Made by a program: the position numbers and the translations under genes. A stretch of 64,000 nucleotides of DNA from Candidatus Omnitrophota bacterium (lineage in GTDB: Bacteria; Omnitrophota; Gorgyraeia; Zapsychrales; Zapsychraceae), in NCBI GenBank assembly GCA_029261065.1, contig JAJDCB010000030.1:324876-388875 (forward strand), written 5' to 3'. The notes below the pieces were generated by a model. The model worked only from the letters and a program-made list of their open reading frames with translations, was not told the origin of the DNA and searched no databases. This document shows positions 1 through 64,000 of this stretch, piece by piece (within the stretch, counting starts at the first letter, position 1; every line of letters begins with the position of its first letter).

Positions 1-663
1 TTTACAAGCACTAATAAAGTCTATGGCGATTTGCCTAATCAGTTGGATCTTAAAGAACAAGACTCGAGATGGGAGCTATCTAACGATCATGAATTTTATG
101 ATGGTATAACAGAGAAAATGAGTATTGATCAATCAACGCATTCTTTGTTTGGGGCATCCAAACTTGCTGCAGATATTTTGGTGCAGGAATATGGCCGGTA
201 TTTTCAAATGAAGACTGCATGTTTTCGAGGAGGGTGTTTAACGGGACCGGCTCATTCGGGTGCGATGCTGCATGGTTTTCTTGCTTATTTAATGAAGTGT
301 TGTTTGACCTCGCAACCATATTCCGTTTTCGGATATAAAGCTAAGCAGGTTCGTGATAACATTCATAGCTATGATTTGATTCAGGCATTTTATGAGTTTT
401 ATAAATCCCCTAAAGAAGGTGAGGTTTATAATATAGGTGGTGGACGTGATAGAAGTATTTCTATGCTTGAGGCGATAGCGATGTGTGAGAAAATTACAGA
501 GAAGAAATTCGATTATAAGGTTGTTGATCAACCAAGAATGGGCGATCATATGTGGTATATCTCGGGTTTATCAAAATTTCAAAATCATTACCCCCAGTGG
601 CAACAAACATTTTCTCTGGAAGATACACTTATTGAGATATGCGAAGAACTTAAAAAAAGATAA
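1..663 (+). CDS. NAD-dependent sugar epimerase/dehydratase (extended SDR), C-terminal part; 5' end truncated by the window edge
   Basis: Frame 1 is open from base 1. Contains the KVYGD and YGASK-type (Y-x3-K) motifs typical of nucleotide-sugar epimerases. Ends TAA at 663. Confidence 0.7.
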
Positions 664-683
664 CATCTTTCCCACCACAAGTG

Positions 684-1253
684 CTACGAACTTTTTTCCA
701 TCAAAACTTTAATCTTATTTAATAATTTTTGCGCCTCATCGGTATGTACAAGCCGCCGCATACTTAAATAAGTCTGCTCTACATCCTTTTGCTGATCTTT
801 TTTAAAATAGGCTAAAGCAAGGCTGTAATAAGAATCAAAGTAAGCTTTATCTTGTTTTAAAGACGTTCGAAAATGTAGGATGGCTTGATCCAACAATCCT
901 TGATTCAAATAAATTTTTCCAATTGTATGGTAGACTTCTGCAAATTCATACTCTTGTGCTTTTAAATCGACAATAGATTGATAGTGTTTGAGATACAGAT
1001 CCTTGTTTCCTTCCTTTTTAAAAAGATTGCCTAATTGAAAATGGCTAAAAGCATAGGAAGGGTTGTGCTTTAAAGATGTGTCATAAAATTTTTTGGCTTT
1101 CTTAATATTATTTTGTTTTTGTTGATTTTGCGCTAACGCATAATAAAGAGACCCATAGTGCGGGACAGCTCGATTTGTCTCAAGAGTGCGTAATAAAACA
1201 AGGGCGCAAATAAGTAGAAGAGTATATCGATATTCGATCAATAATTTTTTCAT
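684..1253 (-). CDS. TPR-repeat protein with N-terminal signal peptide
   Basis: Hydrophobic N-terminus (LLLICALVLL). Repeated Y/F-rich 34-aa-like helical motifs (YYALAQ, FKKEGN, KIYLNQG). Overlaps the upstream gene by 4 nt. Confidence 0.5.
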   Translation of the reverse strand: MKKLLIEYRYTLLLICALVLLRTLETNRAVPHYGSLYYALAQNQQKQNNIKKAKKFYDTSLKHNPSYAFSHFQLGNLFKKEGNKDLYLKHYQSIVDLKAQEYEFAEVYHTIGKIYLNQGLLDQAILHFRTSLKQDKAYFDSYYSLALAYFKKDQQKDVEQTYLSMRRLVHTDEAQKLLNKIKVLMEKSS

Positions 1254-2674
1254 GTCTTTATGCGGGATGTAAAAAGTTTATCTAAGCTATAAGCAGTTGT
1301 GATAACAAATAATGAAGCAATAGGAAAGCTATAGCGTGGGATGATGGTGCTTAAGGAATAAAGAGCTGTAAACGTGATAATAAAAATGATAAGAAAGGCT
1401 AGAAGTAAAAGTTCTGATTGTTTATTTTCATTGAGGGTAAAATGTGTTTTCAAATTTTGAAACGATACTTTTAATACATAGAAAAAGCCAAGCAGGGAAA
1501 GGCAAAAGGTTAGTAGTCGGATTCCGTTTTTAATTAAGGTGTTGCTAAAAAGTTGCGAAAGCCAAGAGGGATATTTGACACCCCCAATTTGTGTTGATTC
1601 CCAGAATAATATCTTAAAGCTTTCTAAGAAGGTTAATGTTGTATATTTAAACGGATTTTTTAAAATGAGTTCTTTAGAAAGAGAAAACATAATGCCATTC
1701 ATATCTTCTCGACGATAACCTTGGTCATACAGTTCTAATGATTTTAAATGTCCAATGCCAGAATCGGCAAAAGAGGATTGATATTCGCATTCTTCTGGGT
1801 CTGCAAAGCGATTACAAACTCCTTCTCCAGGAATGGAGGTAAGAAAGGCTTTAAGCCTTTTTGATGTCATAGGTTCTACCCGTTTTACAGTTTTTGCATA
1901 CAAAATCCAGGCGCCTCGATCTGTGAAGGCAAAATTGTTGTTGTATTTTTGATTTAAGGATTTAATGGAATAGGTAAAAGAGTTTATGAGTCCTAATGTG
2001 ATAAATAAAAAGATAATGCCTTTTTTAAAAATGACATAATTTTTCTTAAAGAGGGACACAAGTAAAAGAATATAAAAGGGGCAAAGAAAAACAAGAATTT
2101 GATATTCGAAAATGGCTTTTGAGGAGATAAGGAGTATATAGAGAAACGCGAATAGAAGGCTGTTTCTAATAACAGATGCGGTGGAGTCGTTGTGAATAGA
2201 TTGCCATATTTTTGGGCTTATCAAGACAATAGCTAAGACAAGAGGATATGTAATGATTTCAGAGAATAAACTAAAGGTCGAGTTAATAAGAGCGGGAGAA
2301 AATCCAAGCATAATAATTGATAAAGCTTGAAAAGACGTTTTGACTTTAAGTGTGCGTAATATTTTGAGAGTCAGTATTTGAGTGACAAATAATATGATGA
2401 TTTGCATGATTTTTTGGACAGGAATATAAGAGGTGTGAAAAATGTCAGAGATAAACATAGAGAAGGCAACTAAGCATGGATACAAGGGTTCTCTATTTGG
2501 TCCTGTTTCAAAATATTTAACCCAGCCCTCTTTATAAATCATTTTTCCTAGGTCTTCATATCCGACAGCGTCAAAGATGATTTGCATCTCAGCGGTGAAG
2601 AAGAGGTAGGTCCAGTACAGGAAGCAGAGGGCGAAGGCCGGAAGGATGTTGGATTTGAGTAGGTGTTTGAGCAT
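1250..2674 (-). CDS. polytopic inner-membrane protein with a central soluble loop; possible glycosyltransferase or polymerase-like envelope protein
   Basis: At least 8 predicted TM helices with a soluble domain of about 130 aa between them. Start placed at the internal ATG (MLKHLL...) because the longer ORF start at 2716 lies inside a palindromic repeat. Confidence 0.45.
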   Translation of the reverse strand: MLKHLLKSNILPAFALCFLYWTYLFFTAEMQIIFDAVGYEDLGKMIYKEGWVKYFETGPNREPLYPCLVAFSMFISDIFHTSYIPVQKIMQIIILFVTQILTLKILRTLKVKTSFQALSIIMLGFSPALINSTFSLFSEIITYPLVLAIVLISPKIWQSIHNDSTASVIRNSLLFAFLYILLISSKAIFEYQILVFLCPFYILLLVSLFKKNYVIFKKGIIFLFITLGLINSFTYSIKSLNQKYNNNFAFTDRGAWILYAKTVKRVEPMTSKRLKAFLTSIPGEGVCNRFADPEECEYQSSFADSGIGHLKSLELYDQGYRREDMNGIMFSLSKELILKNPFKYTTLTFLESFKILFWESTQIGGVKYPSWLSQLFSNTLIKNGIRLLTFCLSLLGFFYVLKVSFQNLKTHFTLNENKQSELLLLAFLIIFIITFTALYSLSTIIPRYSFPIASLFVITTAYSLDKLFTSRIKT

Positions 2675-2690
2675 GTTTTTACTATTACGA

Positions 2691-2774
2691 GATCCCCGCT
2701 TTCGCGGGGATGACAATTATTATGTCATCTTTGTATGACTTCTACCGGTGTCATCCCCGCGGAAGCGGGGATTC
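2691..2774. repeat. pair of inverted dRS3-like palindromic units (GATCCCCGC-N4-GCGGGGATGACA and its complement)
   Basis: Seen directly. Two about 25-bp units in opposite orientation separated by about 33 bp. Same family as the units at 6400, 22918 and 23685. Confidence 0.7.
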
Positions 2775-2878
2775 GTGAGAGGTTATTAGTCTCAAGCGTT
2801 TCCTCCATTCAGCGAGGACGACATGGTTATACTAACGCAAAACCTCATTCATATCAAACACATCCACTCAAAATTTTC

Positions 2879-2907
2879 TTGACAGATATTTAAGCTTCAT
2901 CTATAGT
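2879..2907 (+). promoter_or_regulatory. sigma70-type promoter (TTGACA-17 bp-TATAGT) driving the B12 riboswitch leader
   Basis: TTGACA at 2879-2884, 17-nt spacer, TATAGT at 2902-2907. Confidence 0.5.
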
Positions 2908-2929
2908 TAGCGCGTTGTCTTGCTCTTTA

Positions 2930-3130
2930 GATGTCAATTATTCTATTTTGGTCCTCGTAATGTGTCAGAGCAAAGAGGATAAAAGGAAATCCTGTGAAAG
3001 TCAGGAGCAGTCCCGCTACTGTAACTTGTGATATTTTTACAAGAAGTCAGAACACTGCCAAAATAGTTATTCAGTATTTCTCGCGTGAGACGAGGGTTAT
3101 TGAGCATATATTTTGGGAATAAGAAAGAGG
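2930..3130 (+). promoter_or_regulatory. cobalamin (adenosylcobalamin) riboswitch aptamer
   Basis: AAGGAAATCCTGTGAAAGTCAGGAGCAGTCCCGCTACTGTAAC matches the cobalamin-riboswitch core consensus, including a B12-box-like CCCGCtACTGTAA (GGTGAAAnTCC...GAGC.G.CCCGCCACTGTAA in the consensus). A second ACACTGCCA element lies downstream. It sits upstream of a BtuB-like receptor. Confidence 0.6.
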
Positions 3131-3134
3131 GTGC

Positions 3135-3172
3135 CTCCCAATCGATTTTATAATCGATTGGGAGTTTTTTTT
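3135..3172 (+). terminator. intrinsic terminator, expression platform of the riboswitch
   Basis: Perfect 12-bp stem CTCCCAATCGAT / ATCGATTGGGAG followed by T8. Confidence 0.65.
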
Positions 3173-3175
3173 GTG

Positions 3176-3258
3176 CACGTTTTTTTGCACAAAAATAAAC
3201 GAGTTTTTTCTGCGCGTTTTTCAGCACAAAAATAAACGAGTTTTTTTTGCCCGCAAAA
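3176..3258 (+). repeat. two direct copies of a 24-bp imperfect palindrome (GCACAAAAATAAACGAGTTTTTT) between the terminator and the btuB start
   Basis: Seen directly. Each copy contains CGTTTTT-N6-AAAAATAAACG dyad symmetry. Possible operator. Confidence 0.4.
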
Positions 3259-3268
3259 AAAGGATTCA

Positions 3269-5263
3269 ATGAAAAGATATGTCTTAAGTGTTTTAGTAGC
3301 AACAGTTTTTGTTTTAAATGCGTATAGGGTTGAAGCAAAATTAATAACAGAACATGATGAGGTCGTTGTCACAGCAACACGCATTGCTCAATCGAATTAT
3401 AAGATTGCAAGCAACGTCACGGTTCTGACCGCGGAACAAATTCAGGCGTCGCCCGCGCAAAATTTGGCTGACATCTTAGAAGAAGCGGTGGGTGTTTTTG
3501 TAACAGATAATAGTACCTTAAGATCAAAGGTTATCGATATTCGTGGATTCGGTGATACGGCAACACGAAATGTCTTGGTGTTAATTGATGGCAGACGTGT
3601 CAACGCAATTGACATCTCTGCTCCAGACCTTACTCAAATTCCGTTAGAGGCCATTGAGCGTATCGAAATTATTCGAGGAGCTGGTTCTGTTCTCTATGGA
3701 GATAATGCGGTAGGGGGTGTTGTTAACATCATTACAAAACAAGGGGAAGGTGAGTTCTCTGGATATGTAGGGGGCACACATGGAAATTATGATGCGCGTA
3801 GTACGGACATGGAAGTGTCCGGTGAGAAAAACAATGTTTCTTATTATTTTTTCTCTAAGTATAACGATCAGCGCGGTTATCGTAAGAATAGTGATTTGTT
3901 AGCTAAGGATTTTAGTTCACGTTTAGGCTACGACTTTACCGATACTATTAAAACGGATTTAAGTGTTGGTTATCATAAGGATGTCCAAGAGTTACCCGGG
4001 GGCTTAAGTGGTCCAAACTTAACAACATTGGGTCGACGAGGATCAGCATCTAATAATGATACATCTTCAAGCACCGATCGTTATGTAAAATTGACATTGG
4101 ACGTGGAACCCTGGCCAGAAGATGAAACATTAGGGGAGATCGTTGTTGATTTTTATTATCGCAATCGCGATGTTTATACAGAGTTTAACTCTTTTAGTTC
4201 TTTTCATACCAAGCGATCTTTGGACACCAAAGGCCTTAGCGCTAAATACATCTTTGATCGTACCATTTTTGAGAAGGAAGTTAATTTTGTAACAGGTATC
4301 GATTATTATGAACATGAAAATGATATCTTAGGAAGTGGAACAAATCCGGATGATTTAACCATTTCTAAAGATGAATACGGTATTTATGGATTTTTGCAGT
4401 ATGAATTAATGGATGATGTCTTTATTAATGGAGGAACCCGTTATCATAAAGCGGATTATACGTTTAATCAGAGAAACCTAATGACGGAAAGTGATCGTGA
4501 TCCAGATGATTGGGTCTCTATGGTCGGTGCGAAATGGGAATATGCGAAAGGTTCTAGTATTCATATGAATGCGCAACAAACATTTCGTTTTCCAACAACA
4601 GATGAATGGTATAGTTCCTTTTCTGGAACACTTAATACCGCTTTGGATCCTCAATCGGGCATTCAATATGAGGCTGGCATCAAACATAATTTTGATGATA
4701 TCGCTATTGTGAGTGTCACTCCTTATTATATTTTAATGGATGACGAAATATTTTTTGATCCCGTCACATTCGCCAATGGTAATCTAGACAAAACGCGACG
4801 GATTGGTGTTGAGTTTAGTAAAAAGGTGGATTTACTTAGTATTTTTGAGTTAGATATTCTTGATAAACTTGAATACTTTGCTAATTATACATTTCAGAAT
4901 CCAGAGTTTATAAGGGGAGCGAATAAGGGGAAAGATGTCCCATTGGTTCCTCGTCAACAAGCAGGAACGGGACTTATTGTCGGGTTTAATGACCATGTCA
5001 CTGTTTCGTTATTAGGAACTTATATTGGGTCACGCTTTGCTATCAATGACACCGCTAATGCCACGACACCAGCTAAACCTTATTTCATTTTTGATGGAAA
5101 GGTTTCCTACAAGTTAAAACATCTTGAGGTCTTTGGTTCCGTCAACAACATCACTAATGTGTTATATTCTCCATTTGTTGTTAAGTCAGCGTTTAGTTCA
5201 ACCAAAAACTTTTTTCCAGCTCCTGAACGGAATTTTACGGCTGGAGTGAAGTTTAGGTTTTAA
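3269..5263 (+). CDS. btuB: TonB-dependent outer-membrane receptor, BtuB-like (vitamin B12/corrinoid)
   Basis: Signal peptide. TonB box DEVVVTATR. Plug-domain motifs VLVLIDGRRVN and GGVVNIIT are close to E. coli BtuB. C-terminal aromatic residue (RF). Sits downstream of the B12 riboswitch. Confidence 0.75.
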   Translation: MKRYVLSVLVATVFVLNAYRVEAKLITEHDEVVVTATRIAQSNYKIASNVTVLTAEQIQASPAQNLADILEEAVGVFVTDNSTLRSKVIDIRGFGDTATRNVLVLIDGRRVNAIDISAPDLTQIPLEAIERIEIIRGAGSVLYGDNAVGGVVNIITKQGEGEFSGYVGGTHGNYDARSTDMEVSGEKNNVSYYFFSKYNDQRGYRKNSDLLAKDFSSRLGYDFTDTIKTDLSVGYHKDVQELPGGLSGPNLTTLGRRGSASNNDTSSSTDRYVKLTLDVEPWPEDETLGEIVVDFYYRNRDVYTEFNSFSSFHTKRSLDTKGLSAKYIFDRTIFEKEVNFVTGIDYYEHENDILGSGTNPDDLTISKDEYGIYGFLQYELMDDVFINGGTRYHKADYTFNQRNLMTESDRDPDDWVSMVGAKWEYAKGSSIHMNAQQTFRFPTTDEWYSSFSGTLNTALDPQSGIQYEAGIKHNFDDIAIVSVTPYYILMDDEIFFDPVTFANGNLDKTRRIGVEFSKKVDLLSIFELDILDKLEYFANYTFQNPEFIRGANKGKDVPLVPRQQAGTGLIVGFNDHVTVSLLGTYIGSRFAINDTANATTPAKPYFIFDGKVSYKLKHLEVFGSVNNITNVLYSPFVVKSAFSSTKNFFPAPERNFTAGVKFRF

Positions 5264-5274
5264 TTTGAAGGCAC

Positions 5275-5420
5275 GAGCATCGATTGGTGGTCATTAGCAA
5301 GAGCACTGATTAGTGGTCGCTTCAAGACCACCGATTAGTGGTCACTAGCAAGATCACCGATTGGTGGTCGCTAGCAAGAGCACTGATTGGTGTTCGCTTC
5401 AAGACCACCAATTGGTGATC
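5275..5420. repeat. tandem array of about 6 copies of a 26-bp unit (CACYGATTRGTGGTCRCTWSCAAGAS), each with a short palindrome (CACCGATTGGTG)
   Basis: Seen directly, immediately downstream of the btuB stop. Confidence 0.7.
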
Positions 5421-5424
5421 TTTT

Positions 5425-5447
5425 AATACGCATACCCATGGTATAAT
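5425..5447 (+). promoter_or_regulatory. candidate extended -10 promoter (TGGTATAAT)
   Basis: TGnTATAAT at 5438-5446 with a weak -35. Would give a leader of about 170 nt for the following gene. Confidence 0.3.
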
Positions 5448-5625
5448 CAATGCAACCCCATCAGCACACAAACAAAATTTGTATAGAAAAAGGCGATACT
5501 TATTTGGATTTAGATGGCAGGACTGTTTTTACAGAACAATATCTTTTAAAGCGTGGATACTGTTGTGAGAATAACTGCCGACACTGTCCTTATGGGTTTA
5601 GGCTTGATACATTTAAGGAGGCGTC

Positions 5626-6363
5626 ATGAACGCTGTTTTAAATTGGAGTGGGGGGAAAGATTCTTCTTTAACGTTACATTATTTAAATCAATCCAAAGAA
5701 TACGATGTGAAGTATTTATTGACGTCGGTCAGTAGTCAATATCAGCGTATTTCTATGCATGGGGTTCGTATCGAACTTCTTAAAACACAAGCTAAGAGTC
5801 TTGGCATTCCGTTGCGTATTATAGAGATGCCTGAGGAGCCAACCATGACGGAATATGATGCGTTGATGCGGCAGACTTTGGGCGTTTTTAAAAGAGAGGG
5901 GATTCGTCATTCTATTTTTGGTGATATTTTTTTGGAAGACTTAAAGAAATATAGAGAAGATCAATTGGCCAAGGTTGATTTTAAAGGCGTATTTCCTCTA
6001 TGGCTTAAATCAACACAGGAATTGGTCAAAGAGTTTATAGATTTAGGTTTTAAGGCTGTACTCGTGTGTGTGAATGAAAAGTTTTTGGATCAATCTTTTG
6101 TTGGACGGATCATTGATCACAGGTTTGTGAAAGATCTTCCCGCAAACGTTGATCCGTGTGGTGAAAATGGAGAGTTTCATACTTTTGTTTACGACGGCCC
6201 CATTTTTAAGGCACCTATTTCTTTTGAAAAGGGAGAGGTTGTTTATCGCAAATACAAAATGCGTGAATCTGATAATGAAGCTATGGATCAAGTTTGTCCA
6301 AGTTCGAAGGAATTAAAAATCCATACGGGTTTTTGGTATTGTGATTTGTTGCCTAGTGAATAA
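5626..6363 (+). CDS. Dph6/MJ0570-family PP-loop ATP pyrophosphatase (adenine-nucleotide alpha-hydrolase fold)
   Basis: N-terminal SGGKDS PP-loop (NWSGGKDSSL). Length of about 245 aa is typical of the MJ0570/diphthine-ammonia-ligase-like family. Strong RBS AAGGAGG 6 nt upstream. Confidence 0.65.
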   Translation: MNAVLNWSGGKDSSLTLHYLNQSKEYDVKYLLTSVSSQYQRISMHGVRIELLKTQAKSLGIPLRIIEMPEEPTMTEYDALMRQTLGVFKREGIRHSIFGDIFLEDLKKYREDQLAKVDFKGVFPLWLKSTQELVKEFIDLGFKAVLVCVNEKFLDQSFVGRIIDHRFVKDLPANVDPCGENGEFHTFVYDGPIFKAPISFEKGEVVYRKYKMRESDNEAMDQVCPSSKELKIHTGFWYCDLLPSE

Positions 6364-6399
6364 AAGAATGATTCAAAGTGTGTTATTCTAGAATCAACT

Positions 6400-6500
6400 G
6401 GATTCCCGATGTCTCGGGAATGACAAGTGTACTTGAACACTGGATTCCTGATGATTCAGGAATGACAGGACACCTTGTCATTCCCGCAAAAGCGGGAATC
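6400..6500. repeat. three dRS3-like units (GGATTCC-N-GGAATGACA, two direct and one inverted)
   Basis: Seen directly. ATTCCC/ATTCCT-N8-GGGAAT cores. Confidence 0.7.
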
Positions 6501-6535
6501 TACTTTGTTAATTTAATTGTGAAGAAGTAATCAAC

Positions 6536-7450
6536 ATGAAAAAACAAATCGCCGCTATTTTTTTACTTTTTGTCGTCACTGCGCTATTTTTCTCGCCAAA
6601 AAGTTTGTGTCAAACACAACTAGATGTACCGAGTTCTCATCAACGTATTATCTCGTTATCTCCATCGATTACCGAAATTCTTTACGCTCTTGGGGCTGGC
6701 GACCAAGTTGTTGGGGTTACGCGTTTTTGCAATTTTCCTCCTGAGGCTAAAGATAAACCAAAAGTAGGAGGGCTTCTTGATACTAGTTTCGAATTCATTT
6801 ATCGTCTTAAACCGGATCTTGTGTTGTTGCAAAAAGGTGAGATGGGCCAAAAGATGAAATTGGAACAAATGGGTGTGAAAACTGTGGAAACGAAAACGAA
6901 AAGCATTGAGAGCATTTTAGAATCGATTAAGCTGATTGGTGATCTTTTATCGAAGACGTCAGAGGCGAAGGCTATTATTAATCGTATTGAAAAGCGCGTC
7001 TCTTTCATTGAAACACAAACCCAAGGATTAAAGCCTCCTCGTGTTTTAATCACCTTCTCGCGTCATTTTGGGAAAAGAACCATTGAACAAGTTTACATCG
7101 CCGGTCAAGATACGTTTTTTGCAGATCTTTTAAGAGTCTCTGGGGGGAAAAACGCTTATGAGGGAACAGAATTTGTTACAAGTCCGTTAGTCTCCGCGGA
7201 GGGAATATTAAGAATGAATCCCGATATTATTATCGAGATTATGTCTAGTTTAGATGATTTGGGATTAACCCAAGAGGACGTATTAAAAGATTGGGAGAGT
7301 TTAAATCATTTGGATGCTTACAAAAATGAAAAGATATTTATTATCACAGATTCATTCATTGGTATTCCAGGACCCCGGATTGATCAATCTCTAGATGCGT
7401 TTGTACGCATTCTACATTCAGAGGTTGATTGGGAAGGTTTAGATGATTGA
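6536..7450 (+). CDS. btuF: periplasmic substrate-binding protein of a BtuF/HmuT-type (TroA-like) ABC importer
   Basis: Signal peptide. Motif RIISLSPSITEILYALGAGDQVVGVT is typical of cobalamin/heme/siderophore binding proteins. Genomic context with btuB and the riboswitch. Confidence 0.7.
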   Translation: MKKQIAAIFLLFVVTALFFSPKSLCQTQLDVPSSHQRIISLSPSITEILYALGAGDQVVGVTRFCNFPPEAKDKPKVGGLLDTSFEFIYRLKPDLVLLQKGEMGQKMKLEQMGVKTVETKTKSIESILESIKLIGDLLSKTSEAKAIINRIEKRVSFIETQTQGLKPPRVLITFSRHFGKRTIEQVYIAGQDTFFADLLRVSGGKNAYEGTEFVTSPLVSAEGILRMNPDIIIEIMSSLDDLGLTQEDVLKDWESLNHLDAYKNEKIFIITDSFIGIPGPRIDQSLDAFVRILHSEVDWEGLDD

Positions 7451-7460
7451 GGGTTTTAGA

Positions 7461-7642
7461 GCAAGAATAACCAAGTTACAAGAGACAAGGTACAAAAAAG
7501 AAACAAAAATCAATAACCAATTAACCAAACAGTTTGATTATTGGGTTATTGTGAATTGGTTATTTTTTGCCTTTGCGTCTAGAGACGCAGGTCACGGCCA
7601 AAGGCCGTGATATCTTGTACCTTGTAACTTGGTTATTCTTGC
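7461..7642. mobile_element. MITE-like element, copy A (182 bp) with perfect 22-bp terminal inverted repeats GCAAGAATAACCAAGTTACAAG
   Basis: Seen directly. Internal palindromes GCGTCTAGAGACGC and CACGGCCAAAGGCCGTG. Homologous copies at 15320, 41793 and 53507. Confidence 0.75.
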
Positions 7643-7665
7643 TCGTTATTCAAACTAGGATAATT

Positions 7666-8454
7666 ATGACAAATAATGTCGTTGAGTTTAATAATTTTTC
7701 ATTTTCATATGGATCCTCGCCCATTCTTCATCAGATCAATTTAAATGTGAAAGTTGGTCAGTATGTCTCTGTGATTGGCCCTAATGGTGCGGGGAAGTCT
7801 ACGCTTTTAAAGAATATCAATCGGATTGTCAAAGGTGGGACGGGGGAGGTTTTGCTTTTTGGAAAAGAATTGGCGCGTTATAAACAAAAAGACATTGGAC
7901 GATTAGTGGGTTATGTTCAACAGGCCCGTGATCGTATTTATTCTTACCGGGTTTTCGATTTTGTGCTCATGGGACGTTATCCGTATTTAAATCCCCTTTC
8001 TCGTGTGTCCTCTAAAGATAAAGATGTTGTTCATCACATGCTTGATGTTATGGGGATAGCCTCCTTTGCCAATCGTGATATGAACACGTTAAGTGGTGGG
8101 GAGCGGCAAAAGGTTTATTTGGCAGCCGCCCTTGCTCAAGAACCTAAACTGCTCCTCTTAGATGAACCCACGACGTATCTGGATCCAAAATATGAGGTTG
8201 AAATTCAAAAAACCATTTCAAAGACAACTAAAAGATTAGGCATATCCGTCATGCATGTCACGCATGATTTAAATCATATTTATCATTGGAGCCAACATGT
8301 CGTTGCAATGAAAGAAGGGCGCATTTTATTTCAGGGAAAAGCTCAAGATGTTTTAACGGAGTCGCATCTCAAAGATATATTTGATACGGAATTTCATTTG
8401 ATGAAGGATCCTGATTCAGGAAAAATAGTGATTGTTACGAAGGTGGGTGTGTAA
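7666..8454 (+). CDS. btuD: ABC importer ATP-binding protein (BtuD/FhuC-like)
   Basis: Walker A GPNGAGKST, signature LSGGERQ, Walker B LLLLDEPT. Start moved to the ATG at 7666 (RBS AGGA) because the longer ORF starts inside the MITE. Confidence 0.8.
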   Translation: MTNNVVEFNNFSFSYGSSPILHQINLNVKVGQYVSVIGPNGAGKSTLLKNINRIVKGGTGEVLLFGKELARYKQKDIGRLVGYVQQARDRIYSYRVFDFVLMGRYPYLNPLSRVSSKDKDVVHHMLDVMGIASFANRDMNTLSGGERQKVYLAAALAQEPKLLLLDEPTTYLDPKYEVEIQKTISKTTKRLGISVMHVTHDLNHIYHWSQHVVAMKEGRILFQGKAQDVLTESHLKDIFDTEFHLMKDPDSGKIVIVTKVGV

Positions 8455-8455
8455 A

Positions 8456-9436
8456 ATGGCTGTACGCACAAAAATTCTATGTCTTTTTATTATTTCATTA
8501 ATCACACTTATGATAGCCCCTTTGTTAGGGGCGAAGTTGATAGGGTTTAGTGATATTTTTGACGCGTCAAAAAACAATATTGATTCAGATGTGTTTTGGC
8601 AGATGCGTTTGCCGCGTGTATTAGTTGCCTTTATGGCTGGGGCTATATTTGCATTAAGCGGCATGGTCTTTCAGGCGTTGTTTCGCAATCCTTTGGTATC
8701 ACCTTTTACGTTAGGCGTGTCCGCCGGAGCTTCTTTCGGCGCATCCGTTTATATTTGGTTAGGTTTGGCGGTAAGCTTTTTAGGGATATCAGGCATATCA
8801 TTATTTTCTTTTTGTGGTGCGATGTTATCGATTGTTATTGTGTGGTCCTTAGCCAAGATGAAGGGAGGAACATCGGTAGCCACGATGTTGTTAGCCGGGG
8901 TTGCTGTTAGTTTCTTTTTTGGAAGTTTAATCTTATTCGTTCAATATTTAAGTGGCGTGGTGGAAGCCTTTAAAATTTCTCGGTGGTTAATGGGTGGTTT
9001 ATTTGTTTTTGGATATAAACCCGTTTTTGACATTCTACCCTTTGCCTTAATTGGTTTATGTTCTGTTTGGTACTTTACACATGAGTTAAATATTTTTACA
9101 ACAGGTGAAGAATTAGCCATCGCGCGTGGCGTGGATGTTGAGCGCACGGTCAAAATATTATTCTTTCTAATCTCCATCATGATCGGTGGCGTTGTCTCGG
9201 TCTGCGGCCCCATTGCCTTCATCGGCATCATCGCCCCCCACATCTGCCGCCTCATCGTAGGCCCCGATCACCGCTATCTCACGCCCGCCACATTTCTTTT
9301 CGGCGGCCTCTTCCTAACCATCTGCGACGCCCTATCCCGATCCCTCATAGCCCCCGCCGAAATCCCTGTAGGCATCATCACAGCCTTGCTTGGCGGTCCG
9401 TTTTTTTTGTGGTTGTTGGTTAAAAAAAGCTTATGA
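8456..9436 (+). CDS. btuC: ABC importer permease, FecCD/BtuC family
   Basis: About 10 TM helices and FecCD-family conserved blocks. ATG lies immediately after the btuD stop, with an AGGTGGGTG RBS. Confidence 0.75.
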   Translation: MAVRTKILCLFIISLITLMIAPLLGAKLIGFSDIFDASKNNIDSDVFWQMRLPRVLVAFMAGAIFALSGMVFQALFRNPLVSPFTLGVSAGASFGASVYIWLGLAVSFLGISGISLFSFCGAMLSIVIVWSLAKMKGGTSVATMLLAGVAVSFFFGSLILFVQYLSGVVEAFKISRWLMGGLFVFGYKPVFDILPFALIGLCSVWYFTHELNIFTTGEELAIARGVDVERTVKILFFLISIMIGGVVSVCGPIAFIGIIAPHICRLIVGPDHRYLTPATFLFGGLFLTICDALSRSLIAPAEIPVGIITALLGGPFFLWLLVKKSL

Positions 9437-9439
9437 TAT

Positions 9440-9540
9440 TATACCTTAAAGGGTATATTATAAGATAAATTATACCTTAATGGGGATAATTTATATGAAA
9501 TATACTTGAAATTATACCCGATTGGTGTTATATTTATATT
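9440..9540 (+). promoter_or_regulatory. HipB-operator-like palindromes (ATACC-N6-GGTAT and TATACC-N7-GGATAA) upstream of hipB
   Basis: Seen directly. Resembles the TATCC-N8-GGATA HipB operators (established for E. coli HipB). Confidence 0.3.
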
Positions 9541-9543
9541 GTT

Positions 9544-9777
9544 ATGGATGACAAAATACGAATAATAGATGGTGAGCCTATCTCTTTGCAAATAAAGAGT
9601 TTAAGAATGAAAAGTGGCTTAACTCAAGTTGAGTTTGCTAAACGGGTTGGGGTGGGCTTACGGTTTTTACGAGAGCTTGAGCAAGGGAAGACTACGGTAA
9701 GAATGGATAAGCTTGTACAGGTTTTGGATTTCTTAGGCTATCATTTAGATTTAAAGAAAAATGAACCGCAATATTAA
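9544..9777 (+). CDS. hipB: HipB-like XRE-family helix-turn-helix regulator
   Basis: 77-aa HTH protein (LTQVEFAKRVGV). First gene of a three-gene module. Confidence 0.7.
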   Translation: MDDKIRIIDGEPISLQIKSLRMKSGLTQVEFAKRVGVGLRFLRELEQGKTTVRMDKLVQVLDFLGYHLDLKKNEPQY

Positions 9778-9785
9778 AGGAAAAG

Positions 9786-10127
9786 GTGCTTATGAAGGTG
9801 TTAAGAAAAGCAAATGTTTTTTATATTAATGAATTGGCGGGGCATCTTACAGAGACTTCAGAAGGGTACATTTTTCAATACGATTCTAGCTTTTTAAAAA
9901 AGAATATCCCCATCTCTTTGACCTTACCTCCAAGGGAAGAGGCTTATGAATCAAAAGAATTATTTTTGTTTTTTAAAGGTCTTTTACCAGAAGGGTGGTA
10001 TTTGGATATCGTGAGTGCCACACAAAAAGTGGATAGCCAGGATTCATTTGGGGTCTTATTAGCTACGGCGAGTGTTGATACTATAGGTGCGGTTACGGTA
10101 AGGAAGGTCGATATTACAAATGAATGA
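9786..10127 (+). CDS. hipS: HipS-like protein (stand-alone HipA N-terminal subdomain)
   Basis: 113-aa protein between the HTH gene and the kinase gene, overlapping the kinase gene by 8 nt. Matches the HipB-HipS-HipT tripartite arrangement. Confidence 0.55.
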   Translation: MLMKVLRKANVFYINELAGHLTETSEGYIFQYDSSFLKKNIPISLTLPPREEAYESKELFLFFKGLLPEGWYLDIVSATQKVDSQDSFGVLLATASVDTIGAVTVRKVDITNE

Positions 10128-10983
10128 GAAATTTTTAAAAAAGATGTTTAATTCAACACGAACGCCGATAATAAATTTTGGTTTAGCCGATTTATCTCAA
10201 CAAGCGCAAAGATTAGCTGGAAAACTGTCCATCTCGGGTGTTCAGCCAAAATTATCCGTTAAGTTGGATAAAAAAAGTAATGAGTTAATTGTTGTTAATG
10301 ATGGGGGCGAATATATATTAAAACCACAAATCGCGACCTTCACGCATATTCCTGAGAATGAACAGTGTTGTATGGATATAGCAGAGAAGTTGGGTATTGA
10401 TATTCCTCTACATTGTTTGTTACCTTTAAAAGATAAAAGCTTTGCCTATGTCGTTAAAAGATTTGATCGAGATAAGGGTACAAAAATTCATCAAGAAGAT
10501 TTTGCGCAATTGCTTGAGCAAAATGATAAGTATAAAGGGTCTGTAGAGCATATTGGTCGAAAGTTAAAAGATATATCCTCAATTCCAGGTTATGATCTCC
10601 AATTGTTTTTTGAAAGGGTTGTCCTTAATTTTATCCTCGGGAATGGTGATGCCCATCTAAAAAATTATTCTATGTTATATAAAGATGGTAACACTCGATT
10701 AACTCCTGCCTATGATATTGTTTGTTCAAAGTTAGTTATCCCCGAGGAAGAAGACTCGGCCTTAACCATTAATGGTAAAAAGAATAATTTAAAAAGGGAT
10801 GATTTTGAGAAGTTAGCTGAGTATTTCAATATTCCTACGAAGGTTCGGTATGAAAAGTTTGAAGGAAAACTTGATGTAATGAACCAATGTATTGAATCTT
10901 CAAATATGAGTCAGGACAAGCAAAAGCGGTTTATCGAGATTATAAATGAGAGATTAAGACGTTTGGAGTTATTAAAAAGATAG
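10120..10983 (+). CDS. hipT: HipT-like Ser/Thr kinase toxin (HipA C-terminal kinase core)
   Basis: HipA catalytic motif GNGDAHLKNYS. Gly-rich loop SISGVQPKLS. Confidence 0.65.
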   Translation: MNEKFLKKMFNSTRTPIINFGLADLSQQAQRLAGKLSISGVQPKLSVKLDKKSNELIVVNDGGEYILKPQIATFTHIPENEQCCMDIAEKLGIDIPLHCLLPLKDKSFAYVVKRFDRDKGTKIHQEDFAQLLEQNDKYKGSVEHIGRKLKDISSIPGYDLQLFFERVVLNFILGNGDAHLKNYSMLYKDGNTRLTPAYDIVCSKLVIPEEEDSALTINGKKNNLKRDDFEKLAEYFNIPTKVRYEKFEGKLDVMNQCIESSNMSQDKQKRFIEIINERLRRLELLKR

Positions 10984-11090
10984 CAGGCGGTATATTTAAT
11001 AAAAGAAAATAGAATAAAAGAAAGAAATGTGAAGCTTTAGGTTTATCTGTTAATTTGATTTAATAAATTGTCTTTTTTGCCATCTCCACC

Positions 11091-11186
11091 CTCCTCATAG
11101 CCCCCGCCGAAATCCCCGTAGGCATCATTAAAGCTTTACTTGGGGGACCATTCTTCTTGTGGTTACTGGTGAAGAAGCGGTTATAA
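11091..11186 (+). repeat. duplicated copy 2 of the btuC 3' end (about 96 bp, about 85% identical, reading frame partly intact)
   Basis: Seen directly. CTCATAGCCCCCGCCGAAATCCCcGTAGGCATCAT...TTGTGGTT aligns with 9343-9436. Confidence 0.8.
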
Positions 11187-11285
11187 TTTCTCATAGTTAA
11201 TAATAATTGATAGTGTTTGGAAAAAGAGACAAATCATTGTAAACTTGTATTAATTATTCAAATTACATGAAATGGAGGAGAAGCT

Positions 11286-11507
11286 ATGACGACAAAAGAA
11301 ATTGAAAAAAGCGCATTGAAATTAAAGCCTCTTGAAAAAATTAAACTTGTCGATAAGTTATTAATTAGTCTAGATAAGCCCAATCCGGATATTGAACGGT
11401 TATGGCTAAAAGAGGCTGAATCTAGAGTTGATGCCTATGAGAAGGGTGAATTAAAAACTTCATCTTATGAAACAGTTAAAAAAAATACTAAAAGACGTAA
11501 AAAATGA
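11286..11507 (+). CDS. antitoxin of a ParE/RelE-type module (putative addiction-module component)
   Basis: 73 aa, charged C-terminus. Overlaps the downstream toxin gene by 4 nt (ATGA). Confidence 0.5.
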   Translation: MTTKEIEKSALKLKPLEKIKLVDKLLISLDKPNPDIERLWLKEAESRVDAYEKGELKTSSYETVKKNTKRRKK

Positions 11508-11797
11508 AAGTGTATCTTACTCTATTATCCAAAAAAGAATATCAAGAGGCTGTAGCGTATTATGACGAACAGAGTAGAGTGGTGGGAGATAAATTTATAG
11601 CTGAGGTTGAGGAGGCGATTGATTTGATTCGGTATTATGGGTTAGCATGGCCAAAAGTAACAAAGAATTTACGTAGATATGTCTTAAAGCGATTTCCTTA
11701 TATGATGTTGTACAAAATATATAAAGATCGAATCGTTATTTTTGCTATTGCCCATCAACATCGACATCCAAGTTATTACTTAAAGAGAACTTCTTAG
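11504..11797 (+). CDS. ParE/RelE-family toxin (plasmid stabilisation system protein)
   Basis: 97 aa. C-terminal H/R-rich region (AHQHRHPSYYLKR) typical of the ParE/RelE fold. Forms an operon with the upstream small gene. Confidence 0.55.
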   Translation: MKVYLTLLSKKEYQEAVAYYDEQSRVVGDKFIAEVEEAIDLIRYYGLAWPKVTKNLRRYVLKRFPYMMLYKIYKDRIVIFAIAHQHRHPSYYLKRTS

Positions 11798-11884
11798 AAT
11801 TGGCTGACACCTTTATTTTTTTGATTGATGTATGTAATATTTATGTTGCACTTGTAACATGAATGTTACAAGTCGGAAGCTACC

Positions 11885-11952
11885 TTCATCGCGCCCCCCG
11901 AAATCCCCGTAGGTATCGTTACGTCCTTGCTTGGAAAAGATTATAACTTCTG
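11885..11952 (+). repeat. duplicated copy 3 of the btuC 3' end (degenerate), preceded by the hairpin CTTGTAACAT-GAA-TGTTACAAG
   Basis: Seen directly. CCCCCCGAAATCCCCGTAGGTATCGTT...CTTGCTTGG aligns with copies 1 and 2. Confidence 0.7.
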
Positions 11953-12235
11953 AATTTTGACAAGGACATCTTTTATGACATATCTAGCATATAATTGTGT
12001 TATTTAATGATAAAAATATCATAAATTTCTGATTTCTCTTCCTTAATTATCCTACTTAAAATCATTTCATTTAACTATTCTAAGGATTTTAATCTCAAGA
12101 AAGAAAAAAGTCATCAAATAGCACCCTCACCCTATTGTGGTTTAATTTTGAGCTGTTTTAATTCGAAATTAATTATGATTCGGAGGAAAAAAGTAAACTA
12201 TTGAAATCACTAAAGTTAATTATTAAAGGAAAAAA

Positions 12236-12817
12236 ATGAAAAATTTGTTTTTTATTTTATTATTTGGTTTTTTTAGTTTAAGTGTATCCAATGTGTTTGC
12301 TGCGGTTATCGATGACAATGTTGTTTTAAATGCGTTTCGTATTGCCGTTGATGGACACCATTCGATTTTAAAAATGAAAGATGGTGTTGTTGACGTTTTT
12401 AAAGATAAAAGTGGGATTGATAAAGAAAGTTCGTTTAATCTTAATTATAACGCAGCAAGATCCGGAAATTCTTCCGCTTATTATTCTCCAGCAGTAAATA
12501 GCGATATGGTATTAATTTCTCAAACATTTCATGCCAGATCAAATGTTTCTAAGGCTCGAGTAATAGTTTTTATGGAAGATATCGATAGTGTTACTGAAGG
12601 CATAGATATAAAAGTTTATGTTAGTCGAGATGACACTTTTACCTGGGATAAAATTCCAACATTAACAGATGGTGGAGATTACGATCATGGAAAAAGAATG
12701 ATTTCTGGTAATATCACGGCTTTTACAAGTTCTGCTAATAATAAAATGGTTTTTAAGATTGAAACAGCCAAATCCAAAAATATGAAAATTTATGGAGTTG
12801 GTTTTTCTTGGGAATAA
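12236..12817 (+). CDS. secreted hypothetical protein (signal peptide, beta-rich)
   Basis: N-terminal signal peptide ending NVFA-A. RBS AAAGGA. Confidence 0.5.
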   Translation: MKNLFFILLFGFFSLSVSNVFAAVIDDNVVLNAFRIAVDGHHSILKMKDGVVDVFKDKSGIDKESSFNLNYNAARSGNSSAYYSPAVNSDMVLISQTFHARSNVSKARVIVFMEDIDSVTEGIDIKVYVSRDDTFTWDKIPTLTDGGDYDHGKRMISGNITAFTSSANNKMVFKIETAKSKNMKIYGVGFSWE

Positions 12818-12920
12818 TGTTGGTGTGTAAGCCAATTAAAAAGAAAGGAGGCAAGGAAAGATAAAGAAGGATCTTTAAAAAAGAAATCAAATTATAACTA
12901 AACAGAAAGGATTAGCAACA

Positions 12921-13442
12921 ATGAAAAAGTTTTTTATTTCTTTATTAGCTTTAGCGATTATTGGTAATGCTGGAAATCTTTTTGCTGCTGGTGATGCAAG
13001 AGGAGGGGCAGTTATTCCTCATGTACTATATAGGAATGTGTCTGCCTCTGAACGAATGGTACCAGCATATTTTATCTCAAATATTACTGCGGCAACTATA
13101 ACAGTAAGAATTAGGTTTTATGATAAGGCTGGAGCATTGATAACAGATGATGGTGTGGCAACATCTGGAACTATTCGCGGGACAAATGTTTCTAGTTATG
13201 ATGATAATATAACGGGGACTCCTGCTTCTGTTGAATTTGATTTAGGTGCAAATGATACAGGCTTTATTCAACTATTAGGTACTTCAACGACAGATTATGG
13301 CTACGCTGTTATTGATTGGGAACAATTAGACAGTGATGTAACAGTAGGTTTGGTTGCTCATGGATATGTAGATAGTATAATTAGTGCAGACACAACATAT
13401 TGGCGTTATGCTATACCAATTAATGGCGGGCTTCCATTCTAA
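12921..13442 (+). CDS. secreted hypothetical protein (signal peptide), possible distant paralogue of the previous gene
   Basis: Signal peptide ending NLFA-A. Gly/Thr/Asp-rich beta-type composition. Confidence 0.5.
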   Translation: MKKFFISLLALAIIGNAGNLFAAGDARGGAVIPHVLYRNVSASERMVPAYFISNITAATITVRIRFYDKAGALITDDGVATSGTIRGTNVSSYDDNITGTPASVEFDLGANDTGFIQLLGTSTTDYGYAVIDWEQLDSDVTVGLVAHGYVDSIISADTTYWRYAIPINGGLPF

Positions 13443-13468
13443 ATTGTAAAATGGCAAATTGATGAAAC

Positions 13469-13504
13469 AAGGCAAACCTGTTAGGTTTGCCTTGTTTTTT
13501 TATT
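13469..13504 (+). terminator. rho-independent terminator
   Basis: Stem CAAGGCAAACC / GGTTTGCCTTG followed by a T-run of 8 or more. Confidence 0.7.
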
Positions 13505-13633
13505 TTGAATTAATAAAAATGTTATTTTGGTACTTAAATTTTTTTAAAAGTGTTTTTATGTAACATGTTTGTTTTCAACAGCTTTCATTCTTTTGTGATT
13601 CGGTTTTTTCTGTTATCTATTAAAACATTATTC

Positions 13634-13661
13634 TTGACTCTTTGTTCCAGTGATCTATAAT
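13634..13661 (+). promoter_or_regulatory. near-consensus sigma70 promoter (TTGACT-16 bp-TATAAT) at the head of the polysaccharide locus
   Basis: TTGACT at 13634-13639 and TATAAT at 13656-13661. Confidence 0.5.
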
Positions 13662-13730
13662 ACTCATGTTCAATAATTGAACAGTCGTTTCAAGGATAAC
13701 CCCCAAATAAAAATTCGTACCTCGAAACTT

Positions 13731-14303
13731 ATGGATCACGAACACATTGATGAACGAGAGTTTGAGCTAATTAATATTGTTGGCGCCAAACTTGGTTCAA
13801 ATCAAAGAGATTTATCCCGCCACATGGACTTATCTTTGGGTTCCATCAATATGCTTTTGCGCAGACTCGTTGCCAAAGGTTTTATTCGCATTAATCAATT
13901 AGATAAAAGAAAAGTAGAATACATTCTCACACCACAAGGATTTACCGAGAAAATGCGTAAATCTATGAAATATACCCTTAAAACAATTAGTTCTATTGCT
14001 CTTATTAAAGATCGATTGAAAGAAGTGTTGTCGCATCTATACAAAGAAGGGGAGCGAAACTTTATCGTTTATGGAAAATCTGATCTCGCCCTTTTGGTTG
14101 CTCCTGTTTTTAATGATATTTCGTCTGATGATATTAAATTAACTTATATTGATCAATTATCGATAGAACAATTGCAGGGAACGCTTCTTGTTTGTCGTGA
14201 AAATTTTGATGCCTCAGCGGTTGATGGTCGCAAATATGTGCATTTACTTGAAGAAATTGCGAGTGACCCAAAATGGGTACAAACTAATTTAAGTTCGGTG
14301 TAA
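13731..14303 (+). CDS. winged-helix (MarR-like) transcriptional regulator with a C-terminal domain of unknown function
   Basis: wHTH segment LSRHMDLSLGSINMLLRRLVAKGFIRI. ATG at 13731 is preferred over the upstream TTG. Confidence 0.45.
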   Translation: MDHEHIDEREFELINIVGAKLGSNQRDLSRHMDLSLGSINMLLRRLVAKGFIRINQLDKRKVEYILTPQGFTEKMRKSMKYTLKTISSIALIKDRLKEVLSHLYKEGERNFIVYGKSDLALLVAPVFNDISSDDIKLTYIDQLSIEQLQGTLLVCRENFDASAVDGRKYVHLLEEIASDPKWVQTNLSSV

Positions 14304-14318
14304 AGGGAGAGAAACGTT

Positions 14319-15320
14319 ATGCAAAGAAACAAGGTTCTCGTTACAGGTGGAGCCGGTTTTATTGGAAGTCATGTGGTTGATCGACTGTTACAGGATCACC
14401 ATCAGATAACTGTTATTGATAATTTCTCGACGGGAAGACAGGCAAATCTTAATCATCTTAAAAGTAACCCTAATCTAACCATTATTGAAGCCGATATTCG
14501 CGATTTAGCTTCAATTGCGCCTCATTTTCAAAACATCGATATGGTTTTTCATCTAGCGGCATTAGCCGATATCGTACCCTCCATTGTTAATCCAACAGAA
14601 TATTATTCAGCCAATGTTATGGGATCTATGAATGTCCTTGAAGCTTCCCGGCAAGCAGGTGTTAAGCGTTTTGTTTATACCGCATCGTCTTCCTGTTATG
14701 GCATTCCAGATGAAACCGTAGCCACCAAAGAAACTCAAAGTATTGATACGCAATATCCGTATGCATTAACAAAATATATTGGCGAAGAAACCGCTTTTCA
14801 TTGGGCGAACATTTATGATCTACCTCTTGTGTCTTTAAGACTGTTTAATGTTTATGGTCCTCGTTCACGCACATCTGGAACGTATGGGGCTGTGTTTGGT
14901 GTGTTCTTGGCGCAAAAATTAAGTAATAAGCCGTTCACGGTTGTGGGTGATGGTGAACAGACGCGAGATTTTATTTTTGTCACGGATGTTGCTAACGCTT
15001 TTGTGACAGCCGCGTATTCTGAGGTTACCAACGAAGCTTTTAACGTAGGAACAGGAAAACCACAAAGTGTGAATAAGTTGGTGTCGCTTCTTGGTGGAGA
15101 AAAAATTCATATTCCCAAAAGACCTGGGGAACCAGATTGCACGTGGGCCGATATTACAAAGATTAAAAATCAACTGAGTTGGGCGCCGCAGGTTTCGTTT
15201 GAAGAGGGTGTGGGGGAGATTTTAAAAAATATTGATTATTGGAAGGATGCACCGGTTTGGACACCTGAGGCAATTGGAGAAGCTACGGAAGATTGGTTTA
15301 AGTATTTAGGGAAGAGTTAG
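14319..15320 (+). CDS. UDP-glucuronate decarboxylase (UXS/ArnA C-terminal-like) extended SDR
   Basis: VLVTGGAGFIGSHVVDRLL...VIDNFSTGRQANL closely resembles the UXS N-terminus. YxxxK motif present (YALTK). Confidence 0.6.
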   Translation: MQRNKVLVTGGAGFIGSHVVDRLLQDHHQITVIDNFSTGRQANLNHLKSNPNLTIIEADIRDLASIAPHFQNIDMVFHLAALADIVPSIVNPTEYYSANVMGSMNVLEASRQAGVKRFVYTASSSCYGIPDETVATKETQSIDTQYPYALTKYIGEETAFHWANIYDLPLVSLRLFNVYGPRSRTSGTYGAVFGVFLAQKLSNKPFTVVGDGEQTRDFIFVTDVANAFVTAAYSEVTNEAFNVGTGKPQSVNKLVSLLGGEKIHIPKRPGEPDCTWADITKIKNQLSWAPQVSFEEGVGEILKNIDYWKDAPVWTPEAIGEATEDWFKYLGKS

Positions 15321-15536
15321 CAAGAATAACCAAGTTACAAGATACAAGGTATCCCGCCGTCGGCGGGACCCCGCCAACGGCGGGGCAAAAAAGATACAAA
15401 AACCAATTACGGAACAACCAAACAGTTTGGTTATTTAGTTATTGGTGAATTGGTTATTTTTTGCCTTTGCGTCTAGAGACGCAGGTCACGGCCGAAGGCC
15501 GTGATATCTTGTAACTTGTACCTTGGTTATTCTTGC
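15320..15536. mobile_element. MITE-like element, copy B (217 bp), same TIRs plus a GC-rich hairpin insert (CCCGCCGTCGGCGGG / CCCCGCCAACGGCGGGG)
   Basis: Seen directly. Confidence 0.75.
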
Positions 15537-15551
15537 CAGGAGAGATACATC

Positions 15552-17087
15552 ATGAGCACTAACACAACAGAAAATAAAATCAAACCACGAGCCGAGTTAG
15601 CAAAGATCATTGCCCAAGAGAAAAAAAAGGGCAAGAAGGTCGTATTGTGTCATGGAGTTTTTGATTTGGTGCATTTAGGCCATATTCGTCATTTTAAGCA
15701 AGCGAAAAAAGAAGCGGATCTTCTCATTGTTTCGATTACAAAAGACAAACATGTCAAGCGCGGTCCGGGACGCCCTGTCTTTAATGAAATGTTGCGGGCT
15801 GAAACATTAGCGTCATTAGCGATGACCGATTATGTCTCTATTGTTGATTCTCCGACGGCCACAGATTTTATTAAAGCGATTAAACCAGACTTTTATGCCA
15901 AAGGTAACGACTATAAAGCTAAGGATAAAGATGTTACGGGGAAAATCTATGAAGAAGAAGACGCTATTGAATCCGTGGGAGGACGGCTTCTTTTTACGGA
16001 TGATATTACGTTTAGTTCCTCGCATCTCTTAAATAGTTACATTGATGCCTATCCGCCACAAACGACCAAGTTTTTACGAGCTTTAAAGAAGCGTTTTAGT
16101 GCTGATGATGTTATTCATTCTCTTGAAAAAGTAAAAAAGCTTAAAGCCTTGGTCATTGGTGATGCGATTATTGATCAGTATCATTACTGCAATCCTATGG
16201 GAAAATCCTCGAAAGAGCATCTTGTTGTGAATAAATATGAGTCTGAAGAGATGTTTGCTGGAGGAACGCTTGCGACGGCTAACAATGTGGCCAGCATTTG
16301 TGGAGAGGTTGATATGGTGACACTTTTAGGTCGAGAAAATGATCAGAAAGATTTTATAGAGAGTAAATTAGCCAAAAACGTTAATCCTATTTTTTTCTAT
16401 AGAGACGATGCCAATACGATTATTAAAAGGCGCTATGTTAATCAAGGTTCGGGGCGGAAGCTATTTGAAGTGTGTTTTATGAATGATGAAGAGATTAATA
16501 AAGATGTCGAATCTCAAATAAAGAAGTTTCTTCAAGCCTCGCTAAAAAAGTATGATGTGGTGGTTGTCTCAGATTTTGGACATGGTTTGTTAAGTAAGAA
16601 TTTGATTAAGCTCATTTGTCAGAAATCGAAATATTTAGCCGTTAATGTTCAAACAAATAGCGCCAATATTGGTTTTAATCTTGTTACGAAATATCCTTCG
16701 GCTAATTGTGTTTGTATCGATGAAATGGAGTTGCGATATGCAACACATGATAAGTTGGGGGATCTTAGAACGCACGCGAAGAAAGTGTACAGCCAAATGA
16801 ATTGTGATCATATTATTGCGACACGCGGTCCGCATGGATCGATTTGTTATTCAGAAGAAGCTGGATATCACAATACACCCGCTTTTGCCTATCGTGTTGT
16901 TGATGCTATTGGTGCGGGGGATGCCTTTTTTGCATATGTCGGCCCATGTTTTGCAGCAGGGTTACCTCAAGAATTGACAGCTTTTGTCGGTAATGCCGTA
17001 GGTTCCTTGGCTGTTCAAATTGTTTGTAATCGAGAGCCGGTTAATTTTGTTGAATTAAGTAAATTTATAACAAGGTTATTAAAATGA
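15552..17087 (+). CDS. bifunctional sugar-phosphate nucleotidyltransferase (cytidylyltransferase-like, N-terminal) / pfkB-family sugar kinase (C-terminal); HldE/RfaE-like with swapped domain order
   Basis: N-terminal HxGH motif CHGVFDLVHLGH. C-terminal pfkB signature DAIGAGDAF. RBS CAGGAGAG. Adjacent to gmhA. Confidence 0.6.
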   Translation: MSTNTTENKIKPRAELAKIIAQEKKKGKKVVLCHGVFDLVHLGHIRHFKQAKKEADLLIVSITKDKHVKRGPGRPVFNEMLRAETLASLAMTDYVSIVDSPTATDFIKAIKPDFYAKGNDYKAKDKDVTGKIYEEEDAIESVGGRLLFTDDITFSSSHLLNSYIDAYPPQTTKFLRALKKRFSADDVIHSLEKVKKLKALVIGDAIIDQYHYCNPMGKSSKEHLVVNKYESEEMFAGGTLATANNVASICGEVDMVTLLGRENDQKDFIESKLAKNVNPIFFYRDDANTIIKRRYVNQGSGRKLFEVCFMNDEEINKDVESQIKKFLQASLKKYDVVVVSDFGHGLLSKNLIKLICQKSKYLAVNVQTNSANIGFNLVTKYPSANCVCIDEMELRYATHDKLGDLRTHAKKVYSQMNCDHIIATRGPHGSICYSEEAGYHNTPAFAYRVVDAIGAGDAFFAYVGPCFAAGLPQELTAFVGNAVGSLAVQIVCNREPVNFVELSKFITRLLK

Positions 17088-17695
17088 GAGAAGCCATAAG
17101 AGAGAGTCGGTCTAGTTTAAAGAGTTTATTAGATAAAATTGAAGCAAGTGATGTTAGTGGAGGATTGTTATTTGAAGAGGCTGTTGAGTGCGCTGTTAAT
17201 ATTATCTTAGATTGCAAAAAATCGAACGGTAAGCTCATGGTGATCGGCAATGGAGGAAGTGCCGCTATTGCCAGTCATATCGCTACTGACTTTTGGAAAA
17301 ATGCTAAGGTCAAAGCGATGGCTTTTAATGACAGCGTGCACTTAACGTGTGTGAGTAACGATAATGGGTATGAACAAGTCTTTGAATATGGTGTTAACAC
17401 GTTTGGGGAATCAGAAGATGTGTTAATCGCCATTAGTAGTTCGGGACAATCTCCTAATATTTTAAGAGCAGCACAGGCCGCCCGCGATAAAGGAATAAAG
17501 GTCATCACATTATCAGGCTTTAAACAAGACAATATGTTGCGCGCTTTAGGTGATGTGAATTTTTATGTACCAGCATCTCATTATGGGTATGTAGAGGTTA
17601 TTCATCACTCTATTTGTCATAGTTTTATCGATATAACTATTCAACAAAATAATAAAACCAAGAATCAATCATCATTGGAAAGTGAAATTGTATGA
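17084..17695 (+). CDS. gmhA: sedoheptulose-7-phosphate isomerase (SIS domain)
   Basis: GmhA motifs VIGNGGSAAIASH and SSSGQSPNIL. ATGA overlap with the upstream gene. Confidence 0.8.
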   Translation: MREAIRESRSSLKSLLDKIEASDVSGGLLFEEAVECAVNIILDCKKSNGKLMVIGNGGSAAIASHIATDFWKNAKVKAMAFNDSVHLTCVSNDNGYEQVFEYGVNTFGESEDVLIAISSSGQSPNILRAAQAARDKGIKVITLSGFKQDNMLRALGDVNFYVPASHYGYVEVIHHSICHSFIDITIQQNNKTKNQSSLESEIV

Positions 17696-18690
17696 AAGAA
17701 ATAAAGACAGTACTTGTTACAGGGGGTGCCGGTTATGTTGGCGCTGTTTTAGTTCCAAAGTTGTTAAATGAAGGGTATCACGTCAGAGTGCTTGATTTGT
17801 ATTTGTATGGGGCCGATGTTTTTGATGGTATTGCAGATAAAACAAATTTAGAAGAAATAAAAGGGGATATTAGAGATCAAGAGTTGCTTAAAAAATCTTT
17901 GCAAGGATGTGATGCCGTTATTCATTTGGCATGCATTTCTAATGATCCAAGTTTTGAATTAAATCCAGAATTAGGCAAGTCTATTAATCTTGATGCCTTT
18001 AAACCGTTAGTGGATATATCAAAGGCCGCGGGTGTTGAGCGTTTTATTTATGCTTCAAGTTCCAGTGTTTATGGCATCAAAGAAGACCCTGAAGTAAGTG
18101 AAGATTTGCCTCTTGATCCGTTAACGGACTATTCCAAATTTAAAGCAGATTGTGAAACCATTCTTCTTGATGCGGCGAGTGATGATTTTACCGTTAATGT
18201 TTTACGACCAGCAACGGTTTGCGGTTATTCTCCTCGGTTAAGGTTAGATTTAACTGTTAACATTTTAACGAATCACGCGATCAATAAAGGTGAGATTACA
18301 GTTTTCGGAGGAGAGCAGCTTCGTCCTAATGTGCATATTGAAGATATCACCACGTTGTATGTTCAGTTGTTAACCTTGCCACATGAGAAGATTCATAAAA
18401 AAATTTTTAATGCGGGTTATGAAAATCATAAGGTTAAAGATATTGCCAATATGGTTAAGGCAACCTTAACACAAAACGTAGAGGTTAAGACGATTCCCTC
18501 AGATGATCATCGTTCCTATCATGTATCATCGAAAAAAATAAAAGAAGAAATTGGTTTTGAGCCAACGCACACCATCGAAGATGCGATTGCAGATATCAAA
18601 CAAGCTTTTGAAGAGAGTAAGGTTCCAAATCCCATGGAAGATAGCAAGTATTACAACGTCAAACGTATGAAGGAAGTTGATCTTAAATGA
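17692..18690 (+). CDS. NAD-dependent nucleotide-sugar epimerase/dehydratase (extended SDR), possibly a heptose-modifying enzyme
   Basis: TGGAGYVG Rossmann motif and YSKFK (YxxxK). Confidence 0.65.
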   Translation: MKEIKTVLVTGGAGYVGAVLVPKLLNEGYHVRVLDLYLYGADVFDGIADKTNLEEIKGDIRDQELLKKSLQGCDAVIHLACISNDPSFELNPELGKSINLDAFKPLVDISKAAGVERFIYASSSSVYGIKEDPEVSEDLPLDPLTDYSKFKADCETILLDAASDDFTVNVLRPATVCGYSPRLRLDLTVNILTNHAINKGEITVFGGEQLRPNVHIEDITTLYVQLLTLPHEKIHKKIFNAGYENHKVKDIANMVKATLTQNVEVKTIPSDDHRSYHVSSKKIKEEIGFEPTHTIEDAIADIKQAFEESKVPNPMEDSKYYNVKRMKEVDLK

Positions 18691-19316
18691 TTCAAACCGA
18701 GACGTCTATTTTTGGGATTGATTTTGATAACACCATTGTTTGTTACGATGAGGTGATTCATCGTAAGGCTGTTGAATGGGGTTTGATTGATGTTAATTTC
18801 TCAAAAAATAAAAAGTTGATACGTGATGCTATTCGTCAATTAGAAGATGGTGAGATGACTTGGCAGAAATTACAGGCTTATATTTATGGAGAGGGAATGG
18901 GCGAGGCGCGTTTGATTGACGAGGCGGCAACCTTCATTAAGAGTTGTCTGAAAAGTGATATTGATGTTTTTATTGTCAGTCACAAAACAGAATTTGCCAA
19001 TATGATCCCTAATGGCATCAATTTAAGAGAGCAGGCCTTAAACTGGATGGCGGAGAAGAATTTCTTCAAGCAAGAGGGTTTAGGCTTAAAAGAAAACCAA
19101 GTGTATTTTGAGTCAACGCGAGCGGGAAAATGTCAGAGGATCAAGGACCTTAACTGTACGCATTTTGTGGATGATTTGTTAGAGACATTTGAAGAGCCGT
19201 CTTTTCCAAAAGACGTTACAAAAATTTTATATGCCCCGGATTTAGAAAAGAAAGAGAGTCAGGCCATGACAGTTTTTAACCAATGGAAGGATATTAATGA
19301 GTGCTACTTTAGTTGA
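18687..19316 (+). CDS. HAD-superfamily phosphatase (candidate heptose bisphosphate phosphatase)
   Basis: DFDNT (DxDxT) motif I near the N-terminus. ATGA overlap. Heptose-gene context. Confidence 0.4.
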   Translation: MIQTETSIFGIDFDNTIVCYDEVIHRKAVEWGLIDVNFSKNKKLIRDAIRQLEDGEMTWQKLQAYIYGEGMGEARLIDEAATFIKSCLKSDIDVFIVSHKTEFANMIPNGINLREQALNWMAEKNFFKQEGLGLKENQVYFESTRAGKCQRIKDLNCTHFVDDLLETFEEPSFPKDVTKILYAPDLEKKESQAMTVFNQWKDINECYFS

Positions 19317-20370
19317 TACGGAACAAATTCCTTTAAATGAAGTGTTAACGATCGTCTCTGCGATGACGAAGAAGGCTATCGATCAAGTCCAACCGTTGAC
19401 AGGGGGGAAAAATAGTCGGGTTTTTAAATTAACAACATCCGATAATAAGAATTACGCTGCAAAATTTTATTTTCGAGATTCGTCAGATAAAAGAGATCGA
19501 TTGAATAATGAATATGGATCATTAGAAAAATTAGCAAAATATCAGGTTAAACACATTCCGCAACCGATTGCGATTTCAAAAGAACATTCGTGTGCGATTT
19601 ATTCGTTTCTTGAAGGTTCTGCAAAAAGAGATATCAAGAAAAAAGATATCGATGCTGCTATTAAGTTTATGACGCAGTTGAAGACAGTGCGAAAAAAATG
19701 TCAAGCGAATGATTTTATTGTGGCCTCTGAAGCGCATTTCTCTATGGTTGAAGTTTACAAACATGTTTATGACAGGCTTACAAAGTTGATGGCTATCGAG
19801 AATGATGAACCTATCTATAAAGACCTTTCTAATTTCTTAATCAGAGATTTATCACAAGTCTTTGTTCATCTACAAAGTTGGATGATAACGCAATGTGATA
19901 AAGAGGGCTTTGGTTTTTATGAACCTTTGGCCCAAGAAGACCGTATTCTTAGCCCATCAGACTTTGGATTTCATAATGCTCTATGTGATTCAAAAGGAGG
20001 GTGGACCTTTGTTGATTTTGAATATTTTGGATGGGATGATCCCGCCAAAATGATTTCAGATTTTCTCCTACATCCAGCGATGAATTTAACAGATGAGATG
20101 CGGCAATATTTTTTCCAAAAAGCGTGTGCATCTATGAAAACGGTTAACCCCAAAATAGCCAAACGTGTTGAGTTGATGTGTCCTTTGTTTGGGTTAAAGT
20201 GGTGTCTTATTTTTCTTAATGAATTTCTTCCCTCAGACTGTAATCGAAGGCATTTTGCAAATACCACATCCTTTGATGCCGATACGGTGCGTGAACTACA
20301 ACTAACAAAAGCAAAAGCGATGTTTAAACGCGTTTCAAACGTTTATAAAGAGTTTCCTTATCATGCCTAA
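19297..20370 (+). CDS. aminoglycoside/choline-kinase-like phosphotransferase (APH fold)
   Basis: Catalytic HN and DFE motifs (FGFHNALCD...FVDFEYFG). Confidence 0.55.
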   Translation: MSATLVDTEQIPLNEVLTIVSAMTKKAIDQVQPLTGGKNSRVFKLTTSDNKNYAAKFYFRDSSDKRDRLNNEYGSLEKLAKYQVKHIPQPIAISKEHSCAIYSFLEGSAKRDIKKKDIDAAIKFMTQLKTVRKKCQANDFIVASEAHFSMVEVYKHVYDRLTKLMAIENDEPIYKDLSNFLIRDLSQVFVHLQSWMITQCDKEGFGFYEPLAQEDRILSPSDFGFHNALCDSKGGWTFVDFEYFGWDDPAKMISDFLLHPAMNLTDEMRQYFFQKACASMKTVNPKIAKRVELMCPLFGLKWCLIFLNEFLPSDCNRRHFANTTSFDADTVRELQLTKAKAMFKRVSNVYKEFPYHA

Positions 20371-21193
20371 TCAAATATTAGACTACAAAACAAAACTAGA
20401 TGCGCGTTCAAAGTATCTTCGATCGCAGATTATTAAGGGACTCCGAGCTGGTCGTCGTGGGCATATTGGTGCTTCATTTTCATTAGTTGAAATTATGCGT
20501 GTGCTTTACGATGATATTTTAAAGTTTGATGCCACTAATCCTTCATGGAGTCAACGGGATCGTTGTATTTTAAGTAAAGGTCATGGGTGTTTGGCGTTGT
20601 ATGTGATGTTGGTTGATAAAGGGTTTATTCCAGAAGAAGAGCTTCTGAAGTTTTGTCAGGTTGACGGTATTTTAGGTGGGCATCCGGAACATAAAGTGGC
20701 TGGGGTTGAGGCCTCTACTGGAAGTTTGGGGCATGGATTATCGATTGGTTTGGGAATGGCGATCAATGCACGATACGAAAAAAATGGTGCGCGTGTGTTT
20801 GTTATTCTTGGAGATGGCGAAAGTAATGAAGGATCGGTTTGGGAGGCGGCGATGAGTGCAGGGAAAAATAAGCTAGAAAATTTGGTTGTCATGGTGGATT
20901 ACAACAAACATCAATCTTATGCCTCAACCTTTGAGGTTCAAGATTTAGAACCGTTTGCCGATAAGTGGCGCGCCTTTAACTTTGCAGTCAGTGAAGTCGA
21001 TGGTCATGATGTAAAGCAATTGAAAGAAGCGTTACAAAAACCTTCAAAAGAAGGAAAACCAACCGCTATTATTTGTCACACGGTTAAAGGCAAAGGGGTG
21101 CCTTACGCGGAAGGCAACATGCAATGGCATCATAAGAGTCGGATTTCAGATGAAGATATCAATTCCCTTTTAGAAGAAGTCGAGAAATATTAA
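20363..21193 (+). CDS. transketolase, N-terminal (ThDP-binding) subunit of a split transketolase
   Basis: GHxG and ThDP motif GDGESNEGSVWEA. Overlaps the upstream gene by 8 nt. Confidence 0.8.
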   Translation: MPNQILDYKTKLDARSKYLRSQIIKGLRAGRRGHIGASFSLVEIMRVLYDDILKFDATNPSWSQRDRCILSKGHGCLALYVMLVDKGFIPEEELLKFCQVDGILGGHPEHKVAGVEASTGSLGHGLSIGLGMAINARYEKNGARVFVILGDGESNEGSVWEAAMSAGKNKLENLVVMVDYNKHQSYASTFEVQDLEPFADKWRAFNFAVSEVDGHDVKQLKEALQKPSKEGKPTAIICHTVKGKGVPYAEGNMQWHHKSRISDEDINSLLEEVEKY

Positions 21194-21194
21194 T

Positions 21195-22139
21195 ATGCGA
21201 AAAACAGCTCTTAACTGTGTTTATGAATTAGCGAAATCTAACCCGGATATCTTTTTTATCGGATCTGATTTAGGCGTTGATACCTTAAAAGCATTTAAAG
21301 AAGAGATGCCTGAGCGTTTTTTGATGGAGGGGGTGAGTGAAGCCAATGTTGTTGGCATGGCTGCCGGTCTTGCTCTTGAGGGAAAGACGGTTTATGTCAA
21401 TACCATCGCAACGTTTTTAACCCGTCGTTGTTTTGAACAGGTTGTTTTGGATTTGGGGTTACATAATGTTAAGGTTCGCTTGATTGGAAATGGCGGCGGT
21501 GTTGTTTATGCCCCGTTAGGCCCAACACATTTAGCGATTGATGATATTGCTATCATGAGAGCCATTCCTAATGTGACCATTGTTGCCTGCGCGGATGCCG
21601 TTGAGATGAAGAAGTTGATTGTCCAAACCGTTGATTATCCAGGTCCTATGTACATTCGTTTAGCTAAAGGGCATGATCCTTTGGTGACGCAAGAAGAGAC
21701 TCCGTTTGAAATTGGTAAAGCGATTCGTATGAAGAGGGGAGATGATGGATTGATTTTAACAACGGGCATTACATTACGAACAGCTCTTGAGGCGATAAAA
21801 ACATTAGAAGTTCAAGGATTAGATGTGGGTATTGTACATGTCCCGACGATCAAACCGTTGGATACAGATTTTATTCGTACTCAAATTGATGCTGTCCCAT
21901 TAGTAGTCAGTGTCGAGGAGCACACCATTATGGGTGGATTAGGAAGCGCGATTGCTGAGTTGATTGCCGAATCAACGTTTGAAGCACCAAAAGGATTTAA
22001 ACGTATTGGTATTCCAGATATTTTTCCAGATCAATATGGGTCACAAGATAGTTTGATGGAGAGGTGCGGGGTATCTGCTGGAGCTATTGTTGCTGCGATT
22101 TGGGAAATCAGTAAGAAGTATGTAGTAAGTAGTAGGTAG
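21195..22139 (+). CDS. transketolase, C-terminal (pyrimidine-binding) subunit
   Basis: Transketolase pyrimidine-domain blocks. Starts 1 nt after the upstream stop. Confidence 0.8.
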   Translation: MRKTALNCVYELAKSNPDIFFIGSDLGVDTLKAFKEEMPERFLMEGVSEANVVGMAAGLALEGKTVYVNTIATFLTRRCFEQVVLDLGLHNVKVRLIGNGGGVVYAPLGPTHLAIDDIAIMRAIPNVTIVACADAVEMKKLIVQTVDYPGPMYIRLAKGHDPLVTQEETPFEIGKAIRMKRGDDGLILTTGITLRTALEAIKTLEVQGLDVGIVHVPTIKPLDTDFIRTQIDAVPLVVSVEEHTIMGGLGSAIAELIAESTFEAPKGFKRIGIPDIFPDQYGSQDSLMERCGVSAGAIVAAIWEISKKYVVSSR

Positions 22140-22251
22140 AAAGATAAAAGAGAATTAAGTAAGGAGTAAGTCGTAGGTGGTAGGTAGAAATGTGTTTTTG
22201 TTTTCTACTTACAACATACAACTTACTACCTACCGAACTAAAGGAGCAAGC

Positions 22252-22914
22252 ATGAGTCAACTATGTAACATCGTCACCCCATTACACCAACGGACATCAA
22301 GAAAATATATTGATCGGATGGTCGATGAAAAAGTTCAGTGTATGTATAAAGCGAAAGAATACGAGTTTGACTATTGGGATGGGGATAGAAGATTTGGGTA
22401 TGGCGGTTATAAATATGATGGGCGATGGAAAGAGGTTGCTGAACGTTTTATTGAACGTTATCAATTAAAGAGTGATGCCAAGATTTTGGATATTGGTTGC
22501 GGGAAGGCTCATTTGTTACATGAATTAAAAGAGTTGTTACCTGATGCTGAAGTTGTCGGGTTTGACATCTCCGACCATGGTATTAGTGATGCTCCAAAAG
22601 AGATTCGTGAGAATCTTTTTCGATATCGTGCTCAAGATAAATATCCTTGGGGTGATAAGCATTTTGATTTGGTTTTATCGTTAGGGTGCTTTCATAATCT
22701 ACGGATTTTCGAATTGGAATCCGCAGTTAAAGAAATGGAACGTGTCGGTAAAAATAAATACATTATGTTAGAAAGTTACCGCAACGAACTCGAACTCTTT
22801 AACCTCCAGTGCTGGGCCTTAACCTGCGAATCTTTTTTTGATACCGCAGAATGGATTTGGTTGTATCGGCATTTTGGGTATACGGGGGATTATGAGTTTA
22901 TTTATTTTGAATAA
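22252..22914 (+). CDS. class I SAM-dependent methyltransferase
   Basis: Motif I ILDIGCGKAHLL. RBS AAGGAG. The longer ORF start was rejected. Confidence 0.7.
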   Translation: MSQLCNIVTPLHQRTSRKYIDRMVDEKVQCMYKAKEYEFDYWDGDRRFGYGGYKYDGRWKEVAERFIERYQLKSDAKILDIGCGKAHLLHELKELLPDAEVVGFDISDHGISDAPKEIRENLFRYRAQDKYPWGDKHFDLVLSLGCFHNLRIFELESAVKEMERVGKNKYIMLESYRNELELFNLQCWALTCESFFDTAEWIWLYRHFGYTGDYEFIYFE

Positions 22915-22917
22915 CAG

Positions 22918-22991
22918 CTGTCATTCCCGCGGAAGCGGGGATCTGTACGGGATGACATTTGCGTGTGTCATTCCTGCGAAAGCGGAAAACC
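22918..22991. repeat. dRS3-like units (TGTCATTCCCGCGGAAGCGGGGATC and TGTCATTCCTGCGAAAGCGGAAAAC)
   Basis: Seen directly. Confidence 0.7.
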
Positions 22992-23022
22992 GTGCGGGTC
23001 GATTAATAGAGGAGAATAAAAT

Positions 23023-23325
23023 ATGATGACTAAAGATGATGTTGTTAAAATTCTTCGAGAAGAACAACCTTACTTAAAAAAAGAATTTGGTATAAAGAGA
23101 ATGGCTATATTTGGTTCTTTTGCGAAAAATACAGCCTCGGAATTAAGTGATGTTGATATTTTTATTGAATTTGATGGACGGTTAGGACTTAGATTCATGG
23201 AATTGGTTGAATATTTAGAAAAAAAACTAAATAGAGAGGTAGACATTCTGACACCAGGCGGTATGGAAGGAATTCGGGTAAAGAAAGTTGTTGAAGAAAT
23301 TCAAAGGAGTTTGTTAGATGTCTAA
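23023..23325 (+). CDS. MNT-type nucleotidyltransferase antitoxin
   Basis: GSFAKNTASELSDVDIFIEF nucleotidyltransferase motif (GS-x9-DxD). Confidence 0.7.
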   Translation: MMTKDDVVKILREEQPYLKKEFGIKRMAIFGSFAKNTASELSDVDIFIEFDGRLGLRFMELVEYLEKKLNREVDILTPGGMEGIRVKKVVEEIQRSLLDV

Positions 23326-23665
23326 ACGAGGAGATATTGAATTATTGAGCGATATTCAAGAGGCTATTAAAAGGATTTTTGAATATCGAGGACATATGAG
23401 TTACGAGCAGTTTATGGAAGATTTGAAAACTCAAGATGCGATTGTTAGAAATATGGAAATTGTTGGTGAGGCTGTGAAAGGTTTATCTGATGAGCTAAAA
23501 GGAAAATATCCACAAGTTTCTTGGAGTGAGTTAGCAAAAGTAAGAGATAAATTGATTCACCATTATTTTGGTGTAAATTATGACATTGTAATTGAAATCA
23601 TTGATGAAAATTTACCTAAAGTTCAACAGCATATTGAAGAAATTTCGGGTCAGATGTCAGGGTAG
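23318..23665 (+). CDS. HepT-type (DUF86) RNase toxin
   Basis: R-x4-H-x-Y motif (RDKLIHHY). 8-nt overlap with the MNT gene. Confidence 0.7.
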   Translation: MSKRGDIELLSDIQEAIKRIFEYRGHMSYEQFMEDLKTQDAIVRNMEIVGEAVKGLSDELKGKYPQVSWSELAKVRDKLIHHYFGVNYDIVIEIIDENLPKVQQHIEEISGQMSG

Positions 23666-23684
23666 TACTTGGTTTGTCATTTTA

Positions 23685-23790
23685 TCCCGAATTGTCATTC
23701 CCGTGAAAGCGGGAATCTATACGGAGCGATTAATATATTTTAGTTCATAGTTTTACTATTTTGAGGTTCCCGCTTTCGCGGGAATGACAA
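23685..23790. repeat. dRS3-like units (TGTCATTCCCGTGAAAGCGGGAATC and inverted GGTTCCCGCTTTCGCGGGAATGACA)
   Basis: Seen directly. Confidence 0.7.
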
Positions 23791-23823
23791 TATTATTAGT
23801 TAACAATTATTGAGAGATATCCC

Positions 23824-24915
23824 ATGCCAAGCCAAACACAGGAACAAGATCAGCAAGTAGATGCCAGCAAGACAAAAACTTCAAAAGCCGCAATTCTCGT
23901 CGAGCTAAACAAACCCCTAGAAATCGCCGAGATCGAATTACCAGAGCAACTTTTTTTTGGACAAGTACGCGTTAAGGTGAAGTACAGCGGCATTTGTGGC
24001 GCGCAGATTAATGAGATTGAGGGGGCGAAGGGGCCGGATAAATTTTTACCGCATTTGTTAGGGCATGAAGGATCCGGTGTGGTTGAAGAAGTTGGTCCGG
24101 GTGTTAAGACTGTCAAAGTTGGTGATCATGTGGTGTTGCATTGGCGTCCGAGTGATGGGTTGCAATGTGAGCCGCCGAATTATTCTTGGAATGGTAAAAA
24201 AGTTAATGCTGGTTGGGTGACCACGTTTAATGAGCGTGCGATTATTTCTGAAAATCGTTTAACAGTGATTCCAAAAGATTTTGATATGCGTATAGCTCCT
24301 CTGTTTGGATGTGCGGTGACAACAGCTGTGGGTGTTATCAATAATGATGCGCAGGTAAAAATGGGGCAATCGGTTGTTGTCTTTGGAGTAGGTGGTGTGG
24401 GTTTAAATATTGTTCAAGCCGCTGAGTTAGCATCAGCAACGCCTATCATTGCCATTGATTTAGTGGAATCTAAATTGACGATGGCGAGAAAGTTGGGTGC
24501 AACTCATAGTTTTCAATCCCAGAAGGTGGATGATTTAAAACAAGCGATTCGAGACATTGTAGGGGAAAAAGGACCAGATGTCATTATTGAAACAACAGGC
24601 AACGCGAGTGTGATTGAAATGGCGTATGAACTGACACACCCGGATGGTAAAACAATTCTTGTTGGTGTTCCTCGAAAAGGTGACAACATCTCTATTTATT
24701 CGTTACCGCTTCATTTTAAGAAAGTATTAACAGGTTCCCACGGTGGCAGCTGTGAACCTCATATTGATATTCCGCGATTAATCCGATTAAAGGAAAGCGG
24801 AAAGCTTAAATTAGATGAGCTGATCACTCATGAATTTAAATTGGAAGAAATTAATAAGGCATTAGAGGTATTAAAATCAGGTGATTCTGGCCGGATTATT
24901 ATTTCGATGGAATAA
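23824..24915 (+). CDS. zinc-dependent medium-chain alcohol dehydrogenase (class III ADH-like)
   Basis: GHEGSG(V) zinc-ligand motif and GxGxxG NAD fold (VFGVGGVGL). Confidence 0.75.
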   Translation: MPSQTQEQDQQVDASKTKTSKAAILVELNKPLEIAEIELPEQLFFGQVRVKVKYSGICGAQINEIEGAKGPDKFLPHLLGHEGSGVVEEVGPGVKTVKVGDHVVLHWRPSDGLQCEPPNYSWNGKKVNAGWVTTFNERAIISENRLTVIPKDFDMRIAPLFGCAVTTAVGVINNDAQVKMGQSVVVFGVGGVGLNIVQAAELASATPIIAIDLVESKLTMARKLGATHSFQSQKVDDLKQAIRDIVGEKGPDVIIETTGNASVIEMAYELTHPDGKTILVGVPRKGDNISIYSLPLHFKKVLTGSHGGSCEPHIDIPRLIRLKESGKLKLDELITHEFKLEEINKALEVLKSGDSGRIIISME

Positions 24916-24917
24916 AC

Positions 24918-25823
24918 ATGAGTTTAAGGACAATTTTTACTTTTTTGGTTTTGTTTGTGTGTGTTTCTACGTTCTTTGACATAAAAGTGGAAGGCGCGGT
25001 TGAACGTATTGAGTTGGATTATAAATTTACAACCAATACGGTAACAGAGTTTTATTTGTTGTCTCACTTTCTTGATGGAAAGGAAACGATTCGCTTAGGA
25101 GATCAGATTTATGGAGTTGAGAAATCTACCAACGAATTTTTTGTGGACTACTACCTTGATACACCTGATTTGAGTTTGTTAAAAGATGATACATCGTTGC
25201 GGATGCGATCAAGGTTTATTAATGGGCAGTTAAGTAAGAGACTCATTCAATTTAAAACACCAATTAAAGATAATGCAGATGCAAGGTTTGAACATAAGTT
25301 AAAAATTCCTAAAAGTACAGAATTTCAATCCATTACAGATGTTGTTAATTTTCTACAATTACCCACGCATACAAAGAATCGTGTTGTCAGTGAATTGTCT
25401 GACAGCATTAATCTTGCTTCATTACGGGAAGTCGTTGAGATTAATCAGATTAGAACACGGTACTATTTAACCAATGCTAAAGGCAAACCGTTTTATACCA
25501 TTACATTTGATGAGTCGTATGCCAGAAAGGGAATGGATATCATTCCTTTCTTTGAGATAGAATTTGAAATTAATGAAAAGAGAATGGGGCAAGCAAAAGA
25601 GGATGAAGCTAGCGTTTTATTAACTCAGATTCAAGAATTAATTCAAAAAGCCAAATCAACACAAATTTCTATGCATTCGAATAATATTTCGAAGTATAAG
25701 CGTGCCATCAATTCGCTTGGCATTGATACAACGCAAACGAAGGGTATAACGTTTTCATTTGTGTTGGTGATCATAGCTGGTATTTTGATCGGTTTTTATT
25801 TGTTAAAGGAGAGAAAATCATGA
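24918..25823 (+). CDS. CYTH/triphosphate-tunnel-metalloenzyme-like domain protein with N-terminal signal and C-terminal TM anchor
   Basis: N-terminal ELDYK (ExDxK-like), RMRSR (RxR), and C-terminal FEIEFEI (ExExE) strands arranged as in the CYTH fold. C-terminal TM helix. Confidence 0.4.
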   Translation: MSLRTIFTFLVLFVCVSTFFDIKVEGAVERIELDYKFTTNTVTEFYLLSHFLDGKETIRLGDQIYGVEKSTNEFFVDYYLDTPDLSLLKDDTSLRMRSRFINGQLSKRLIQFKTPIKDNADARFEHKLKIPKSTEFQSITDVVNFLQLPTHTKNRVVSELSDSINLASLREVVEINQIRTRYYLTNAKGKPFYTITFDESYARKGMDIIPFFEIEFEINEKRMGQAKEDEASVLLTQIQELIQKAKSTQISMHSNNISKYKRAINSLGIDTTQTKGITFSFVLVIIAGILIGFYLLKERKS

Positions 25824-26509
25824 CGTTACAACAGTTGCAAGACTACTTTACAACCCTTGCCCCTGATAGTGTTTTGGGATTTAGTGTTAATTTAGTGTTA
25901 GCGGCATTTTTAACAACGATTTTAAGTCGTTTTTACATTAAATACGGTCGATCTTATTCCGATCGCCATGTTTTAGCTAACAATTTTATTATCATCACCT
26001 TAACGACCATGATGGTTATTACTGTGATTAAGTCTTCATTAGCTTTGTCTCTGGGATTAGTGGGAGCTCTTTCGATTGTTCGTTTTCGAACAGCTATCAA
26101 GGAACCTGAGGAGTTGGCTTATTTATTTTTATGTATTGGTATTGGATTAGGTCTCGGGGCATCAGCCCGTCGAACAACATTTATTGTTTGTGGCATGATC
26201 TTTTGCATTATTTGGTATCGAGCGAACAAGCGAAAAGAAGTTACGTATCCTAATTTGTCTTTAATTGTTTCAAAGACGATTGGCAATGGGCAAAAGGCGG
26301 TATTAAAAGATTTGATTGAGATTATTAAAAAACATTGCAGCCGTGTGGATGTTATTAGGTTTGAAGAATCTCAAGAGCATCTTGAATCTTCCTTTCATAT
26401 TGAATGTGCTTCGTTTGATAGTGTTCAATTTATACGAGATGACATAAAAAAAGCAGATGATGCGATGCATATTACCTTTATCGATAATAGTGCGGGTAAG
26501 GTTCTTTAA
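25820..26509 (+). CDS. small polytopic membrane protein (DUF4956-like)
   Basis: 3-4 TM helices followed by a soluble C-terminal domain. ATGA overlap. Its position between CYTH/VTC and CotH-like genes is typical of DUF4956. Confidence 0.35.
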   Translation: MTLQQLQDYFTTLAPDSVLGFSVNLVLAAFLTTILSRFYIKYGRSYSDRHVLANNFIIITLTTMMVITVIKSSLALSLGLVGALSIVRFRTAIKEPEELAYLFLCIGIGLGLGASARRTTFIVCGMIFCIIWYRANKRKEVTYPNLSLIVSKTIGNGQKAVLKDLIEIIKKHCSRVDVIRFEESQEHLESSFHIECASFDSVQFIRDDIKKADDAMHITFIDNSAGKVL

Positions 26510-26526
26510 GGGTAGAGAATTCAAAT

Positions 26527-29091
26527 ATGTTAATTAAAAATGAACAGCAATCATCGTTAAAGCAATCAAAGGAAACTTTAAAAAATATTCTTTCCGGAAT
26601 TGTAAAAAAAAGAAATATTGTAGCGGGTGTTTGTTTCTTATTGATTGTTCTCATTTATGTCACTGTGACGTTTGTGTTGCTTTATGATAAAGGCGATTTC
26701 TATACGGAATTACGAAATTCTCTTAAGGGTGTAAAGAATTTACCAGCGTATGTGGTGCTTCTACCTAAACAAATTTACAGACGTCTGACAACGGAACCGA
26801 AACAATTGGCTATTGAAATCAGTCCTAGGAATTTTCAAAAGTTGATGCAATGGAGGCAAGATAGTATTGATAATGGTCTCGTTATTAAAGAGCACAAACA
26901 GTATCTAAAAGGAACGATTCGTGAAAATGGAGGAGATCCTAAAGATATACGTCTGCGGTTAAAAGGTGATGCTGCTTATTATCATATGGATACTTCAAAA
27001 TGGTCGTTAAGAGTTGTTATGGAAGGCGAGGATAACATTTTTGGGATGCAACGCTTTTCTTTGCAGCATCCTCAACGAAGATCCTATTTGCGTTCTTTTA
27101 TTTTTCATAAAATGCTGGAGCTTGAGGGTGTGATGAGTATTAATTATGATTTAGTTCGCGTTACGATTAATGGGGCTGATAAGGGTATTTATAATATAGA
27201 AGAGGTTCCAAGTGCTGCGATGATAAAGAGACATAATAGAGAAGAAGGTGTCTTTGTGCGATTTGATGAAGGTCCTCACATGACAGAGAAAGTTGATCAA
27301 TCGGCTTATAAAGATGCTTATCTTGGCTCTGCGATTATTACGATCGGACAGCGTGAAGTTTTCAATCAACCGCGTTTGAAAGAACATTTTTTGAGGGCCA
27401 CGGAGTTACTTAATGGTTTTCGCCATGGAGATTTAGTTGCCCATGAAGTCTTTGATATTCAATCCATGGCGCGATGGATGGCCATTGGCGATATTTTAGG
27501 ATGTTGGCATGGTTTTGGGTTAGGTAACAAACGATTTTATTATAATCCGGATTTAGATCGTTTACAGCCTATTGGATGGGATGGTGTTGATGAAAATAAT
27601 TTTGGAATCGTGGGAAAGGATCCGCATGGTGATCGCCTTTTTCGTTTAGATGATCCTTATATGGATCCAGAAACGGTGTTTTGGAAAGAAATTTTTGATG
27701 ATCAGATTTTATTAACAGAGTATATTCGCACTTTAGATCGCATGACACAACCCGAGTATTTAGACAATCAATTAACTAAGATAGAAGATGACTTGCAGGA
27801 ATATCTTCCGACATTACAACGGGATTATCCTCAATTTACTTTAGAGCGTGATGTTCGGATGATTAAGGATGTTCAAGACTACATACGACGGGTTTATTTA
27901 TATCCTGTTAAAAATATTCATGCTTATTTTGAAGATTATTATGAGAAGGTCTTAACTCTTGGTTTTACAAATCGTAAGCCGATTCCAGTCGAAATTTTAA
28001 GCGTTCGTCAGAGGTCAGATAACGTCGAATTAATTCCAGAAGGGGAACGCATAATGTTAACTGGAAAGGCTCCTTTAAAACCTCCTGTTTATCAGAGAGT
28101 TAAGTTTCAAGGGGTGAGTCACATAGATTTGGATTCTGCATCGATGAATGATTTGGAGGTGAAGTACAGAGTTTTAGGTTTGGAGCAGGTACGAACGGAA
28201 ACCATTTATGATTGGAAGCGATATGATTCAGCTGAGTTTAAAGAAAGGCGTCATCATTTGAAAACAAATTTGGCTGGATTGGAGTTCTTAGAAATAGATG
28301 AAAAGAGCAAAGAAATATTTATTAAAAAGGGGACGTGGACGTTAACGAAAACCTTGCGCGTGCCCAAAGGTTTCACACTTCGAGCTGAAGCTGGAACAAA
28401 AATATTATTAGATGAAGCGGCTATCGTCTCATTGTCTCCAGTCGTTTTTCGTGGAACAGAAGAGGATCCTATTATTATTGAAGGCAAAAGCATTGGTAAC
28501 ACAGGTTTAGTGATTAAGGATACCGATTTAACATCTACCTTTGAGTATGTTCAATTTAGAAATTTATCCAAACCTAATTTCTGGGAGTGGGAGGTGAATA
28601 GTTCTGTAACCTTTGAAAATGCTTCTTTGAATATCAAGGATTGCATTTTCGACAAGAGTCGAACAGATAATTTTGTCAGTGTGATTAATGCTTTTTTTCA
28701 AATCGATCAAGTTGTCTTTCGGGATAGTTTAAAATCAGCTCTTTCCATTAATTTTAGCAAAGGTTATTTATCAGATCTTATCGTCAAAACAACAGGCAAG
28801 CATGCCCTTATATTAACGGGATCTCAAGTTGAAGTGCACAATATGAATATAGATGATGTAAAGGTTTCTGGTATTAAGCTTCAAGATAGTAGCAAACTTG
28901 ATTTCGCTTCAGGAAGCATTCGAAGATGTTCACATGCCGTTAATGTAGAGGGTTTATCTTCAGCTCTTTTAGATTCTGTTTTGATTAAGGAATGTGACAA
29001 TCAGCCTTTTTTTGTGAGTGATGATTCGACTTTAAGTTTTAATGGTCAAAATATTTTAAACACGGAACCTGTGGTTCAAGCTGCAAAGTAG
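26527..29091 (+). CDS. CotH-like atypical kinase family protein with N-terminal TM helix and C-terminal right-handed beta-helix region
   Basis: 854 aa. Single N-terminal TM. Central region resembles CotH. C-terminal repetitive beta-helix-like segments. Confidence is from general architecture only. Confidence 0.35.
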   Translation: MLIKNEQQSSLKQSKETLKNILSGIVKKRNIVAGVCFLLIVLIYVTVTFVLLYDKGDFYTELRNSLKGVKNLPAYVVLLPKQIYRRLTTEPKQLAIEISPRNFQKLMQWRQDSIDNGLVIKEHKQYLKGTIRENGGDPKDIRLRLKGDAAYYHMDTSKWSLRVVMEGEDNIFGMQRFSLQHPQRRSYLRSFIFHKMLELEGVMSINYDLVRVTINGADKGIYNIEEVPSAAMIKRHNREEGVFVRFDEGPHMTEKVDQSAYKDAYLGSAIITIGQREVFNQPRLKEHFLRATELLNGFRHGDLVAHEVFDIQSMARWMAIGDILGCWHGFGLGNKRFYYNPDLDRLQPIGWDGVDENNFGIVGKDPHGDRLFRLDDPYMDPETVFWKEIFDDQILLTEYIRTLDRMTQPEYLDNQLTKIEDDLQEYLPTLQRDYPQFTLERDVRMIKDVQDYIRRVYLYPVKNIHAYFEDYYEKVLTLGFTNRKPIPVEILSVRQRSDNVELIPEGERIMLTGKAPLKPPVYQRVKFQGVSHIDLDSASMNDLEVKYRVLGLEQVRTETIYDWKRYDSAEFKERRHHLKTNLAGLEFLEIDEKSKEIFIKKGTWTLTKTLRVPKGFTLRAEAGTKILLDEAAIVSLSPVVFRGTEEDPIIIEGKSIGNTGLVIKDTDLTSTFEYVQFRNLSKPNFWEWEVNSSVTFENASLNIKDCIFDKSRTDNFVSVINAFFQIDQVVFRDSLKSALSINFSKGYLSDLIVKTTGKHALILTGSQVEVHNMNIDDVKVSGIKLQDSSKLDFASGSIRRCSHAVNVEGLSSALLDSVLIKECDNQPFFVSDDSTLSFNGQNILNTEPVVQAAK

Positions 29092-29099
29092 TTAATCAT

Positions 29100-29795
29100 A
29101 TGAGATTTTTATTAAACAAATATAAAGACAAAGATTTTCGATCCGAATTAAAGTACGTATTTCAAAATGTTGATGAAAAATTTCTTGAACGTAACATTAA
29201 AAAGCATCCAGCTTTGTTTTCAGAGATTTTTCATAAACGTTGGATTAATAACATTTATTTTGATTCGGCGGATCTCAATGCCTATTACAGCAGCATAGAT
29301 GGTTTGTCACCTAGAATTAAGGTAAGGGTGCGTTGGTATAATGATTTTTTCGGATTCATTCACCCTACGTTGGAATTTAAGATGAAGCAAGCTAACAAAA
29401 ATGTTAAAGCATTATATGAATTAGATCCTATGTCTATTCCATCGAGAATATCAATTTTTCAATTAAAGAAAATAATATTAACGAATCCCGCTTTACCAAG
29501 AGAAATTAAAAATGCGCTTCAGTCTTTAAGACCAACAATGATCAATCGTTATGAACGTCAATATTACATGTCGCAAGATAAAGCTTTTCGTGTCACTGTC
29601 GATAGATCCGTTAACGTGGCTTCTTTATTAAATACGCATACGTTATCGACCATGAAAAAACTCCCCGCAGGTTTTACAATTTTAGAGATGAAATATAAAG
29701 ATGATTATCAACAAGCAGGTCAAATCATACACGAGTTTGCCGCTCACTTGCAATACACGCGTATGTCTAAATATACAGTTGGGCTGGAATATTAA
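29100..29795 (+). CDS. VTC/CYTH-like domain protein (polyphosphate-polymerase-domain family)
   Basis: ELKYVF and RVRW motifs resemble the VTC-domain tunnel-strand motifs. About 230 aa, typical for bacterial VTC proteins. Confidence 0.35.
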   Translation: MRFLLNKYKDKDFRSELKYVFQNVDEKFLERNIKKHPALFSEIFHKRWINNIYFDSADLNAYYSSIDGLSPRIKVRVRWYNDFFGFIHPTLEFKMKQANKNVKALYELDPMSIPSRISIFQLKKIILTNPALPREIKNALQSLRPTMINRYERQYYMSQDKAFRVTVDRSVNVASLLNTHTLSTMKKLPAGFTILEMKYKDDYQQAGQIIHEFAAHLQYTRMSKYTVGLEY

Positions 29796-29801
29796 AAGGT
29801 C

Positions 29802-29853
29802 GTCCCCGTTTTGTCGGGGCCGAACCTCGTCATTTTTTAATAGTAAAATGACG
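29802..29853 (+). terminator. candidate terminator (two hairpins, CCCCG-N6-CGGGG and CGTCATTTTTT-N6-AAAATGACG)
   Basis: Seen directly. The T-run is embedded in the second hairpin. Confidence 0.3.
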
Positions 29854-29873
29854 AAATGCCGGGAGTAAGGTTA

Positions 29874-31112
29874 ATGGAATCTTGTCGTCTTTGTCGTAAT
29901 GCAAACATGTCGCCGATCTTAGAATTAGGATCTCATCCTATTGCGCATCGTTTTTTAAACGATCCTTCGGTTAAGGAGTATGTGCATCCTATTGCTCTTG
30001 AATTATGTGAAGAATGTGGGCTTATCCAATTAAAAGAACCTGTGGATCCCAAGCTTTTATATTCTGAATATTTTTGCTTGAGCTCCTGGAAATGGCAACC
30101 TCATATGTCAAGGTTGGCTGAGCTTGTTAACGAACTTCCTGGATTAGATAAGTCGGCCAAAGTTTTAGAAATTGGATGTAACGATGGAGGCTTTTTACAG
30201 GTGTTAAAAGAGCTTGGTTTTGAAAATGTGATGGGTGTGGAGCCCGCACAAGATGCTGTTGATTTAGCAAAGCAAAGAAATTTGAATGTCATCGGAACAT
30301 ATTTTAATAAAGAGGTGGCCAAAGATATTCTATCAAGTTTTGGTCAGGTTGATTTTTTAGTGTCTCGGCAAATGTTAGAACATATTACGGATTTAGATGA
30401 AATGAAAGAAGCGATGCGGATGGTTTTGAAACCTGGTGGTTTGCTTTTTATTGAAGTTCCTAATTTCGAATTTAATTTGTCAGTTGCTGACTACAGTGGC
30501 ATTTGGGAGGAGCACTCAAATTATTTTACAAAGGATAGCCTTTCAAAATTTATGGCAGATATAGGTGTTGAGATGACGCATTGGGAAACAGCTAATTTTA
30601 GTGGAGATGCTTTAATCGCTTTTGGTCGATCGGTTGAGGGTGCGGTTGAGGGTGCGGTTGAAGTTCACGCAGAGCAATATTTACCAACTCTTCGCAAAAA
30701 AGTTTTAGCGTATAAAGAACACTGGCCCATATTTAAGAGTAGTTTTTCTAATTATTTAAAAGAGCATAACGATCAAGGTGGCAAAGTTTCCGTTTTTGGA
30801 GCAGGCTGTCGGGCTTGTTCTTTGATTAATTATACGCAATTAACGCCCTACATTGATTGTTTTATTGATGATCAGCCAGAGAAGCAAGGGAAGTTTATGC
30901 CTGGTTCAAAATTACCTGTGTATCCTAGTGATGCGCTAAAAGAACGTGGCATTGATTTATGTTTATTAGCGGTGAATGCCGAAAATGATGAGAAGGTTAT
31001 GGCGAAACATGAAGCCTTTCAGCAAAGGGGAGGCAAGTTTATTCCTATTTTACCTCCGAGTCAAAATCTTTTACCCTTTTGGAGTCTTGCGGATGCTTAC
31101 GAAAAAGTTTAA
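29874..31112 (+). CDS. nucleotide-sugar C-methyltransferase (TylC3/NovU-like; N-terminal zinc ribbon, SAM MTase, C-terminal C-methyltransferase domain)
   Basis: CRLC...CEEC zinc ribbon. LEIGCNDGGF motif I. RBS GGAGTAAGG. Confidence 0.6.
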   Translation: MESCRLCRNANMSPILELGSHPIAHRFLNDPSVKEYVHPIALELCEECGLIQLKEPVDPKLLYSEYFCLSSWKWQPHMSRLAELVNELPGLDKSAKVLEIGCNDGGFLQVLKELGFENVMGVEPAQDAVDLAKQRNLNVIGTYFNKEVAKDILSSFGQVDFLVSRQMLEHITDLDEMKEAMRMVLKPGGLLFIEVPNFEFNLSVADYSGIWEEHSNYFTKDSLSKFMADIGVEMTHWETANFSGDALIAFGRSVEGAVEGAVEVHAEQYLPTLRKKVLAYKEHWPIFKSSFSNYLKEHNDQGGKVSVFGAGCRACSLINYTQLTPYIDCFIDDQPEKQGKFMPGSKLPVYPSDALKERGIDLCLLAVNAENDEKVMAKHEAFQQRGGKFIPILPPSQNLLPFWSLADAYEKV

Positions 31113-31620
31113 TGATGAAGTCCTTTATCCGGATGAGCGTATCGTTAAAGTTTCTCATTCTCAGATAGAAGATTTAAAAGCTCAAGCGCTTAAGAATGAA
31201 CGTAAAAGAATAAGACTTTGTACTCATATGGATGTTTCAGATAGTGTTCATGAGATGTTAATCGTTCATAATCGCGATACGTATGTCAGACCACATAAAC
31301 ATATCGATAGAATGGAGTCTTTTCATATTATAGAAGGTTTGTGTGATGTCATTTTATTTGATGAGGAAGGAAATATTCGTGAGGTCGTTGAGATGGGCGA
31401 TGTTTCTTCCGGTAAGACATTTTATTACAGGATTTGTGATGCTATATATCATACTTTGATTATTGAGTCAGAAACATTAGTCTTCCATGAGACGACAAGT
31501 GGTCCCTTTAATAGAGAAGGTTCTGTTTTTGCTCCTTGGTCGCCTGAGGAGCACGAAGAAGAAAAAGTTAAATCATTTATTAATAGGATTAAAGCCAACA
31601 GGAATAGCTATGAGTCATGA
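31093..31620 (+). CDS. cupin-fold protein (WbuC/FdtA-like sugar ketoisomerase family)
   Basis: His-containing cupin motifs (RPHKH, ESFHIIEG). Located between the two C-methyltransferase genes. Confidence 0.35.
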   Translation: MLTKKFNDEVLYPDERIVKVSHSQIEDLKAQALKNERKRIRLCTHMDVSDSVHEMLIVHNRDTYVRPHKHIDRMESFHIIEGLCDVILFDEEGNIREVVEMGDVSSGKTFYYRICDAIYHTLIIESETLVFHETTSGPFNREGSVFAPWSPEEHEEEKVKSFINRIKANRNSYES

Positions 31621-32878
31621 CATGAAATCAGGTGAAGGAATAGATGTTTTAGATGATGTTATTCGACGAGAAGATTGTCGATTATGTCAGAGTAAGAATT
31701 TAAAATTGGTTTTAAAGCTTGAACCCACACCACTAGCTGATTCGTATATCCCAGAAGCTACGAAGCAAAGTATTTATCCTCTAGATTTATATCTGTGCGA
31801 GGATTGTGGTTTCACTCAACTTCTAGATGTTGTCCAGCCACAGGTTATTTATTTTGATTATTTATTTGAAACAAAGACTTCTTTAGGTCTTGTGGAGCAC
31901 TTTGGAAGGTATGCCGATGAGGTTCTTCAAAAGATTAAGCCGGCTCAAGATTCATTAGTTGTTGATATTGGCAGTAACGATGGATCTCTTCTTCAATTTT
32001 TTAAAAAACAAGATATGAAAGTATTAGGGGTTGATCCGGCTCGAGAAATAGCGCGAAAGGCTACTGAAGAGGGGGTTGAGACGTTGGCTGAATTGTTTAG
32101 TGAAGAGTTGGGGCGTTCTTTAAGAGAAGAGCGTGGGGCTGCATCCATTATTACTGTGAATAATTTGTTTGCAAATGTGGATAATCTCATAGATATGACA
32201 GCGGGGATAAGGGGATGGCTTGCTGAAGATGGGGTTTTTGTCTTTGAAAGTTTTTATTTAGTTGATCAAATTGAAAACATGGTTTTTGATTTTTCGTATC
32301 ACGAACATATTTCTTACTTTTCTGTTAAACCATTAGCCGCATTTTTTAAGAGTCAAGGCATGGAGCTTTTTGATGTTAAGCGCGTTCCTACAAAGGGTGG
32401 GTCGTTACGTTATTTTATTCAAATAGCCGGTGGCCCTCGTAAAGTGACCTCTGAGGTTCAAGATCTCATTGATCTTGAAACGAGTTTGAATATCCATCAA
32501 CCAGAAGCTTTTAAAAAATTTGAAGAGAAAATTAATCAAGCTAAAGAAAATCTTTTAAGTTTGTTAGACGATATCCATGCAAAGGGTCAAACTGTCGCAG
32601 CTTATGGTGCATCGGCTACTTCTACAACAATGATTTATCATTTCGATCTGACCAAAAGATTGTCTTTTATCATTGATGATAATCCACAACGGCAAGGTTT
32701 GTTTAGTCCTGGCTGTCACATCCCTGTGAAATCACCTGAGGATATTTATAAAGAGAAGCCGGATTACATCTTAGTTTTGGCTTGGCGATATTATAAAGCG
32801 ATTATGACAAATCATAAAAATTATACCGATGAGGGTGGGCGTTTTATTATTCCTTTACCGGAATTGGAAATTTTATAA
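31610..32878 (+). CDS. second nucleotide-sugar C-methyltransferase (paralogue of 29874-31112)
   Basis: CRLCQ...CEDCGFTQL zinc ribbon. VDIGSNDGSL motif I. Same architecture as the first copy. Confidence 0.6.
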   Translation: MSHDMKSGEGIDVLDDVIRREDCRLCQSKNLKLVLKLEPTPLADSYIPEATKQSIYPLDLYLCEDCGFTQLLDVVQPQVIYFDYLFETKTSLGLVEHFGRYADEVLQKIKPAQDSLVVDIGSNDGSLLQFFKKQDMKVLGVDPAREIARKATEEGVETLAELFSEELGRSLREERGAASIITVNNLFANVDNLIDMTAGIRGWLAEDGVFVFESFYLVDQIENMVFDFSYHEHISYFSVKPLAAFFKSQGMELFDVKRVPTKGGSLRYFIQIAGGPRKVTSEVQDLIDLETSLNIHQPEAFKKFEEKINQAKENLLSLLDDIHAKGQTVAAYGASATSTTMIYHFDLTKRLSFIIDDNPQRQGLFSPGCHIPVKSPEDIYKEKPDYILVLAWRYYKAIMTNHKNYTDEGGRFIIPLPELEIL

Positions 32879-32879
32879 G

Positions 32880-33986
32880 ATGACAAATGCTGTAAAAAAA
32901 GATAATAAGACAGCTGTTCCTTGGTGGCGAATCTCTTTTGGGGAGCCAGAGGTTCAAAAATTAAGAGATTCTGTTTTATCAGAACATATCAGTGCGGGGC
33001 CTGTTACTGAAGAATTTGAAAAGCAGTTGGCTGATCAATTAGATGTGGCGTATGCCGTAGCTACGACGAGTGGTAGTGTCGCCTTACTTATGGCGTTAAT
33101 GGCTTTAGATATTCAAGAGAATGATGAGATTATTATGCCTAACCGGACATGGATTGCGACGGCACACGCGGCATTAATGTTAAAGGCCAAACCTGTCCTT
33201 ATCGATGTTGTCAAAGATGTTCCTTTGATGGACGTGTCAGCCATTGAAGAAAAAATAACCTCAAAGACAAAAGCTATTCTTCTTGTTCATCTCAATGGAC
33301 GTTCTGTGGATATGAAGGCGATTGAAATTATAAAAAAGAAATACAATATTCCCGTGATCGAAGATGCTTGTCAGGCTATTTTTTCAAAAAATCCTCAAGG
33401 ATTTTTAGGAACACAATCGGAAATAGGCTGTTTCTCTTTGGGAACGACAAAATTGATTTCTTCCGGTCAAGGCGGTGTCGTTGTGACACAGAATAAAGGT
33501 ATCTATGAAAAATTAAAAGCTATTCGTAATCATGGCGTTAAAGATAATTTTACGGATCACTGGTCCTCACTTGGTTTTAATTTTAAATATACAGACTTAC
33601 AAGCTTCGTTTGCCCTTGTTCAACTGACACGTGTTGATGGTCGTATCAAGAGGCTCAAGGATATCTATCGAGAATATAAAGAAGGTTTGAAAGGTCATCC
33701 TTTGTTGAGATTGGTTCCTACAAAATTAGAAGAAGGTGAGTTGCCTTTGTATGCTGAGATTTTGTGTTTAGACCGCAGAAGACTTACGACATATTTAGAA
33801 TTAAATGGTGTTCAAGTACGACCATTGCCCCCGAGTTTGGATATATCGGACTATATTCAAAAAAAGGATGAATTTCCAAATTCGAAATTGTTCGCGAATA
33901 ATGGTATGTATCTGCCTTGTGGGCCAGATCAGCCTTTAGAGAATGTTAAGCGTGTTATTGATTTGTTAAAAGATTTTAGGAGTTAA
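32880..33986 (+). CDS. DegT/DnrJ/EryC1/StrS-family PLP-dependent sugar aminotransferase
   Basis: Family blocks, including a lysine-containing region (CFSLGTTKLIS). Confidence 0.75.
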   Translation: MTNAVKKDNKTAVPWWRISFGEPEVQKLRDSVLSEHISAGPVTEEFEKQLADQLDVAYAVATTSGSVALLMALMALDIQENDEIIMPNRTWIATAHAALMLKAKPVLIDVVKDVPLMDVSAIEEKITSKTKAILLVHLNGRSVDMKAIEIIKKKYNIPVIEDACQAIFSKNPQGFLGTQSEIGCFSLGTTKLISSGQGGVVVTQNKGIYEKLKAIRNHGVKDNFTDHWSSLGFNFKYTDLQASFALVQLTRVDGRIKRLKDIYREYKEGLKGHPLLRLVPTKLEEGELPLYAEILCLDRRRLTTYLELNGVQVRPLPPSLDISDYIQKKDEFPNSKLFANNGMYLPCGPDQPLENVKRVIDLLKDFRS

Positions 33987-33989
33987 AAG

Positions 33990-34982
33990 ATGACGGGAAT
34001 AGTTTTAGGAACATCTGAGTTTACAGTCCAAATGACGAAGGCCTTATTAGAGAAGGGGGTCGAGGTCTTAGCGCTGATTTCGATGCCTGCCGAAAAACAG
34101 CCTGTTGGATCATTAAACTTAGCTGATTTTGCGTGTGATAACCAAATGACATATTTAGAAGTAGAAGATATTAATGGAGAAGAAAGCCTAAATTTTATGA
34201 AGGGCTTAGAGCCTGACGTGATTTTTTCATCTTGGCCAAAAATTTTAGGTAAGGATGTTCTTGATATTGCTAAGCGTTGTTGTGTCGGTTCGCATCCAAC
34301 AGAGCTTCCTCTTAACAGAGGACGTCATCCTTTGCACTGGATGATAGCGTTGGGAATGGAGAAGTCAAAATTTACCTTCTTTGAAATGGATCAAGGCGTT
34401 GATACAGGTGATATTTTATTGCAAGTTCCTTTTACCATTGATCAAGATGAAACCATTGATCAACTTATTTTGAAAGTTAATCGTTTAGCTTATGAGGTAA
34501 CAAAGGAGTTGGTGGATATTTTGATGAAAGGGGATTTGATAACAAAGATTAAACAAGATCACGCTCAGGCTAATTATTGGCGTAAACGTAACTCCAGAGA
34601 TGTTGTCCTTGATGTGCGGATGTCGAGAAAAATGATTATCAACACGGTACGTTCTTTTACGTCGCCTTTTTCTTATGCCAAACTTATTGTAGAAGATTCT
34701 CTTATTTGCATAATAGATGCTCGAGCTATGGAACAACCCGTTGATTGTCTTCATTTGGAGCACGGTAAGATTATTAATGTTGAGACGTTTAAGATACAGA
34801 TAAAAGTTGAAGATGGAATTGTTGAATTGACAAGTTTAGAGCCTTTGCCTGATTTACTGCGAGAACAGCATTATGTTTATTCGCCTATAGAGTATTTATT
34901 GCGTTATCCAAAGAAGCTTTCAAAAGAATTGTTATCTGAGAATCAGTCTGCGGAAAATACCATTGTTTATAAAGAGAAGTGA
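33990..34982 (+). CDS. sugar N-formyltransferase (Fmt/ArnA N-terminal-like)
   Basis: Formyltransferase catalytic motif SHPTELPLNRGRHPL (HxSLLPxxRG) and a C-terminal domain. Confidence 0.65.
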   Translation: MTGIVLGTSEFTVQMTKALLEKGVEVLALISMPAEKQPVGSLNLADFACDNQMTYLEVEDINGEESLNFMKGLEPDVIFSSWPKILGKDVLDIAKRCCVGSHPTELPLNRGRHPLHWMIALGMEKSKFTFFEMDQGVDTGDILLQVPFTIDQDETIDQLILKVNRLAYEVTKELVDILMKGDLITKIKQDHAQANYWRKRNSRDVVLDVRMSRKMIINTVRSFTSPFSYAKLIVEDSLICIIDARAMEQPVDCLHLEHGKIINVETFKIQIKVEDGIVELTSLEPLPDLLREQHYVYSPIEYLLRYPKKLSKELLSENQSAENTIVYKEK

Positions 34983-34995
34983 AGGTTTAAAAATT

Positions 34996-36228
34996 ATGCC
35001 AAAAGATGAAGAACAATATAAACCTATAAGTTGGAAAACACCCAAGCGAATTCTGCTTTTGATTCTAGGTTTGCCTATCTATGCGGTTGCTAAGTTGATA
35101 ATTTTATTAGTTCCTTTTCGCGTCGGTCATTTTTGGAATTGTGAACGGATAGGGCATTTGTCGGTGAATACGGAATTATATTTAAGAGAGAAGTTAAAAG
35201 ATATTAAGACATCAAAGGAACGCCATGTTTTTATTTGTGGACGTCCGGCGAATGAAGCTTTATTGAAAATCATTTCACGTAAGGTGACTGTGATTAGAAG
35301 TGCAGCGCTGTTAAAAATATATCATGTTGTTCGTAGTTTTATAGGTGAGTCAGGTTTTTGGGTGGATCAGCCAAGTGTTTATTATATCAGTGGTAAACTC
35401 GATGATGATCAACCTCAATTGGAATTTTCTAAAGAAGAAGAGCTGCAGGGCGAAGAACTCACGAAATCCATGGGAATACCAAAGGGGAACACCTTTGTTT
35501 GTTTTCATGTGCGTGATCAAGCGTATTTAAATCATGCTTTTCCTAAGAATCAAAAACAATGGTCTTATCATAGTTACCGTGATTGTACGTTAGAGAATTA
35601 TCTTCCAGCCATGGAATATCTTGCAGGATTGGGCATTTATGTATTGCGTATGGGGCATATTGTCGAAAAAACATTAGCAACGGATAATCCGTTGATCATT
35701 GATTATGCCAATAATCATCGCACGGACTTTGGTGATGTTTATTTAAGTGCTCGGTGTAAATTTTTTGTAGCCTCAGAAGGTGGTTTAAGTAGTGTGCCAT
35801 GGAGTTTTAATGTTCCTGTTGTTTATACCAATTCTATTCCTTGTGTGGGAACAATTGGTTGGAGAAAAGATGATCTGACTATCTCTAAGAAACTTTTGAG
35901 TGAAAAAGAATCGCGTTATTTGACGTATTCTGAGATTTTAGAATTAGGAGCGGATGAGTGGTTTCATGCTGAGCAATATGAAAAGGCTGGAGTCAAAACG
36001 ATAGAAAATACATCACAAGAAATATTGGATGTTGTTAAAGAGATGAACGGACGTTTAGAAGATTCTTGGCAGGGACAGCCGCAGGATGAGCAAGATCTTA
36101 CTCGTTACCGTGCCCTTATCCCTAAGGGACATCGTATTTATGGTTTTACATCTCGTATGGGCACACAATACATGCGTGATTATCAAGCGTTGTTGGAACA
36201 AAAACAAGGTCATTATGCAGATATCTGA
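34996..36228 (+). CDS. hypothetical protein, possible glycosyltransferase
   Basis: One N-terminal TM helix and a soluble domain of about 380 aa. No motif recognised. Confidence 0.3.
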   Translation: MPKDEEQYKPISWKTPKRILLLILGLPIYAVAKLIILLVPFRVGHFWNCERIGHLSVNTELYLREKLKDIKTSKERHVFICGRPANEALLKIISRKVTVIRSAALLKIYHVVRSFIGESGFWVDQPSVYYISGKLDDDQPQLEFSKEEELQGEELTKSMGIPKGNTFVCFHVRDQAYLNHAFPKNQKQWSYHSYRDCTLENYLPAMEYLAGLGIYVLRMGHIVEKTLATDNPLIIDYANNHRTDFGDVYLSARCKFFVASEGGLSSVPWSFNVPVVYTNSIPCVGTIGWRKDDLTISKKLLSEKESRYLTYSEILELGADEWFHAEQYEKAGVKTIENTSQEILDVVKEMNGRLEDSWQGQPQDEQDLTRYRALIPKGHRIYGFTSRMGTQYMRDYQALLEQKQGHYADI

Positions 36229-38155
36229 GTTATATAGAGAAGAATCGATATGGAATAAAAAAGGCGTGATGATGTTGCTGCTTTTGGGTGTTGCTTTGTG
36301 GGTGTTAACGCCGCGTTTTTATGAACCGACTGGAGAGAGCTGGAGATCATGGGCTGCGGCAAGAATATTAACTGAGACGGGCGGGTTTCCTGTTTTTTCA
36401 ATGGGGCCTCTCTATGTTTTTTTCTTACAGTTTTTTAGGTTGTTTGAGTATCCATTCTCGATGATGAGTGAATTTTTGATTATGCATTTTTTGACATACA
36501 TAGCTATTTTTTTAATGTTGCGATGTGTTTTATCGGATGTATGGAGTTTTATCTTAACATGTGCTTGGATTCCGGCATTAACGATTGTTGAGCCAGGTGG
36601 GATGATTCCCGCGATTGGTTTGTTGGCTTTATATATTAAAGAAGGGTGGAAGCAAAAGAATGTAGAGGAGTTGATGCCTTTAACATTGTTTGTTGCTACG
36701 TTATGCCATAATGCGTTTTTACCATTTTTAGCAGGACATATGATTGGAGTTATCTTTAAAAGAATTAAAGAAAAGACATTGGTCTTGAAATTGCCATGGA
36801 TGCCGTTTAAGTCATGTGGAGTTAAGTTTATCCTTAAGAGTTTATTGTTTTGTTTATTGTTATGCACTTTGCTTATGCCATCTAAACGCATTGATCATAA
36901 TCATATGCTCATTGATCCAAAGTATGCGCCTGTTTCTATAGAGAAAGGAATGACAACAGCTTTTTTTATGATTGGAAACTGGAAATACATTTATCGCACT
37001 ATGCCTGAAGATAGCTGGAGTAAGCAAGATTGGTATTTATCGAATGATGAAGCTTTTGGGGGCGCCCAATCTGTTTTAGAGGCTTTTATTAAGGCCCCTC
37101 AAACGGCGATCAACAATATTTTTGAGAACGTTGGAGCTATTGCACATGTACCAGCTCTTTTTGTTGTTGGGAATGTATCCAATCCTCTTGTTGTGCTAGC
37201 CGTTGTTCTTTTTTCAATAGGGTGTATGGAAGTTTTCATAACGTATGGTTACTTGGGCAGATGGCCGCATTTATTTGCCGTTACTCTTGGAACGATCGGA
37301 GTTATCGGGGCGTTGCTCTTAACATGGTTTAGTCAGCGGTATCTGCTGGCGTTATTACCTATTGGATTACTTATGGTGACCCATATAGGACGGGGTTTAT
37401 GTCGTTTGATAAAAACGTGTACGCTAAAAGAGCAAAGTTCTTGTTCTCGTCCATGGCTGATGGTAGTAGTTGTTGTTTGTATAGTATTAGGTGTTGTTTT
37501 TAATGAGTGGGTTATTGCTTCTCTTTTTCATAAAACATTATCGGTTACATCTCGTTTACAAATATGGTCATTGGATATGTTTTTAATCATGTCTGGATGT
37601 CTTTTCTTCATTTTTAAAAAATATTCTATTTCTCTTTTATCTCAGGAAGATATAGGTGAAAGTTATCTGATGACGCATTTGATTATTGGTGTTAGTGTCG
37701 TCACGGTATTTCTTACAGTTTTTCCTTATCCAAAAGGAATTAAGCATCAGATGATTGCTGTTTTCAATCAAAAGGGAATGTTGAGGGATATGAAGTATCA
37801 AAGTATGGTGAGTGCGCGACAAGCTTTATTAAAGCATACAAAAAACACGGATCGTATTTTGGCGTTAGAAGCAAATTGGATTAAGGCCTTTATGCCTGTC
37901 GAGTTAGGTAGTGTTTCTCATATTCACAGCTTGCCGCCTTTTAAGGATGCTCAAGAGGAAGTCGATAATTTCTTTTCTAAGATTAACGTTGTATGGGTTA
38001 ATCCCTTGTGGGCTGATTATAACAAAGAAGTATCGACAACGAATTTGCGATATCGTTTACATGTAGAGCCCTTTTTGAAGAAGGCGTTGCAGAACGGTTG
38101 GGAAGTAACGGAAATTGATGGGTTTTGGAAAATATATCGTCGAAGTAACAGTTAA
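36215..38155 (+). CDS. large polytopic membrane protein (candidate polysaccharide polymerase or GT-C-like)
   Basis: At least 12 TM helices followed by a C-terminal soluble domain of about 150 aa. Start is uncertain; an alternative ATG at 36269 has a better RBS. Confidence 0.35.
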   Translation: MQISELYREESIWNKKGVMMLLLLGVALWVLTPRFYEPTGESWRSWAAARILTETGGFPVFSMGPLYVFFLQFFRLFEYPFSMMSEFLIMHFLTYIAIFLMLRCVLSDVWSFILTCAWIPALTIVEPGGMIPAIGLLALYIKEGWKQKNVEELMPLTLFVATLCHNAFLPFLAGHMIGVIFKRIKEKTLVLKLPWMPFKSCGVKFILKSLLFCLLLCTLLMPSKRIDHNHMLIDPKYAPVSIEKGMTTAFFMIGNWKYIYRTMPEDSWSKQDWYLSNDEAFGGAQSVLEAFIKAPQTAINNIFENVGAIAHVPALFVVGNVSNPLVVLAVVLFSIGCMEVFITYGYLGRWPHLFAVTLGTIGVIGALLLTWFSQRYLLALLPIGLLMVTHIGRGLCRLIKTCTLKEQSSCSRPWLMVVVVVCIVLGVVFNEWVIASLFHKTLSVTSRLQIWSLDMFLIMSGCLFFIFKKYSISLLSQEDIGESYLMTHLIIGVSVVTVFLTVFPYPKGIKHQMIAVFNQKGMLRDMKYQSMVSARQALLKHTKNTDRILALEANWIKAFMPVELGSVSHIHSLPPFKDAQEEVDNFFSKINVVWVNPLWADYNKEVSTTNLRYRLHVEPFLKKALQNGWEVTEIDGFWKIYRRSNS

Positions 38156-38174
38156 AATAAATTAGGATATTAAT

Positions 38175-38960
38175 ATGAAAATAGTTATTTTATGTGGAGG
38201 GAAGGGCACGCGCATCCGCGACGTTTCCGAAGTATTACCTAAACCCATGTTGCCTGTGGGCAATCGCCCTGTTTTATGGCACATCATGAAAATTTATTCT
38301 CATTATGGGTTTAATGATTTTGTGTTGTGCTTAGGGTATAAGGGTTGGACGATTAAGGAATTTTTTCTTAATTATCAAGCTATGATTAGTGATATCACGA
38401 TTGATTTAGGTGATAAAAATTCTGTGACGTTTCATGATAAGGTTGATGAATCGAGTTGGAAGGTGACACTTGTCGATACAGGCGAAGAAACCCAAACAGC
38501 TGGACGAATTTGGGGTGCGAAAGAGTATCTTAAAGATTGTGATACGTTTGGCATTACTTATGGTGATGGTGTGGCTGATGTGAATGTCGCAGAGTTATTA
38601 AAGCAACATAAAGATTCTGGGTTGTTAGGAACGATTACAGGTGTGCAACCGTTAGGGCGTTTTGGTGAAATTCAGTTGGAAGATAATGTTATCCGTGAAT
38701 TTAATGAAAAGCCAAATGTAAGTGCTGGACTCATTAATGGAGGTTTTATGGTCTTTGAACAAGAAGTGTTGGATAAATATTTCACTTCAAATAAAACACA
38801 TTCGTTAGAGCAACATGTGATCCCAAAAATTGTCAAAGATCGACAAGTAGGGATTTATAAACATAAGGGCGCGTGGCAGTGTATTGATACGCCGCGAGAA
38901 TATAATATGTTAAATCAATTTTGGTCGGAAGACCAAGCGTTTTGGAAGGTATGGAAATGA
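38175..38960 (+). CDS. rfbF: glucose-1-phosphate cytidylyltransferase
   Basis: MKIVILCGGKGTRIRDVSEVLPKPMLPVGNRP matches the RfbF/DdhA N-terminus. Confidence 0.85.
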   Translation: MKIVILCGGKGTRIRDVSEVLPKPMLPVGNRPVLWHIMKIYSHYGFNDFVLCLGYKGWTIKEFFLNYQAMISDITIDLGDKNSVTFHDKVDESSWKVTLVDTGEETQTAGRIWGAKEYLKDCDTFGITYGDGVADVNVAELLKQHKDSGLLGTITGVQPLGRFGEIQLEDNVIREFNEKPNVSAGLINGGFMVFEQEVLDKYFTSNKTHSLEQHVIPKIVKDRQVGIYKHKGAWQCIDTPREYNMLNQFWSEDQAFWKVWK

Positions 38961-39961
38961 GTATAAATCAAGATTATTGGAACAAGCGTCGTGTTTTAAT
39001 CACGGGGCATGAAGGGTTTTTAGGGGCATGGTTAACAAAGGTGCTTGTTGGGTGCGGCTCTGAAGTTGTTGGTCTTGATAAAGTTATTGATAGAGAGAAT
39101 ACAGTTCTTCATGAAGTGAGCGGCAAATTTGAAGGTATTGAAGGTAACATTGCGGATTTTAACCTTGTGAAAAAAATCATGGATGATTTTAAACCTCAAA
39201 CCATTCTTCATATCGCAGCTGAGGCTATCGTTGGAGTGGCTAACAAAAATCCTATTGCAACATTTGAATCCAATATTCAAGGAACCTGGAATATTTTAGA
39301 GGCGGCACGTGATAATAAAGAGCTTGAAGGTATCGTTGCTGCCTCAAGTGATAAAGCTTACGGGTCACATGAGAACCTTCCCTATACAGAAGACATCGCT
39401 CTTCATGGGGATCATCCTTATGATGTGTCAAAAAGTTGTTCGGATTTGTTGTGTCGATCCTATTTTTTAACGTTTAAGGTTCCTGTCTGTGTCACACGTT
39501 GCGGTAATATTTATGGACCAGGTGATCATAATTTCTCACGCCTTATTCCAGATGCGGTTTGTTGTGCCTTAAAAGAAGAGCAATTTATCATTCGTAGTGA
39601 TGGGGAATTTACTCGTGATTATATTTATGTGGAAGATGTCGTCAACGCTTATTTAACGTTAGCTGAGAAGATGAAAGTTTTGAAACTAGAGGGAGAGGCC
39701 TTTAATTTTAGTAATGACAGACCTTTAAGTGTTCTTGATGTTTTTAAACGTATTTCGAGTAATGTGAATAAAAAAAATGTGGAACCCCGTATTTTAAATG
39801 AAGCGCAATTTGAAATTAAGCATCAGTACTTATCATCGCAAAAGGCGAAGGACATTCTTAGTTGGGAATCTCAATTTTCTATAGATGAGGGGTTAAAGGA
39901 TACCATTTCTTGGTATGCAACAAATGTTTTAGATGTTAAAGAAGCATCTTCAAATCGGTAA
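38957..39961 (+). CDS. rfbG: CDP-glucose 4,6-dehydratase
   Basis: ATGA overlap with rfbF. VLITGHEGFLG and YDVSK (YxxxK) motifs. Confidence 0.8.
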   Translation: MSINQDYWNKRRVLITGHEGFLGAWLTKVLVGCGSEVVGLDKVIDRENTVLHEVSGKFEGIEGNIADFNLVKKIMDDFKPQTILHIAAEAIVGVANKNPIATFESNIQGTWNILEAARDNKELEGIVAASSDKAYGSHENLPYTEDIALHGDHPYDVSKSCSDLLCRSYFLTFKVPVCVTRCGNIYGPGDHNFSRLIPDAVCCALKEEQFIIRSDGEFTRDYIYVEDVVNAYLTLAEKMKVLKLEGEAFNFSNDRPLSVLDVFKRISSNVNKKNVEPRILNEAQFEIKHQYLSSQKAKDILSWESQFSIDEGLKDTISWYATNVLDVKEASSNR

Positions 39962-39978
39962 GCTTAGATAAAGGATAT

Positions 39979-41766
39979 ATGTTGAAATTCGTTAAATTAA
40001 AAAATTATAAAGAGGTCTTATGGTTTTTCTTTAAACCTTATAAGTTCCAAAGTATGGGTGTTTTTTGTCTGATGGCATTGGCGGGAGCTCTTGAGGCATT
40101 TAATTTGCTTGCGATCTATCCTATTATTAATTATGGCTTGGCATTGGAAAATCAAAGTCGGGCGCTTCAATTTTTGGATTCTCTTGTTGTAAGTTTAGGT
40201 GATGACAATTTATTTTTGTCGGCCTGTGTATTGCTGTTAATTGCATCTTTCTTGGCGGTTCTGGCAAAGGTTGCGTATCATGTGTTCTCTAATTTGCTTA
40301 TTAAAAATATTGTAGGTGATCATCAAAAGAAGATTTTTCAGAAATTCTTAAATGCTGAATATAAATATTTTGTTAGAAGCCAACAAGGTAAATTGATTTA
40401 TGCTGGAACGACCGCCACGACACGTATGGCCAACAATATTGTTTATACGTTAAGGTTGGTTAATAGTTTGATAACCTGTACTTTTTATGCAGTCATGTTA
40501 ACGGTGTTAGCATGGCAGGGTATGATTCTTATTACTTTTATTGGTATACTTTACATGGTTTTTACAAAGGTTATTCTTCAAAAGGTTATTAATCGTTACG
40601 CACATCTTAATGTTGAAGAGGAGAGAAAGAAGAATGTCATTTTAAATGAATTTATTACAGGCATTAAACCGATTAAAGCCTTTAATAATAATCGATATTG
40701 GCAAGGAAGATATGATCAAACAGTTGAGCGTAGTGTGATGTTTAATTTTAAGGTTCTTATAGGACACATTATGCCGGATATCTTTTTAAAATTTACATTT
40801 TTTGTAACTTTTGCATTGATTGGTATTTTTATGCATATGCGTTTGTCAGGTCAAATTTTACCTGTATTACCTTTATTAGCTACCTTTACCATGGTGGCTA
40901 GTCGATTATTTCCTTATGTGGGGTTAATCGGATTTGATATTATGGCGATTGCGCGTGTTATGCCAGATACAAAAATTGTTTATGACCTTCTGAATAAAGA
41001 TATTGAAGATCATCGTGATGGGACGTTGGTGGCAGATACATTTCGTGATTGTGTCAGATTAAATAACGTATTTTTTAGATATAAAGGAATGGATGAGGAT
41101 TTGTTAAAAGGTGTTTCGTTGAGTATCAAAAAGGGAGAAATGACGGCCATTGTTGGGCATTCGGGTTCAGGGAAATCGACTCTTGTGAGTCTTCTTTTAA
41201 AATTATATGACGTTGATAAGGGGAATATTACGGTGGATGGCATTGATCTTAAAACGTTAAGTAAGAAATCATATTTAACTCAGATTGGTTATGTCAGTCA
41301 GGAAATTTTCTTATTTAATGGAACGATTAAAGATAATATTCGCTTTGGAGATCAAGAATCAACAGATGAAGATATTATTCAAGCGGCACAATTAGCGAAT
41401 GCGCATGAGTTTATTATAGATACAGAGAATGGATATGACTCACTTGTGGGGGATGCAGGAGTTAAATTATCGGGTGGACAAAGACAGCGTATTGCAATTG
41501 CGCGCGCGATGTTACGCCAACCAAAAATAATTATTTTAGATGAAGCGACAAGTTCGCTTGATAATATTTCTGAAAAAGCGGTGCAAGAAGCCATATTTAA
41601 AGTATCACAAAGGACAACGGTCGTTGTGATTGCGCATCGGCTTTCGACGGTTCAAAAGGCGGATAAGATTATTGTGTTTGAGAATGGTGAGGTGCAGGAA
41701 GAAGGAAAGCATGATGAGTTATTGGCGGGGAAGAATCGTTATTTTGAGTTGTATACGGCAAGTTAG
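39979..41766 (+). CDS. ABC exporter, fused permease and ATPase (MsbA/lipid A-type exporter family)
   Basis: 6 TM helices then an NBD with GHSGSGKST, LSGGQRQR and ILDEATS motifs. Confidence 0.8.
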   Translation: MLKFVKLKNYKEVLWFFFKPYKFQSMGVFCLMALAGALEAFNLLAIYPIINYGLALENQSRALQFLDSLVVSLGDDNLFLSACVLLLIASFLAVLAKVAYHVFSNLLIKNIVGDHQKKIFQKFLNAEYKYFVRSQQGKLIYAGTTATTRMANNIVYTLRLVNSLITCTFYAVMLTVLAWQGMILITFIGILYMVFTKVILQKVINRYAHLNVEEERKKNVILNEFITGIKPIKAFNNNRYWQGRYDQTVERSVMFNFKVLIGHIMPDIFLKFTFFVTFALIGIFMHMRLSGQILPVLPLLATFTMVASRLFPYVGLIGFDIMAIARVMPDTKIVYDLLNKDIEDHRDGTLVADTFRDCVRLNNVFFRYKGMDEDLLKGVSLSIKKGEMTAIVGHSGSGKSTLVSLLLKLYDVDKGNITVDGIDLKTLSKKSYLTQIGYVSQEIFLFNGTIKDNIRFGDQESTDEDIIQAAQLANAHEFIIDTENGYDSLVGDAGVKLSGGQRQRIAIARAMLRQPKIIILDEATSSLDNISEKAVQEAIFKVSQRTTVVVIAHRLSTVQKADKIIVFENGEVQEEGKHDELLAGKNRYFELYTAS

Positions 41767-41792
41767 GGAAGAGGATTTATGCATACAATGTG

Positions 41793-41956
41793 CAAGAATA
41801 ACCAAGTTTATTCTGTTGTTTGATTTTTCTCATTTTGTTTCTTGATTATTTTTTGCCAGGCATCCAGAGATGCCGGTCCCAACCAAAGGTTGGGATATCT
41901 TGCCCCGCTTTTGGCGGGGTCACGCCGAAGGCGGGATACCTTGTACCTTGGTTATT
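41793..41956. mobile_element. MITE-like element, copy C (degenerate, about 164 bp) with a GC-rich hairpin
   Basis: Seen directly. GCAAGAATAACCAAGTT...CCTTGGTTATTC. Confidence 0.6.
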
Positions 41957-41999
41957 CCAGCGCGGTTAATTTAATTAATGATTACCATAAGGACATATT

Positions 42000-42974
42000 A
42001 TGAAAAACATTTTAATCACCGGCTCAGGCGGTTTCATCGGTTCCCATCTTACAGAAGAATGCGTTAAGCGCGGATTTAAAGTGCGAGCATTTTTGCATTA
42101 TAATTCATCTAGTTCTCGAGGATGGCTTGAGGATTCGGTTTATAAAAATGATATTGAATTTATTTCAGGTGACGTTCGGGATTATGATGCGGTTTCAAGT
42201 GCGATAAAGGGGTGTGATGGTGTTTTTCATCTCGCAGCCCTTGTGGGTATTCCTTATTCTTACGTGTCCCCACTAGCCTACATCCGAACAAATGTTGAGG
42301 GCACGTACAATGTTTTACAATCTTCTCGTGAATATAATGTGAAAAATTGTTTGGTCACATCAACAAGCGAGACGTACGGTACGGCTCAACATGTTCCGAT
42401 TGATGAAAAACATCCACGTAATGCTCAATCGCCTTATGCGGCGAGTAAGGTTGCTGCCGATCAATTGGCGTTAAGTTATTATCGTTCGTTTGATTTACCT
42501 GTCAAAATTGTGCGCCCCTTTAACACGTTTGGCCCACGACAATCCGCAAGAGCCATTATTCCAACGGCTATTTGTCAAATGCTTAAAGGGCAGATGGAGC
42601 TTAAGTTTGGAAATTTATCGCCGACACGGGATTTTACGTTTGTTAAAGATACGGTTGCTGGCATGATTGCTATTGCCCAGTGTGAAAAGCTTAACGGAGA
42701 GGAAGTGAATATCGGTATGAATCAAGAAATTTCCATTGGAGATTTAATCCAAAAGATTGCAAAACTCATAAACACCTCAAGCAAAATAAAACAAGATCAA
42801 TCGCGCGTAAGACCTGAGGCGAGCGAAGTTCAGCGATTACTTTGTGATAATACAAAAATTTTTAAAGAAACAAATTGGAAGCCCCAATACACTTTGGAAA
42901 AAGGGTTAACAGAAACGATAGACTCTATCGCCAAGAGTTTACATCTTTATAAACCGGAATTATACAATGTCTAA
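42000..42974 (+). CDS. NAD-dependent nucleotide-sugar 4,6-dehydratase/epimerase (LegB/PseB-like candidate)
   Basis: ILITGSGGFIGSHL and YAASK (YxxxK) motifs. Immediately followed by a DegT aminotransferase gene. Confidence 0.7.
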   Translation: MKNILITGSGGFIGSHLTEECVKRGFKVRAFLHYNSSSSRGWLEDSVYKNDIEFISGDVRDYDAVSSAIKGCDGVFHLAALVGIPYSYVSPLAYIRTNVEGTYNVLQSSREYNVKNCLVTSTSETYGTAQHVPIDEKHPRNAQSPYAASKVAADQLALSYYRSFDLPVKIVRPFNTFGPRQSARAIIPTAICQMLKGQMELKFGNLSPTRDFTFVKDTVAGMIAIAQCEKLNGEEVNIGMNQEISIGDLIQKIAKLINTSSKIKQDQSRVRPEASEVQRLLCDNTKIFKETNWKPQYTLEKGLTETIDSIAKSLHLYKPELYNV

Positions 42975-44160
42975 AGTCATACCACTATCCGAACCATCCT
43001 TAAATGGGCGCGAATGGGACAATATTAAAGAGTGTCTTGATACGGGTTGGGTTTCAACAGCGGGGAAGTTTGTTGATCGATTTGAAGAAGGTATTGCGCA
43101 ATATACACATTCTAAGTTTGCTATTGCGACAAGCAGTGGGACGGCGGCTTTGCATGTCTCTTTGTTGCTAGCAGGTGTTATGCCAGATGATGAAGTTATT
43201 GTTCCAACACTTACATTTATAGCACCCATTAATACGGTTCGATATGTTCAGGCACATCCAGTCTTTATGGATTGTGATTCCTATTTTAATTTGGATGTAG
43301 AGAAGGTTCGAAATTTTATTTTAAAGGAAACAGAATTTAAAGGTGGTGTGAGTCGAAATAAGACCTCACAAAGAGTCATTCGAGCTATTATTCCTGTCCA
43401 CATGTTTGGACATGCCGTGGATTTAGAATCATTAACAGGTCTTTTAGAAGAACGGAATATTAAGATCATTGAAGATGCGACGGAAAGTTTGGGGGCGAGT
43501 TACACTCAAGGCAAATTAAAGGGAAGAGCAACAGGGACCGTTGGCCAATTGGGATGTTTTTCTTTTAATGGCAATAAAATTATTACCACAGGTGGCGGTG
43601 GGATGATTGTTACGGATGATGAACAGCTAGCTTTAAAAGCTAAATATTTAACAACACAAGCCAAAGATGATGGGATTCGAAATATTCATCATGAGGTCGG
43701 TTACAATTTTCGACTCAATAATATTCAAGCGGCAATGGGTGTAGCTCAGTTGGAGTCGCTACCAGAAATTATTGCAAAGAAGAAGAATAATTACATGCTT
43801 TATAAAAGTAAATTACAAGATGTTGCCGGCATCAACTTAGTTAATACTCCTGATTATGCCGAATCAAACTATTGGATGTATGCCATCAATATATGTAAGG
43901 AAACATTCGGTCAAAGCTGTGAGAATGTTATGAATGTGTTGTTAAGTCATGACGTTGGGGTGAGACCTTTATTTTATCTCAATCATTTACAAAAGCCGTA
44001 TGCTGATTGTCAATCATATAACGTTGAATTGGCGAAGCAATTATTAGAAATAACACTGTGTGTGCCAAGCAGTGCAGACTTAAAGGAAGAAGATATTGAT
44101 TTTATTATTGGTTTAATCAAAGGTATGAGCCAGAGAGTAAGTTCTGGTCTAGTTAACTAG
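42967..44160 (+). CDS. DegT-family PLP-dependent aminotransferase (LegC/PseC-like candidate)
   Basis: DegT family blocks. 8-nt overlap with the upstream dehydratase gene. Confidence 0.75.
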   Translation: MSKVIPLSEPSLNGREWDNIKECLDTGWVSTAGKFVDRFEEGIAQYTHSKFAIATSSGTAALHVSLLLAGVMPDDEVIVPTLTFIAPINTVRYVQAHPVFMDCDSYFNLDVEKVRNFILKETEFKGGVSRNKTSQRVIRAIIPVHMFGHAVDLESLTGLLEERNIKIIEDATESLGASYTQGKLKGRATGTVGQLGCFSFNGNKIITTGGGGMIVTDDEQLALKAKYLTTQAKDDGIRNIHHEVGYNFRLNNIQAAMGVAQLESLPEIIAKKKNNYMLYKSKLQDVAGINLVNTPDYAESNYWMYAINICKETFGQSCENVMNVLLSHDVGVRPLFYLNHLQKPYADCQSYNVELAKQLLEITLCVPSSADLKEEDIDFIIGLIKGMSQRVSSGLVN

Positions 44161-44165
44161 GGTAT

Positions 44166-44196
44166 TTGACCTAGTCCCCGCCGTTGGCGGGGTCAA
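44166..44196 (+). terminator. GC-rich hairpin (TTGACC..CCCCGCC-GTT-GGCGGGG..GGTCAA), same motif as inside the MITEs
   Basis: Seen directly. No clean U-tract follows. Confidence 0.3.
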
Positions 44197-44271
44197 TTCG
44201 TACTTCTAATTTATGCTTCCTTTGGTCGCATAAATTAAGTTCTCATTGAAATAAGGAGAAATGAAGAAATT

Positions 44272-46458
44272 ATGAAAAGAGAAATTAAAATTTTAAGTAC
44301 TCTAGGGCCATCAAGCATGGAAACATCAACGATTAAGAAATTAGATGATATGGGTGTGGGGGTATTTCGCATTAACTTATCACATACCCCTCTTGATCAA
44401 ATTGAAAAAAATGTAAAGCACATTATCGCATCAACGGATAAACCTCTTTGTTTGGATTTGGAAGGGGCGCAAGTGCGTAGTGGTTTGATGGCCAATAACA
44501 GAGATGTTTTTGAAGAAGGGGGCGTTGTTCGCATTCACAAAGATCCTTTGGTGGGGGATGCTAAGAATATCAATTTGACGCCCAGTTTTGTTGTCGATGA
44601 GATTGAACCTGGAGATTTGATTAGTATCGATTTCGATACATTATTGTTGCATGTTTATAAAAGAGAAGGTGAGACTCTTTTGGCGAAAGTTGTCAGTGGT
44701 GGAACAGTGGGAAGTAATAAAGCTGTGACGGTTGATCGTAATATTATTTTGCCCCCCTTATCACCGAAAGATAAAGAAGCGGTTGTGATTGGATTAAAAC
44801 ACAAGGTTCCTTATATTGCATTATCTTTTGCGAATCGAAAAAGTGATGTTGAAGAATTAAGAGCTTTAGTGGGGGATAAGATGAAAATTATTTCTAAGAT
44901 CGAAAGTCGTGATGGTCTTCGTAATCTAGAAGAGATTCTTATCGCGTCAGATGCAGCTTTAATCGATCGAGGTGATATGTCTCGCGAGGTATCGATTGAA
45001 TTAATTCCTTCTATTCAAAAACGGATCATCAAGAAGGCTAATGATTTGCATACTCCGATTTATGTGGCTACCAATCTTTTGGAGTCCATGGTTGATCGTC
45101 CTGTTCCGACACGGGCTGAGGTTAATGATATTATTAACACGTTGTTAGATGGAGCCAATGGTTTGGTGCTTGCCGCAGAGACGGCCATTGGTCGTTATCC
45201 AGTTGAATGTGTCAATATGGTGAGGCGATTGTCAAAGGCCTTTAACAATACAGATAGCGAAACAACTTTAATGGAGATGGCCAATCAAGAGGTGTCATCA
45301 CTACATCTTAATAAACCGCATGGCGGGGTTATGGTTAATAAAAAAAAATTTACTGCTAATCAGGAACGTATTGCAGGTTTAAGAAAATTGTTTGTTGATG
45401 AAACGGTTCTTTTAGATGTGCAACAAATAGCGGTTGGAACGTATTCTCCTGTTGATGGTTTTATGAATAGAGATGAGATTCATTCGGTGCTTGATGATTA
45501 TAAGCTTCCCTCAGGTGATGTCTGGACGCTACCTATATGTTTGCAAGCCAAGAAAGAGGATATCAAACATTTAAGAGTTGGTGATGAGATTGCTCTTGTT
45601 TCAAAAAGAGATGATGTGATTTATGCCGTGTTGCATCTAGATGATGTGTATAACTTTGATTTTAATGATATTTCTCAAAAATGGTTTAATACGACAGACA
45701 AAAATCATCCTGGCGTGAATAAATTAAGTCAATCGGGTGAATGTTTTCTTGGCGGGAAAGTAGATTTAATTAGACGTTTGCCATCGGAATATCAACAATA
45801 CACGTTAACGCCTTTACAAACACGTCAAATCTTTGAGAAAAAAGGGTGGAACACCATTGTTGGATTTCACACGCGTAATGTGGTGCATCGCGCTCATGAA
45901 TTTCTTCAACTAACAGCCCTTGATCGTTATGGCATTGATGGATTGTTCGTTCACCCCATTATTGGTCCTAAGAAAAAAAATGATTATAACCCGGATGTGA
46001 TTTTAAAAAGTTATTCCATGATGATGGATCAGTTTTATCCAAAAAACCATGTGGTTTTAGGAGCCTTTCTTTCCTATAGTCGCTATGCAGGCCCAAGAGA
46101 AGCTGTTTTTACAGCTCTTTGTCGCAAGAATTTTGGATGCACCCATTTTATTGTTGGCCGAGATCATACGGGTGTTGGAGATTTTTATTCTAAGGATGCT
46201 TCCAAGGAATTATTTGGGCAATTAGGAGATATCGGTATTCAACCCGTTTTTTTTGATGAAGTTCATTATTGTCAAAGTTGTAAGTTGTACGTTGAAAAAT
46301 GTGATCATGCCAAGGAAGACATCAAACATATTAGTGGCACCCAAGCGCGAGAGATGTTTTCAAAAGGTGAACAGCCTCCGGCGTGGTTTATGCGTGAAGA
46401 AATTAGTCGTATTATTTTAGAAGATATTACTAATCAAAAAGAGGTTTTTGTCACATGA
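44272..46458 (+). CDS. fusion protein: pyruvate-kinase-like catalytic domain (N-terminal) + sulfate adenylyltransferase/ATP sulfurylase (C-terminal)
   Basis: N-terminal PK blocks RINLSH, IISKIESRDG, IDRGDMS and VATNLLESMVDRPVPTRAEVNDI..DGANGLVLAAETA.GRYP. C-terminal sulfurylase blocks GFHTRNVVHRAHE and GRDHTG. Confidence 0.65.
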   Translation: MKREIKILSTLGPSSMETSTIKKLDDMGVGVFRINLSHTPLDQIEKNVKHIIASTDKPLCLDLEGAQVRSGLMANNRDVFEEGGVVRIHKDPLVGDAKNINLTPSFVVDEIEPGDLISIDFDTLLLHVYKREGETLLAKVVSGGTVGSNKAVTVDRNIILPPLSPKDKEAVVIGLKHKVPYIALSFANRKSDVEELRALVGDKMKIISKIESRDGLRNLEEILIASDAALIDRGDMSREVSIELIPSIQKRIIKKANDLHTPIYVATNLLESMVDRPVPTRAEVNDIINTLLDGANGLVLAAETAIGRYPVECVNMVRRLSKAFNNTDSETTLMEMANQEVSSLHLNKPHGGVMVNKKKFTANQERIAGLRKLFVDETVLLDVQQIAVGTYSPVDGFMNRDEIHSVLDDYKLPSGDVWTLPICLQAKKEDIKHLRVGDEIALVSKRDDVIYAVLHLDDVYNFDFNDISQKWFNTTDKNHPGVNKLSQSGECFLGGKVDLIRRLPSEYQQYTLTPLQTRQIFEKKGWNTIVGFHTRNVVHRAHEFLQLTALDRYGIDGLFVHPIIGPKKKNDYNPDVILKSYSMMMDQFYPKNHVVLGAFLSYSRYAGPREAVFTALCRKNFGCTHFIVGRDHTGVGDFYSKDASKELFGQLGDIGIQPVFFDEVHYCQSCKLYVEKCDHAKEDIKHISGTQAREMFSKGEQPPAWFMREEISRIILEDITNQKEVFVT

Positions 46459-47012
46459 GTCAAGCACGTGTGCTGTGGTTTACAGGTTTGTCAGGTTCAG
46501 GCAAATCAACGATTGCTGAAGGGTTGTGCCAACGTCTTCTAGATAGAGGTTTTAAGGTTAGGATTTTGGATGGAGATGATATTCGAGAATCTTATCCTAA
46601 AAGTCTTGGATTTACACCTGAAGATATAAAAACGAATAATCGATTGATTGCGCAAATGTGTTTAGATCAAACTCAAGAGTATGATTTTCTATTAGTACCT
46701 GTGATTGCTCCATTTCAAGAATCTAGAAGCGAATCAAAGAAGATGTTAGGGGATCAATTGTCTTTTGTTTATGTCAAAGCGTCTTTAGATACGGTTATTG
46801 AAAGAGATACGAAAGGATTTTATAAAAAAGCCTTAAACAAAGAGATTGAGCATTTTATTGGAATCGATCCAAGGGTTCCTTATGAAGAGCCGGAAAATGC
46901 AGAGATCGTTTTGGACACAGAGCAACACAGGGTTGATGATTTAATCTTAAGGGTTGAAATTTTTTTAAAATTGGATTTAAACAAGAATGAAACAGTCTCA
47001 AACAACACATAA
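46455..47012 (+). CDS. cysC: adenylyl-sulfate (APS) kinase
   Basis: VLWFTGLSGSGKSTIA P-loop and CysC-family length. ATGA overlap. Confidence 0.85.
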   Translation: MSQARVLWFTGLSGSGKSTIAEGLCQRLLDRGFKVRILDGDDIRESYPKSLGFTPEDIKTNNRLIAQMCLDQTQEYDFLLVPVIAPFQESRSESKKMLGDQLSFVYVKASLDTVIERDTKGFYKKALNKEIEHFIGIDPRVPYEEPENAEIVLDTEQHRVDDLILRVEIFLKLDLNKNETVSNNT

Positions 47013-48645
47013 TACAGCGCTACCAGGGATCTTTCAATTTTTAAAGAAACAAGCTGTGCAATTAAGGTATGGCAAAGAATTGAAATTGAGGAAAAACTGG
47101 TATTATCAACCTTTGAGTGAAGGGCTGCATGGATTGGAATTCTTTAAATCAACAACTCTGACACCCCATTGGCTGACATTAAATCAGGAATTAAGAGCTG
47201 GTGTTATGATTGATCAAAAGAAAGGCTTTATTTTAGAAATCAATGCCACAGAGGACATCGAATGGATTCAATGTGCTGTGGGTGCTCTTAAAAAAAGTGA
47301 GATTAAAAGAGTAAGAATTTCTATTGATGACAAATGCAAAGCGGAAATTTTGGATATGGCAACAGATATTTGGAATGATATGCGTATAAAAATTGAAGGG
47401 CAACAAACAAGCTTTCAATTAAGGGTTGAATGGGAAGGAGCGGGCACGTTGTATTATTCGCATCCTTTTATTAACAAAGGCATATCCCCTAAAGAAGCAA
47501 ACTCTCAAAAGAATATTATTTGTTTGGTGTTAGATGGTATCACAGCGGAATGTATTGATAAGGACAGGACGCCTCATATGTATGCTTTTTTTAAAGGCGG
47601 GGTTGAGTGTAGCAATGTTTACTCTCAAGGAGATTGGACGCTGCCGGCTTTCTCATCGATGTTAACAGGACAATATCCTTCTAAACATGGTGTGACAAAT
47701 CCAGACCAACATGAAACGGTTTTGGATGCAAAAACGCAGACGTTGCCACAGCTATTAAGAGAAGGCGGTTATCGCACCTTTGGTTATTCAAGCCATCTTC
47801 GATTTAATCCCGCTTATGGCCATGCGAAAGGTTTTGAACGATTCTTTTTTCGACCCTTAGCCTATGACCATAACTATGTTCAGCAAATACACGAAGCGAT
47901 ATGGCAGCTTGAGGCCCACCGGGATGAACCAAACTTTTTATTTCTTCATTTTTTTGATTCGCATCCACCGTATAAGCCGTTTACGTATTTAAAGAATGTT
48001 TTAACAAAACCTTTTAGAACAGGGGACTCTTCGTATCGAACGAAGGAAGATGGTGACGATCGTTATGAATTGGATGATCGGTTAACAAAATTAAAAGAAA
48101 TGGACTTGGCTTTTGGAATGTTTTTTTCGTATCTAAAAGAGCAGCCTTGGTTTGATCAATCCACCGTTATTCTTACGGCTGATCATGGGGTGACTCAAGT
48201 TCAGGAGAAAAAACCTTTATTATTATTTGATCGCGTCAATATTCCTTTATTTGTACGATCAAGTGAATTGAGTCAACACAAGAACAGTGATTTTGTTGAG
48301 GGTAATGTTGACTTGATGGCTTCAATTCTACATTTGGCGCAAATTGAGACGCCACCGAACGTAGATGGAAGGTTGTGGTCTTTTTTAGGTGGAGAGATAA
48401 GAAATCAAGCCTTTAGTGAATCGTTATATAGAAAAGTTTACTCAGCGGTGATACGCGATCATTCCAACTGTTATCATTTTAAATGTCCCTTTGATGAGAT
48501 TACAAGAAAGATTAGTTTCGAAGCCCTTGAATCTCTTACGGCTTATAAGCGTGTTAATGGACGAGATGTGGAAGAAGATGTTGTGGTTGAAAATAATCAG
48601 CAAGGTGATGTTCAGGATAAATTTAGAAAATATTTAGAGGTCTAG
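46987..48645 (+). CDS. alkaline-phosphatase-superfamily protein (sulfatase/phosphotransferase-like, predicted Thr nucleophile) with an N-terminal domain of unknown function
   Basis: Blocks VLDGIT..D..RTP, TLPAFSSMLTG (Thr in the C-x-P-x-R position) and LTADHG. Confidence 0.45.
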   Translation: MKQSQTTHNTALPGIFQFLKKQAVQLRYGKELKLRKNWYYQPLSEGLHGLEFFKSTTLTPHWLTLNQELRAGVMIDQKKGFILEINATEDIEWIQCAVGALKKSEIKRVRISIDDKCKAEILDMATDIWNDMRIKIEGQQTSFQLRVEWEGAGTLYYSHPFINKGISPKEANSQKNIICLVLDGITAECIDKDRTPHMYAFFKGGVECSNVYSQGDWTLPAFSSMLTGQYPSKHGVTNPDQHETVLDAKTQTLPQLLREGGYRTFGYSSHLRFNPAYGHAKGFERFFFRPLAYDHNYVQQIHEAIWQLEAHRDEPNFLFLHFFDSHPPYKPFTYLKNVLTKPFRTGDSSYRTKEDGDDRYELDDRLTKLKEMDLAFGMFFSYLKEQPWFDQSTVILTADHGVTQVQEKKPLLLFDRVNIPLFVRSSELSQHKNSDFVEGNVDLMASILHLAQIETPPNVDGRLWSFLGGEIRNQAFSESLYRKVYSAVIRDHSNCYHFKCPFDEITRKISFEALESLTAYKRVNGRDVEEDVVVENNQQGDVQDKFRKYLEV

Positions 48646-48650
48646 AGGCT

Positions 48651-49292
48651 ATGAATGATGTTGTTGTTATCGGAGGTGGAGGACATGCGCGGGTTGTCAT
48701 TAGTCTTTTAAAGAAAATAAAAGATTATCATGTGTTGGGATATGTGGCTCAGGAGGATAATGGAGACATTCTTGGGGTTTCGTATTTGGGGAGTGATCAA
48801 AAGTTAGAAACTATAATAAAAGAAAATCCGAGATGTGCGGCTGTTATTGGTGTTGGTAAAATTGATTTAGAAGATAAGCGTATGGCAATAAAAGCAAAAT
48901 TAGAACTATTAAAATTTGATTTACCAGCAATTGTTTCTCCTTTTGCGATTATTAATGAGAATATATTTTTAGGAGAGGGCGTGGTGATCATGGATGGAGT
49001 TGTAATACAAACAGGAGCGAGGATTGGAAATTGCGCACTTGTAAATACGGGGTGTTGTGTTGATCATGATTGCGTGATTGGAGACAATGTTCATCTCGCC
49101 CCTGGCGTTTCTTTAAGTGGTGGCGTTGAGATTGGGGATAATAGTTTGATAGGCACAGGTTCTAGTGTTGTGCAATATAAGAAAATTGGAAAGGATTGTT
49201 TGATTGGGGTAGGAAGTGCTGTTGTTGATGATTGTGTAAGTTCTGGTACGTATGTCGGCGTGCCGGCAAGAAAAGTGAAAGACTCGTCATGA
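48651..49292 (+). CDS. hexapeptide-repeat N-acetyltransferase, PglD/NeuD/LegH-like
   Basis: N-terminal VVIGGGGHARVV Rossmann-like motif plus C-terminal left-handed beta-helix repeats. Confidence 0.75.
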   Translation: MNDVVVIGGGGHARVVISLLKKIKDYHVLGYVAQEDNGDILGVSYLGSDQKLETIIKENPRCAAVIGVGKIDLEDKRMAIKAKLELLKFDLPAIVSPFAIINENIFLGEGVVIMDGVVIQTGARIGNCALVNTGCCVDHDCVIGDNVHLAPGVSLSGGVEIGDNSLIGTGSSVVQYKKIGKDCLIGVGSAVVDDCVSSGTYVGVPARKVKDSS

Positions 49293-50320
49293 GTAAAAGA
49301 AGAAAAAAAGTTTATATTATTGGCGAAGCTGGCGTTAATCATAATGGCAGTTTAAAGTTAGCCAAACAATTAATTGATGTGGCGGCCCGTTGTGGGTGTG
49401 ATGCGGTCAAGTTTCAAGTGTTTCAAGCGGATCTGCTTTTAAGCAAGAAGGCTCATTTGGCTCAGTATCAAAAAGAGGGCATCAGTTCAAAAATCAAGAC
49501 ACAACATGACCTTATAAAGGGATTAGAATTGTCTTTTGAAGATTTCGAAAAGTTATACAAGCATTGTGAGAAGAGGGGTATTGAATTTTTGGCAACGCCT
49601 TTTGATAAGACAAGTGTGGATTGGTTAATGGCATTAAAGGTTTCGTGTTTTAAAATTTCTTCGGGCGAACTAACCAATTTACCGTTTTTAGATTATGTGT
49701 CACGCAAGAAAAAACCAATGATATTATCGACGGGAATGGCTAATATGGATGAGATTAAAGAAGCTGTCGATACGATTAAGAAGAATAACAGTAAAATTGT
49801 TCTGTTGCATTGTATTACAGAATATCCGGCGCCCATGGATCAATTAAATTTGCGCGCGATACAAACGTTGCAGAATCATTTTGGTGTTGAAGTTGGTTTC
49901 TCTGACCATTCGTTGGGCATTGAAGCCTCTCCTGCGGCAGTGGCTTTGGGAGCGACGATTATAGAAAAACATTTTACGTTGGATCGAGGAATGGCTGGTC
50001 CAGATCATAAGGCGTCCTTAGAAGAAAATCAGCTTAAAAACATGATCACAAATATTCGTCTTGTGGAATCGGCTTTAGGAGACGGTGTTAAGAAAATTGC
50101 GGCATGCGAGAAGAAATATGTAGATTTAGTGCGCAAGAGTTTGGTTGCGGTCTCAACCATAGATAAGGGACAAGTTATTAAAGAGTCAGATCTAGCGATT
50201 AAGAGGCCTGCCGGAGGAATTGGACCAAAAGCATTTAATCGAGTCATTGGGCTAAAAGCACGGAAACGAATTGTATCAGACAGTATTATTCGTTGGAGCG
50301 ATGTTTATGAAAAAGCGTAA
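49289..50320 (+). CDS. neuB: N-acetylneuraminate-synthase-family enzyme (LegI/NeuB-like)
   Basis: VYIIGEAGVNHNGS N-terminus and C-terminal SAF domain. ATGA overlap. Confidence 0.85.
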   Translation: MSKRRKKVYIIGEAGVNHNGSLKLAKQLIDVAARCGCDAVKFQVFQADLLLSKKAHLAQYQKEGISSKIKTQHDLIKGLELSFEDFEKLYKHCEKRGIEFLATPFDKTSVDWLMALKVSCFKISSGELTNLPFLDYVSRKKKPMILSTGMANMDEIKEAVDTIKKNNSKIVLLHCITEYPAPMDQLNLRAIQTLQNHFGVEVGFSDHSLGIEASPAAVALGATIIEKHFTLDRGMAGPDHKASLEENQLKNMITNIRLVESALGDGVKKIAACEKKYVDLVRKSLVAVSTIDKGQVIKESDLAIKRPAGGIGPKAFNRVIGLKARKRIVSDSIIRWSDVYEKA

Positions 50321-51488
50321 AATATGTATCATTTCAGGATCACGCGCGGATTATAGTCATATGTATTGGCTTATTAAAGAATGTGATCAAGATAAAGACA
50401 TTAATCTTCAGCTTTTGGCGACAGGCATGCATTTATCGAAACGTCATGGTTTGAGTTATCAGATGATTCAACAAGATGGCTTTAAGATTGGGAAGAAAAT
50501 TGATATTCTCCGTTACTCTAACACAGATGAAGGGGTTGCTCATAGTGTGGGGTTAGGGTGTCAACTGTTTACAAAAGCGTACAAAGAACTAAAGCCAGAT
50601 ATTGTTGTGATTTTTGCAGATCGTTTTGAGATGATGGCGGCTTGCCTATCAGCTTACATGTTAAAGATTCCCATCGTTCATCTGCATGGAGGAGAAACAT
50701 CTCAAGGTGCGCTTGATGAAGCAATACGACACAGTATTACGAAAATGGGATCGGTTCATTTTACGGCTACTGAGGATTATCGTCGACGCGTTGTTCAATT
50801 AGGGGAAAATCCAAAACGTGTTTTTCACGTAGGTTCCCCAGGATTAGAATCGTTGTCCCATCAAAAATATTTGAGCAAGAGCGAGTTAGCTAAAAAATTA
50901 AAATTTGATTTTGATGGTCAAGTAGCCCTTATGACTTATCATCCGGTTACGCTTGAGAAAAATACAGTTACAAAGCACGTGGGGCAATTACTCAAAGCTA
51001 TAAAAGCAACATCTCTTAAGGTGATTATGACTAAGTCAAATGCGGATGCTCAAGGTGATGTGATTAACAAGATGTTGCGTGATTTTTGTCGTGATAACCC
51101 CAAACGATTTAAGCTTTATGATTATTTGGGTCAATTTCTCTATTATAATTGTCTGAAATCTGCAGATGTGTTAATCGGTAACTCATCAAGCGGTATTGTT
51201 GAGGCTCCGTCTTTTAAGATACCAGTTGTTAATGTCGGTGATAGACAAAAGGGACGAGTTCGTTCGGTTAATATTATTGATGTTAATAATTCAACAGCCA
51301 ATATTTTAGCTGGAATAAAAAAAGCGTTATCCAAAAGCTTTTTAACAAAATTAAAGGGAATGAATAATCCTTATCAGAAGTATAAAGATGGACGCGTTGC
51401 GTATCGCATTAAAGAAAAATTAAAGAAAATAAAGTTGGATGATTCGATTTTAAAAAAAGAATTTTACGATATCAAGTTTCAGTATTAA
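50307..51488 (+). CDS. neuC: hydrolysing UDP/GDP-HexNAc 2-epimerase (NeuC/LegG-like)
   Basis: KICIISGSRADYSHM N-terminus and epimerase_2 family blocks. Confidence 0.8.
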   Translation: MKKRKICIISGSRADYSHMYWLIKECDQDKDINLQLLATGMHLSKRHGLSYQMIQQDGFKIGKKIDILRYSNTDEGVAHSVGLGCQLFTKAYKELKPDIVVIFADRFEMMAACLSAYMLKIPIVHLHGGETSQGALDEAIRHSITKMGSVHFTATEDYRRRVVQLGENPKRVFHVGSPGLESLSHQKYLSKSELAKKLKFDFDGQVALMTYHPVTLEKNTVTKHVGQLLKAIKATSLKVIMTKSNADAQGDVINKMLRDFCRDNPKRFKLYDYLGQFLYYNCLKSADVLIGNSSSGIVEAPSFKIPVVNVGDRQKGRVRSVNIIDVNNSTANILAGIKKALSKSFLTKLKGMNNPYQKYKDGRVAYRIKEKLKKIKLDDSILKKEFYDIKFQY

Positions 51489-51497
51489 AGGAATGCT

Positions 51498-52568
51498 ATG
51501 AAATTAAAGGTTAGAAAAATGTTTGTGGAAGAAGATTTGTCCGTTAAGGAAGCTATGCGCAAGATGAGTGAGATTGGTGAGAAAATTCTCTTTGTCGTTA
51601 ATAATCAGAAAAAGCTTCTTGGAACGGTGACTGATGGTGATATTCGTCGTTGGGTGTTGGCAGAGGGAGCTTTGACGGAGGAGATTAAGAAAGTTTATAA
51701 TCCAAAACCATTTTACGTTGATAAAGGAAGCGATGTGAAGGAAGCCAAAGAAATTATGCTTAAAGAAAAGTTAGGCGGTCTTCCTGTTTTAGATGAGGAT
51801 AAGGTTGTCGATGATGTTTTGTTGTGGGACCGTGTTTGGGGAGCCAATGGGGGGGAGATCAAAAATAAGATTGATATTCCGGTTCTTATTATGGCAGGGG
51901 GAAAAGGCACGCGCTTAGATCCTTTCACAAAAGTATTGCCTAAGCCGTTGATACCTATCGGTGAGAAAACAATAATTGAAATTATTCTTGATAAATTTAA
52001 ACAATATGGCACTAAAGAGTATTACATCTCTATTAATCATAAATCACGCATGATGAGGGCTTTCTTTGAAGAAGTTAATACAGGGTTTTCCATTCATTTT
52101 GTTGAGGAGAAAAAACCTTTAGGCACGGCGGGAAGTTTGAAGTTGTTAGAGGGAAAAATCAAGAAGTCTTTAATTGTTTCAAATTGCGACATTATTATTG
52201 ATGCCGATTATAACGATATTGTTGATTTTCATTATGCAAAAAAGAATGATATTACAATTGTTGGTTCCTTCCGACATTTTACTGTACCTTATGGGATTTG
52301 TCAGATCGAAGAAGGTGGTAATTTGGTAAGCATGCAAGAAAAGCCAGAGTACGACTTATTAGTTAACACAGGGATGTATGTGATTAATAAAAGTGTTTTT
52401 AAATTTGTAAAGAAAAACAAATATTTAAATATGACGAGTTTAATTGATATTGTTAAAGATCAAGGTGGCAAGGTAGGCGTGTTTCCTATTGATGAAAAAT
52501 CTTGGATTGATGTAGGCCAATGGGAAGACTATCATCGCGCTATTCGTGCTTTTGAATTAAAACAGTAA
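51498..52568 (+). CDS. CBS-domain + sugar-1-phosphate nucleotidyltransferase (PtmE-like)
   Basis: Tandem CBS pair at the N-terminus, then GGKGTRL nucleotidyltransferase motif. Confidence 0.7.
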   Translation: MKLKVRKMFVEEDLSVKEAMRKMSEIGEKILFVVNNQKKLLGTVTDGDIRRWVLAEGALTEEIKKVYNPKPFYVDKGSDVKEAKEIMLKEKLGGLPVLDEDKVVDDVLLWDRVWGANGGEIKNKIDIPVLIMAGGKGTRLDPFTKVLPKPLIPIGEKTIIEIILDKFKQYGTKEYYISINHKSRMMRAFFEEVNTGFSIHFVEEKKPLGTAGSLKLLEGKIKKSLIVSNCDIIIDADYNDIVDFHYAKKNDITIVGSFRHFTVPYGICQIEEGGNLVSMQEKPEYDLLVNTGMYVINKSVFKFVKKNKYLNMTSLIDIVKDQGGKVGVFPIDEKSWIDVGQWEDYHRAIRAFELKQ

Positions 52569-52580
52569 AGGGAATCAATT

Positions 52581-53468
52581 ATGAAAAATGTTCGCGTTAT
52601 CGCCCGACTTGATATTAAGGGACCTAACCTTGTTAAAGGTATTCATCTAGAAGGTTTAAGGGTGTTGGGAAAGCCAGAACACTTTGCCCAATATTATTAT
52701 GAAAATGGGGCGGATGAATTATTTTATATGGATATTGTGGCCAGTTTGTATGGAAGAAATAGTTTATTAGATATTATTGAACGCACATCTAAAGAAGTTT
52801 TTATTCCTATTATTGTAGGCGGAGGTTTAAGAACGATTGAAGATATTAATGCTGTACTTCGCGCGGGAGCTGATAAGGTATCCCTTAATACAGCCGCGAT
52901 TAAAAATCCTGATTTTATCCGACAAGCCGCTAATCGGTTTGGATCGTCAACGATTATCGTTTCTATTGAGGCAATAAAGGAAAAGGAAGGACAGTATTTT
53001 GTTTATACGGATAATGGTCGTGAATATACTGGCAAAGAAGTTTTTCAATGGGCGAGAGAGGTATGCGAGTTGGGGGCTGGGGAAATTATGATAACTTCTG
53101 TTGATCGGGAAGGCACAGGGACAGGTTATGATCTTGAGTTAACTAAAAAAGTGGCTGAGTCTGTTCCTATTCCTGTCATTGCATGTGGTGGGGCTGGTCG
53201 ATTGGAACATATTGAAAATGTTGTTATTGAGGGTAAGGCTGATGCGTTAACGGTGGCATCTATGATTCATTATGATTTTATTAAGCATCACACGATTGAG
53301 GCGGATTACTCAGCGGAAGGAAATGTTGAATTTCTAAAAAAGAAAATGATTTTCTCTAAAATAGAGACAGTTAGTTTAGAAACGATTAAGAGTCATCTCA
53401 TGAACTCTGGCATCAATTGTCGTTTTAAACATCATGGCGAAATCAACAAACCATTAAACATATGTTGA
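52581..53468 (+). CDS. HisF-like cyclase subunit (WbuZ-like) of a glutamine-dependent sugar amidotransferase complex
   Basis: HisF (beta/alpha)8 blocks, e.g. IIVGGG. Confidence 0.75.
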   Translation: MKNVRVIARLDIKGPNLVKGIHLEGLRVLGKPEHFAQYYYENGADELFYMDIVASLYGRNSLLDIIERTSKEVFIPIIVGGGLRTIEDINAVLRAGADKVSLNTAAIKNPDFIRQAANRFGSSTIIVSIEAIKEKEGQYFVYTDNGREYTGKEVFQWAREVCELGAGEIMITSVDREGTGTGYDLELTKKVAESVPIPVIACGGAGRLEHIENVVIEGKADALTVASMIHYDFIKHHTIEADYSAEGNVEFLKKKMIFSKIETVSLETIKSHLMNSGINCRFKHHGEINKPLNIC

Positions 53469-53506
53469 ATTCGCTTAAGGCCAGGGCATTGTCAAAAGAG
53501 CAATGA

Positions 53507-53655
53507 AAGATACAAGTTACAAGACACAAGATACAAAAAAATATCAATGTTCAAGGTCCAATAACCAAAAAGGCTATCGTCAAGAAATTGTTTGGAATTT
53601 TTATTTTGTGAATTGTTTCTTTTTTGTATCTTGTGTCTTGTAACTTGGTTATTTT
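53507..53655. mobile_element. MITE-like element, copy D (degenerate; GTTACAAGACACAAGATACAAAAAA ... TTTTTTGTATCTTGTGTCTTGTAACTTGGTTATT)
   Basis: Seen directly. It separates the hisF-like and hisH-like genes. Confidence 0.55.
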
Positions 53656-53699
53656 ATAGAGTTTTTGACAATACGAAGACCATATCAAGGAGCTAATAA

Positions 53700-54404
53700 A
53701 TGTCTGAGAAACGAGATCAGTATGTAGCTATTATTGATTATAAGATGGGTAATCTATTTAGTGTTAAGCAAGCTTGTGAGCAAGTTGGTATTAAGGCTAT
53801 TGTTACAGAAAAAAAAGAAGAGATTCTTAATGCTTCTGGGCTGATATTGCCTGGCGTCGGAGGTTTTGGTGATGCCATGCAACATTTAAGGGATCTAGAT
53901 TTAATTGAGGTGATCAGAGATGAGATTGCTGCTGGCAAACCTTTGTTAGGGATTTGTTTAGGGTTACAGTTGCTTATGTCTGAGAGCGAAGAATTTGGAT
54001 CCCATGAGGGGCTTGGATTAATTGAGGGAAAGGTTAAAAAATTTAAATTAGAAAATAGTGAAGGTCGGGTGAGTAAAGTTCCTCAAGTGGGCTGGAATCA
54101 GATTGCTAGTGTACGGACAAAACAAGAATTACATTGGAATCAAACGCCATTGCAACATATTAAGGAAGATGATTATTTGTATTTTGTGCATTCTTATTTT
54201 GTTGAACCTACGTTAAGTGATGTTGTTTTATCTCAAAGCACATACGAGGGAGTGTCATTTTGTTCTAGCGTTTTAAAAGATAATATATTTGCTGTTCAAT
54301 TTCATCCTGAGAAGAGTGCCTCTGTTGGGCTTCAGATCTATAAGAATTGGTTTACACAATTTTGTCAAGAACCTACAAATAAGGAGATGAGTCGTGTTTT
54401 TTAA
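53700..54404 (+). CDS. HisH-like class I glutamine amidotransferase (WbuY-like)
   Basis: Catalytic Cys block GICLGLQLL and the H-P-E triad region (QFHPEKS). Confidence 0.75.
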   Translation: MSEKRDQYVAIIDYKMGNLFSVKQACEQVGIKAIVTEKKEEILNASGLILPGVGGFGDAMQHLRDLDLIEVIRDEIAAGKPLLGICLGLQLLMSESEEFGSHEGLGLIEGKVKKFKLENSEGRVSKVPQVGWNQIASVRTKQELHWNQTPLQHIKEDDYLYFVHSYFVEPTLSDVVLSQSTYEGVSFCSSVLKDNIFAVQFHPEKSASVGLQIYKNWFTQFCQEPTNKEMSRVF

Positions 54405-56886
54405 TAAAACGTTAGATAAGTATATGTCCCAGAAAGTTACAGATGTTAAATTTTGCAAGAAATGCGTCGTCTCTAATCAAAGACCTCGAATCAATCTTGA
54501 TGAAGATGGTGTGTGTAGTGCCTGCCGTTTTGCTCATCAGAAACATAACAAGATTGATTGGGCTTCGCGTGAAAAAGATTTGATTGAGTTATTAGATCAA
54601 TATAGATCTAAAGATGGGAGCTATGATTGTATTGTTCCTGTCAGCGGTGGAAAAGATAGTGGTTATGTGGCGCATCAACTTAAATTCAAATATGGGATGC
54701 ATCCTTTGACTGTGACTTGGGCTCCGTTTTTGTATACGGATATTGGATGGCAAAATTATATTAGTTTTAAAGACACTGGTTTTGATAATGTGCTTTGTTT
54801 TCCTAATGGAAAGATACATCGCAAGTTATCACGTCTAAGCTTTGAACTTGTAGGTGACGCTTGGGAGCCTTTTGCGTATGGACAAAAAGCTTATGCTTTT
54901 CAAATTGCTGTTAAGTTTAAAATTCCTCTTATTTTTTATGGAGAAAGTGGTGAGGTTGAATATGGGGGTTCTGTTAAGAATATAGACAAACCTTCTGAAG
55001 GAATTACTGATTGGAAAAACTTTTATTATAAGGGATCAAGTTTGGACGAGATTGCCAAGCATGGTTTAGAGTGTGGTTTTTTAACGGAAGAAGAAGTTAA
55101 AGATAAATCATTCGAGTTTTATAATCCTCCTAATATGGAAGAGGTTGAGAAAATTGGTGCGCAGATGCATTGGTTTTCTTTTTACAAAAAATGGGTTCCT
55201 CAAGAAAATTATTATTATGCCGTGGAGCATTTAGCGTTCCAAGCTAATCCTGGACGATCTGAAGGGACATATTCGAAATATGCAAGCTTAGATGATAAAA
55301 CAGATGGTTTTCACTATTATTTGGGTTATATCAAGCACGGATTAGGAAGAACGACATCTGATGCTGCCCATGAAATTCGAGATGGCCATTTAACAAGAGA
55401 AGAGGGTGTTGCTCTTGTGCAAAGATACGATGGAGAGTTTCCGAAAAAATATTTTAAAGAGTTTTTAGAATATTTGGAAATTGATGAATACCAATTTAAT
55501 GAAGTGATTGATTTTTATAGAAATATGTCGCCTCATCTTTGGAAAAAAGAAGATGGTGTTTGGAAATTGACGCATCAAGTCACGGATTTAAATGTTAAAC
55601 GTGAAAAAATTGAAGTTCAACCGGAGGTTAAGTCCGTTGAAGTTAAAGCATCCAATGAGAAAATTTTCTCAAAACATGGATTACCGGAAAAGGTTATTTT
55701 TTGTAAAAGTTGTGTCATGTCGAATCAGCGTCCCGCATCTAGTGTTGAATTTAAACATAAGGTCACGCATAAACATCGCGCCTTAAGGATTAACGATGAA
55801 GGAATTTGCGATGCTTGCCAATATGCTCGGCAAAAAGATAAGATTCAATGGAAAAAAAGAGAAGATGAACTGCTTCAATTGTTGGATAAACATCGTCGGA
55901 CTGATGGACAATATGATTGTATTGTTCCTGGTAGCGGGGGGAAAGATAGTTGTTATGCTTCCCATATTTTAAAATACAAATATGGCATGCATCCTTTAAC
56001 GATCACATGGCCACCTATTTTGTATACCGATATTGGATACAAAAATTTTCGAAATTGGATTAGTGTCGGGGGATTTGACAATATCTCTTTTAATTATAAC
56101 GGTAAAAATCATGCGTTATTAACTAAATTAGCTATTCAGAATTTGTTACATCCTTTTCAACCGTTCATTTTAGGTCAGAAAAATCTTGCTCCAAAGATTG
56201 CGATTAAGTATGACGTGCCGCTTATTTTTTACGGAGAAAATGAAGCGGAATATGGTAACCCAATCGCGGATAATGTCTCCTCTATGCGAGATAAATCTTA
56301 TTACACGATGTCGAATTTGGATGAAGTCTTTTTGGGTGGGGTTTCTGTAAAGGAGTTGATGGAAAAATATGGATTATCCTATCATGATGTGCAAACATAT
56401 TTGCCCGCCGATCATCAGGAGATTCAACGTTCGAAGACGGAGGTTCATTATCTTGGTTATTATTTAAAATGGACCCCTCAAGAATCTTATTATTACGCTG
56501 TGGAACATACGGGATTTGAAGCGAATCCTGTAAGGACAGAAGGGACTTACAGCAAATATAATAGTCTTGATGATAAAATCGATGGCCTACATTATTATAC
56601 GACATTTGTAAAGTTTGGTTTGGGTCGGGCCACTTATGATGCTTCACAAGAGATTAGAAATAAACATTTAACGCGTGAAGAGGGGATGGCTCTTGTTAAG
56701 AGGTTTGATGGAGAGTTTCCCGAACGTTATTTTAAAGAAGTGATGGATTTCATTGGAATGAGCGAAGATGAATTTAGAAATAATTGTGATAGATTTCGTT
56801 CGCCTCATTTATGGGAAAAACAAGCGGGAAGTTGGAAATTAAGAAATTCTATCTATGAACAATCAGATCAACTTGTTTTAGGATGA
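54394..56886 (+). CDS. tandem-duplicated, fused N-acetyl-sugar amidotransferase (two WbuX-like PP-loop modules in one 830-aa protein)
   Basis: Two internal repeats, each with a Cys-rich N-terminus (CKKCVVSNQRP...CSAC; CKSCVMSNQRP...CDAC) and a PP-loop (VPVSGGKDSGY; VPGSGGKDSCY). GTG start with an AAGGAG RBS. Confidence 0.7.
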   Translation: MFFNKTLDKYMSQKVTDVKFCKKCVVSNQRPRINLDEDGVCSACRFAHQKHNKIDWASREKDLIELLDQYRSKDGSYDCIVPVSGGKDSGYVAHQLKFKYGMHPLTVTWAPFLYTDIGWQNYISFKDTGFDNVLCFPNGKIHRKLSRLSFELVGDAWEPFAYGQKAYAFQIAVKFKIPLIFYGESGEVEYGGSVKNIDKPSEGITDWKNFYYKGSSLDEIAKHGLECGFLTEEEVKDKSFEFYNPPNMEEVEKIGAQMHWFSFYKKWVPQENYYYAVEHLAFQANPGRSEGTYSKYASLDDKTDGFHYYLGYIKHGLGRTTSDAAHEIRDGHLTREEGVALVQRYDGEFPKKYFKEFLEYLEIDEYQFNEVIDFYRNMSPHLWKKEDGVWKLTHQVTDLNVKREKIEVQPEVKSVEVKASNEKIFSKHGLPEKVIFCKSCVMSNQRPASSVEFKHKVTHKHRALRINDEGICDACQYARQKDKIQWKKREDELLQLLDKHRRTDGQYDCIVPGSGGKDSCYASHILKYKYGMHPLTITWPPILYTDIGYKNFRNWISVGGFDNISFNYNGKNHALLTKLAIQNLLHPFQPFILGQKNLAPKIAIKYDVPLIFYGENEAEYGNPIADNVSSMRDKSYYTMSNLDEVFLGGVSVKELMEKYGLSYHDVQTYLPADHQEIQRSKTEVHYLGYYLKWTPQESYYYAVEHTGFEANPVRTEGTYSKYNSLDDKIDGLHYYTTFVKFGLGRATYDASQEIRNKHLTREEGMALVKRFDGEFPERYFKEVMDFIGMSEDEFRNNCDRFRSPHLWEKQAGSWKLRNSIYEQSDQLVLG

Positions 56887-56894
56887 AATAATTA

Positions 56895-57836
56895 ATGATG
56901 AAGATAGTTATGTTTGGATTAGGTTCAATTGGTCATAGGCATGCCAGGATCTTAAAAGATCATTTTGATTGTAAGCTGTATGCTTATCGTCGGAAAAAAG
57001 GTGAGGGTAACGACTTGGGGGTAGAAGAAATTGATAGCGATCAAGAGCTTCAAGCCCTTAATGCCGATATCGCCTGTATTTGTAATCCAACATCGTTTCA
57101 TATGGATACAGCTATAAAATGTGCCAAGTTAAATATGCATTTGTTCATTGAAAAACCGTTGTCGCATTCTTTATCAAAAATTGATGAGCTAACATCGTTG
57201 TGTCATAAGAAACATTTGACGTGTTACACGGCATATAACTTAAGGTTTCATCCTGTTATAGGAAAGATTAAAGTGTTGCTTCAGAAAAGAAAGTTGTATC
57301 ACGCACGCATTGTTTGTAGTTCTTATTTACCTGATTGGCGAGCAGATCAAGATCATAAGTTAAGCTACTCCTCATCAAAAGAATTGGGGGGCGGTGTTGT
57401 TTTTGATTTGTCCCACGAATTGGATTTTACGCAGTATCTTTTTGGATCAATTAAAGAGATGGAGGGGCATTATCTTCGACGTGCTGATATCACCCTTGAT
57501 TCGGAGGACTGTGTGGATATCTTGTTGCGTTGTGACGATAATTTACCGGTGAATATGCATCTTAATTTTTTATCTCACCTTAAGGAGCGTACGATCAAAG
57601 TAGATTTTGAAAATGGATATATCGTGGGTGATTTAATGAATAATGAAGTCCGGTTTTATTGTGATGGTGAGCTTCAACAATTTAGTTTTGATGAGAATAT
57701 GCATGATGTCTATCGCAATCAATGGCAGTATTTTTTTGATCATATGAATAAACCAAAGGGGATGAATCAAATTGATGAATCCAAAGAATTATTAGAAAAA
57801 ATGGTGAAATTTAAGGTTGAAGCACATGCAGGATAG
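56895..57836 (+). CDS. Gfo/Idh/MocA-family NAD(P)-dependent oxidoreductase (PtmF-like)
   Basis: N-terminal Rossmann motif MFGLGSIGHRH. Confidence 0.65.
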   Translation: MMKIVMFGLGSIGHRHARILKDHFDCKLYAYRRKKGEGNDLGVEEIDSDQELQALNADIACICNPTSFHMDTAIKCAKLNMHLFIEKPLSHSLSKIDELTSLCHKKHLTCYTAYNLRFHPVIGKIKVLLQKRKLYHARIVCSSYLPDWRADQDHKLSYSSSKELGGGVVFDLSHELDFTQYLFGSIKEMEGHYLRRADITLDSEDCVDILLRCDDNLPVNMHLNFLSHLKERTIKVDFENGYIVGDLMNNEVRFYCDGELQQFSFDENMHDVYRNQWQYFFDHMNKPKGMNQIDESKELLEKMVKFKVEAHAG

Positions 57837-58542
57837 AATTTTATTAACGGTGGCTGCTCGAGGGGGATCTAAAGGGGTTAAGAATAAAAATATTCGTGAT
57901 CTTAATGGACTTCCTTTAATCGCGCACACTATTAATCAAGCCATAGCTTGGGGAAAAGCGGATTCAATTGTTTGTTCGACTGATTCACAAGATATTGCCG
58001 ATGTTGCTCGTGAATATGGAGCTCAAGTGCCTTTTATGCGTCCTGAACATTTAGCGGAAGATACTTCAGGAAAACGGGATGTGCTTAAACACGCTTTAAA
58101 ATATATGGAAGATCAGACGCTAAGCAAATTTAACATCCTTATTGATCTAGATGCAACAGCTCCCATTCGTACTTTAAGCGATTTGGATGGTTCTTTGGAA
58201 TTGTTTAAAGAAAAACAAGCGAAGTGTGTTTTCAGTGTAACACCTGCACGAAAGAATCCTTATTTTAATATGGTGGAGCTCGATGCTAACAATGTCTCAA
58301 GGTTATCCAAGAATTTAAAAAAACCGTTAGTTCGAAGGCAAGATGCACCAAAGGTATTTGATATGAATGCTTCTATTTATATTTATGATCGCGAGTTTTT
58401 ATTGGATGAAAAGTCAGATACCGTATTTTCAGATCAATCCTATGCCTGGGTGATGGATGAAATATCCGCTTTTGATATTGATACCGAACAAGATTTTCGG
58501 TTTTTAGAATTTTTAACTAAAGAACAGTTGGTTCAACTATGA
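57826..58542 (+). CDS. neuA: CMP-nonulosonic acid synthetase (acylneuraminate cytidylyltransferase; LegF/PtmB/NeuA-like)
   Basis: N-terminal AARGGSKGVKNKN motif. Confidence 0.8.
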   Translation: MQDRILLTVAARGGSKGVKNKNIRDLNGLPLIAHTINQAIAWGKADSIVCSTDSQDIADVAREYGAQVPFMRPEHLAEDTSGKRDVLKHALKYMEDQTLSKFNILIDLDATAPIRTLSDLDGSLELFKEKQAKCVFSVTPARKNPYFNMVELDANNVSRLSKNLKKPLVRRQDAPKVFDMNASIYIYDREFLLDEKSDTVFSDQSYAWVMDEISAFDIDTEQDFRFLEFLTKEQLVQL

Positions 58543-59327
58543 TCGATTATTTATCTAAATTTTCACTTAAAGGGAAAAAGGCTGTTGTCACAGGTGGTTG
58601 TGGGCTTATTGGTGGTGAGATCGTTTCGGCATTATCTCAAGCCGGAGCAGATGTTCTGGTGGCTGACATTAATAAAGAGAAGGCCTCACAGATTATTGGA
58701 GAAGGTCGGGATCATGAAGGAGGTGTCGCGTTTTATCATTTTGATATAACTGATATCGAGCAGTTAAAAAGTAATATAGAAAATATGACAAAACAAGCAA
58801 CACAAGTGGATATTTGGGTGAATAGTGCTTATCCAAGAACAGAGGACTGGGCGGCAGCTCCGGAAGATATAAAAGCAGATTCGTGGCAAAAAAATGTAGA
58901 TATGCAGTTAAATTCTTTTTCTCTTTCGTCAAAATATATTGCTGAGCACATGAAAGAAAGAGGTGGGAGCATTATTAATTTAGGCTCCATTTACGGTGTA
59001 TTAGGGCCAGATTTTAGCGTGTACGATGGAACGGAAATGACTAACCCAATGGCATACGCCGCCATAAAAGGTGGCATTATTAATTGTGATCGTTATCTGG
59101 CTTCGTATTTTGGAAAATTTAATGTTCGTGTTAACACCGTTTGTCCTGGTGGCGTTTTTGCGGATCAAAATGCTACGTTTGTTAAAAATTATAATAAGAA
59201 AACGCCTTTAGGGCGTATGGCCAAGACAGAAGAAGTTGCTTCTGCTGTTTTGTTTTTAGCCTCAGATGCTGCTTCCTATATTACGGGAAGTACATTTTTG
59301 GTCGATGGTGGGTGGAGTATTGTTTAA
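58539..59327 (+). CDS. short-chain dehydrogenase/reductase (PtmA-like)
   Basis: TGGCGLIGG cofactor motif and YAAIK (YxxxK). ATGA overlap. Confidence 0.75.
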   Translation: MIDYLSKFSLKGKKAVVTGGCGLIGGEIVSALSQAGADVLVADINKEKASQIIGEGRDHEGGVAFYHFDITDIEQLKSNIENMTKQATQVDIWVNSAYPRTEDWAAAPEDIKADSWQKNVDMQLNSFSLSSKYIAEHMKERGGSIINLGSIYGVLGPDFSVYDGTEMTNPMAYAAIKGGIINCDRYLASYFGKFNVRVNTVCPGGVFADQNATFVKNYNKKTPLGRMAKTEEVASAVLFLASDAASYITGSTFLVDGGWSIV

Positions 59328-59345
59328 AGAAAGTGATGTGTATTG

Positions 59346-60326
59346 ATGAGTAGGGCTTTTGTTGCAGATAAAAAAAGACTCATAAAGAATTTGGTCATTA
59401 TTGATGGTCATGTTCGGACTGGTAAGTTTTTTATGGGTAATGTATTGGATGGGTTTGAAAAGATCGATCATTATCAGTGTGTTGGCGTCTTAGAACAAGT
59501 GCCTCATTTGGAGTACTTGGGATTTATCCCAAGGCAAACAGCAAAATTTTTGATTCAAACAACCATTGATACTTATGGTTATAACATGCGTGTAGGACGC
59601 GATTTAAATTTTCGAAAAGGTGATAAATCTAGTTTAGTAGGGAGTTTTGAGGAAAAAAGATATGTTAAGCGTATGAATGAAGAGAAGGGGTATAAGCAAG
59701 TTTTAAGGGATATTGCAAGTGATGGAAGATATTCCGTTTTTATCCTTCATGAAATCATGATGAATATAAAACTATTGTTTGAAGCCTTTCCACAGTTAAA
59801 AGTTTTAAGGATGAATCGTCATCCTGTTGATGTGATTCATTCTTGGTATAAAAAGGGATGGTGCAAAAGGGAGGCAACCGATCCATTTTCATTCGGACCA
59901 TGTATAACAGCAAAGGATGGTGATATAGCATGGTATGCGCATCCTTGGCGAGAGAAATATAATGTGTTATCCCATATGGATCGTGTTATTGAGTGTTTAA
60001 ACTATTTATCTAGAAGTGCAAAAAAAGGCTATGCTTCGCTTGAGAGTAAATATCAAAAACGGATTAACGTTATTTCTTATGAAAATTTGGTAGAAGAGCC
60101 TCAAAAAGTTTTAAAGAGTATTGGCAAGTTTTTAAAAATAGATCCTTCAAAACATATGTCAAAGATATTAGAGAAAGAACATTGCCCAGGAAAGATATCG
60201 TTAGATGCTAGAGAAGATAAAAAGAAATTTATTGAGAAAAAAGCGTCAAGAGCAGGTTTTGAGACGTTGTTGCGTTTATCAAAAGAGTATGAAGACAATT
60301 ATCAGTTGTTAAATTGGCTGCAATAG
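59346..60326 (+). CDS. PAPS-dependent sulfotransferase-like protein
   Basis: 5'-PSB-like HVRTGKF and a strong 3'-PB-like RHPVDVIHSWY (compare SULT RNPKDVAVSYY). PAPS-synthesis genes sit in the same locus. Confidence 0.55.
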   Translation: MSRAFVADKKRLIKNLVIIDGHVRTGKFFMGNVLDGFEKIDHYQCVGVLEQVPHLEYLGFIPRQTAKFLIQTTIDTYGYNMRVGRDLNFRKGDKSSLVGSFEEKRYVKRMNEEKGYKQVLRDIASDGRYSVFILHEIMMNIKLLFEAFPQLKVLRMNRHPVDVIHSWYKKGWCKREATDPFSFGPCITAKDGDIAWYAHPWREKYNVLSHMDRVIECLNYLSRSAKKGYASLESKYQKRINVISYENLVEEPQKVLKSIGKFLKIDPSKHMSKILEKEHCPGKISLDAREDKKKFIEKKASRAGFETLLRLSKEYEDNYQLLNWLQ

Positions 60327-60334
60327 AGAAACTT

Positions 60335-62413
60335 ATGAGTCAAAAAGATACAAATAAAAGAATTGAAAGAATTTGTTGGATTGAACAACTAGATGTTGTT
60401 TCTTTATTGAGTTTTTTATCTTTGCATGCAAAGAGCAAATTTTCGCATGTCAAATATACAAGAGTTTCAAGAAGAGCTTTAAAGTTATTCCAACTGTTTT
60501 GCAAAAAAGATTGTGATGTGTCTGCTGTTGAATTTGCTCATAGAGAGGTTACGGTCTTTGATAAGTTACAAGTTATTAGAGAATACGATAAAAATAACAA
60601 TACAACCTCTTCATTAAATTCATATGATTTGGCTAAAGAAGGGATTCTTAAAAATATTGTAGGTCATGGAGCAACTCAAAAGATGAGTCAATTTCTTGAT
60701 CAGGAATTGGCGATGGAATTAAAGGGGCCTTTGAGTTTGATTCAGCAGATTCAATTAGATAAGAATTCTGATAGGGAAGTTAATAGTGTTATCAATCATG
60801 TATTGGTGAAAAATACGCCGTGGGTTTCTTCTCTTAATGGTTATATTAAATCCAATAATTTATCTATTGTCTTAAATCCTTTTTTTAATATAAGAGGGGC
60901 CTTGGCCTTAGTTTATCAACCGATTAAGCTGTTGTGTGAGCTTTTGGCAAATGGTTTATTAATGTTAGTGGGACAAAGTGTGCATAAAAGAGAGATTCCT
61001 AAAAATAGGAAGATTGCGGTATTATTCGCGCAGGGTGCGAATTTGGAAAAACGTTGTGATTTTTACTGGTATTCTCGATCGTTGTTTAGCCCTGATGATA
61101 TCATTGTATATTTTAAGACACACTTGCATCCTCCTACGGAGAAAGTTATAAAATTACTCAAAGGTTATGCTTTGCCTTGGTTAAAATTAATGCCACGAAG
61201 ATTGAAACTGTCTCCAACGCAGCAAACAGCATTTGAGATTAACATATTTCCTTGCTCAGAATACAGTAAGGGTATTAAAAGAACAATGAAGTTAGCGTGG
61301 GCGTTGCTATTTGCTCATGGAAAAGAAGGTTATTTCGGATTCTATTGGTTTTGGCCTAAATTACTTCATCTTATGGATGATGTTCATTTTTTCCGTGCTT
61401 TTTTTGAAGTTTATAATGTGAAGTTGCATTATGGTGCGTATGAATACGGGCGGCATATGATGGCTGCTAATATTGCTATCGATATGGAAGATGGGGTGGA
61501 TCTTTGTCATCATTGGTCTAATTACGATTTTGTTGATATCCCATTAAGTAAGCCTCATGATGTGTATTTTACGTGGGGACCCTATTTTAAGAATAATTTC
61601 TTCGATCAACCCTTTTATCATGTAAAAAATTATGTTTCCTCCGGGTATATTCACGATTTTACATTTTCGTTATATAAAGAATTGGCCCAAAAACATAAAG
61701 AGAGATTGTTAGAAAAGGGAGCTAAGTTTATTATTAGTTTCTTTGATCAAGAGTTATGGGATATTGAATCTATTTGGAATAAAGAACATATCCGTATGTA
61801 TCAATTTTTATTGGAGTTACTTATTGAAAATAAAGATTTAGGGCTTATCATTAAACCAAAAAAGATTTCTTCTAATGAACATTTTAAGACGTGTTACCCT
61901 GGGCTAAAAGATTTGTTTTTAAAGGCGTTAGAAACTAAAAGACTTATACTTCTTGATAAATTCTCTGTTCCTTGTGAAGCGGCTATGGCTTCTGATCTTG
62001 CGATAGGCATGGGTGTTTCCAGTTCGCCTTCACTGGAGGCTGCTCTTTTAGGTATTAAATCTGTAACTTACGATGCCGAAGGCGTGGGCCATCATCCTAT
62101 GTATGAAAAAGGAATTAATAATGTCATTTTCTCTGATATTGAAGCTATGAAACAATCCGTCCGAAAGTGTTTAGACCAAACAGATGATTGTCATGTCGGT
62201 GATTATTCTTTTGTCATAGATGATGTGGATCCATTTCGAGATGGTCGATCTCGAGAACGTGTTGGAGAGTATGTATGCTCTTTATTAGATAGTATTAATA
62301 AGGGAAAACACAAAAAGGAAGCTATTGATTTAACAAATGAAGAATATAGAGGGCGTTACGGTTTTGATTCTGTAATGCCACGGATCAATGAAGATCAACT
62401 CGTTAACCATTAG
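60335..62413 (+). CDS. large hypothetical cytoplasmic protein (candidate glycosyl- or nonulosonate transferase)
   Basis: ORF of about 690 aa with no recognisable motif. Located between the sulfotransferase and dehydrogenase genes. Confidence 0.3.
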   Translation: MSQKDTNKRIERICWIEQLDVVSLLSFLSLHAKSKFSHVKYTRVSRRALKLFQLFCKKDCDVSAVEFAHREVTVFDKLQVIREYDKNNNTTSSLNSYDLAKEGILKNIVGHGATQKMSQFLDQELAMELKGPLSLIQQIQLDKNSDREVNSVINHVLVKNTPWVSSLNGYIKSNNLSIVLNPFFNIRGALALVYQPIKLLCELLANGLLMLVGQSVHKREIPKNRKIAVLFAQGANLEKRCDFYWYSRSLFSPDDIIVYFKTHLHPPTEKVIKLLKGYALPWLKLMPRRLKLSPTQQTAFEINIFPCSEYSKGIKRTMKLAWALLFAHGKEGYFGFYWFWPKLLHLMDDVHFFRAFFEVYNVKLHYGAYEYGRHMMAANIAIDMEDGVDLCHHWSNYDFVDIPLSKPHDVYFTWGPYFKNNFFDQPFYHVKNYVSSGYIHDFTFSLYKELAQKHKERLLEKGAKFIISFFDQELWDIESIWNKEHIRMYQFLLELLIENKDLGLIIKPKKISSNEHFKTCYPGLKDLFLKALETKRLILLDKFSVPCEAAMASDLAIGMGVSSSPSLEAALLGIKSVTYDAEGVGHHPMYEKGINNVIFSDIEAMKQSVRKCLDQTDDCHVGDYSFVIDDVDPFRDGRSRERVGEYVCSLLDSINKGKHKKEAIDLTNEEYRGRYGFDSVMPRINEDQLVNH

Positions 62414-62428
62414 AATTAGGATAATCTC

Positions 62429-63682
62429 ATGAATAAGAAAATAGATACGAATAAAGAATTGGATATGGTCATTGTTGGAGGCCTTGGACATGTTGGATTA
62501 CCATTAGGGTTGTCTTTTGCCAATGAAGGTCAAAAGGTCTGTCTGTATGACATTGACGAAAGGAATGCAGAGCATGTAAAAAACGGAAAAATGCCGTTTG
62601 TCGAGTATGAGGCTGAGCCTATCTTAAAAAAGGTTCTCGCCAATGGTCAACTTACGATTTCTCAGGATAAAAGTGTGATTTCAAAGGCGAAGTATGTTGT
62701 AATTGCTATCGGGACACCAGTGGATGAGTATTTGACACCAAAGGTAAGATCCTTTTTTGAACTTTTTGATGGGCTAAAAGATTATTTAGATGAAGAACAA
62801 ATTATTATTATCCGTAGCACGGTCTATCCTAAGACATGTCAACAATTGGCAAAGTATTTAGAGAAGAAAGGTGAGCGTTATAACATAGCCTATTGTCCTG
62901 AGCGTATTGTTCAAGGGTACTCAATTAAAGAGCTTAAAGAGTTACCACAAATCATATCAGGTATTAATGATTTATCGATCGAGAAGGCTAATGATCTTTT
63001 TAGTCTCCTATCACCAAAGATCATCAAAGTCTCTATTGAGGAGGCCGAGTTGGCGAAACTTTTTACAAATGCCTGGCGATATATTCAGTTTGCCATGGCG
63101 AATCAGTTCTACATGATTTCAGAGAGTTTTGGGGTGGATTTCAATCGTGTTAGAAATGTCATGATGGATAGTTATGGTCGGGTGGCAAGTTTGCCAGGTG
63201 CAGGATTTGCAGCTGGACCATGTTTGCTTAAAGATACCATGCAACTTGTTGCTTCATGCAGTAATAATTTTTTTATGGGAAATGCCGCGATGATGGTTAA
63301 TGAAGGGTTGCCTAATTTTCTTGTGGAAAAACTACAATCAAAATTTGATTTAAATCAAAAGACTGTTGGTGTTTTGGGTATGGCTTTTAAAGCAGATATT
63401 GATGATATTAGAGACTCCTTATCCTATAAGCTTTGTAAGATTCTCAAATTTCACGGCGCTGAGGTTATTTGTTCAGATGATTATGTGAATGATAAGAATT
63501 TTGTGTCTAAAGAAGAATTGATTAAACGGTGCGACATTATTGTTGTTGGTGTCCCACACAGTCAATATCGCGACATCGTTATTCCAGATCATATTGAATT
63601 GATGGATTTATGGGGTATCGCGAAAAGAGATGTATCTGAGGCTGCAAATGAATTTTCAAACCGGATTAAAGTTAAGGTTTAA
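62429..63682 (+). CDS. UDP-glucose/GDP-mannose dehydrogenase-family nucleotide-sugar dehydrogenase
   Basis: N-terminal NAD motif VIVGGLGHVGL. Catalytic Cys region (AGPCLLKD) and central domain. Confidence 0.75.
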   Translation: MNKKIDTNKELDMVIVGGLGHVGLPLGLSFANEGQKVCLYDIDERNAEHVKNGKMPFVEYEAEPILKKVLANGQLTISQDKSVISKAKYVVIAIGTPVDEYLTPKVRSFFELFDGLKDYLDEEQIIIIRSTVYPKTCQQLAKYLEKKGERYNIAYCPERIVQGYSIKELKELPQIISGINDLSIEKANDLFSLLSPKIIKVSIEEAELAKLFTNAWRYIQFAMANQFYMISESFGVDFNRVRNVMMDSYGRVASLPGAGFAAGPCLLKDTMQLVASCSNNFFMGNAAMMVNEGLPNFLVEKLQSKFDLNQKTVGVLGMAFKADIDDIRDSLSYKLCKILKFHGAEVICSDDYVNDKNFVSKEELIKRCDIIVVGVPHSQYRDIVIPDHIELMDLWGIAKRDVSEAANEFSNRIKVKV

Positions 63683-63683
63683 G

Positions 63684-64000
63684 ATGGCTTTTAAGCGAGA
63701 TATAGATACTATCTTAGTAACTGGGGCTTCGGGGAAACTCGGAAGTAGCATTGTTAGTTCCGGTTTATTTAAGAATATCTTAAGTCCTTCAAGAGAAGAG
63801 TTGGATATAACGGATAGCAACTCTGTGAATAAATATATCGAATCTTACGATTTTGATGCTGTTATTCATTGTGCGGCTTTAGCTAGGGTTAAGATGTGCG
63901 AAAAAGAGCCGCAAAAAGCTAGATCCACAAACGTTTATGGTACGGGACATTTAGTCGATGCCATAACGAAGAAAGAAGCTCAATTGCATACAGCTATCCG
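63684..64000 (+). CDS. RmlD-like (dTDP-4-dehydrorhamnose reductase family) SDR, N-terminal part; 3' end truncated by the window edge
   Basis: ILVTGASGKLG ... ELDITD ... DAVIHCAA layout matches the RmlD substrate-binding family. Open to the window end. Confidence 0.55.
   Translation, partial: MAFKRDIDTILVTGASGKLGSSIVSSGLFKNILSPSREELDITDSNSVNKYIESYDFDAVIHCAALARVKMCEKEPQKARSTNVYGTGHLVDAITKKEAQLHTAI

Follow-up and report, generated by a model that had tools for sequence, protein, structure and literature searches.

A pyruvate-kinase-like barrel fused to ATP sulfurylase in a likely PAPS-supply cassette within a legionaminic-acid-type operon

This analysis of a 64,000-nucleotide stretch of DNA from an Omnitrophota bacterium (the window) identified a gene in which a pyruvate kinase (PK) barrel is fused to an ATP sulfurylase, and such a PK-fused sulfate-activating enzyme is a widespread design, so far unstudied. 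Together with the APS kinase gene (cysC) that follows it, the fusion very probably constitutes a PAPS-supply cassette for glycan sulfation. Our reading of the whole locus, in which this cassette serves a legionaminic-acid-type operon and the PK module recycles ADP with PEP, is favoured with moderate confidence. The features concerned are the following.

39979-41766, + strand: MsbA-like ABC exporter (Pfam)
42000-44160, + strand: sugar-nucleotide 4,6-dehydratase and DegT-type aminotransferase (LegB/LegC-like), directly upstream of the fusion (Pfam)
44272-46458, + strand: fusion of PK barrel, linker, PUA_2 and ATP sulfurylase, 728 aa (open reading frame, Pfam and NCBIfam matches)
44278-45213, + strand: PK barrel, A and B domains, residues 3-314 (PF00224, bacterial PK structures, conserved residues)
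45253-45354, + strand: flexible inter-domain linker, about residues 328-361 (pLDDT, low identity)
45313-46422, + strand: PUA_2 and ATP sulfurylase catalytic domain, residues 348-717 (TIGR00339, NF003166, 8A8D)
46455-47012, + strand: APS kinase (CysC), 185 aa (PF01583, E 3.5e-41; TIGR00455, 157 bits)
46987-48645, + strand: cytoplasmic sulfatase-fold protein, 552 aa, with predicted Thr218 nucleophile and N-terminal beta-sandwich (Pfam, AlphaFold2, Foldseek)
48651-52568, + strand: PglD-like N-acetyltransferase, NeuB-type synthase, NeuC-type hydrolysing 2-epimerase and CBS-nucleotidyltransferase (LegH, LegI, LegG, PtmE-like; Pfam)
52581-59327, + strand: HisF-like, HisH-like, tandem 830-aa protein (a probable amidotransferase), GFO oxidoreductase, CMP-sugar synthetase and SDR (Pfam; tblastn to related loci)
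59343-60326, + strand: sulfotransferase, presumed PAPS consumer (Sulfotransfer_3 and Sulfotransfer_1, above gathering score)

The fusion had been proposed in an earlier reading made from the letters alone (the sequence-only reading), and it was indeed found as a single open reading frame with Pfam matches to the PK barrel (residues 3-314, E 1.9e-69, model positions 2-328 of 328), PUA_2 (residues 348-501, E 7e-39) and ATP-sulfurylase (residues 509-717, E 4e-79). All the motifs quoted in that reading (RINLSH, IISKIE, IDRGDMS, VATNLLESM, TRAEV, ETAIGRYP and GFHTRNVVHRAHE) are present in the translation. The three-domain architecture is common to all of the 120 best database matches, and the fusion is therefore no assembly artefact. 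Considered unusual at first, it is in fact not rare, since at least 512 fusion loci, from many phyla and hundreds of species, were counted in species-representative genomes; no published description of a PK-sulfurylase fusion was found in the literature. The linker is predicted with low confidence by AlphaFold2 (pLDDT <50, residues 328-361) and varies in sequence (mean pairwise identity of 23% over residues 321-347), and the two halves have no fixed mutual contact in the predicted structure. The PK A-domain is the best-conserved part of the protein (pairwise identity of 58-61%, vs 55.5% for the sulfurylase catalytic domain), the PK core being conserved as well as the sulfurylase.

The PK module finds its best PDB matches in bacterial pyruvate kinases (E 1e-55) and lacks the C-terminal allosteric PK_C domain. 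R33, N35, S37, H38, D62, R69, K209, E211, D235, T267, E271 and E303 are each present in 80 of 80 sequences; over the whole set of metal, catalytic and nucleotide-site positions, conservation is 77-80 of 80. The sequence-only reading had staked its case on the integrity of the catalytic residues, which proved intact and invariant on alignment, but it had misplaced two of them: the catalytic Lys is K209 of IISKIE and not a residue of NLSH, and the candidate proton-donor Thr is T267 of ATN and not that of ETA, both being conserved. The PK half nevertheless falls short of the NCBIfam equivalog cut-offs for pyruvate kinase, and 13 clade-specific substitutions separate its clade from canonical PKs (for example DxEGAQ vs DxQGPK, LIDRGDLSRE vs MVARGDLGVE and ATNL vs ATQM). 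The second shell of this clade is remodelled. Several of the substituted positions lie next to the loop of the Mg ligands (D232, S237, R238) or next to the T267 loop (N268, L269), so that PEP may not be the donor, or ADP the acceptor. The module could accordingly be an active phosphotransferase for other substrates, with another phospho-donor, or with a different nucleotide or a small anion from the sulfation pathway as acceptor, and the cassette would then carry out chemistry so far undescribed. We hold this to be unlikely, even though the substitutions around a retained catalytic core, the missing allosteric domain, the score under the cut-offs and the finding that about half of the loci have no APS kinase within 10 kb all speak for it. 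Against it, the residues for Mg, the monovalent cation and the PEP phosphate show no variation, nor do the catalytic Lys and Thr or the nucleotide-site residues T10, P13, H38, R69 and K150, and APS kinase is found fused or adjacent, a co-occurrence which fits ADP recycling and argues against replacement of the kinase by the PK.

The sulfurylase half scores above the cut-offs of TIGR00339 and NF003166. Its best PDB match, at about 50% identity, is a characterised enzyme, the ATP sulfurylase of Methanothermococcus (8A8D, E 1.4e-102). It carries the motifs F-H-TRN, HxxH, GxxKxxD and GRDH-T-G together with a Cys3-His zinc site, and its catalytic residues, like those of the PK half, are intact and strongly conserved. 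The sulfate-binding Gln is replaced by His (H533) in 80 of 80 sequences, and position 633, canonically Ala, is Thr in 65, Ser in 8 and Ala in 7 of them. Two of three sulfate-contacting positions are thus changed, in loops described as strictly conserved in canonical enzymes; the RN-motif Arg and the contact through a backbone NH are kept. The gene which follows encodes, as first proposed, a canonical APS kinase, overlapping the fusion gene by 4 nt and scoring above the TIGR00455 cut-off of 138.7 bits. In the Campylobacter phosphoramidate pathway, a CysC homolog acts on cytidine diphosphoramidate. By parallel with that step, the sulfurylase-like half could activate a non-sulfate anion, and the CysC homolog would 3'-phosphorylate the product into a PAPS-like donor for a non-sulfate modification. 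The altered contacts (Gln to His in 80/80, Ala to Thr or Ser in 73/80), the equally non-canonical motifs (FNTRN, GRDQVS) of a Sat-CysC gene found beside a stand-alone PK, and the adjoining AlkP-type enzyme, whose predicted Thr nucleophile is typical of phosphoryl transfer, speak for this proposal. It appears improbable in view of the curated sulfate adenylyltransferase cut-offs, the identity to a characterised ATP sulfurylase, the APS kinase equivalog score, the two retained contacts and the bona fide Sulfotransfer_1/Sulfotransfer_3 proteins which are the commonest neighbours of the fusion.

Gene neighbourhoods were compared across 80 related fusion loci. A sulfotransferase lies within six genes of the fusion in 51 of them (directly upstream in 27), APS kinase is nearby in at least 33, and one or the other is nearby in 62. 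Some relatives are triple fusions that carry APS kinase in addition to PK, PUA_2 and ATP sulfurylase (P0249, P0255, P0284). PK barrels of the same clade also stand alone, either immediately before an APS kinase gene or sharing an operon with Sat-CysC, and these carry the signature residues of the fused forms. These arrangements bear on whether the PK domain is catalytically silent, its role being limited to that of an oligomerisation scaffold or of a PEP or metabolite sensor that regulates the sulfurylase. Fungal ATP sulfurylases offer a precedent with their non-catalytic APS-kinase-like regulatory domain, and the A-domain of PK is a natural oligomerisation module, but the catalytic and metal-binding residues invariant in 80 of 80 sequences, the high conservation of the A-domain and the free-standing occurrence of the module beside APS kinase make this role very improbable.

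The window holds a full legionaminic-acid-type gene set plus a sulfotransferase. The fusion, CysC and sulfatase-fold genes (the latter two overlapping by 26 nt), which we read as one self-contained sulfate-activation cassette, are flanked by the LegC-like gene on one side and the LegH-like gene on the other, within a single operon of overlapping genes on the same strand, and the DegT-fusion-CysC-AlkP order recurs on one unrelated metagenome contig. The sulfotransferase, already suspected from the sequence, passes the Pfam gathering scores. Homologs of it immediately precede the fusion gene in Omnitrophota loci, and in three related loci (L003, L004, L010) the gene at position -1 shares 38-42% identity with it. 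The MsbA-like exporter family also recurs beside the fusion, as a neighbour cluster in 11 loci and by tblastn matches in 17. Ordinary assimilatory sulfate reduction for cysteine, placed in a glycan island by chance, shares Sat and CysC as first steps of its PAPS-dependent form, but is hardly credible given this embedding, the dominance of sulfotransferases and the conserved neighbours of the 80 loci, which include no PAPS/APS reductase and no sulfite reductase. The built-in PAPS supply for a sulfated glycan that had been suggested is therefore borne out by the sulfotransferase and APS kinase counts and by the gene content of the window, and PAPS is probably destined for a sulfated legionaminic-acid-type surface sugar.

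From a mechanistic point of view, the preferred reading, ADP recycling within a PAPS cassette, would proceed as follows. The sulfurylase half would convert ATP and sulfate into APS, and the translationally coupled APS kinase would convert APS into PAPS with release of ADP. The PK-like module, on its flexible linker, would use PEP locally to convert ADP back into ATP, PEP and ADP being its presumed substrates. The removal of ADP would avoid the dead-end enzyme-ADP-APS complex of APS kinase, a relief of inhibition which may have been the selective advantage. The net reaction would be sulfate + ATP + PEP to PAPS + PPi + pyruvate, and PAPS would be spent by the sulfotransferase, and possibly by others, on an acceptor that may be the nonulosonic acid or its carrier glycan. 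In vitro, a PAPS synthase without PK and PEP gives almost no PAPS, because an APS kinase-ADP-APS dead-end complex forms (PMC9885120). The logical partner of the PK is the APS kinase step, as it releases ADP. The sequence-only reading had suggested that the PK might regenerate ATP for APS synthesis: ATP regeneration is supported by the triple fusions, the stand-alone PKs beside APS kinase and the in vitro data, but the PK cannot directly pull the APS-forming step. Counted against ADP recycling is the fusion of the PK to the sulfurylase, which has no ADP product, and not to the kinase. The loci without APS kinase within 10 kb, the His/Thr sulfate-site changes and the lack of fixed contact between the halves are likewise counted against the main reading.

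The sulfatase-fold protein matches the Pfam Sulfatase (E 1.7e-28) and Phosphodiest families, and T218 takes the place of the formylglycine Cys in an alignment with solved sulfatases and a phosphonate monoester hydrolase (T-L-P-A-F vs C-x-P-S-R), which upholds the Thr first noted at the nucleophile position. D183, W-T218-L-P, H321, H326 and D399-H400 are invariant in its family, which is small and tied to nonulosonic-acid operons. The AlphaFold2 model (pLDDT 85.7) has S1 carbohydrate sulfatases as top Foldseek matches (14-19% identity), and no signal peptide or hydrophobic segment was found in the protein. Its identity as a formylglycine sulfatase was rejected, Thr replacing Cys/Ser and Phe the Arg of CxPxR, and any part that it may play in PAPS supply is putative. 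It is a predicted cytoplasmic Thr-nucleophile metallo-hydrolase or transferase tied to the nonulosonic-acid/sulfation pathway; as a guess, it might act on a phosphate or sulfate ester of a nonulosonic-acid intermediate, or on PAP. Its catalytic and C-terminal subdomains are folded as in S1 sulfatases and phosphonate monoester hydrolases, with the SHPPY-region His and the D-H metal pair also in common. It differs from these enzymes, beyond its active site and missing signal peptide, by an extra N-terminal beta-sandwich and a biosynthetic rather than catabolic locus.

Legionaminic acid synthesis in Campylobacter and Legionella relies on LegB, C, H, G, I, F and PtmE, and the window has corresponding genes for dehydratase, aminotransferase, PglD-like acetyltransferase, NeuC-like and NeuB-like enzymes, CMP synthetase and CBS-nucleotidyltransferase. 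To our knowledge, the known clusters of these genera carry no sulfate-activation, sulfotransferase or sulfatase-fold genes, all of which the window adds. With canonical pyruvate kinases (PykF/PykA, PKM; PF00224 + PF02887), the fusion has the A/B barrel fold in common, and the catalytic Lys, the Mg ligands (Glu, Asp), the site for the cation and phosphate (Arg/Asn/Ser/Asp) and the Thr are the same, but its PK domain is only 32-37% identical to them, lacks the allosteric domain, bears the 13 substitutions and belongs to a clade always encoded with sulfate-activation genes, not as a glycolytic gene. Bifunctional PAPS synthases (Sat-CysC, Aquifex aeolicus 2GKS; animal PAPSS1/2) similarly join sulfurylase and APS kinase in one polypeptide or operon, providing PAPS for sulfotransferases, and some relatives of the window protein also have the kinase fused on; by contrast, these synthases have no PK domain, whereas the fusion adds an N-terminal PK barrel and departs from them at two positions of the sulfate site, which are His and Thr. 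Diatoms and other eukaryotes possess APS kinase-ATP sulfurylase-pyrophosphatase triple fusions, which likewise attach an accessory enzyme to sulfate activation and pull an unfavourable pathway; there, the helper clears PPi, the sulfurylase product, whereas here it would clear ADP, the kinase product, and regenerate ATP. Finally, in vitro PAPS cascades with ATP regeneration combine the same activities, namely sulfurylase, APS kinase and pyruvate kinase with PEP (PMC9885120), but as an engineered mix of separate enzymes, while the arrangement in the window is natural and genetically fused.

Three overlapping genes, called as ORFs, encode the fusion and the two proteins that follow it.

44272-46458, forward strand: fusion gene, 728 aa
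46455-47012, forward strand: APS kinase gene, 185 aa, overlapping the fusion gene by 4 nt
46987-48645, forward strand: sulfatase-fold gene, 552 aa, overlapping the APS kinase gene by 26 nt

Every motif quoted in the sequence-only reading was found in the translations of these ORFs, and a domain HMM search located three domains in the fusion: a pyruvate kinase (PK) barrel at residues 3-314 (Pfam PF00224, A/B barrel, E 1.9e-69, 327 of 328 model positions), a PUA_2 domain at residues 348-501 (Pfam) and an ATP-sulfurylase domain at residues 509-717 (Pfam, E 4e-79). The APS kinase is canonical, with a TIGR00455 score of 157.1 for a cut-off of 138.7 (NCBIfam), and its translation contains the P-loop GLSGSGKST. 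The AlphaFold2 model of the whole fusion shows two folded halves with some 30 disordered residues linking them, so that no fixed contact between them, and hence no fixed channel, is predicted.

The three-domain architecture was common to all of the best 120 database matches of the fusion (49-61% identity), which were named, where they bore any name, 'sulfate adenylyltransferase' or 'pyruvate kinase'. A search for other PK-sulfurylase fusions, also proposed in the sequence-only reading, returned at least 512 loci across many phyla in a scan of one genome per species. Their hosts belong to Omnitrophota, Chloroflexi, Planctomycetota, Nitrospinota, Actinobacteria, Alpha-, Beta- and Delta-proteobacteria and others, with cultured carriers including Salsipaludibacter albus and Mesorhizobium album; the closest relatives in this genome-collection scan were Omnitrophota MAGs, at most 54% identical. 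No description of a PK-sulfurylase fusion was found in the open-access literature, where absence is not proof. The fusion is a very widespread, uncharacterised design and no one-off curiosity. When the PK half alone was used as the query, stand-alone barrels of about 330 aa were found to belong to the same clade, and triple fusions of PK, PUA_2, sulfurylase and APS kinase were recovered (P0249, P0255 and P0284). Three stand-alone barrels were placed in genome context, and each of them belongs to a sulfate-activation operon: in two cases an APS kinase gene follows immediately and there is no sulfurylase nearby, and in the third the operon includes a Sat-CysC gene. A further fusion of PK with nucleotide recycling was seen in the 1051-aa protein P0286, where two PK barrels are fused to adenylate kinase.

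When the neighbours were clustered in 80 fusion loci without a preset answer, the commonest were APS kinase, four distinct sulfotransferase families, nonulosonic-acid genes and an ABC exporter. APS kinase was found near the fusion in 30-33 of the 80 loci by clustering (directly downstream in 24) and in 38 by tblastn, a sulfotransferase lay within six genes in 51 (directly upstream in 27), and at least 62 had a sulfotransferase or CysC, these co-occurrences being lower bounds since the simple ORF caller missed CysC genes that were found by tblastn (L017 and L057). The sulfotransferase of the window is of the type that immediately precedes the fusion in Omnitrophota loci. Neither sulfite reductase nor PAPS reductase was present among the conserved neighbours of the 80 loci. 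These neighbours, together with the lack of both reductases among them, indicate that the fusion family is a sulfate-activation enzyme serving sulfotransferases, a core role in PAPS supply that is well supported and in line with the sequence-only reading. No APS kinase was found within 10 kb in about half of the fusion loci. Eight of these (L025, L029, L031, L035, L053, L055, L071 and L079) encode instead a 515-aa protein whose C-terminal part is a P-loop kinase-like domain. It never occurs alongside CysC and may be an alternative APS kinase.

The PK catalytic domain, described as complete-looking in the sequence-only reading, was indeed intact with respect to its catalytic and metal residues. 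PDB pyruvate kinases match this half at E 1e-55. In the fusion family alignment, the catalytic Lys (K209), the Mg ligands E211 and D235, and R33, N35, S37 and D62 of the phosphate/cation site were each conserved in 80 of 80 sequences; R69, T267 (the Thr of the ATx loop), E271 and E303 were likewise invariant among the 80 members, and K150 was present in 79. The residues of these catalytic, Mg-ligand and phosphate/cation sites, as well as T267, align with those of canonical PKs. Moreover, the highest conservation within the fusion was that of the PK A-domain, with 58-61% mean pairwise identity versus 55.5% for the sulfurylase catalytic domain. Such conservation, together with the invariant catalytic residues, argues strongly against a decayed or purely structural PK domain. 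The C-terminal alpha/beta allosteric domain (PF02887, PK_C) was not found in the fusion by Pfam, which explains why the PK half falls below the TIGR01064 cut-off (272.5 versus 306.4 bits) and below the other NCBIfam PK equivalog cut-offs. It belongs to the PK family by its fold and catalytic residues, but not by its domain architecture or equivalog score.

From a mechanistic point of view, the fusion and fission arrangements link the PK module with PAPS synthesis, above all with the ADP-producing kinase step. Human PAPS synthase was shown to make almost no PAPS in vitro unless PK and PEP are supplied, owing to a dead-end enzyme-ADP-APS complex of its APS kinase (PMC9885120). In the light of this published inhibition and of the kinase-linked arrangements, the preferred explanation, a plausible one, is that the PK module would act as an ADP-scavenging unit and regenerate ATP from PEP according to the net reaction sulfate + ATP + PEP -> PAPS + PPi + pyruvate. 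That the PK domain might directly assist the unfavourable APS-forming step, the alternative offered in the sequence-only reading, does not follow from PK chemistry, since PPi, and not ADP, is released there. Other readings of the site come from a comparison in which 14 PAPS-linked PK modules, both fused and stand-alone, were aligned with eight full-length canonical PKs and 13 positions set the PAPS-linked clade apart. These changes include D-x-E-G-A-Q versus D-x-Q-G-P-K, LIDRGDLSRE versus MVARGDLGVE, ATNLLESM versus ATQMLESM and LAAET versus LSxET (clade versus canonical), and several of them lie next to the loops of the Mg ligands and of the catalytic Thr, so that the true donor or acceptor could be other than PEP or ADP. 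Another possibility is a site remodelled to accommodate APS and PAPS, both of which resemble ADP. That the PK module is a PEP-dependent 3'-kinase replacing APS kinase in loci without cysC was rejected as the main reading, because several arrangements have an APS kinase fused to the PK module or next to it.

The sulfurylase half scored above curated NCBIfam cut-offs (TIGR00339, 343 versus 323; NF003166, 419 versus 387) and was matched by the PDB entry 8A8D at E 1.4e-102. Its HxxH, RN-loop and GRD-loop residues H539, H542, R535, N536, G629, R630 and H632 were each found in 80 of 80 sequences and D631 in 77, while in the GxxKxxD mobile loop G565 and K568 were found in 74 and 75 of 80, respectively, D571 being invariant in a 17-sequence alignment. 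Of the three groups that bind the sulfate of APS, two are the Gln of the QxRN loop and the Ala of GRDHA, in loops termed strictly conserved (PMC3779200); both residues were present in all four aligned PDB ATP sulfurylases. In the fused sulfurylases, His replaces this Gln in 80 of 80 sequences, and the Ala position of GRDHAG is occupied by Thr (65 of 80), Ser (8) or Ala (7). The half thus belongs to the sulfurylase family by score and most motifs, but departs from it at two sulfate-contact positions. A Sat-CysC gene (locus L087, 3994-5565) in one operon with a stand-alone PK barrel, itself unfused to PK, likewise deviates at the sulfate site, encoding FNTRN for the canonical FQTRN and GRDQVS for the canonical GRDHAG.

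From about 14 kb to its end, the window is occupied by one co-directional glycan-biosynthesis island, in which the fusion, CysC and AlkP-like genes are inserted in a nonulosonic-acid gene set of the legionaminic-acid (Leg) type.

24918-29795: CYTH-domain protein, 854-aa CotH-kinase-like protein and VTC-domain protein, side by side
39979: MsbA-like ABC exporter
42000: 4,6-dehydratase (Pfam), upstream of the three genes
42967: DegT aminotransferase (Pfam), upstream of the three genes
48651: PglD-like acetyltransferase (Pfam), downstream
49232: NeuB-type synthase (Pfam), downstream
50271: NeuC-type epimerase, a hydrolysing 2-epimerase (Pfam), downstream
51498: CBS-nucleotidyltransferase, downstream
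downstream: HisF-like and HisH-like genes, GFO oxidoreductase and SDR
54394-56886: 830-aa ORF with no Pfam match, made of two tandem halves of about 400 aa each
57817: CMP-sugar synthetase (Pfam), downstream
59343-60326: sulfotransferase, above the gathering scores of two sulfotransferase families
60314-62413: 699-aa protein with no Pfam match

By Pfam the nonulosonic-acid set (dehydratase, aminotransferase, N-acetyltransferase, 2-epimerase, synthase and CMP-sugar synthetase) is complete, the stereochemistry of its product being Leg, Pse or other. Several genes adjoining the fusion are 71-73% identical to those of an Omnitrophota MAG (L004). Each half of the 830-aa ORF is homologous to a protein of about 400 aa located beside HisF and HisH in related loci (72% identity in L004), and the whole is probably a duplicated amidotransferase for an acetamidino group. 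Homologs of the 699-aa protein, including that of L004 (12693-14753), lie directly downstream of the fusion and CysC in several Omnitrophota loci, and the protein may act as a transferase for the sulfated sugar. Heptose-type activation genes (PfkB kinase and cytidylyltransferase, SIS, epimerase), a split transketolase, two C-methyltransferases and a formyltransferase were observed at 15501-22139 and 29856-34982; their presence in the same island suggests a highly elaborate glycan that carries multiple modifications. The CYTH, CotH-kinase-like and VTC trio, of a kind linked to triphosphate or polyphosphate chemistry, was unexpected in a sugar locus. Upstream of the island, 3269-10983 encodes a TonB-dependent receptor, which indicates a diderm host, a siderophore-type ABC importer, a diphthamide-synthase-like protein and a HipA_C toxin-like gene. 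Nonulosonic acids are a sugar class important in host mimicry. The window links a PAPS cassette to this class, for which no report of a sulfated bacterial form, legionaminic acid included, was found in the open-access literature, where absence is not proof.

The sulfatase-fold protein matched PF00884 (Sulfatase, E 1.7e-28) and PF01663 (Phosphodiest, E 1.6e-16) and is part of a small family, comprising about 30 clusters of proteins about 560 aa long, in which D183, W-T218-L-P, H321, H326 and D399-H400 are invariant (26 sequences). Its model (pLDDT 85.7) comprises an N-terminal helix, a beta-sandwich and then a sulfatase-like fold, the nearest folds being S1 carbohydrate sulfatases (Foldseek, 14-19% identity, E 1e-19, probability 1.00). 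T218 aligns with the formylglycine Cys of 4UPK and Phe takes the place of the CxPxR Arg, the family having W-T218-L-P-A-F where formylglycine sulfatases have C/S-x-P-x-R; judged from these two residues, it is no formylglycine sulfatase. It has the Thr nucleophile and the Asp and Asp-His metal ligands of AlkP-superfamily phospho-transferases and diesterases (NPP, LtaS and EptA type), and its metal site appears similar to that of Thr-nucleophile phosphoryl-transfer enzymes. Unlike LtaS and EptA, with their typical extracytoplasmic anchor or signal peptide, it showed neither signal peptide nor membrane segment (maximum 19-residue Kyte-Doolittle mean 0.8).

The family occurs among nonulosonic-acid and PAPS genes in five of six contexts, the window counted, and the order DegT-fusion-CysC-AlkP is repeated exactly on one unrelated contig. 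One member (L085, 10001-11680) is surrounded by type IV pilin-like (N_methyl) and T2SSE genes, and the 10 kb upstream contain no glycan genes. A second Thr-type family, with the motif T-x-x-A-F, adjoins the fusion in alphaproteobacterial loci. Two roles are candidates: a phosphate- or sulfate-ester step on the sugar intermediate, and disposal of PAP, the by-product. That the protein is a general PAP phosphatase for the cassette is disfavoured by its narrow distribution, AlkP-like proteins being found near the fusion in only about 10% of loci and the family of the window tracking nonulosonic-acid genes. The AlkP-like match beside the fusion in L079 was discarded as an unrelated true sulfatase with a CxAxR motif.

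Taken together, these observations allow a joint reading that we regard as tentative and, as a whole, rather unlikely. In it, prokaryotic PAPS synthases would include, as a dedicated component, a hitherto unrecognised PK-like clade, which occurs fused, triple-fused or as a neighbouring gene and goes with a His-type ATP sulfurylase; the remodelled active site of this clade may extend beyond PEP/ADP chemistry. The window cassette would feed the first described bacterial sulfated Leg-type sugar, helped by a cytoplasmic Thr-nucleophile sulfatase-fold enzyme performing a new phosphate- or sulfate-ester step.

Both the thermodynamics and the kinetics of sulfate activation are awkward, and three ways round this are known: GTP hydrolysis (CysN), the action of pyrophosphatase, and channelling to APS kinase. 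A PEP-driven, ADP-scavenging and ATP-regenerating module, if true, would be a fourth natural solution, the counterpart of the PK and PEP that chemists add for PAPS production in vitro, and a compact single chain PK-Sat-CysC could serve the enzymatic sulfation of glycosaminoglycans and drugs. The occurrence of the fusion beside sulfotransferases in hundreds of mostly uncultured species suggests that bacterial sulfated surface glycans are much commoner than the cultured record indicates. The labels 'pyruvate kinase' and 'sulfate adenylyltransferase' on this clade can mislead reconstructions of glycolysis and sulfur metabolism from MAGs. Compared with known systems, the cassette of the window would work like a bifunctional PAPS synthase, with the addition of PK/PEP regeneration as used in vitro, and it is parallel in concept to the eukaryotic sulfurylase-kinase-pyrophosphatase fusions.

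Follow-up and report, generated by a model that had tools for sequence, protein, structure and literature searches.

Within the 64,000-nucleotide window, which is the whole stretch of DNA analyzed here, positions 42000-59327 hold the genes for a GDP-type CMP-legionaminic acid (Leg) pathway together with genes for HisF/WbuZ, HisH/WbuY, and an 830-aa double WbuX (NASAT). The one unusual feature of this otherwise standard Leg and amidination cluster is the NASAT, which is a fusion of two paralogues. We are confident of three assignments taken together: a Leg pathway, an amidination system, and a NASAT fused from two paralogues. The whole explanation, in which the fused protein also carries out two different reactions, we judge to be evenly balanced.

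Genes for the sugar and its amidination

Based on family models, the Leg set consists of LegB, LegC, LegH/NeuD, LegI/NeuB, LegG/NeuC, PtmE-, PtmF-, and PtmA-like proteins, and LegF. All of the genes named in an earlier note on this DNA were found on the plus strand, in the order and essentially at the coordinates it gave, and its suggestion that an upstream dehydratase and aminotransferase pair could be LegB and LegC agrees with our searches, in which the models of those two families are the best matches. The NAD-dependent 4,6-dehydratase (42000-42974) matches TIGR04180 LegB best by far, at 462.5 bits, just below the cut-off of 475, and the aminotransferase (42967-44160) reaches 450.6 bits with the LegC model TIGR04181 (cut-off 420) and only 218 with the PseC model.

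The remaining pathway genes begin with a LegH/NeuD-family N-acetyltransferase (48651-49292; TIGR03570, 194.1 bits vs. 160.8; PglD_N and hexapeptide repeats), followed by a LegI/NeuB nonulosonate synthase (49289-50320; PF03102 and SAF domains) that scores 435.5 bits with TIGR03569 (vs. 399.65) and 308 with the PseI model, under the cut-off of 340. Next are a LegG/NeuC hydrolysing 2-epimerase (50310-51488; TIGR03568, 451.3 bits vs. a cut-off of 235.9) and a PtmE-like protein (51498-52568) that combines CBS domains (PF00571) with a sugar-1-phosphate nucleotidyltransferase (PF00483, NTP_transferase), an architecture also found in related Leg-type loci. Beyond the amidotransferase genes, a PtmF-like Gfo/Idh/MocA oxidoreductase (56895-57836; PF01408, PF22725) occupies the position that PtmF has in the Plesiomonas shigelloides Leg cluster (PMC4481668). 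It is followed by a LegF-like CMP-nonulosonate synthetase, a cytidylyltransferase (57817-58542; PF02348 CTP_transf_3, 79 bits; TIGR03584 PseF, 156, below cut-off), and a PtmA-like SDR (58539-59327; PF13561; NF050062 PtmA, 166.8 with a cut-off of 350; NF006619, 235.8 with a cut-off of 255). We assign the pathway to the legionaminic acid type because LegB and LegC are the best models, NeuB passes its model while PseI fails, NeuC is of the hydrolysing kind, and PtmE-, PtmF-, and PtmA-like genes are present. The gene order that had earlier been likened to the Campylobacter ptm cluster is not specific to Campylobacter, since the same LegH-LegI-LegG-PtmE-PtmF-LegF-PtmA block, in the same order, is listed for the experimentally supported Leg cluster of P. 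shigelloides, where homologues from Vibrio fischeri and E. coli are given for every gene (PMC4481668).

The gene string also contains, between legC and legH, an embedded sulfation module of three plus-strand genes (44272-48645) that lies outside the Leg pathway and was absent from the earlier note. It encodes a pyruvate-kinase-like::ATP sulfurylase fusion (44272-46458; pyruvate kinase models on residues 1-340 and the sulfate adenylyltransferase model NF003166, 419 bits, on residues 346-724), an APS kinase (46455-47012; TIGR00455 apsK, 157 bits), and a sulfatase-family protein (46987-48645; PF00884, 100 bits). A sulfotransferase-like protein with weak Pfam matches (59343-60326, plus strand; PF13469, 37 bits; PF00685, 33 bits) is encoded directly 3' of the PtmA-like gene.

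The amidotransferase genes lie between those for the PtmE-like and PtmF-like proteins. The 295-aa HisF paralogue (52581-53468) is WbuZ-type, scoring 273.1 with TIGR03572 WbuZ and 275.1 with TIGR00735 hisF, each just under the cut-off, and is 52-61% identical to the HisF proteins that adjoin WbuX in related loci. The HisH paralogue (53700-54404) is a WbuY-type glutaminase (TIGR01855, 211.7 bits vs. 105.4; PF00117). In related loci hisF and hisH overlap, without a gap. Here the gap contains a MITE/REP-like palindromic element (53488-53672), an inverted repeat whose two 82-nt arms (53488-53569 and 53591-53672) are 74% complementary, with a predicted hairpin energy of -69.7 kcal/mol. Because inverted pairs of its terminal motif are also present at ~7466-7637 and ~15325-15531, the name MITE that was given to it earlier is reasonable. 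HisF-HisH-WbuX sets occur within Leg-type clusters in several uncultured bacteria, and the proposal that the trio is an acetimidoyl-type amidotransferase set fits its link to acetamidino sugars in the WbpG system of P. aeruginosa O5, the WbuX system of E. coli O145, and the LpNASAT system of Legionella (PMC10607449). The models TIGR03573 and TIGR03572 are named for proteins of the E. coli WbuX system, and in C. jejuni it is PtmG that makes acetimidoyl-Leg (preprint 10.64898/2026.04.20.719630). A predicted Leg-type pathway with glutamine-dependent acetamidino formation is well supported by this gene content.

Architecture and ancestry of the double WbuX

The 830-aa ORF (54394-56886, plus strand) matches TIGR03573 WbuX in two stretches, at 696.6 bits with a cut-off of 203.2, and self-alignment of the protein gives two homologous halves with 47% identity over ~397 residues (E = 1e-131). 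Both halves carry an intact SGGKDS PP-loop (residues 84-89 and 514-519) and the zinc four-cysteine motif (C21/C24/C41/C44 and C437/C440/C472/C475), and the family-conserved residues are kept at 30/30 positions in the N module and 27/30 in the C module, which bears out the earlier description of two complete PP-loop modules fused head to tail. The N module (aa 1-406, 54394-55611) is an "N-type" WbuX without a lid insert; it starts at a GTG with AAGGAG 7 nt upstream, and its N-terminus, MFFNKTLD, resembles the MLFNKTLD of the family. The linker (aa 407-414, 55612-55635) corresponds to a former intergenic spacer in which a relic Shine-Dalgarno sequence, GGAGG, can be read at 55623-55627. The C module (aa 415-830, 55636-56886) is a "C-type" WbuX with a lid insert of ~15 aa between the cysteine pairs, which the N half lacks; in LpNASAT the insert between the cysteine pairs sits over the substrate pocket (PMC10607449). 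Inspection of the sequence found no canonical in-frame start codon for the C module before M442, and the Logan contig, assembled separately from the same reads and ending inside the palindromic element of the hisF-hisH gap, is 100% identical to the NCBI contig over 53632-59809. With no separate start codon for the C module and the same bases in both assemblies, the fusion is real in the assembled sequence.

The name "tandem-fused" in the earlier note is right about the fusion, but the halves are not tandem duplicates of one gene, each being closest to a different family of standalone proteins. One such family (397-414 aa) shares 70-76% identity with the N half and another (399-413 aa) 71-77% with the C half, and both types are abundant as proteins of ~400 aa. 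In the phylogeny that the note had proposed, all 100 bootstraps place the N half within the N-type clade and the C half within the C-type clade, the two halves are sisters in 0/100 bootstrap trees, and the C-type and the Legionella long type together form one clade in 100/100. Either type can be found alone beside HisF/HisH in Leg-type clusters (the N-type, for example, in L006 and L028, and the C-type in L011, L012, L003, and L027), so each module descends from a self-sufficient enzyme. These results demonstrate separate ancestry, and the halves are two anciently diverged paralogues joined in frame from formerly separate genes. No second intact double WbuX was found, and none of the related loci L001-L004, L006-L023, and L026-L028 carries two modules.

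Relation to known systems

The Legionella pneumophila serogroup 1 LPS locus likewise combines a Leg pathway with a PP-loop, Zn-Cys4 NASAT (LpNASAT, PDB 8WEX), which makes Leg5Am7Ac. The 830-aa protein matches 8WEX with E = 2.4e-164 in two stretches, the best-scoring of which is residues 410-804, and over trimmed alignment columns the C module and LpNASAT share 58.8% identity; both have the lid insert. The single NASAT of Legionella is 460 aa long and has an additional C-terminal insert, whereas the C module here is one of the shorter, ~400-aa C-type proteins, which form the sister group of the Legionella enzyme, and has a module of the other subfamily fused in front. The C. jejuni ptm/leg system, as described in the cited sources, also has LegB/C/H/G/I/F, PtmE/F/A, and an amidotransferase by which acetamido groups of Leg become acetimidoyl groups (preprint 10.64898/2026.04.20.719630; PMC3766260). 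Its amidotransferase is the single PtmG (Cj1324), accompanied by the methylase PtmH, while the cluster here has its own adjoining HisH/HisF pair, a two-module NASAT, and no adjacent PtmH-like methyltransferase.

WbpG-HisH-HisF of P. aeruginosa O5 and WbuX/WbuY/WbuZ of E. coli O145 are also three-component systems for glutamine-dependent amidation of N-acetyl sugars (PMC10607449), but their substrates are ManNAc3NAcA or L-FucNAc, their genes belong to O-antigen loci, and their WbuX has a single module. Standalone N- and C-type proteins from uncultured bacteria and archaea (for example Omnitrophota, Nitrospiraceae, Scalindua, and Thermoplasmata MAGs) share the HisF-HisH-WbuX neighborhood in NeuB/NeuC/PtmE clusters, with one type and one module in each locus, unlike the protein here. 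Two uncharacterized proteins, P0350 and P0365 (1150 and 1181 aa), do have two WbuX-related modules per chain, but they are only ~27-31% identical to it, the second module of each is incomplete and no longer has a PP-loop, and they carry a GatA-like amidase domain of their own, presumably as an ammonia source replacing HisH/HisF.

One amidination or two

In the route that we propose, with chemistry, substrates, and the activity of each module predicted from sequence, the string at 42000-59327 would make CMP-legionaminic acid via GDP-GlcNAc. The PtmE-, PtmF-, and PtmA-like enzymes would supply the precursor, followed by dehydration by LegB, transamination by LegC, N-acetylation by LegH, hydrolysis and epimerisation by LegG, condensation with PEP by LegI, and activation with CMP by LegF. 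N-acetyl (acetamido) groups would then be converted to acetamidino groups: HisH would hydrolyse glutamine, its partner HisF would pass on the ammonia, and the PP-loop NASAT would adenylate the acetamido carbonyl (ATP to AMP and PPi) and exchange its oxygen for NH. Both modules may be active and non-redundant, performing two different amidinations. The lid insert of the C half, which the N half lacks, suggests that their pockets differ. The C module, as part of the sister group of the Legionella enzyme, would act on N5 of Leg. For the N module the likeliest target would be the N-acetyl group at N7 of that sugar, with 5,7-di-acetamidino Leg as the product, and the alternative a different N-acetyl sugar in the same glycan. 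In L027, which encodes a C-type WbuX, the place of LegH is taken by a formyltransferase; by pathway logic, from this single locus, this would leave the N5 acetyl as the sole target for that WbuX. N-type genes also adjoin methyltransferases, much as PtmG is paired with PtmH, which would make N5 an equally possible target for the N-type. We found no 5,7-di-acetamidino nonulosonate in the searchable literature.

It is possible, if less than probable, that only one reaction occurs. In this reading the fused pair would stand in for the NASAT homodimer as an intramolecular heterodimer, its product would be the ordinary Leg5Am7Ac, and the second module would be redundant or mainly structural. LpNASAT is dimeric in the crystal and in gel filtration (PMC10607449), the interface segment GFDN...NG..H is found in both halves, Leg5Am7Ac is the only amidinated Leg known, and P0350 and P0365, with one intact WbuX and one without a PP-loop, suggest that a non-catalytic partner module is tolerable. 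However, every catalytic signature is kept in both modules, and both families occur singly elsewhere, neither apparently needing the other. The unusual interface residues of the C half, FNYNGKNHA, also occur in standalone relatives such as L011, which argues against a fusion-specific interface adaptation, and retaining two intact modules at such low identity for one product is less parsimonious.

The remaining alternatives concern the fusion itself. A sequence error or very recent lesion, such that the true genes are separate (A7 rather than A6 at 55604-55609) or the C module has only just become a pseudogene, is very unlikely. One added A would give a 406-aa protein ending REKN*, with the stop exactly at the usual N-type end, the relic GGAGG lies in the linker, and only one assembly and one read set represent the organism, all of whose proteins fall in singleton clusters. 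Against this, the NCBI and Logan contigs agree at every base, the first canonical start left to the C module under A7 would be M442, inside its zinc motif, and that module is intact over 415 codons, with its conserved residues largely kept and with the same GC and GC3 as the N half. A recent duplication in tandem of a single WbuX gene, or the assembly duplication artefact that the earlier note had warned of, would also place two homologous modules head-to-tail, but we regard it as eliminated for practical purposes: the halves share only 47% of their residues, their DNA similarity is only patchy (68-79%), each is far closer (71-77%) to a separate standalone family, and no bootstrap tree makes them sisters.

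If both modules of the fused NASAT do act, the sugar may be amidinated twice, and acetamidino groups are positively charged.

Legionaminic acid genes and their surroundings

Curated family models, run for each gene, place all of the gene content listed in the earlier note in a tight string on one strand. LegH/NeuD (48651-49292, TIGR03570 above its cut-off), LegI/NeuB (49289-50320, with the NeuB model TIGR03569 above its cut-off and the PseI model below) and the hydrolysing epimerase LegG/NeuC (50310-51488, TIGR03568 above its cut-off) are followed by a CBS plus nucleotidyltransferase protein with the PtmE architecture (51498-52568), a HisF paralogue (52581-53468) and a HisH paralogue (53700-54404), the latter immediately upstream of the ORF for an 830-aa double WbuX, or N-acetyl sugar amidotransferase (NASAT), at 54394-56886. 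Downstream of this ORF lie a Gfo/Idh/MocA oxidoreductase whose architecture and position fit PtmF (56895-57836), a CMP-sugar synthetase matching the LegF cytidylyltransferase (57817-58542; PF02348, PseF model below its cut-off) and a PtmA-like SDR (58539-59327). No specific family models exist for PtmE and PtmF; the architectures and positions of these two genes and of PtmA fit accessory enzymes that would supply the GDP-linked precursor of the GDP-GlcNAc route to CMP-legionaminic acid, the PtmA model itself reaching only 166.8 against a cut-off of 350. The HisF paralogue scores just under the cut-offs of both WbuZ (TIGR03572, 273.1 against 299.7) and hisF (275.1 against 294.55), and its predicted role as WbuZ is supported by its context and by its 52-61% identity to HisF proteins that adjoin WbuX.

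The gene pair at 42000-44160 had been proposed as LegB and LegC, and these models are indeed the best matches: TIGR04180 (LegB) gives 462.5, marginally below its cut-off of 475 and the best match by far, and TIGR04181 (LegC) gives 450.6 against 420. PgmL and GlmU were not found within the window. Based on the curated models of the gene string and these two matches, the predicted pathway is of the legionaminic acid type, not pseudaminic or neuraminic, as the earlier note had it and as the passing NeuB and failing PseI and PseF models indicate; the product may be Leg, 8eLeg, 4eLeg or Aci. The order had been described as that of the Campylobacter ptm genes. The LegH-LegI-LegG-PtmE-PtmF-LegF-PtmA block is present, but it is not specific to Campylobacter: the Leg cluster of Plesiomonas shigelloides, which has been studied by experiment, is reported with the same block, and for each of the genes Vibrio fischeri and E. 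coli homologues are given as well (PMC4481668), so we regard the order as a widespread Leg arrangement.

Genes for PAPS synthesis lie between legC and legH at 44272-48645 (a 728-aa pyruvate-kinase-like::ATP sulfurylase fusion, an APS kinase and a sulfatase-family protein), and a sulfotransferase-like gene, a weak match, follows ptmA at 59343-60326; together these suggest that the glycan carries sulfate, possibly on a nonulosonate. Short palindromic elements with the terminal inverted motif CAAGTTACAAGACACAAGATACAAAAAA in common occupy intergenic gaps at 53488-53672, ~7466-7637 and ~15325-15531. The first of these, with a predicted hairpin of -69.7 kcal/mol, interrupts the hisF-hisH junction, where the two genes overlap in related loci. 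Genes for CYTH, DUF4956, CotH-kinase-like (854 aa) and VTC-domain proteins stand in a row at 24918-29795, midway through the sugar locus, and look polyphosphate- or phosphorylation-related. The sugar-modification genes at 14319-22914 and 29856-34982 include an HldE-like kinase/adenylyltransferase, a SIS isomerase, epimerases, a split transketolase, two TylCIII-like C-methyltransferases, a DegT aminotransferase and a formyltransferase, and a gene for a HipA-like kinase C-terminal domain (toxin-type) sits at 10120-10983, between corrinoid/iron ABC transporter genes and the glycan locus. No glycosyltransferase family was found among the scanned window ORFs, a GT2 being located just past the 3' end in the adjoining DNA (L025), and two large ORFs, 36086-38155 and 60314-62413, had no family matches.

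Two paralogous modules in one protein

The 830-aa ORF matches the NASAT/WbuX model TIGR03573 in two stretches (696.6 bits, cut-off 203.2) and likewise matches the Legionella pneumophila enzyme LpNASAT (PDB 8WEX) in two stretches (E = 2.4e-164). A self-alignment, suggested earlier as a check, shows that the N and C halves align end to end as proteins with 47% identity, while their DNA is similar only in patches, at 68-79%. This excludes an assembly duplication, which had been named as the finding that would undo the case, and equally a recent tandem duplication. Searching with each half separately was decisive for finding the closest relatives; in a MAFFT alignment of the whole fusion (A1), all homologues were placed on the N half. 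Standalone proteins of 397-414 aa, a large family here called N-type, are 70-76% identical to the N half (aa 1 to ~406). Another large family of standalone proteins, the C-type of 399-413 aa, is 71-77% identical to the C half (aa ~415-830); its members belong to Omnitrophota, Nitrospiraceae, Scalindua, Armatimonadetes, Margulisiibacteriota and also to one Thermoplasmata archaeon.

In a neighbour-joining tree of 44 sequences, the N half fell within the N-type clade and the C half within the C-type clade, each in 100/100 bootstraps, and the C-type joined the longer Legionella-type enzymes in one clade with the same support. The two halves were sisters in none of the bootstrap trees, and each is nearest to a different standalone family, which also argues against duplication. 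Given these separate identities and separate clades, the protein consists, on sequence comparison, of two fused paralogues that diverged long ago. The description of a head-to-tail double WbuX therefore stands as to two complete modules, but not as a repeat of one gene. Recent horizontal transfer of one half is rejected because base composition (GC and GC3) is the same in both.

The ORF starts with a GTG at 54394, with AAGGAG 7 nt upstream, and its N-terminus, MFFNKTLD, agrees with the MLFNKTLD of the family. N-type proteins usually end ~10-15 residues past a WKL.H.V motif; here the reading frame continues past that end through a short linker containing GGAGG (55623-55627) and on to the N-terminus of the C-type (...KHGLPEKVIFCKSC). 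Between residue 392 and M442 the frame offers no canonical start codon. M442 is itself located within the zinc motif of the C module, so that the C module cannot be made separately. With one A added in silico to the A6 run at 55604-55609, the reading frame closes with a stop after an N-type protein of 406 aa, and we infer that two adjacent genes were fused by a one-base deletion. A 6178-bp contig in Logan (run SRR15505515), an assembly made from the same reads as the NCBI contig, is 100% identical to window positions 53632-59809, including the whole fusion. The break in the Logan contig falls inside the palindromic element at 53488-53672.

Both modules look competent. SGGKDS PP-loops are retained at residues 84-89 and 514-519, as the earlier note had read them, and the CxxC...CxxC zinc motif occurs twice (C21/C24/C41/C44 and C437/C440/C472/C475), in both cases aligning with Cys44/47/79/82 of LpNASAT (PMC10607449). 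When the halves were aligned against 68 diverse family members, the N half kept all 30 of the columns that are at least 85% conserved and the C half kept 27, the zinc cysteines and SGGKDS among them; at two of the three positions where the C half departs, the Legionella enzyme departs too. The C half and LpNASAT have a segment of ~15 residues between the cysteine pairs that the N half lacks; according to the authors of the 8WEX structure, it sits over the substrate pocket (PMC10607449). The C half differs from the long-type (Legionella-like) consensus at five positions of the dimer interface. We rejected a fusion-specific adaptation of this interface: the same residues occur in the closest standalone relatives, from the related loci L011, L003 and L012, making them a subfamily trait, and no fusion-specific changes were found in the C half in this comparison.

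Single-module relatives and the search for other fusions

N-type and C-type enzymes each occur singly, adjoining HisF and HisH, in Leg-type clusters. N-type examples are L006 (NeuB-NeuC-NeuD-HisF-HisH-WbuX-PtmE-LegC), L028 and L002, and C-type examples are L011 (NeuC-HisF-HisH-WbuX), L012 (HisF-HisH-WbuX-PtmE), L003 (WbuX-NeuB-NeuC) and L027, which also has a methyltransferase adjoining HisF-HisH-WbuX and, 6 kb downstream (17450-20356), another NeuB-NeuC-cytidylyltransferase set. By percent identity, HisF and HisH of the window are somewhat closer to the partners of C-type enzymes (61% and 52%) than to those of N-type enzymes (53-56% and 44%). No adjacent unfused N-type and C-type pair, nor any two WbuX genes, occurred in the related loci L001-L004, L006-L023 and L026-L028, and no two WbuX genes occurred across 14 plasmid records. 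P0241 and P0492, whose contigs happen to share a length of 2670 bp, turned out to be unrelated.

A full-length search of 5.8 billion protein clusters returned no other intact double WbuX, only the query itself at 830 aa, and the remaining long matches were fusions to HisH, HisF, NeuC or polysaccharide deacetylase. This search appears to omit targets shorter than ~0.55x the query length, so the closest single-module relatives surfaced only in the half-by-half searches. An exhaustive search of 50%-identity representatives, in which doubles may hide under single-module representatives and which did not return the query itself, found a distant family of 1150-1181 aa (P0350, P0365) that joins an intact WbuX to a partial WbuX-like module that has lost its PP-loop and a C-terminal GatA-like amidase. 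These look like self-contained amidotransferases in which the amidase presumably supplies ammonia in place of HisH/HisF. In an apparently archaeal locus (L007:8463-13742, near CDC48, GatD/GatE and TruD genes), a long-type WbuX occurs together with two fusions, HisF-HisH and NeuB-NeuC, showing that genes of the Leg/amidination pathway fuse freely. Clusters of this type have been described before; the two-module NASAT is a new form, found nowhere else in the searches made.

One amidination or two

An acetamidino group neutralises the negative charge of a nonulosonic acid; in Legionella and Campylobacter such groups shape antigenicity, surface charge and host/phage recognition. For the cluster described here, what is already established for these families leads to the predicted Leg pathway and to glutamine-dependent formation of acetamidino groups. 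Precedents for the amidotransferase are WbpG, WbuX and LpNASAT (PMC10607449) as well as PtmG (preprint 10.64898/2026.04.20.719630), and Leg5Am7Ac occurs in Legionella (PMC3766260). Turning acetamido into acetamidino with the use of ATP and glutamine is a putative activity here, as it is for LpNASAT (PMC10607449).

The autonomous ancestry of each module, the intactness of both, their differing pocket lids and their rare co-occurrence suggest that the two modules may carry out two different amidinations. In L027, a formyltransferase (4096-4764) takes the place of LegH, which predicts N7-formyl Leg and would leave only the N5 acetyl open to the C-type enzyme of that single locus; action of the C-type on N5 fits its kinship with the Legionella N5 enzyme. 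The window cluster has the LegH acetyltransferase, so an N7 acetyl would also be present, and the N module might convert it. Both nitrogen substituents of Leg would then be amidinated, giving a net-cationic 5,7-di-acetamidino nonulosonate, a 'sialic acid' of a kind not yet described, maybe sulfated via the embedded PAPS/sulfotransferase genes, with the fusion coupling both steps to one HisH/HisF ammonia source; we put this forward as a speculative and rather unlikely outcome. The fusion could instead be a covalent heterodimer that yields the usual Leg5Am7Ac, since LpNASAT is a dimer. Also against two reactions, our literature search turned up no di-acetamidino nonulosonate, and the N-type enzymes could equally act on N5. 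A substrate from a second N-acetyl sugar pathway, such as a Wbp-type 2,3-diacetamido uronic acid, was rejected, since the DNA just downstream (L025) holds an NDP-sugar dehydrogenase, an epimerase and the GT2 without a clear pathway.

With a single reaction, this would be a Leg5Am7Ac cluster of the common kind, curious for how its enzyme is built; with conversion of both N-acetyl groups, the product would be a new monosaccharide. That two different amidotransferase subfamilies are fused in nature is a Rosetta-stone hint that they have different jobs in the same pathway. The fusion also offers a handle for assigning regiospecificity to both families, which are very large and uncharacterised and count thousands of environmental members each.
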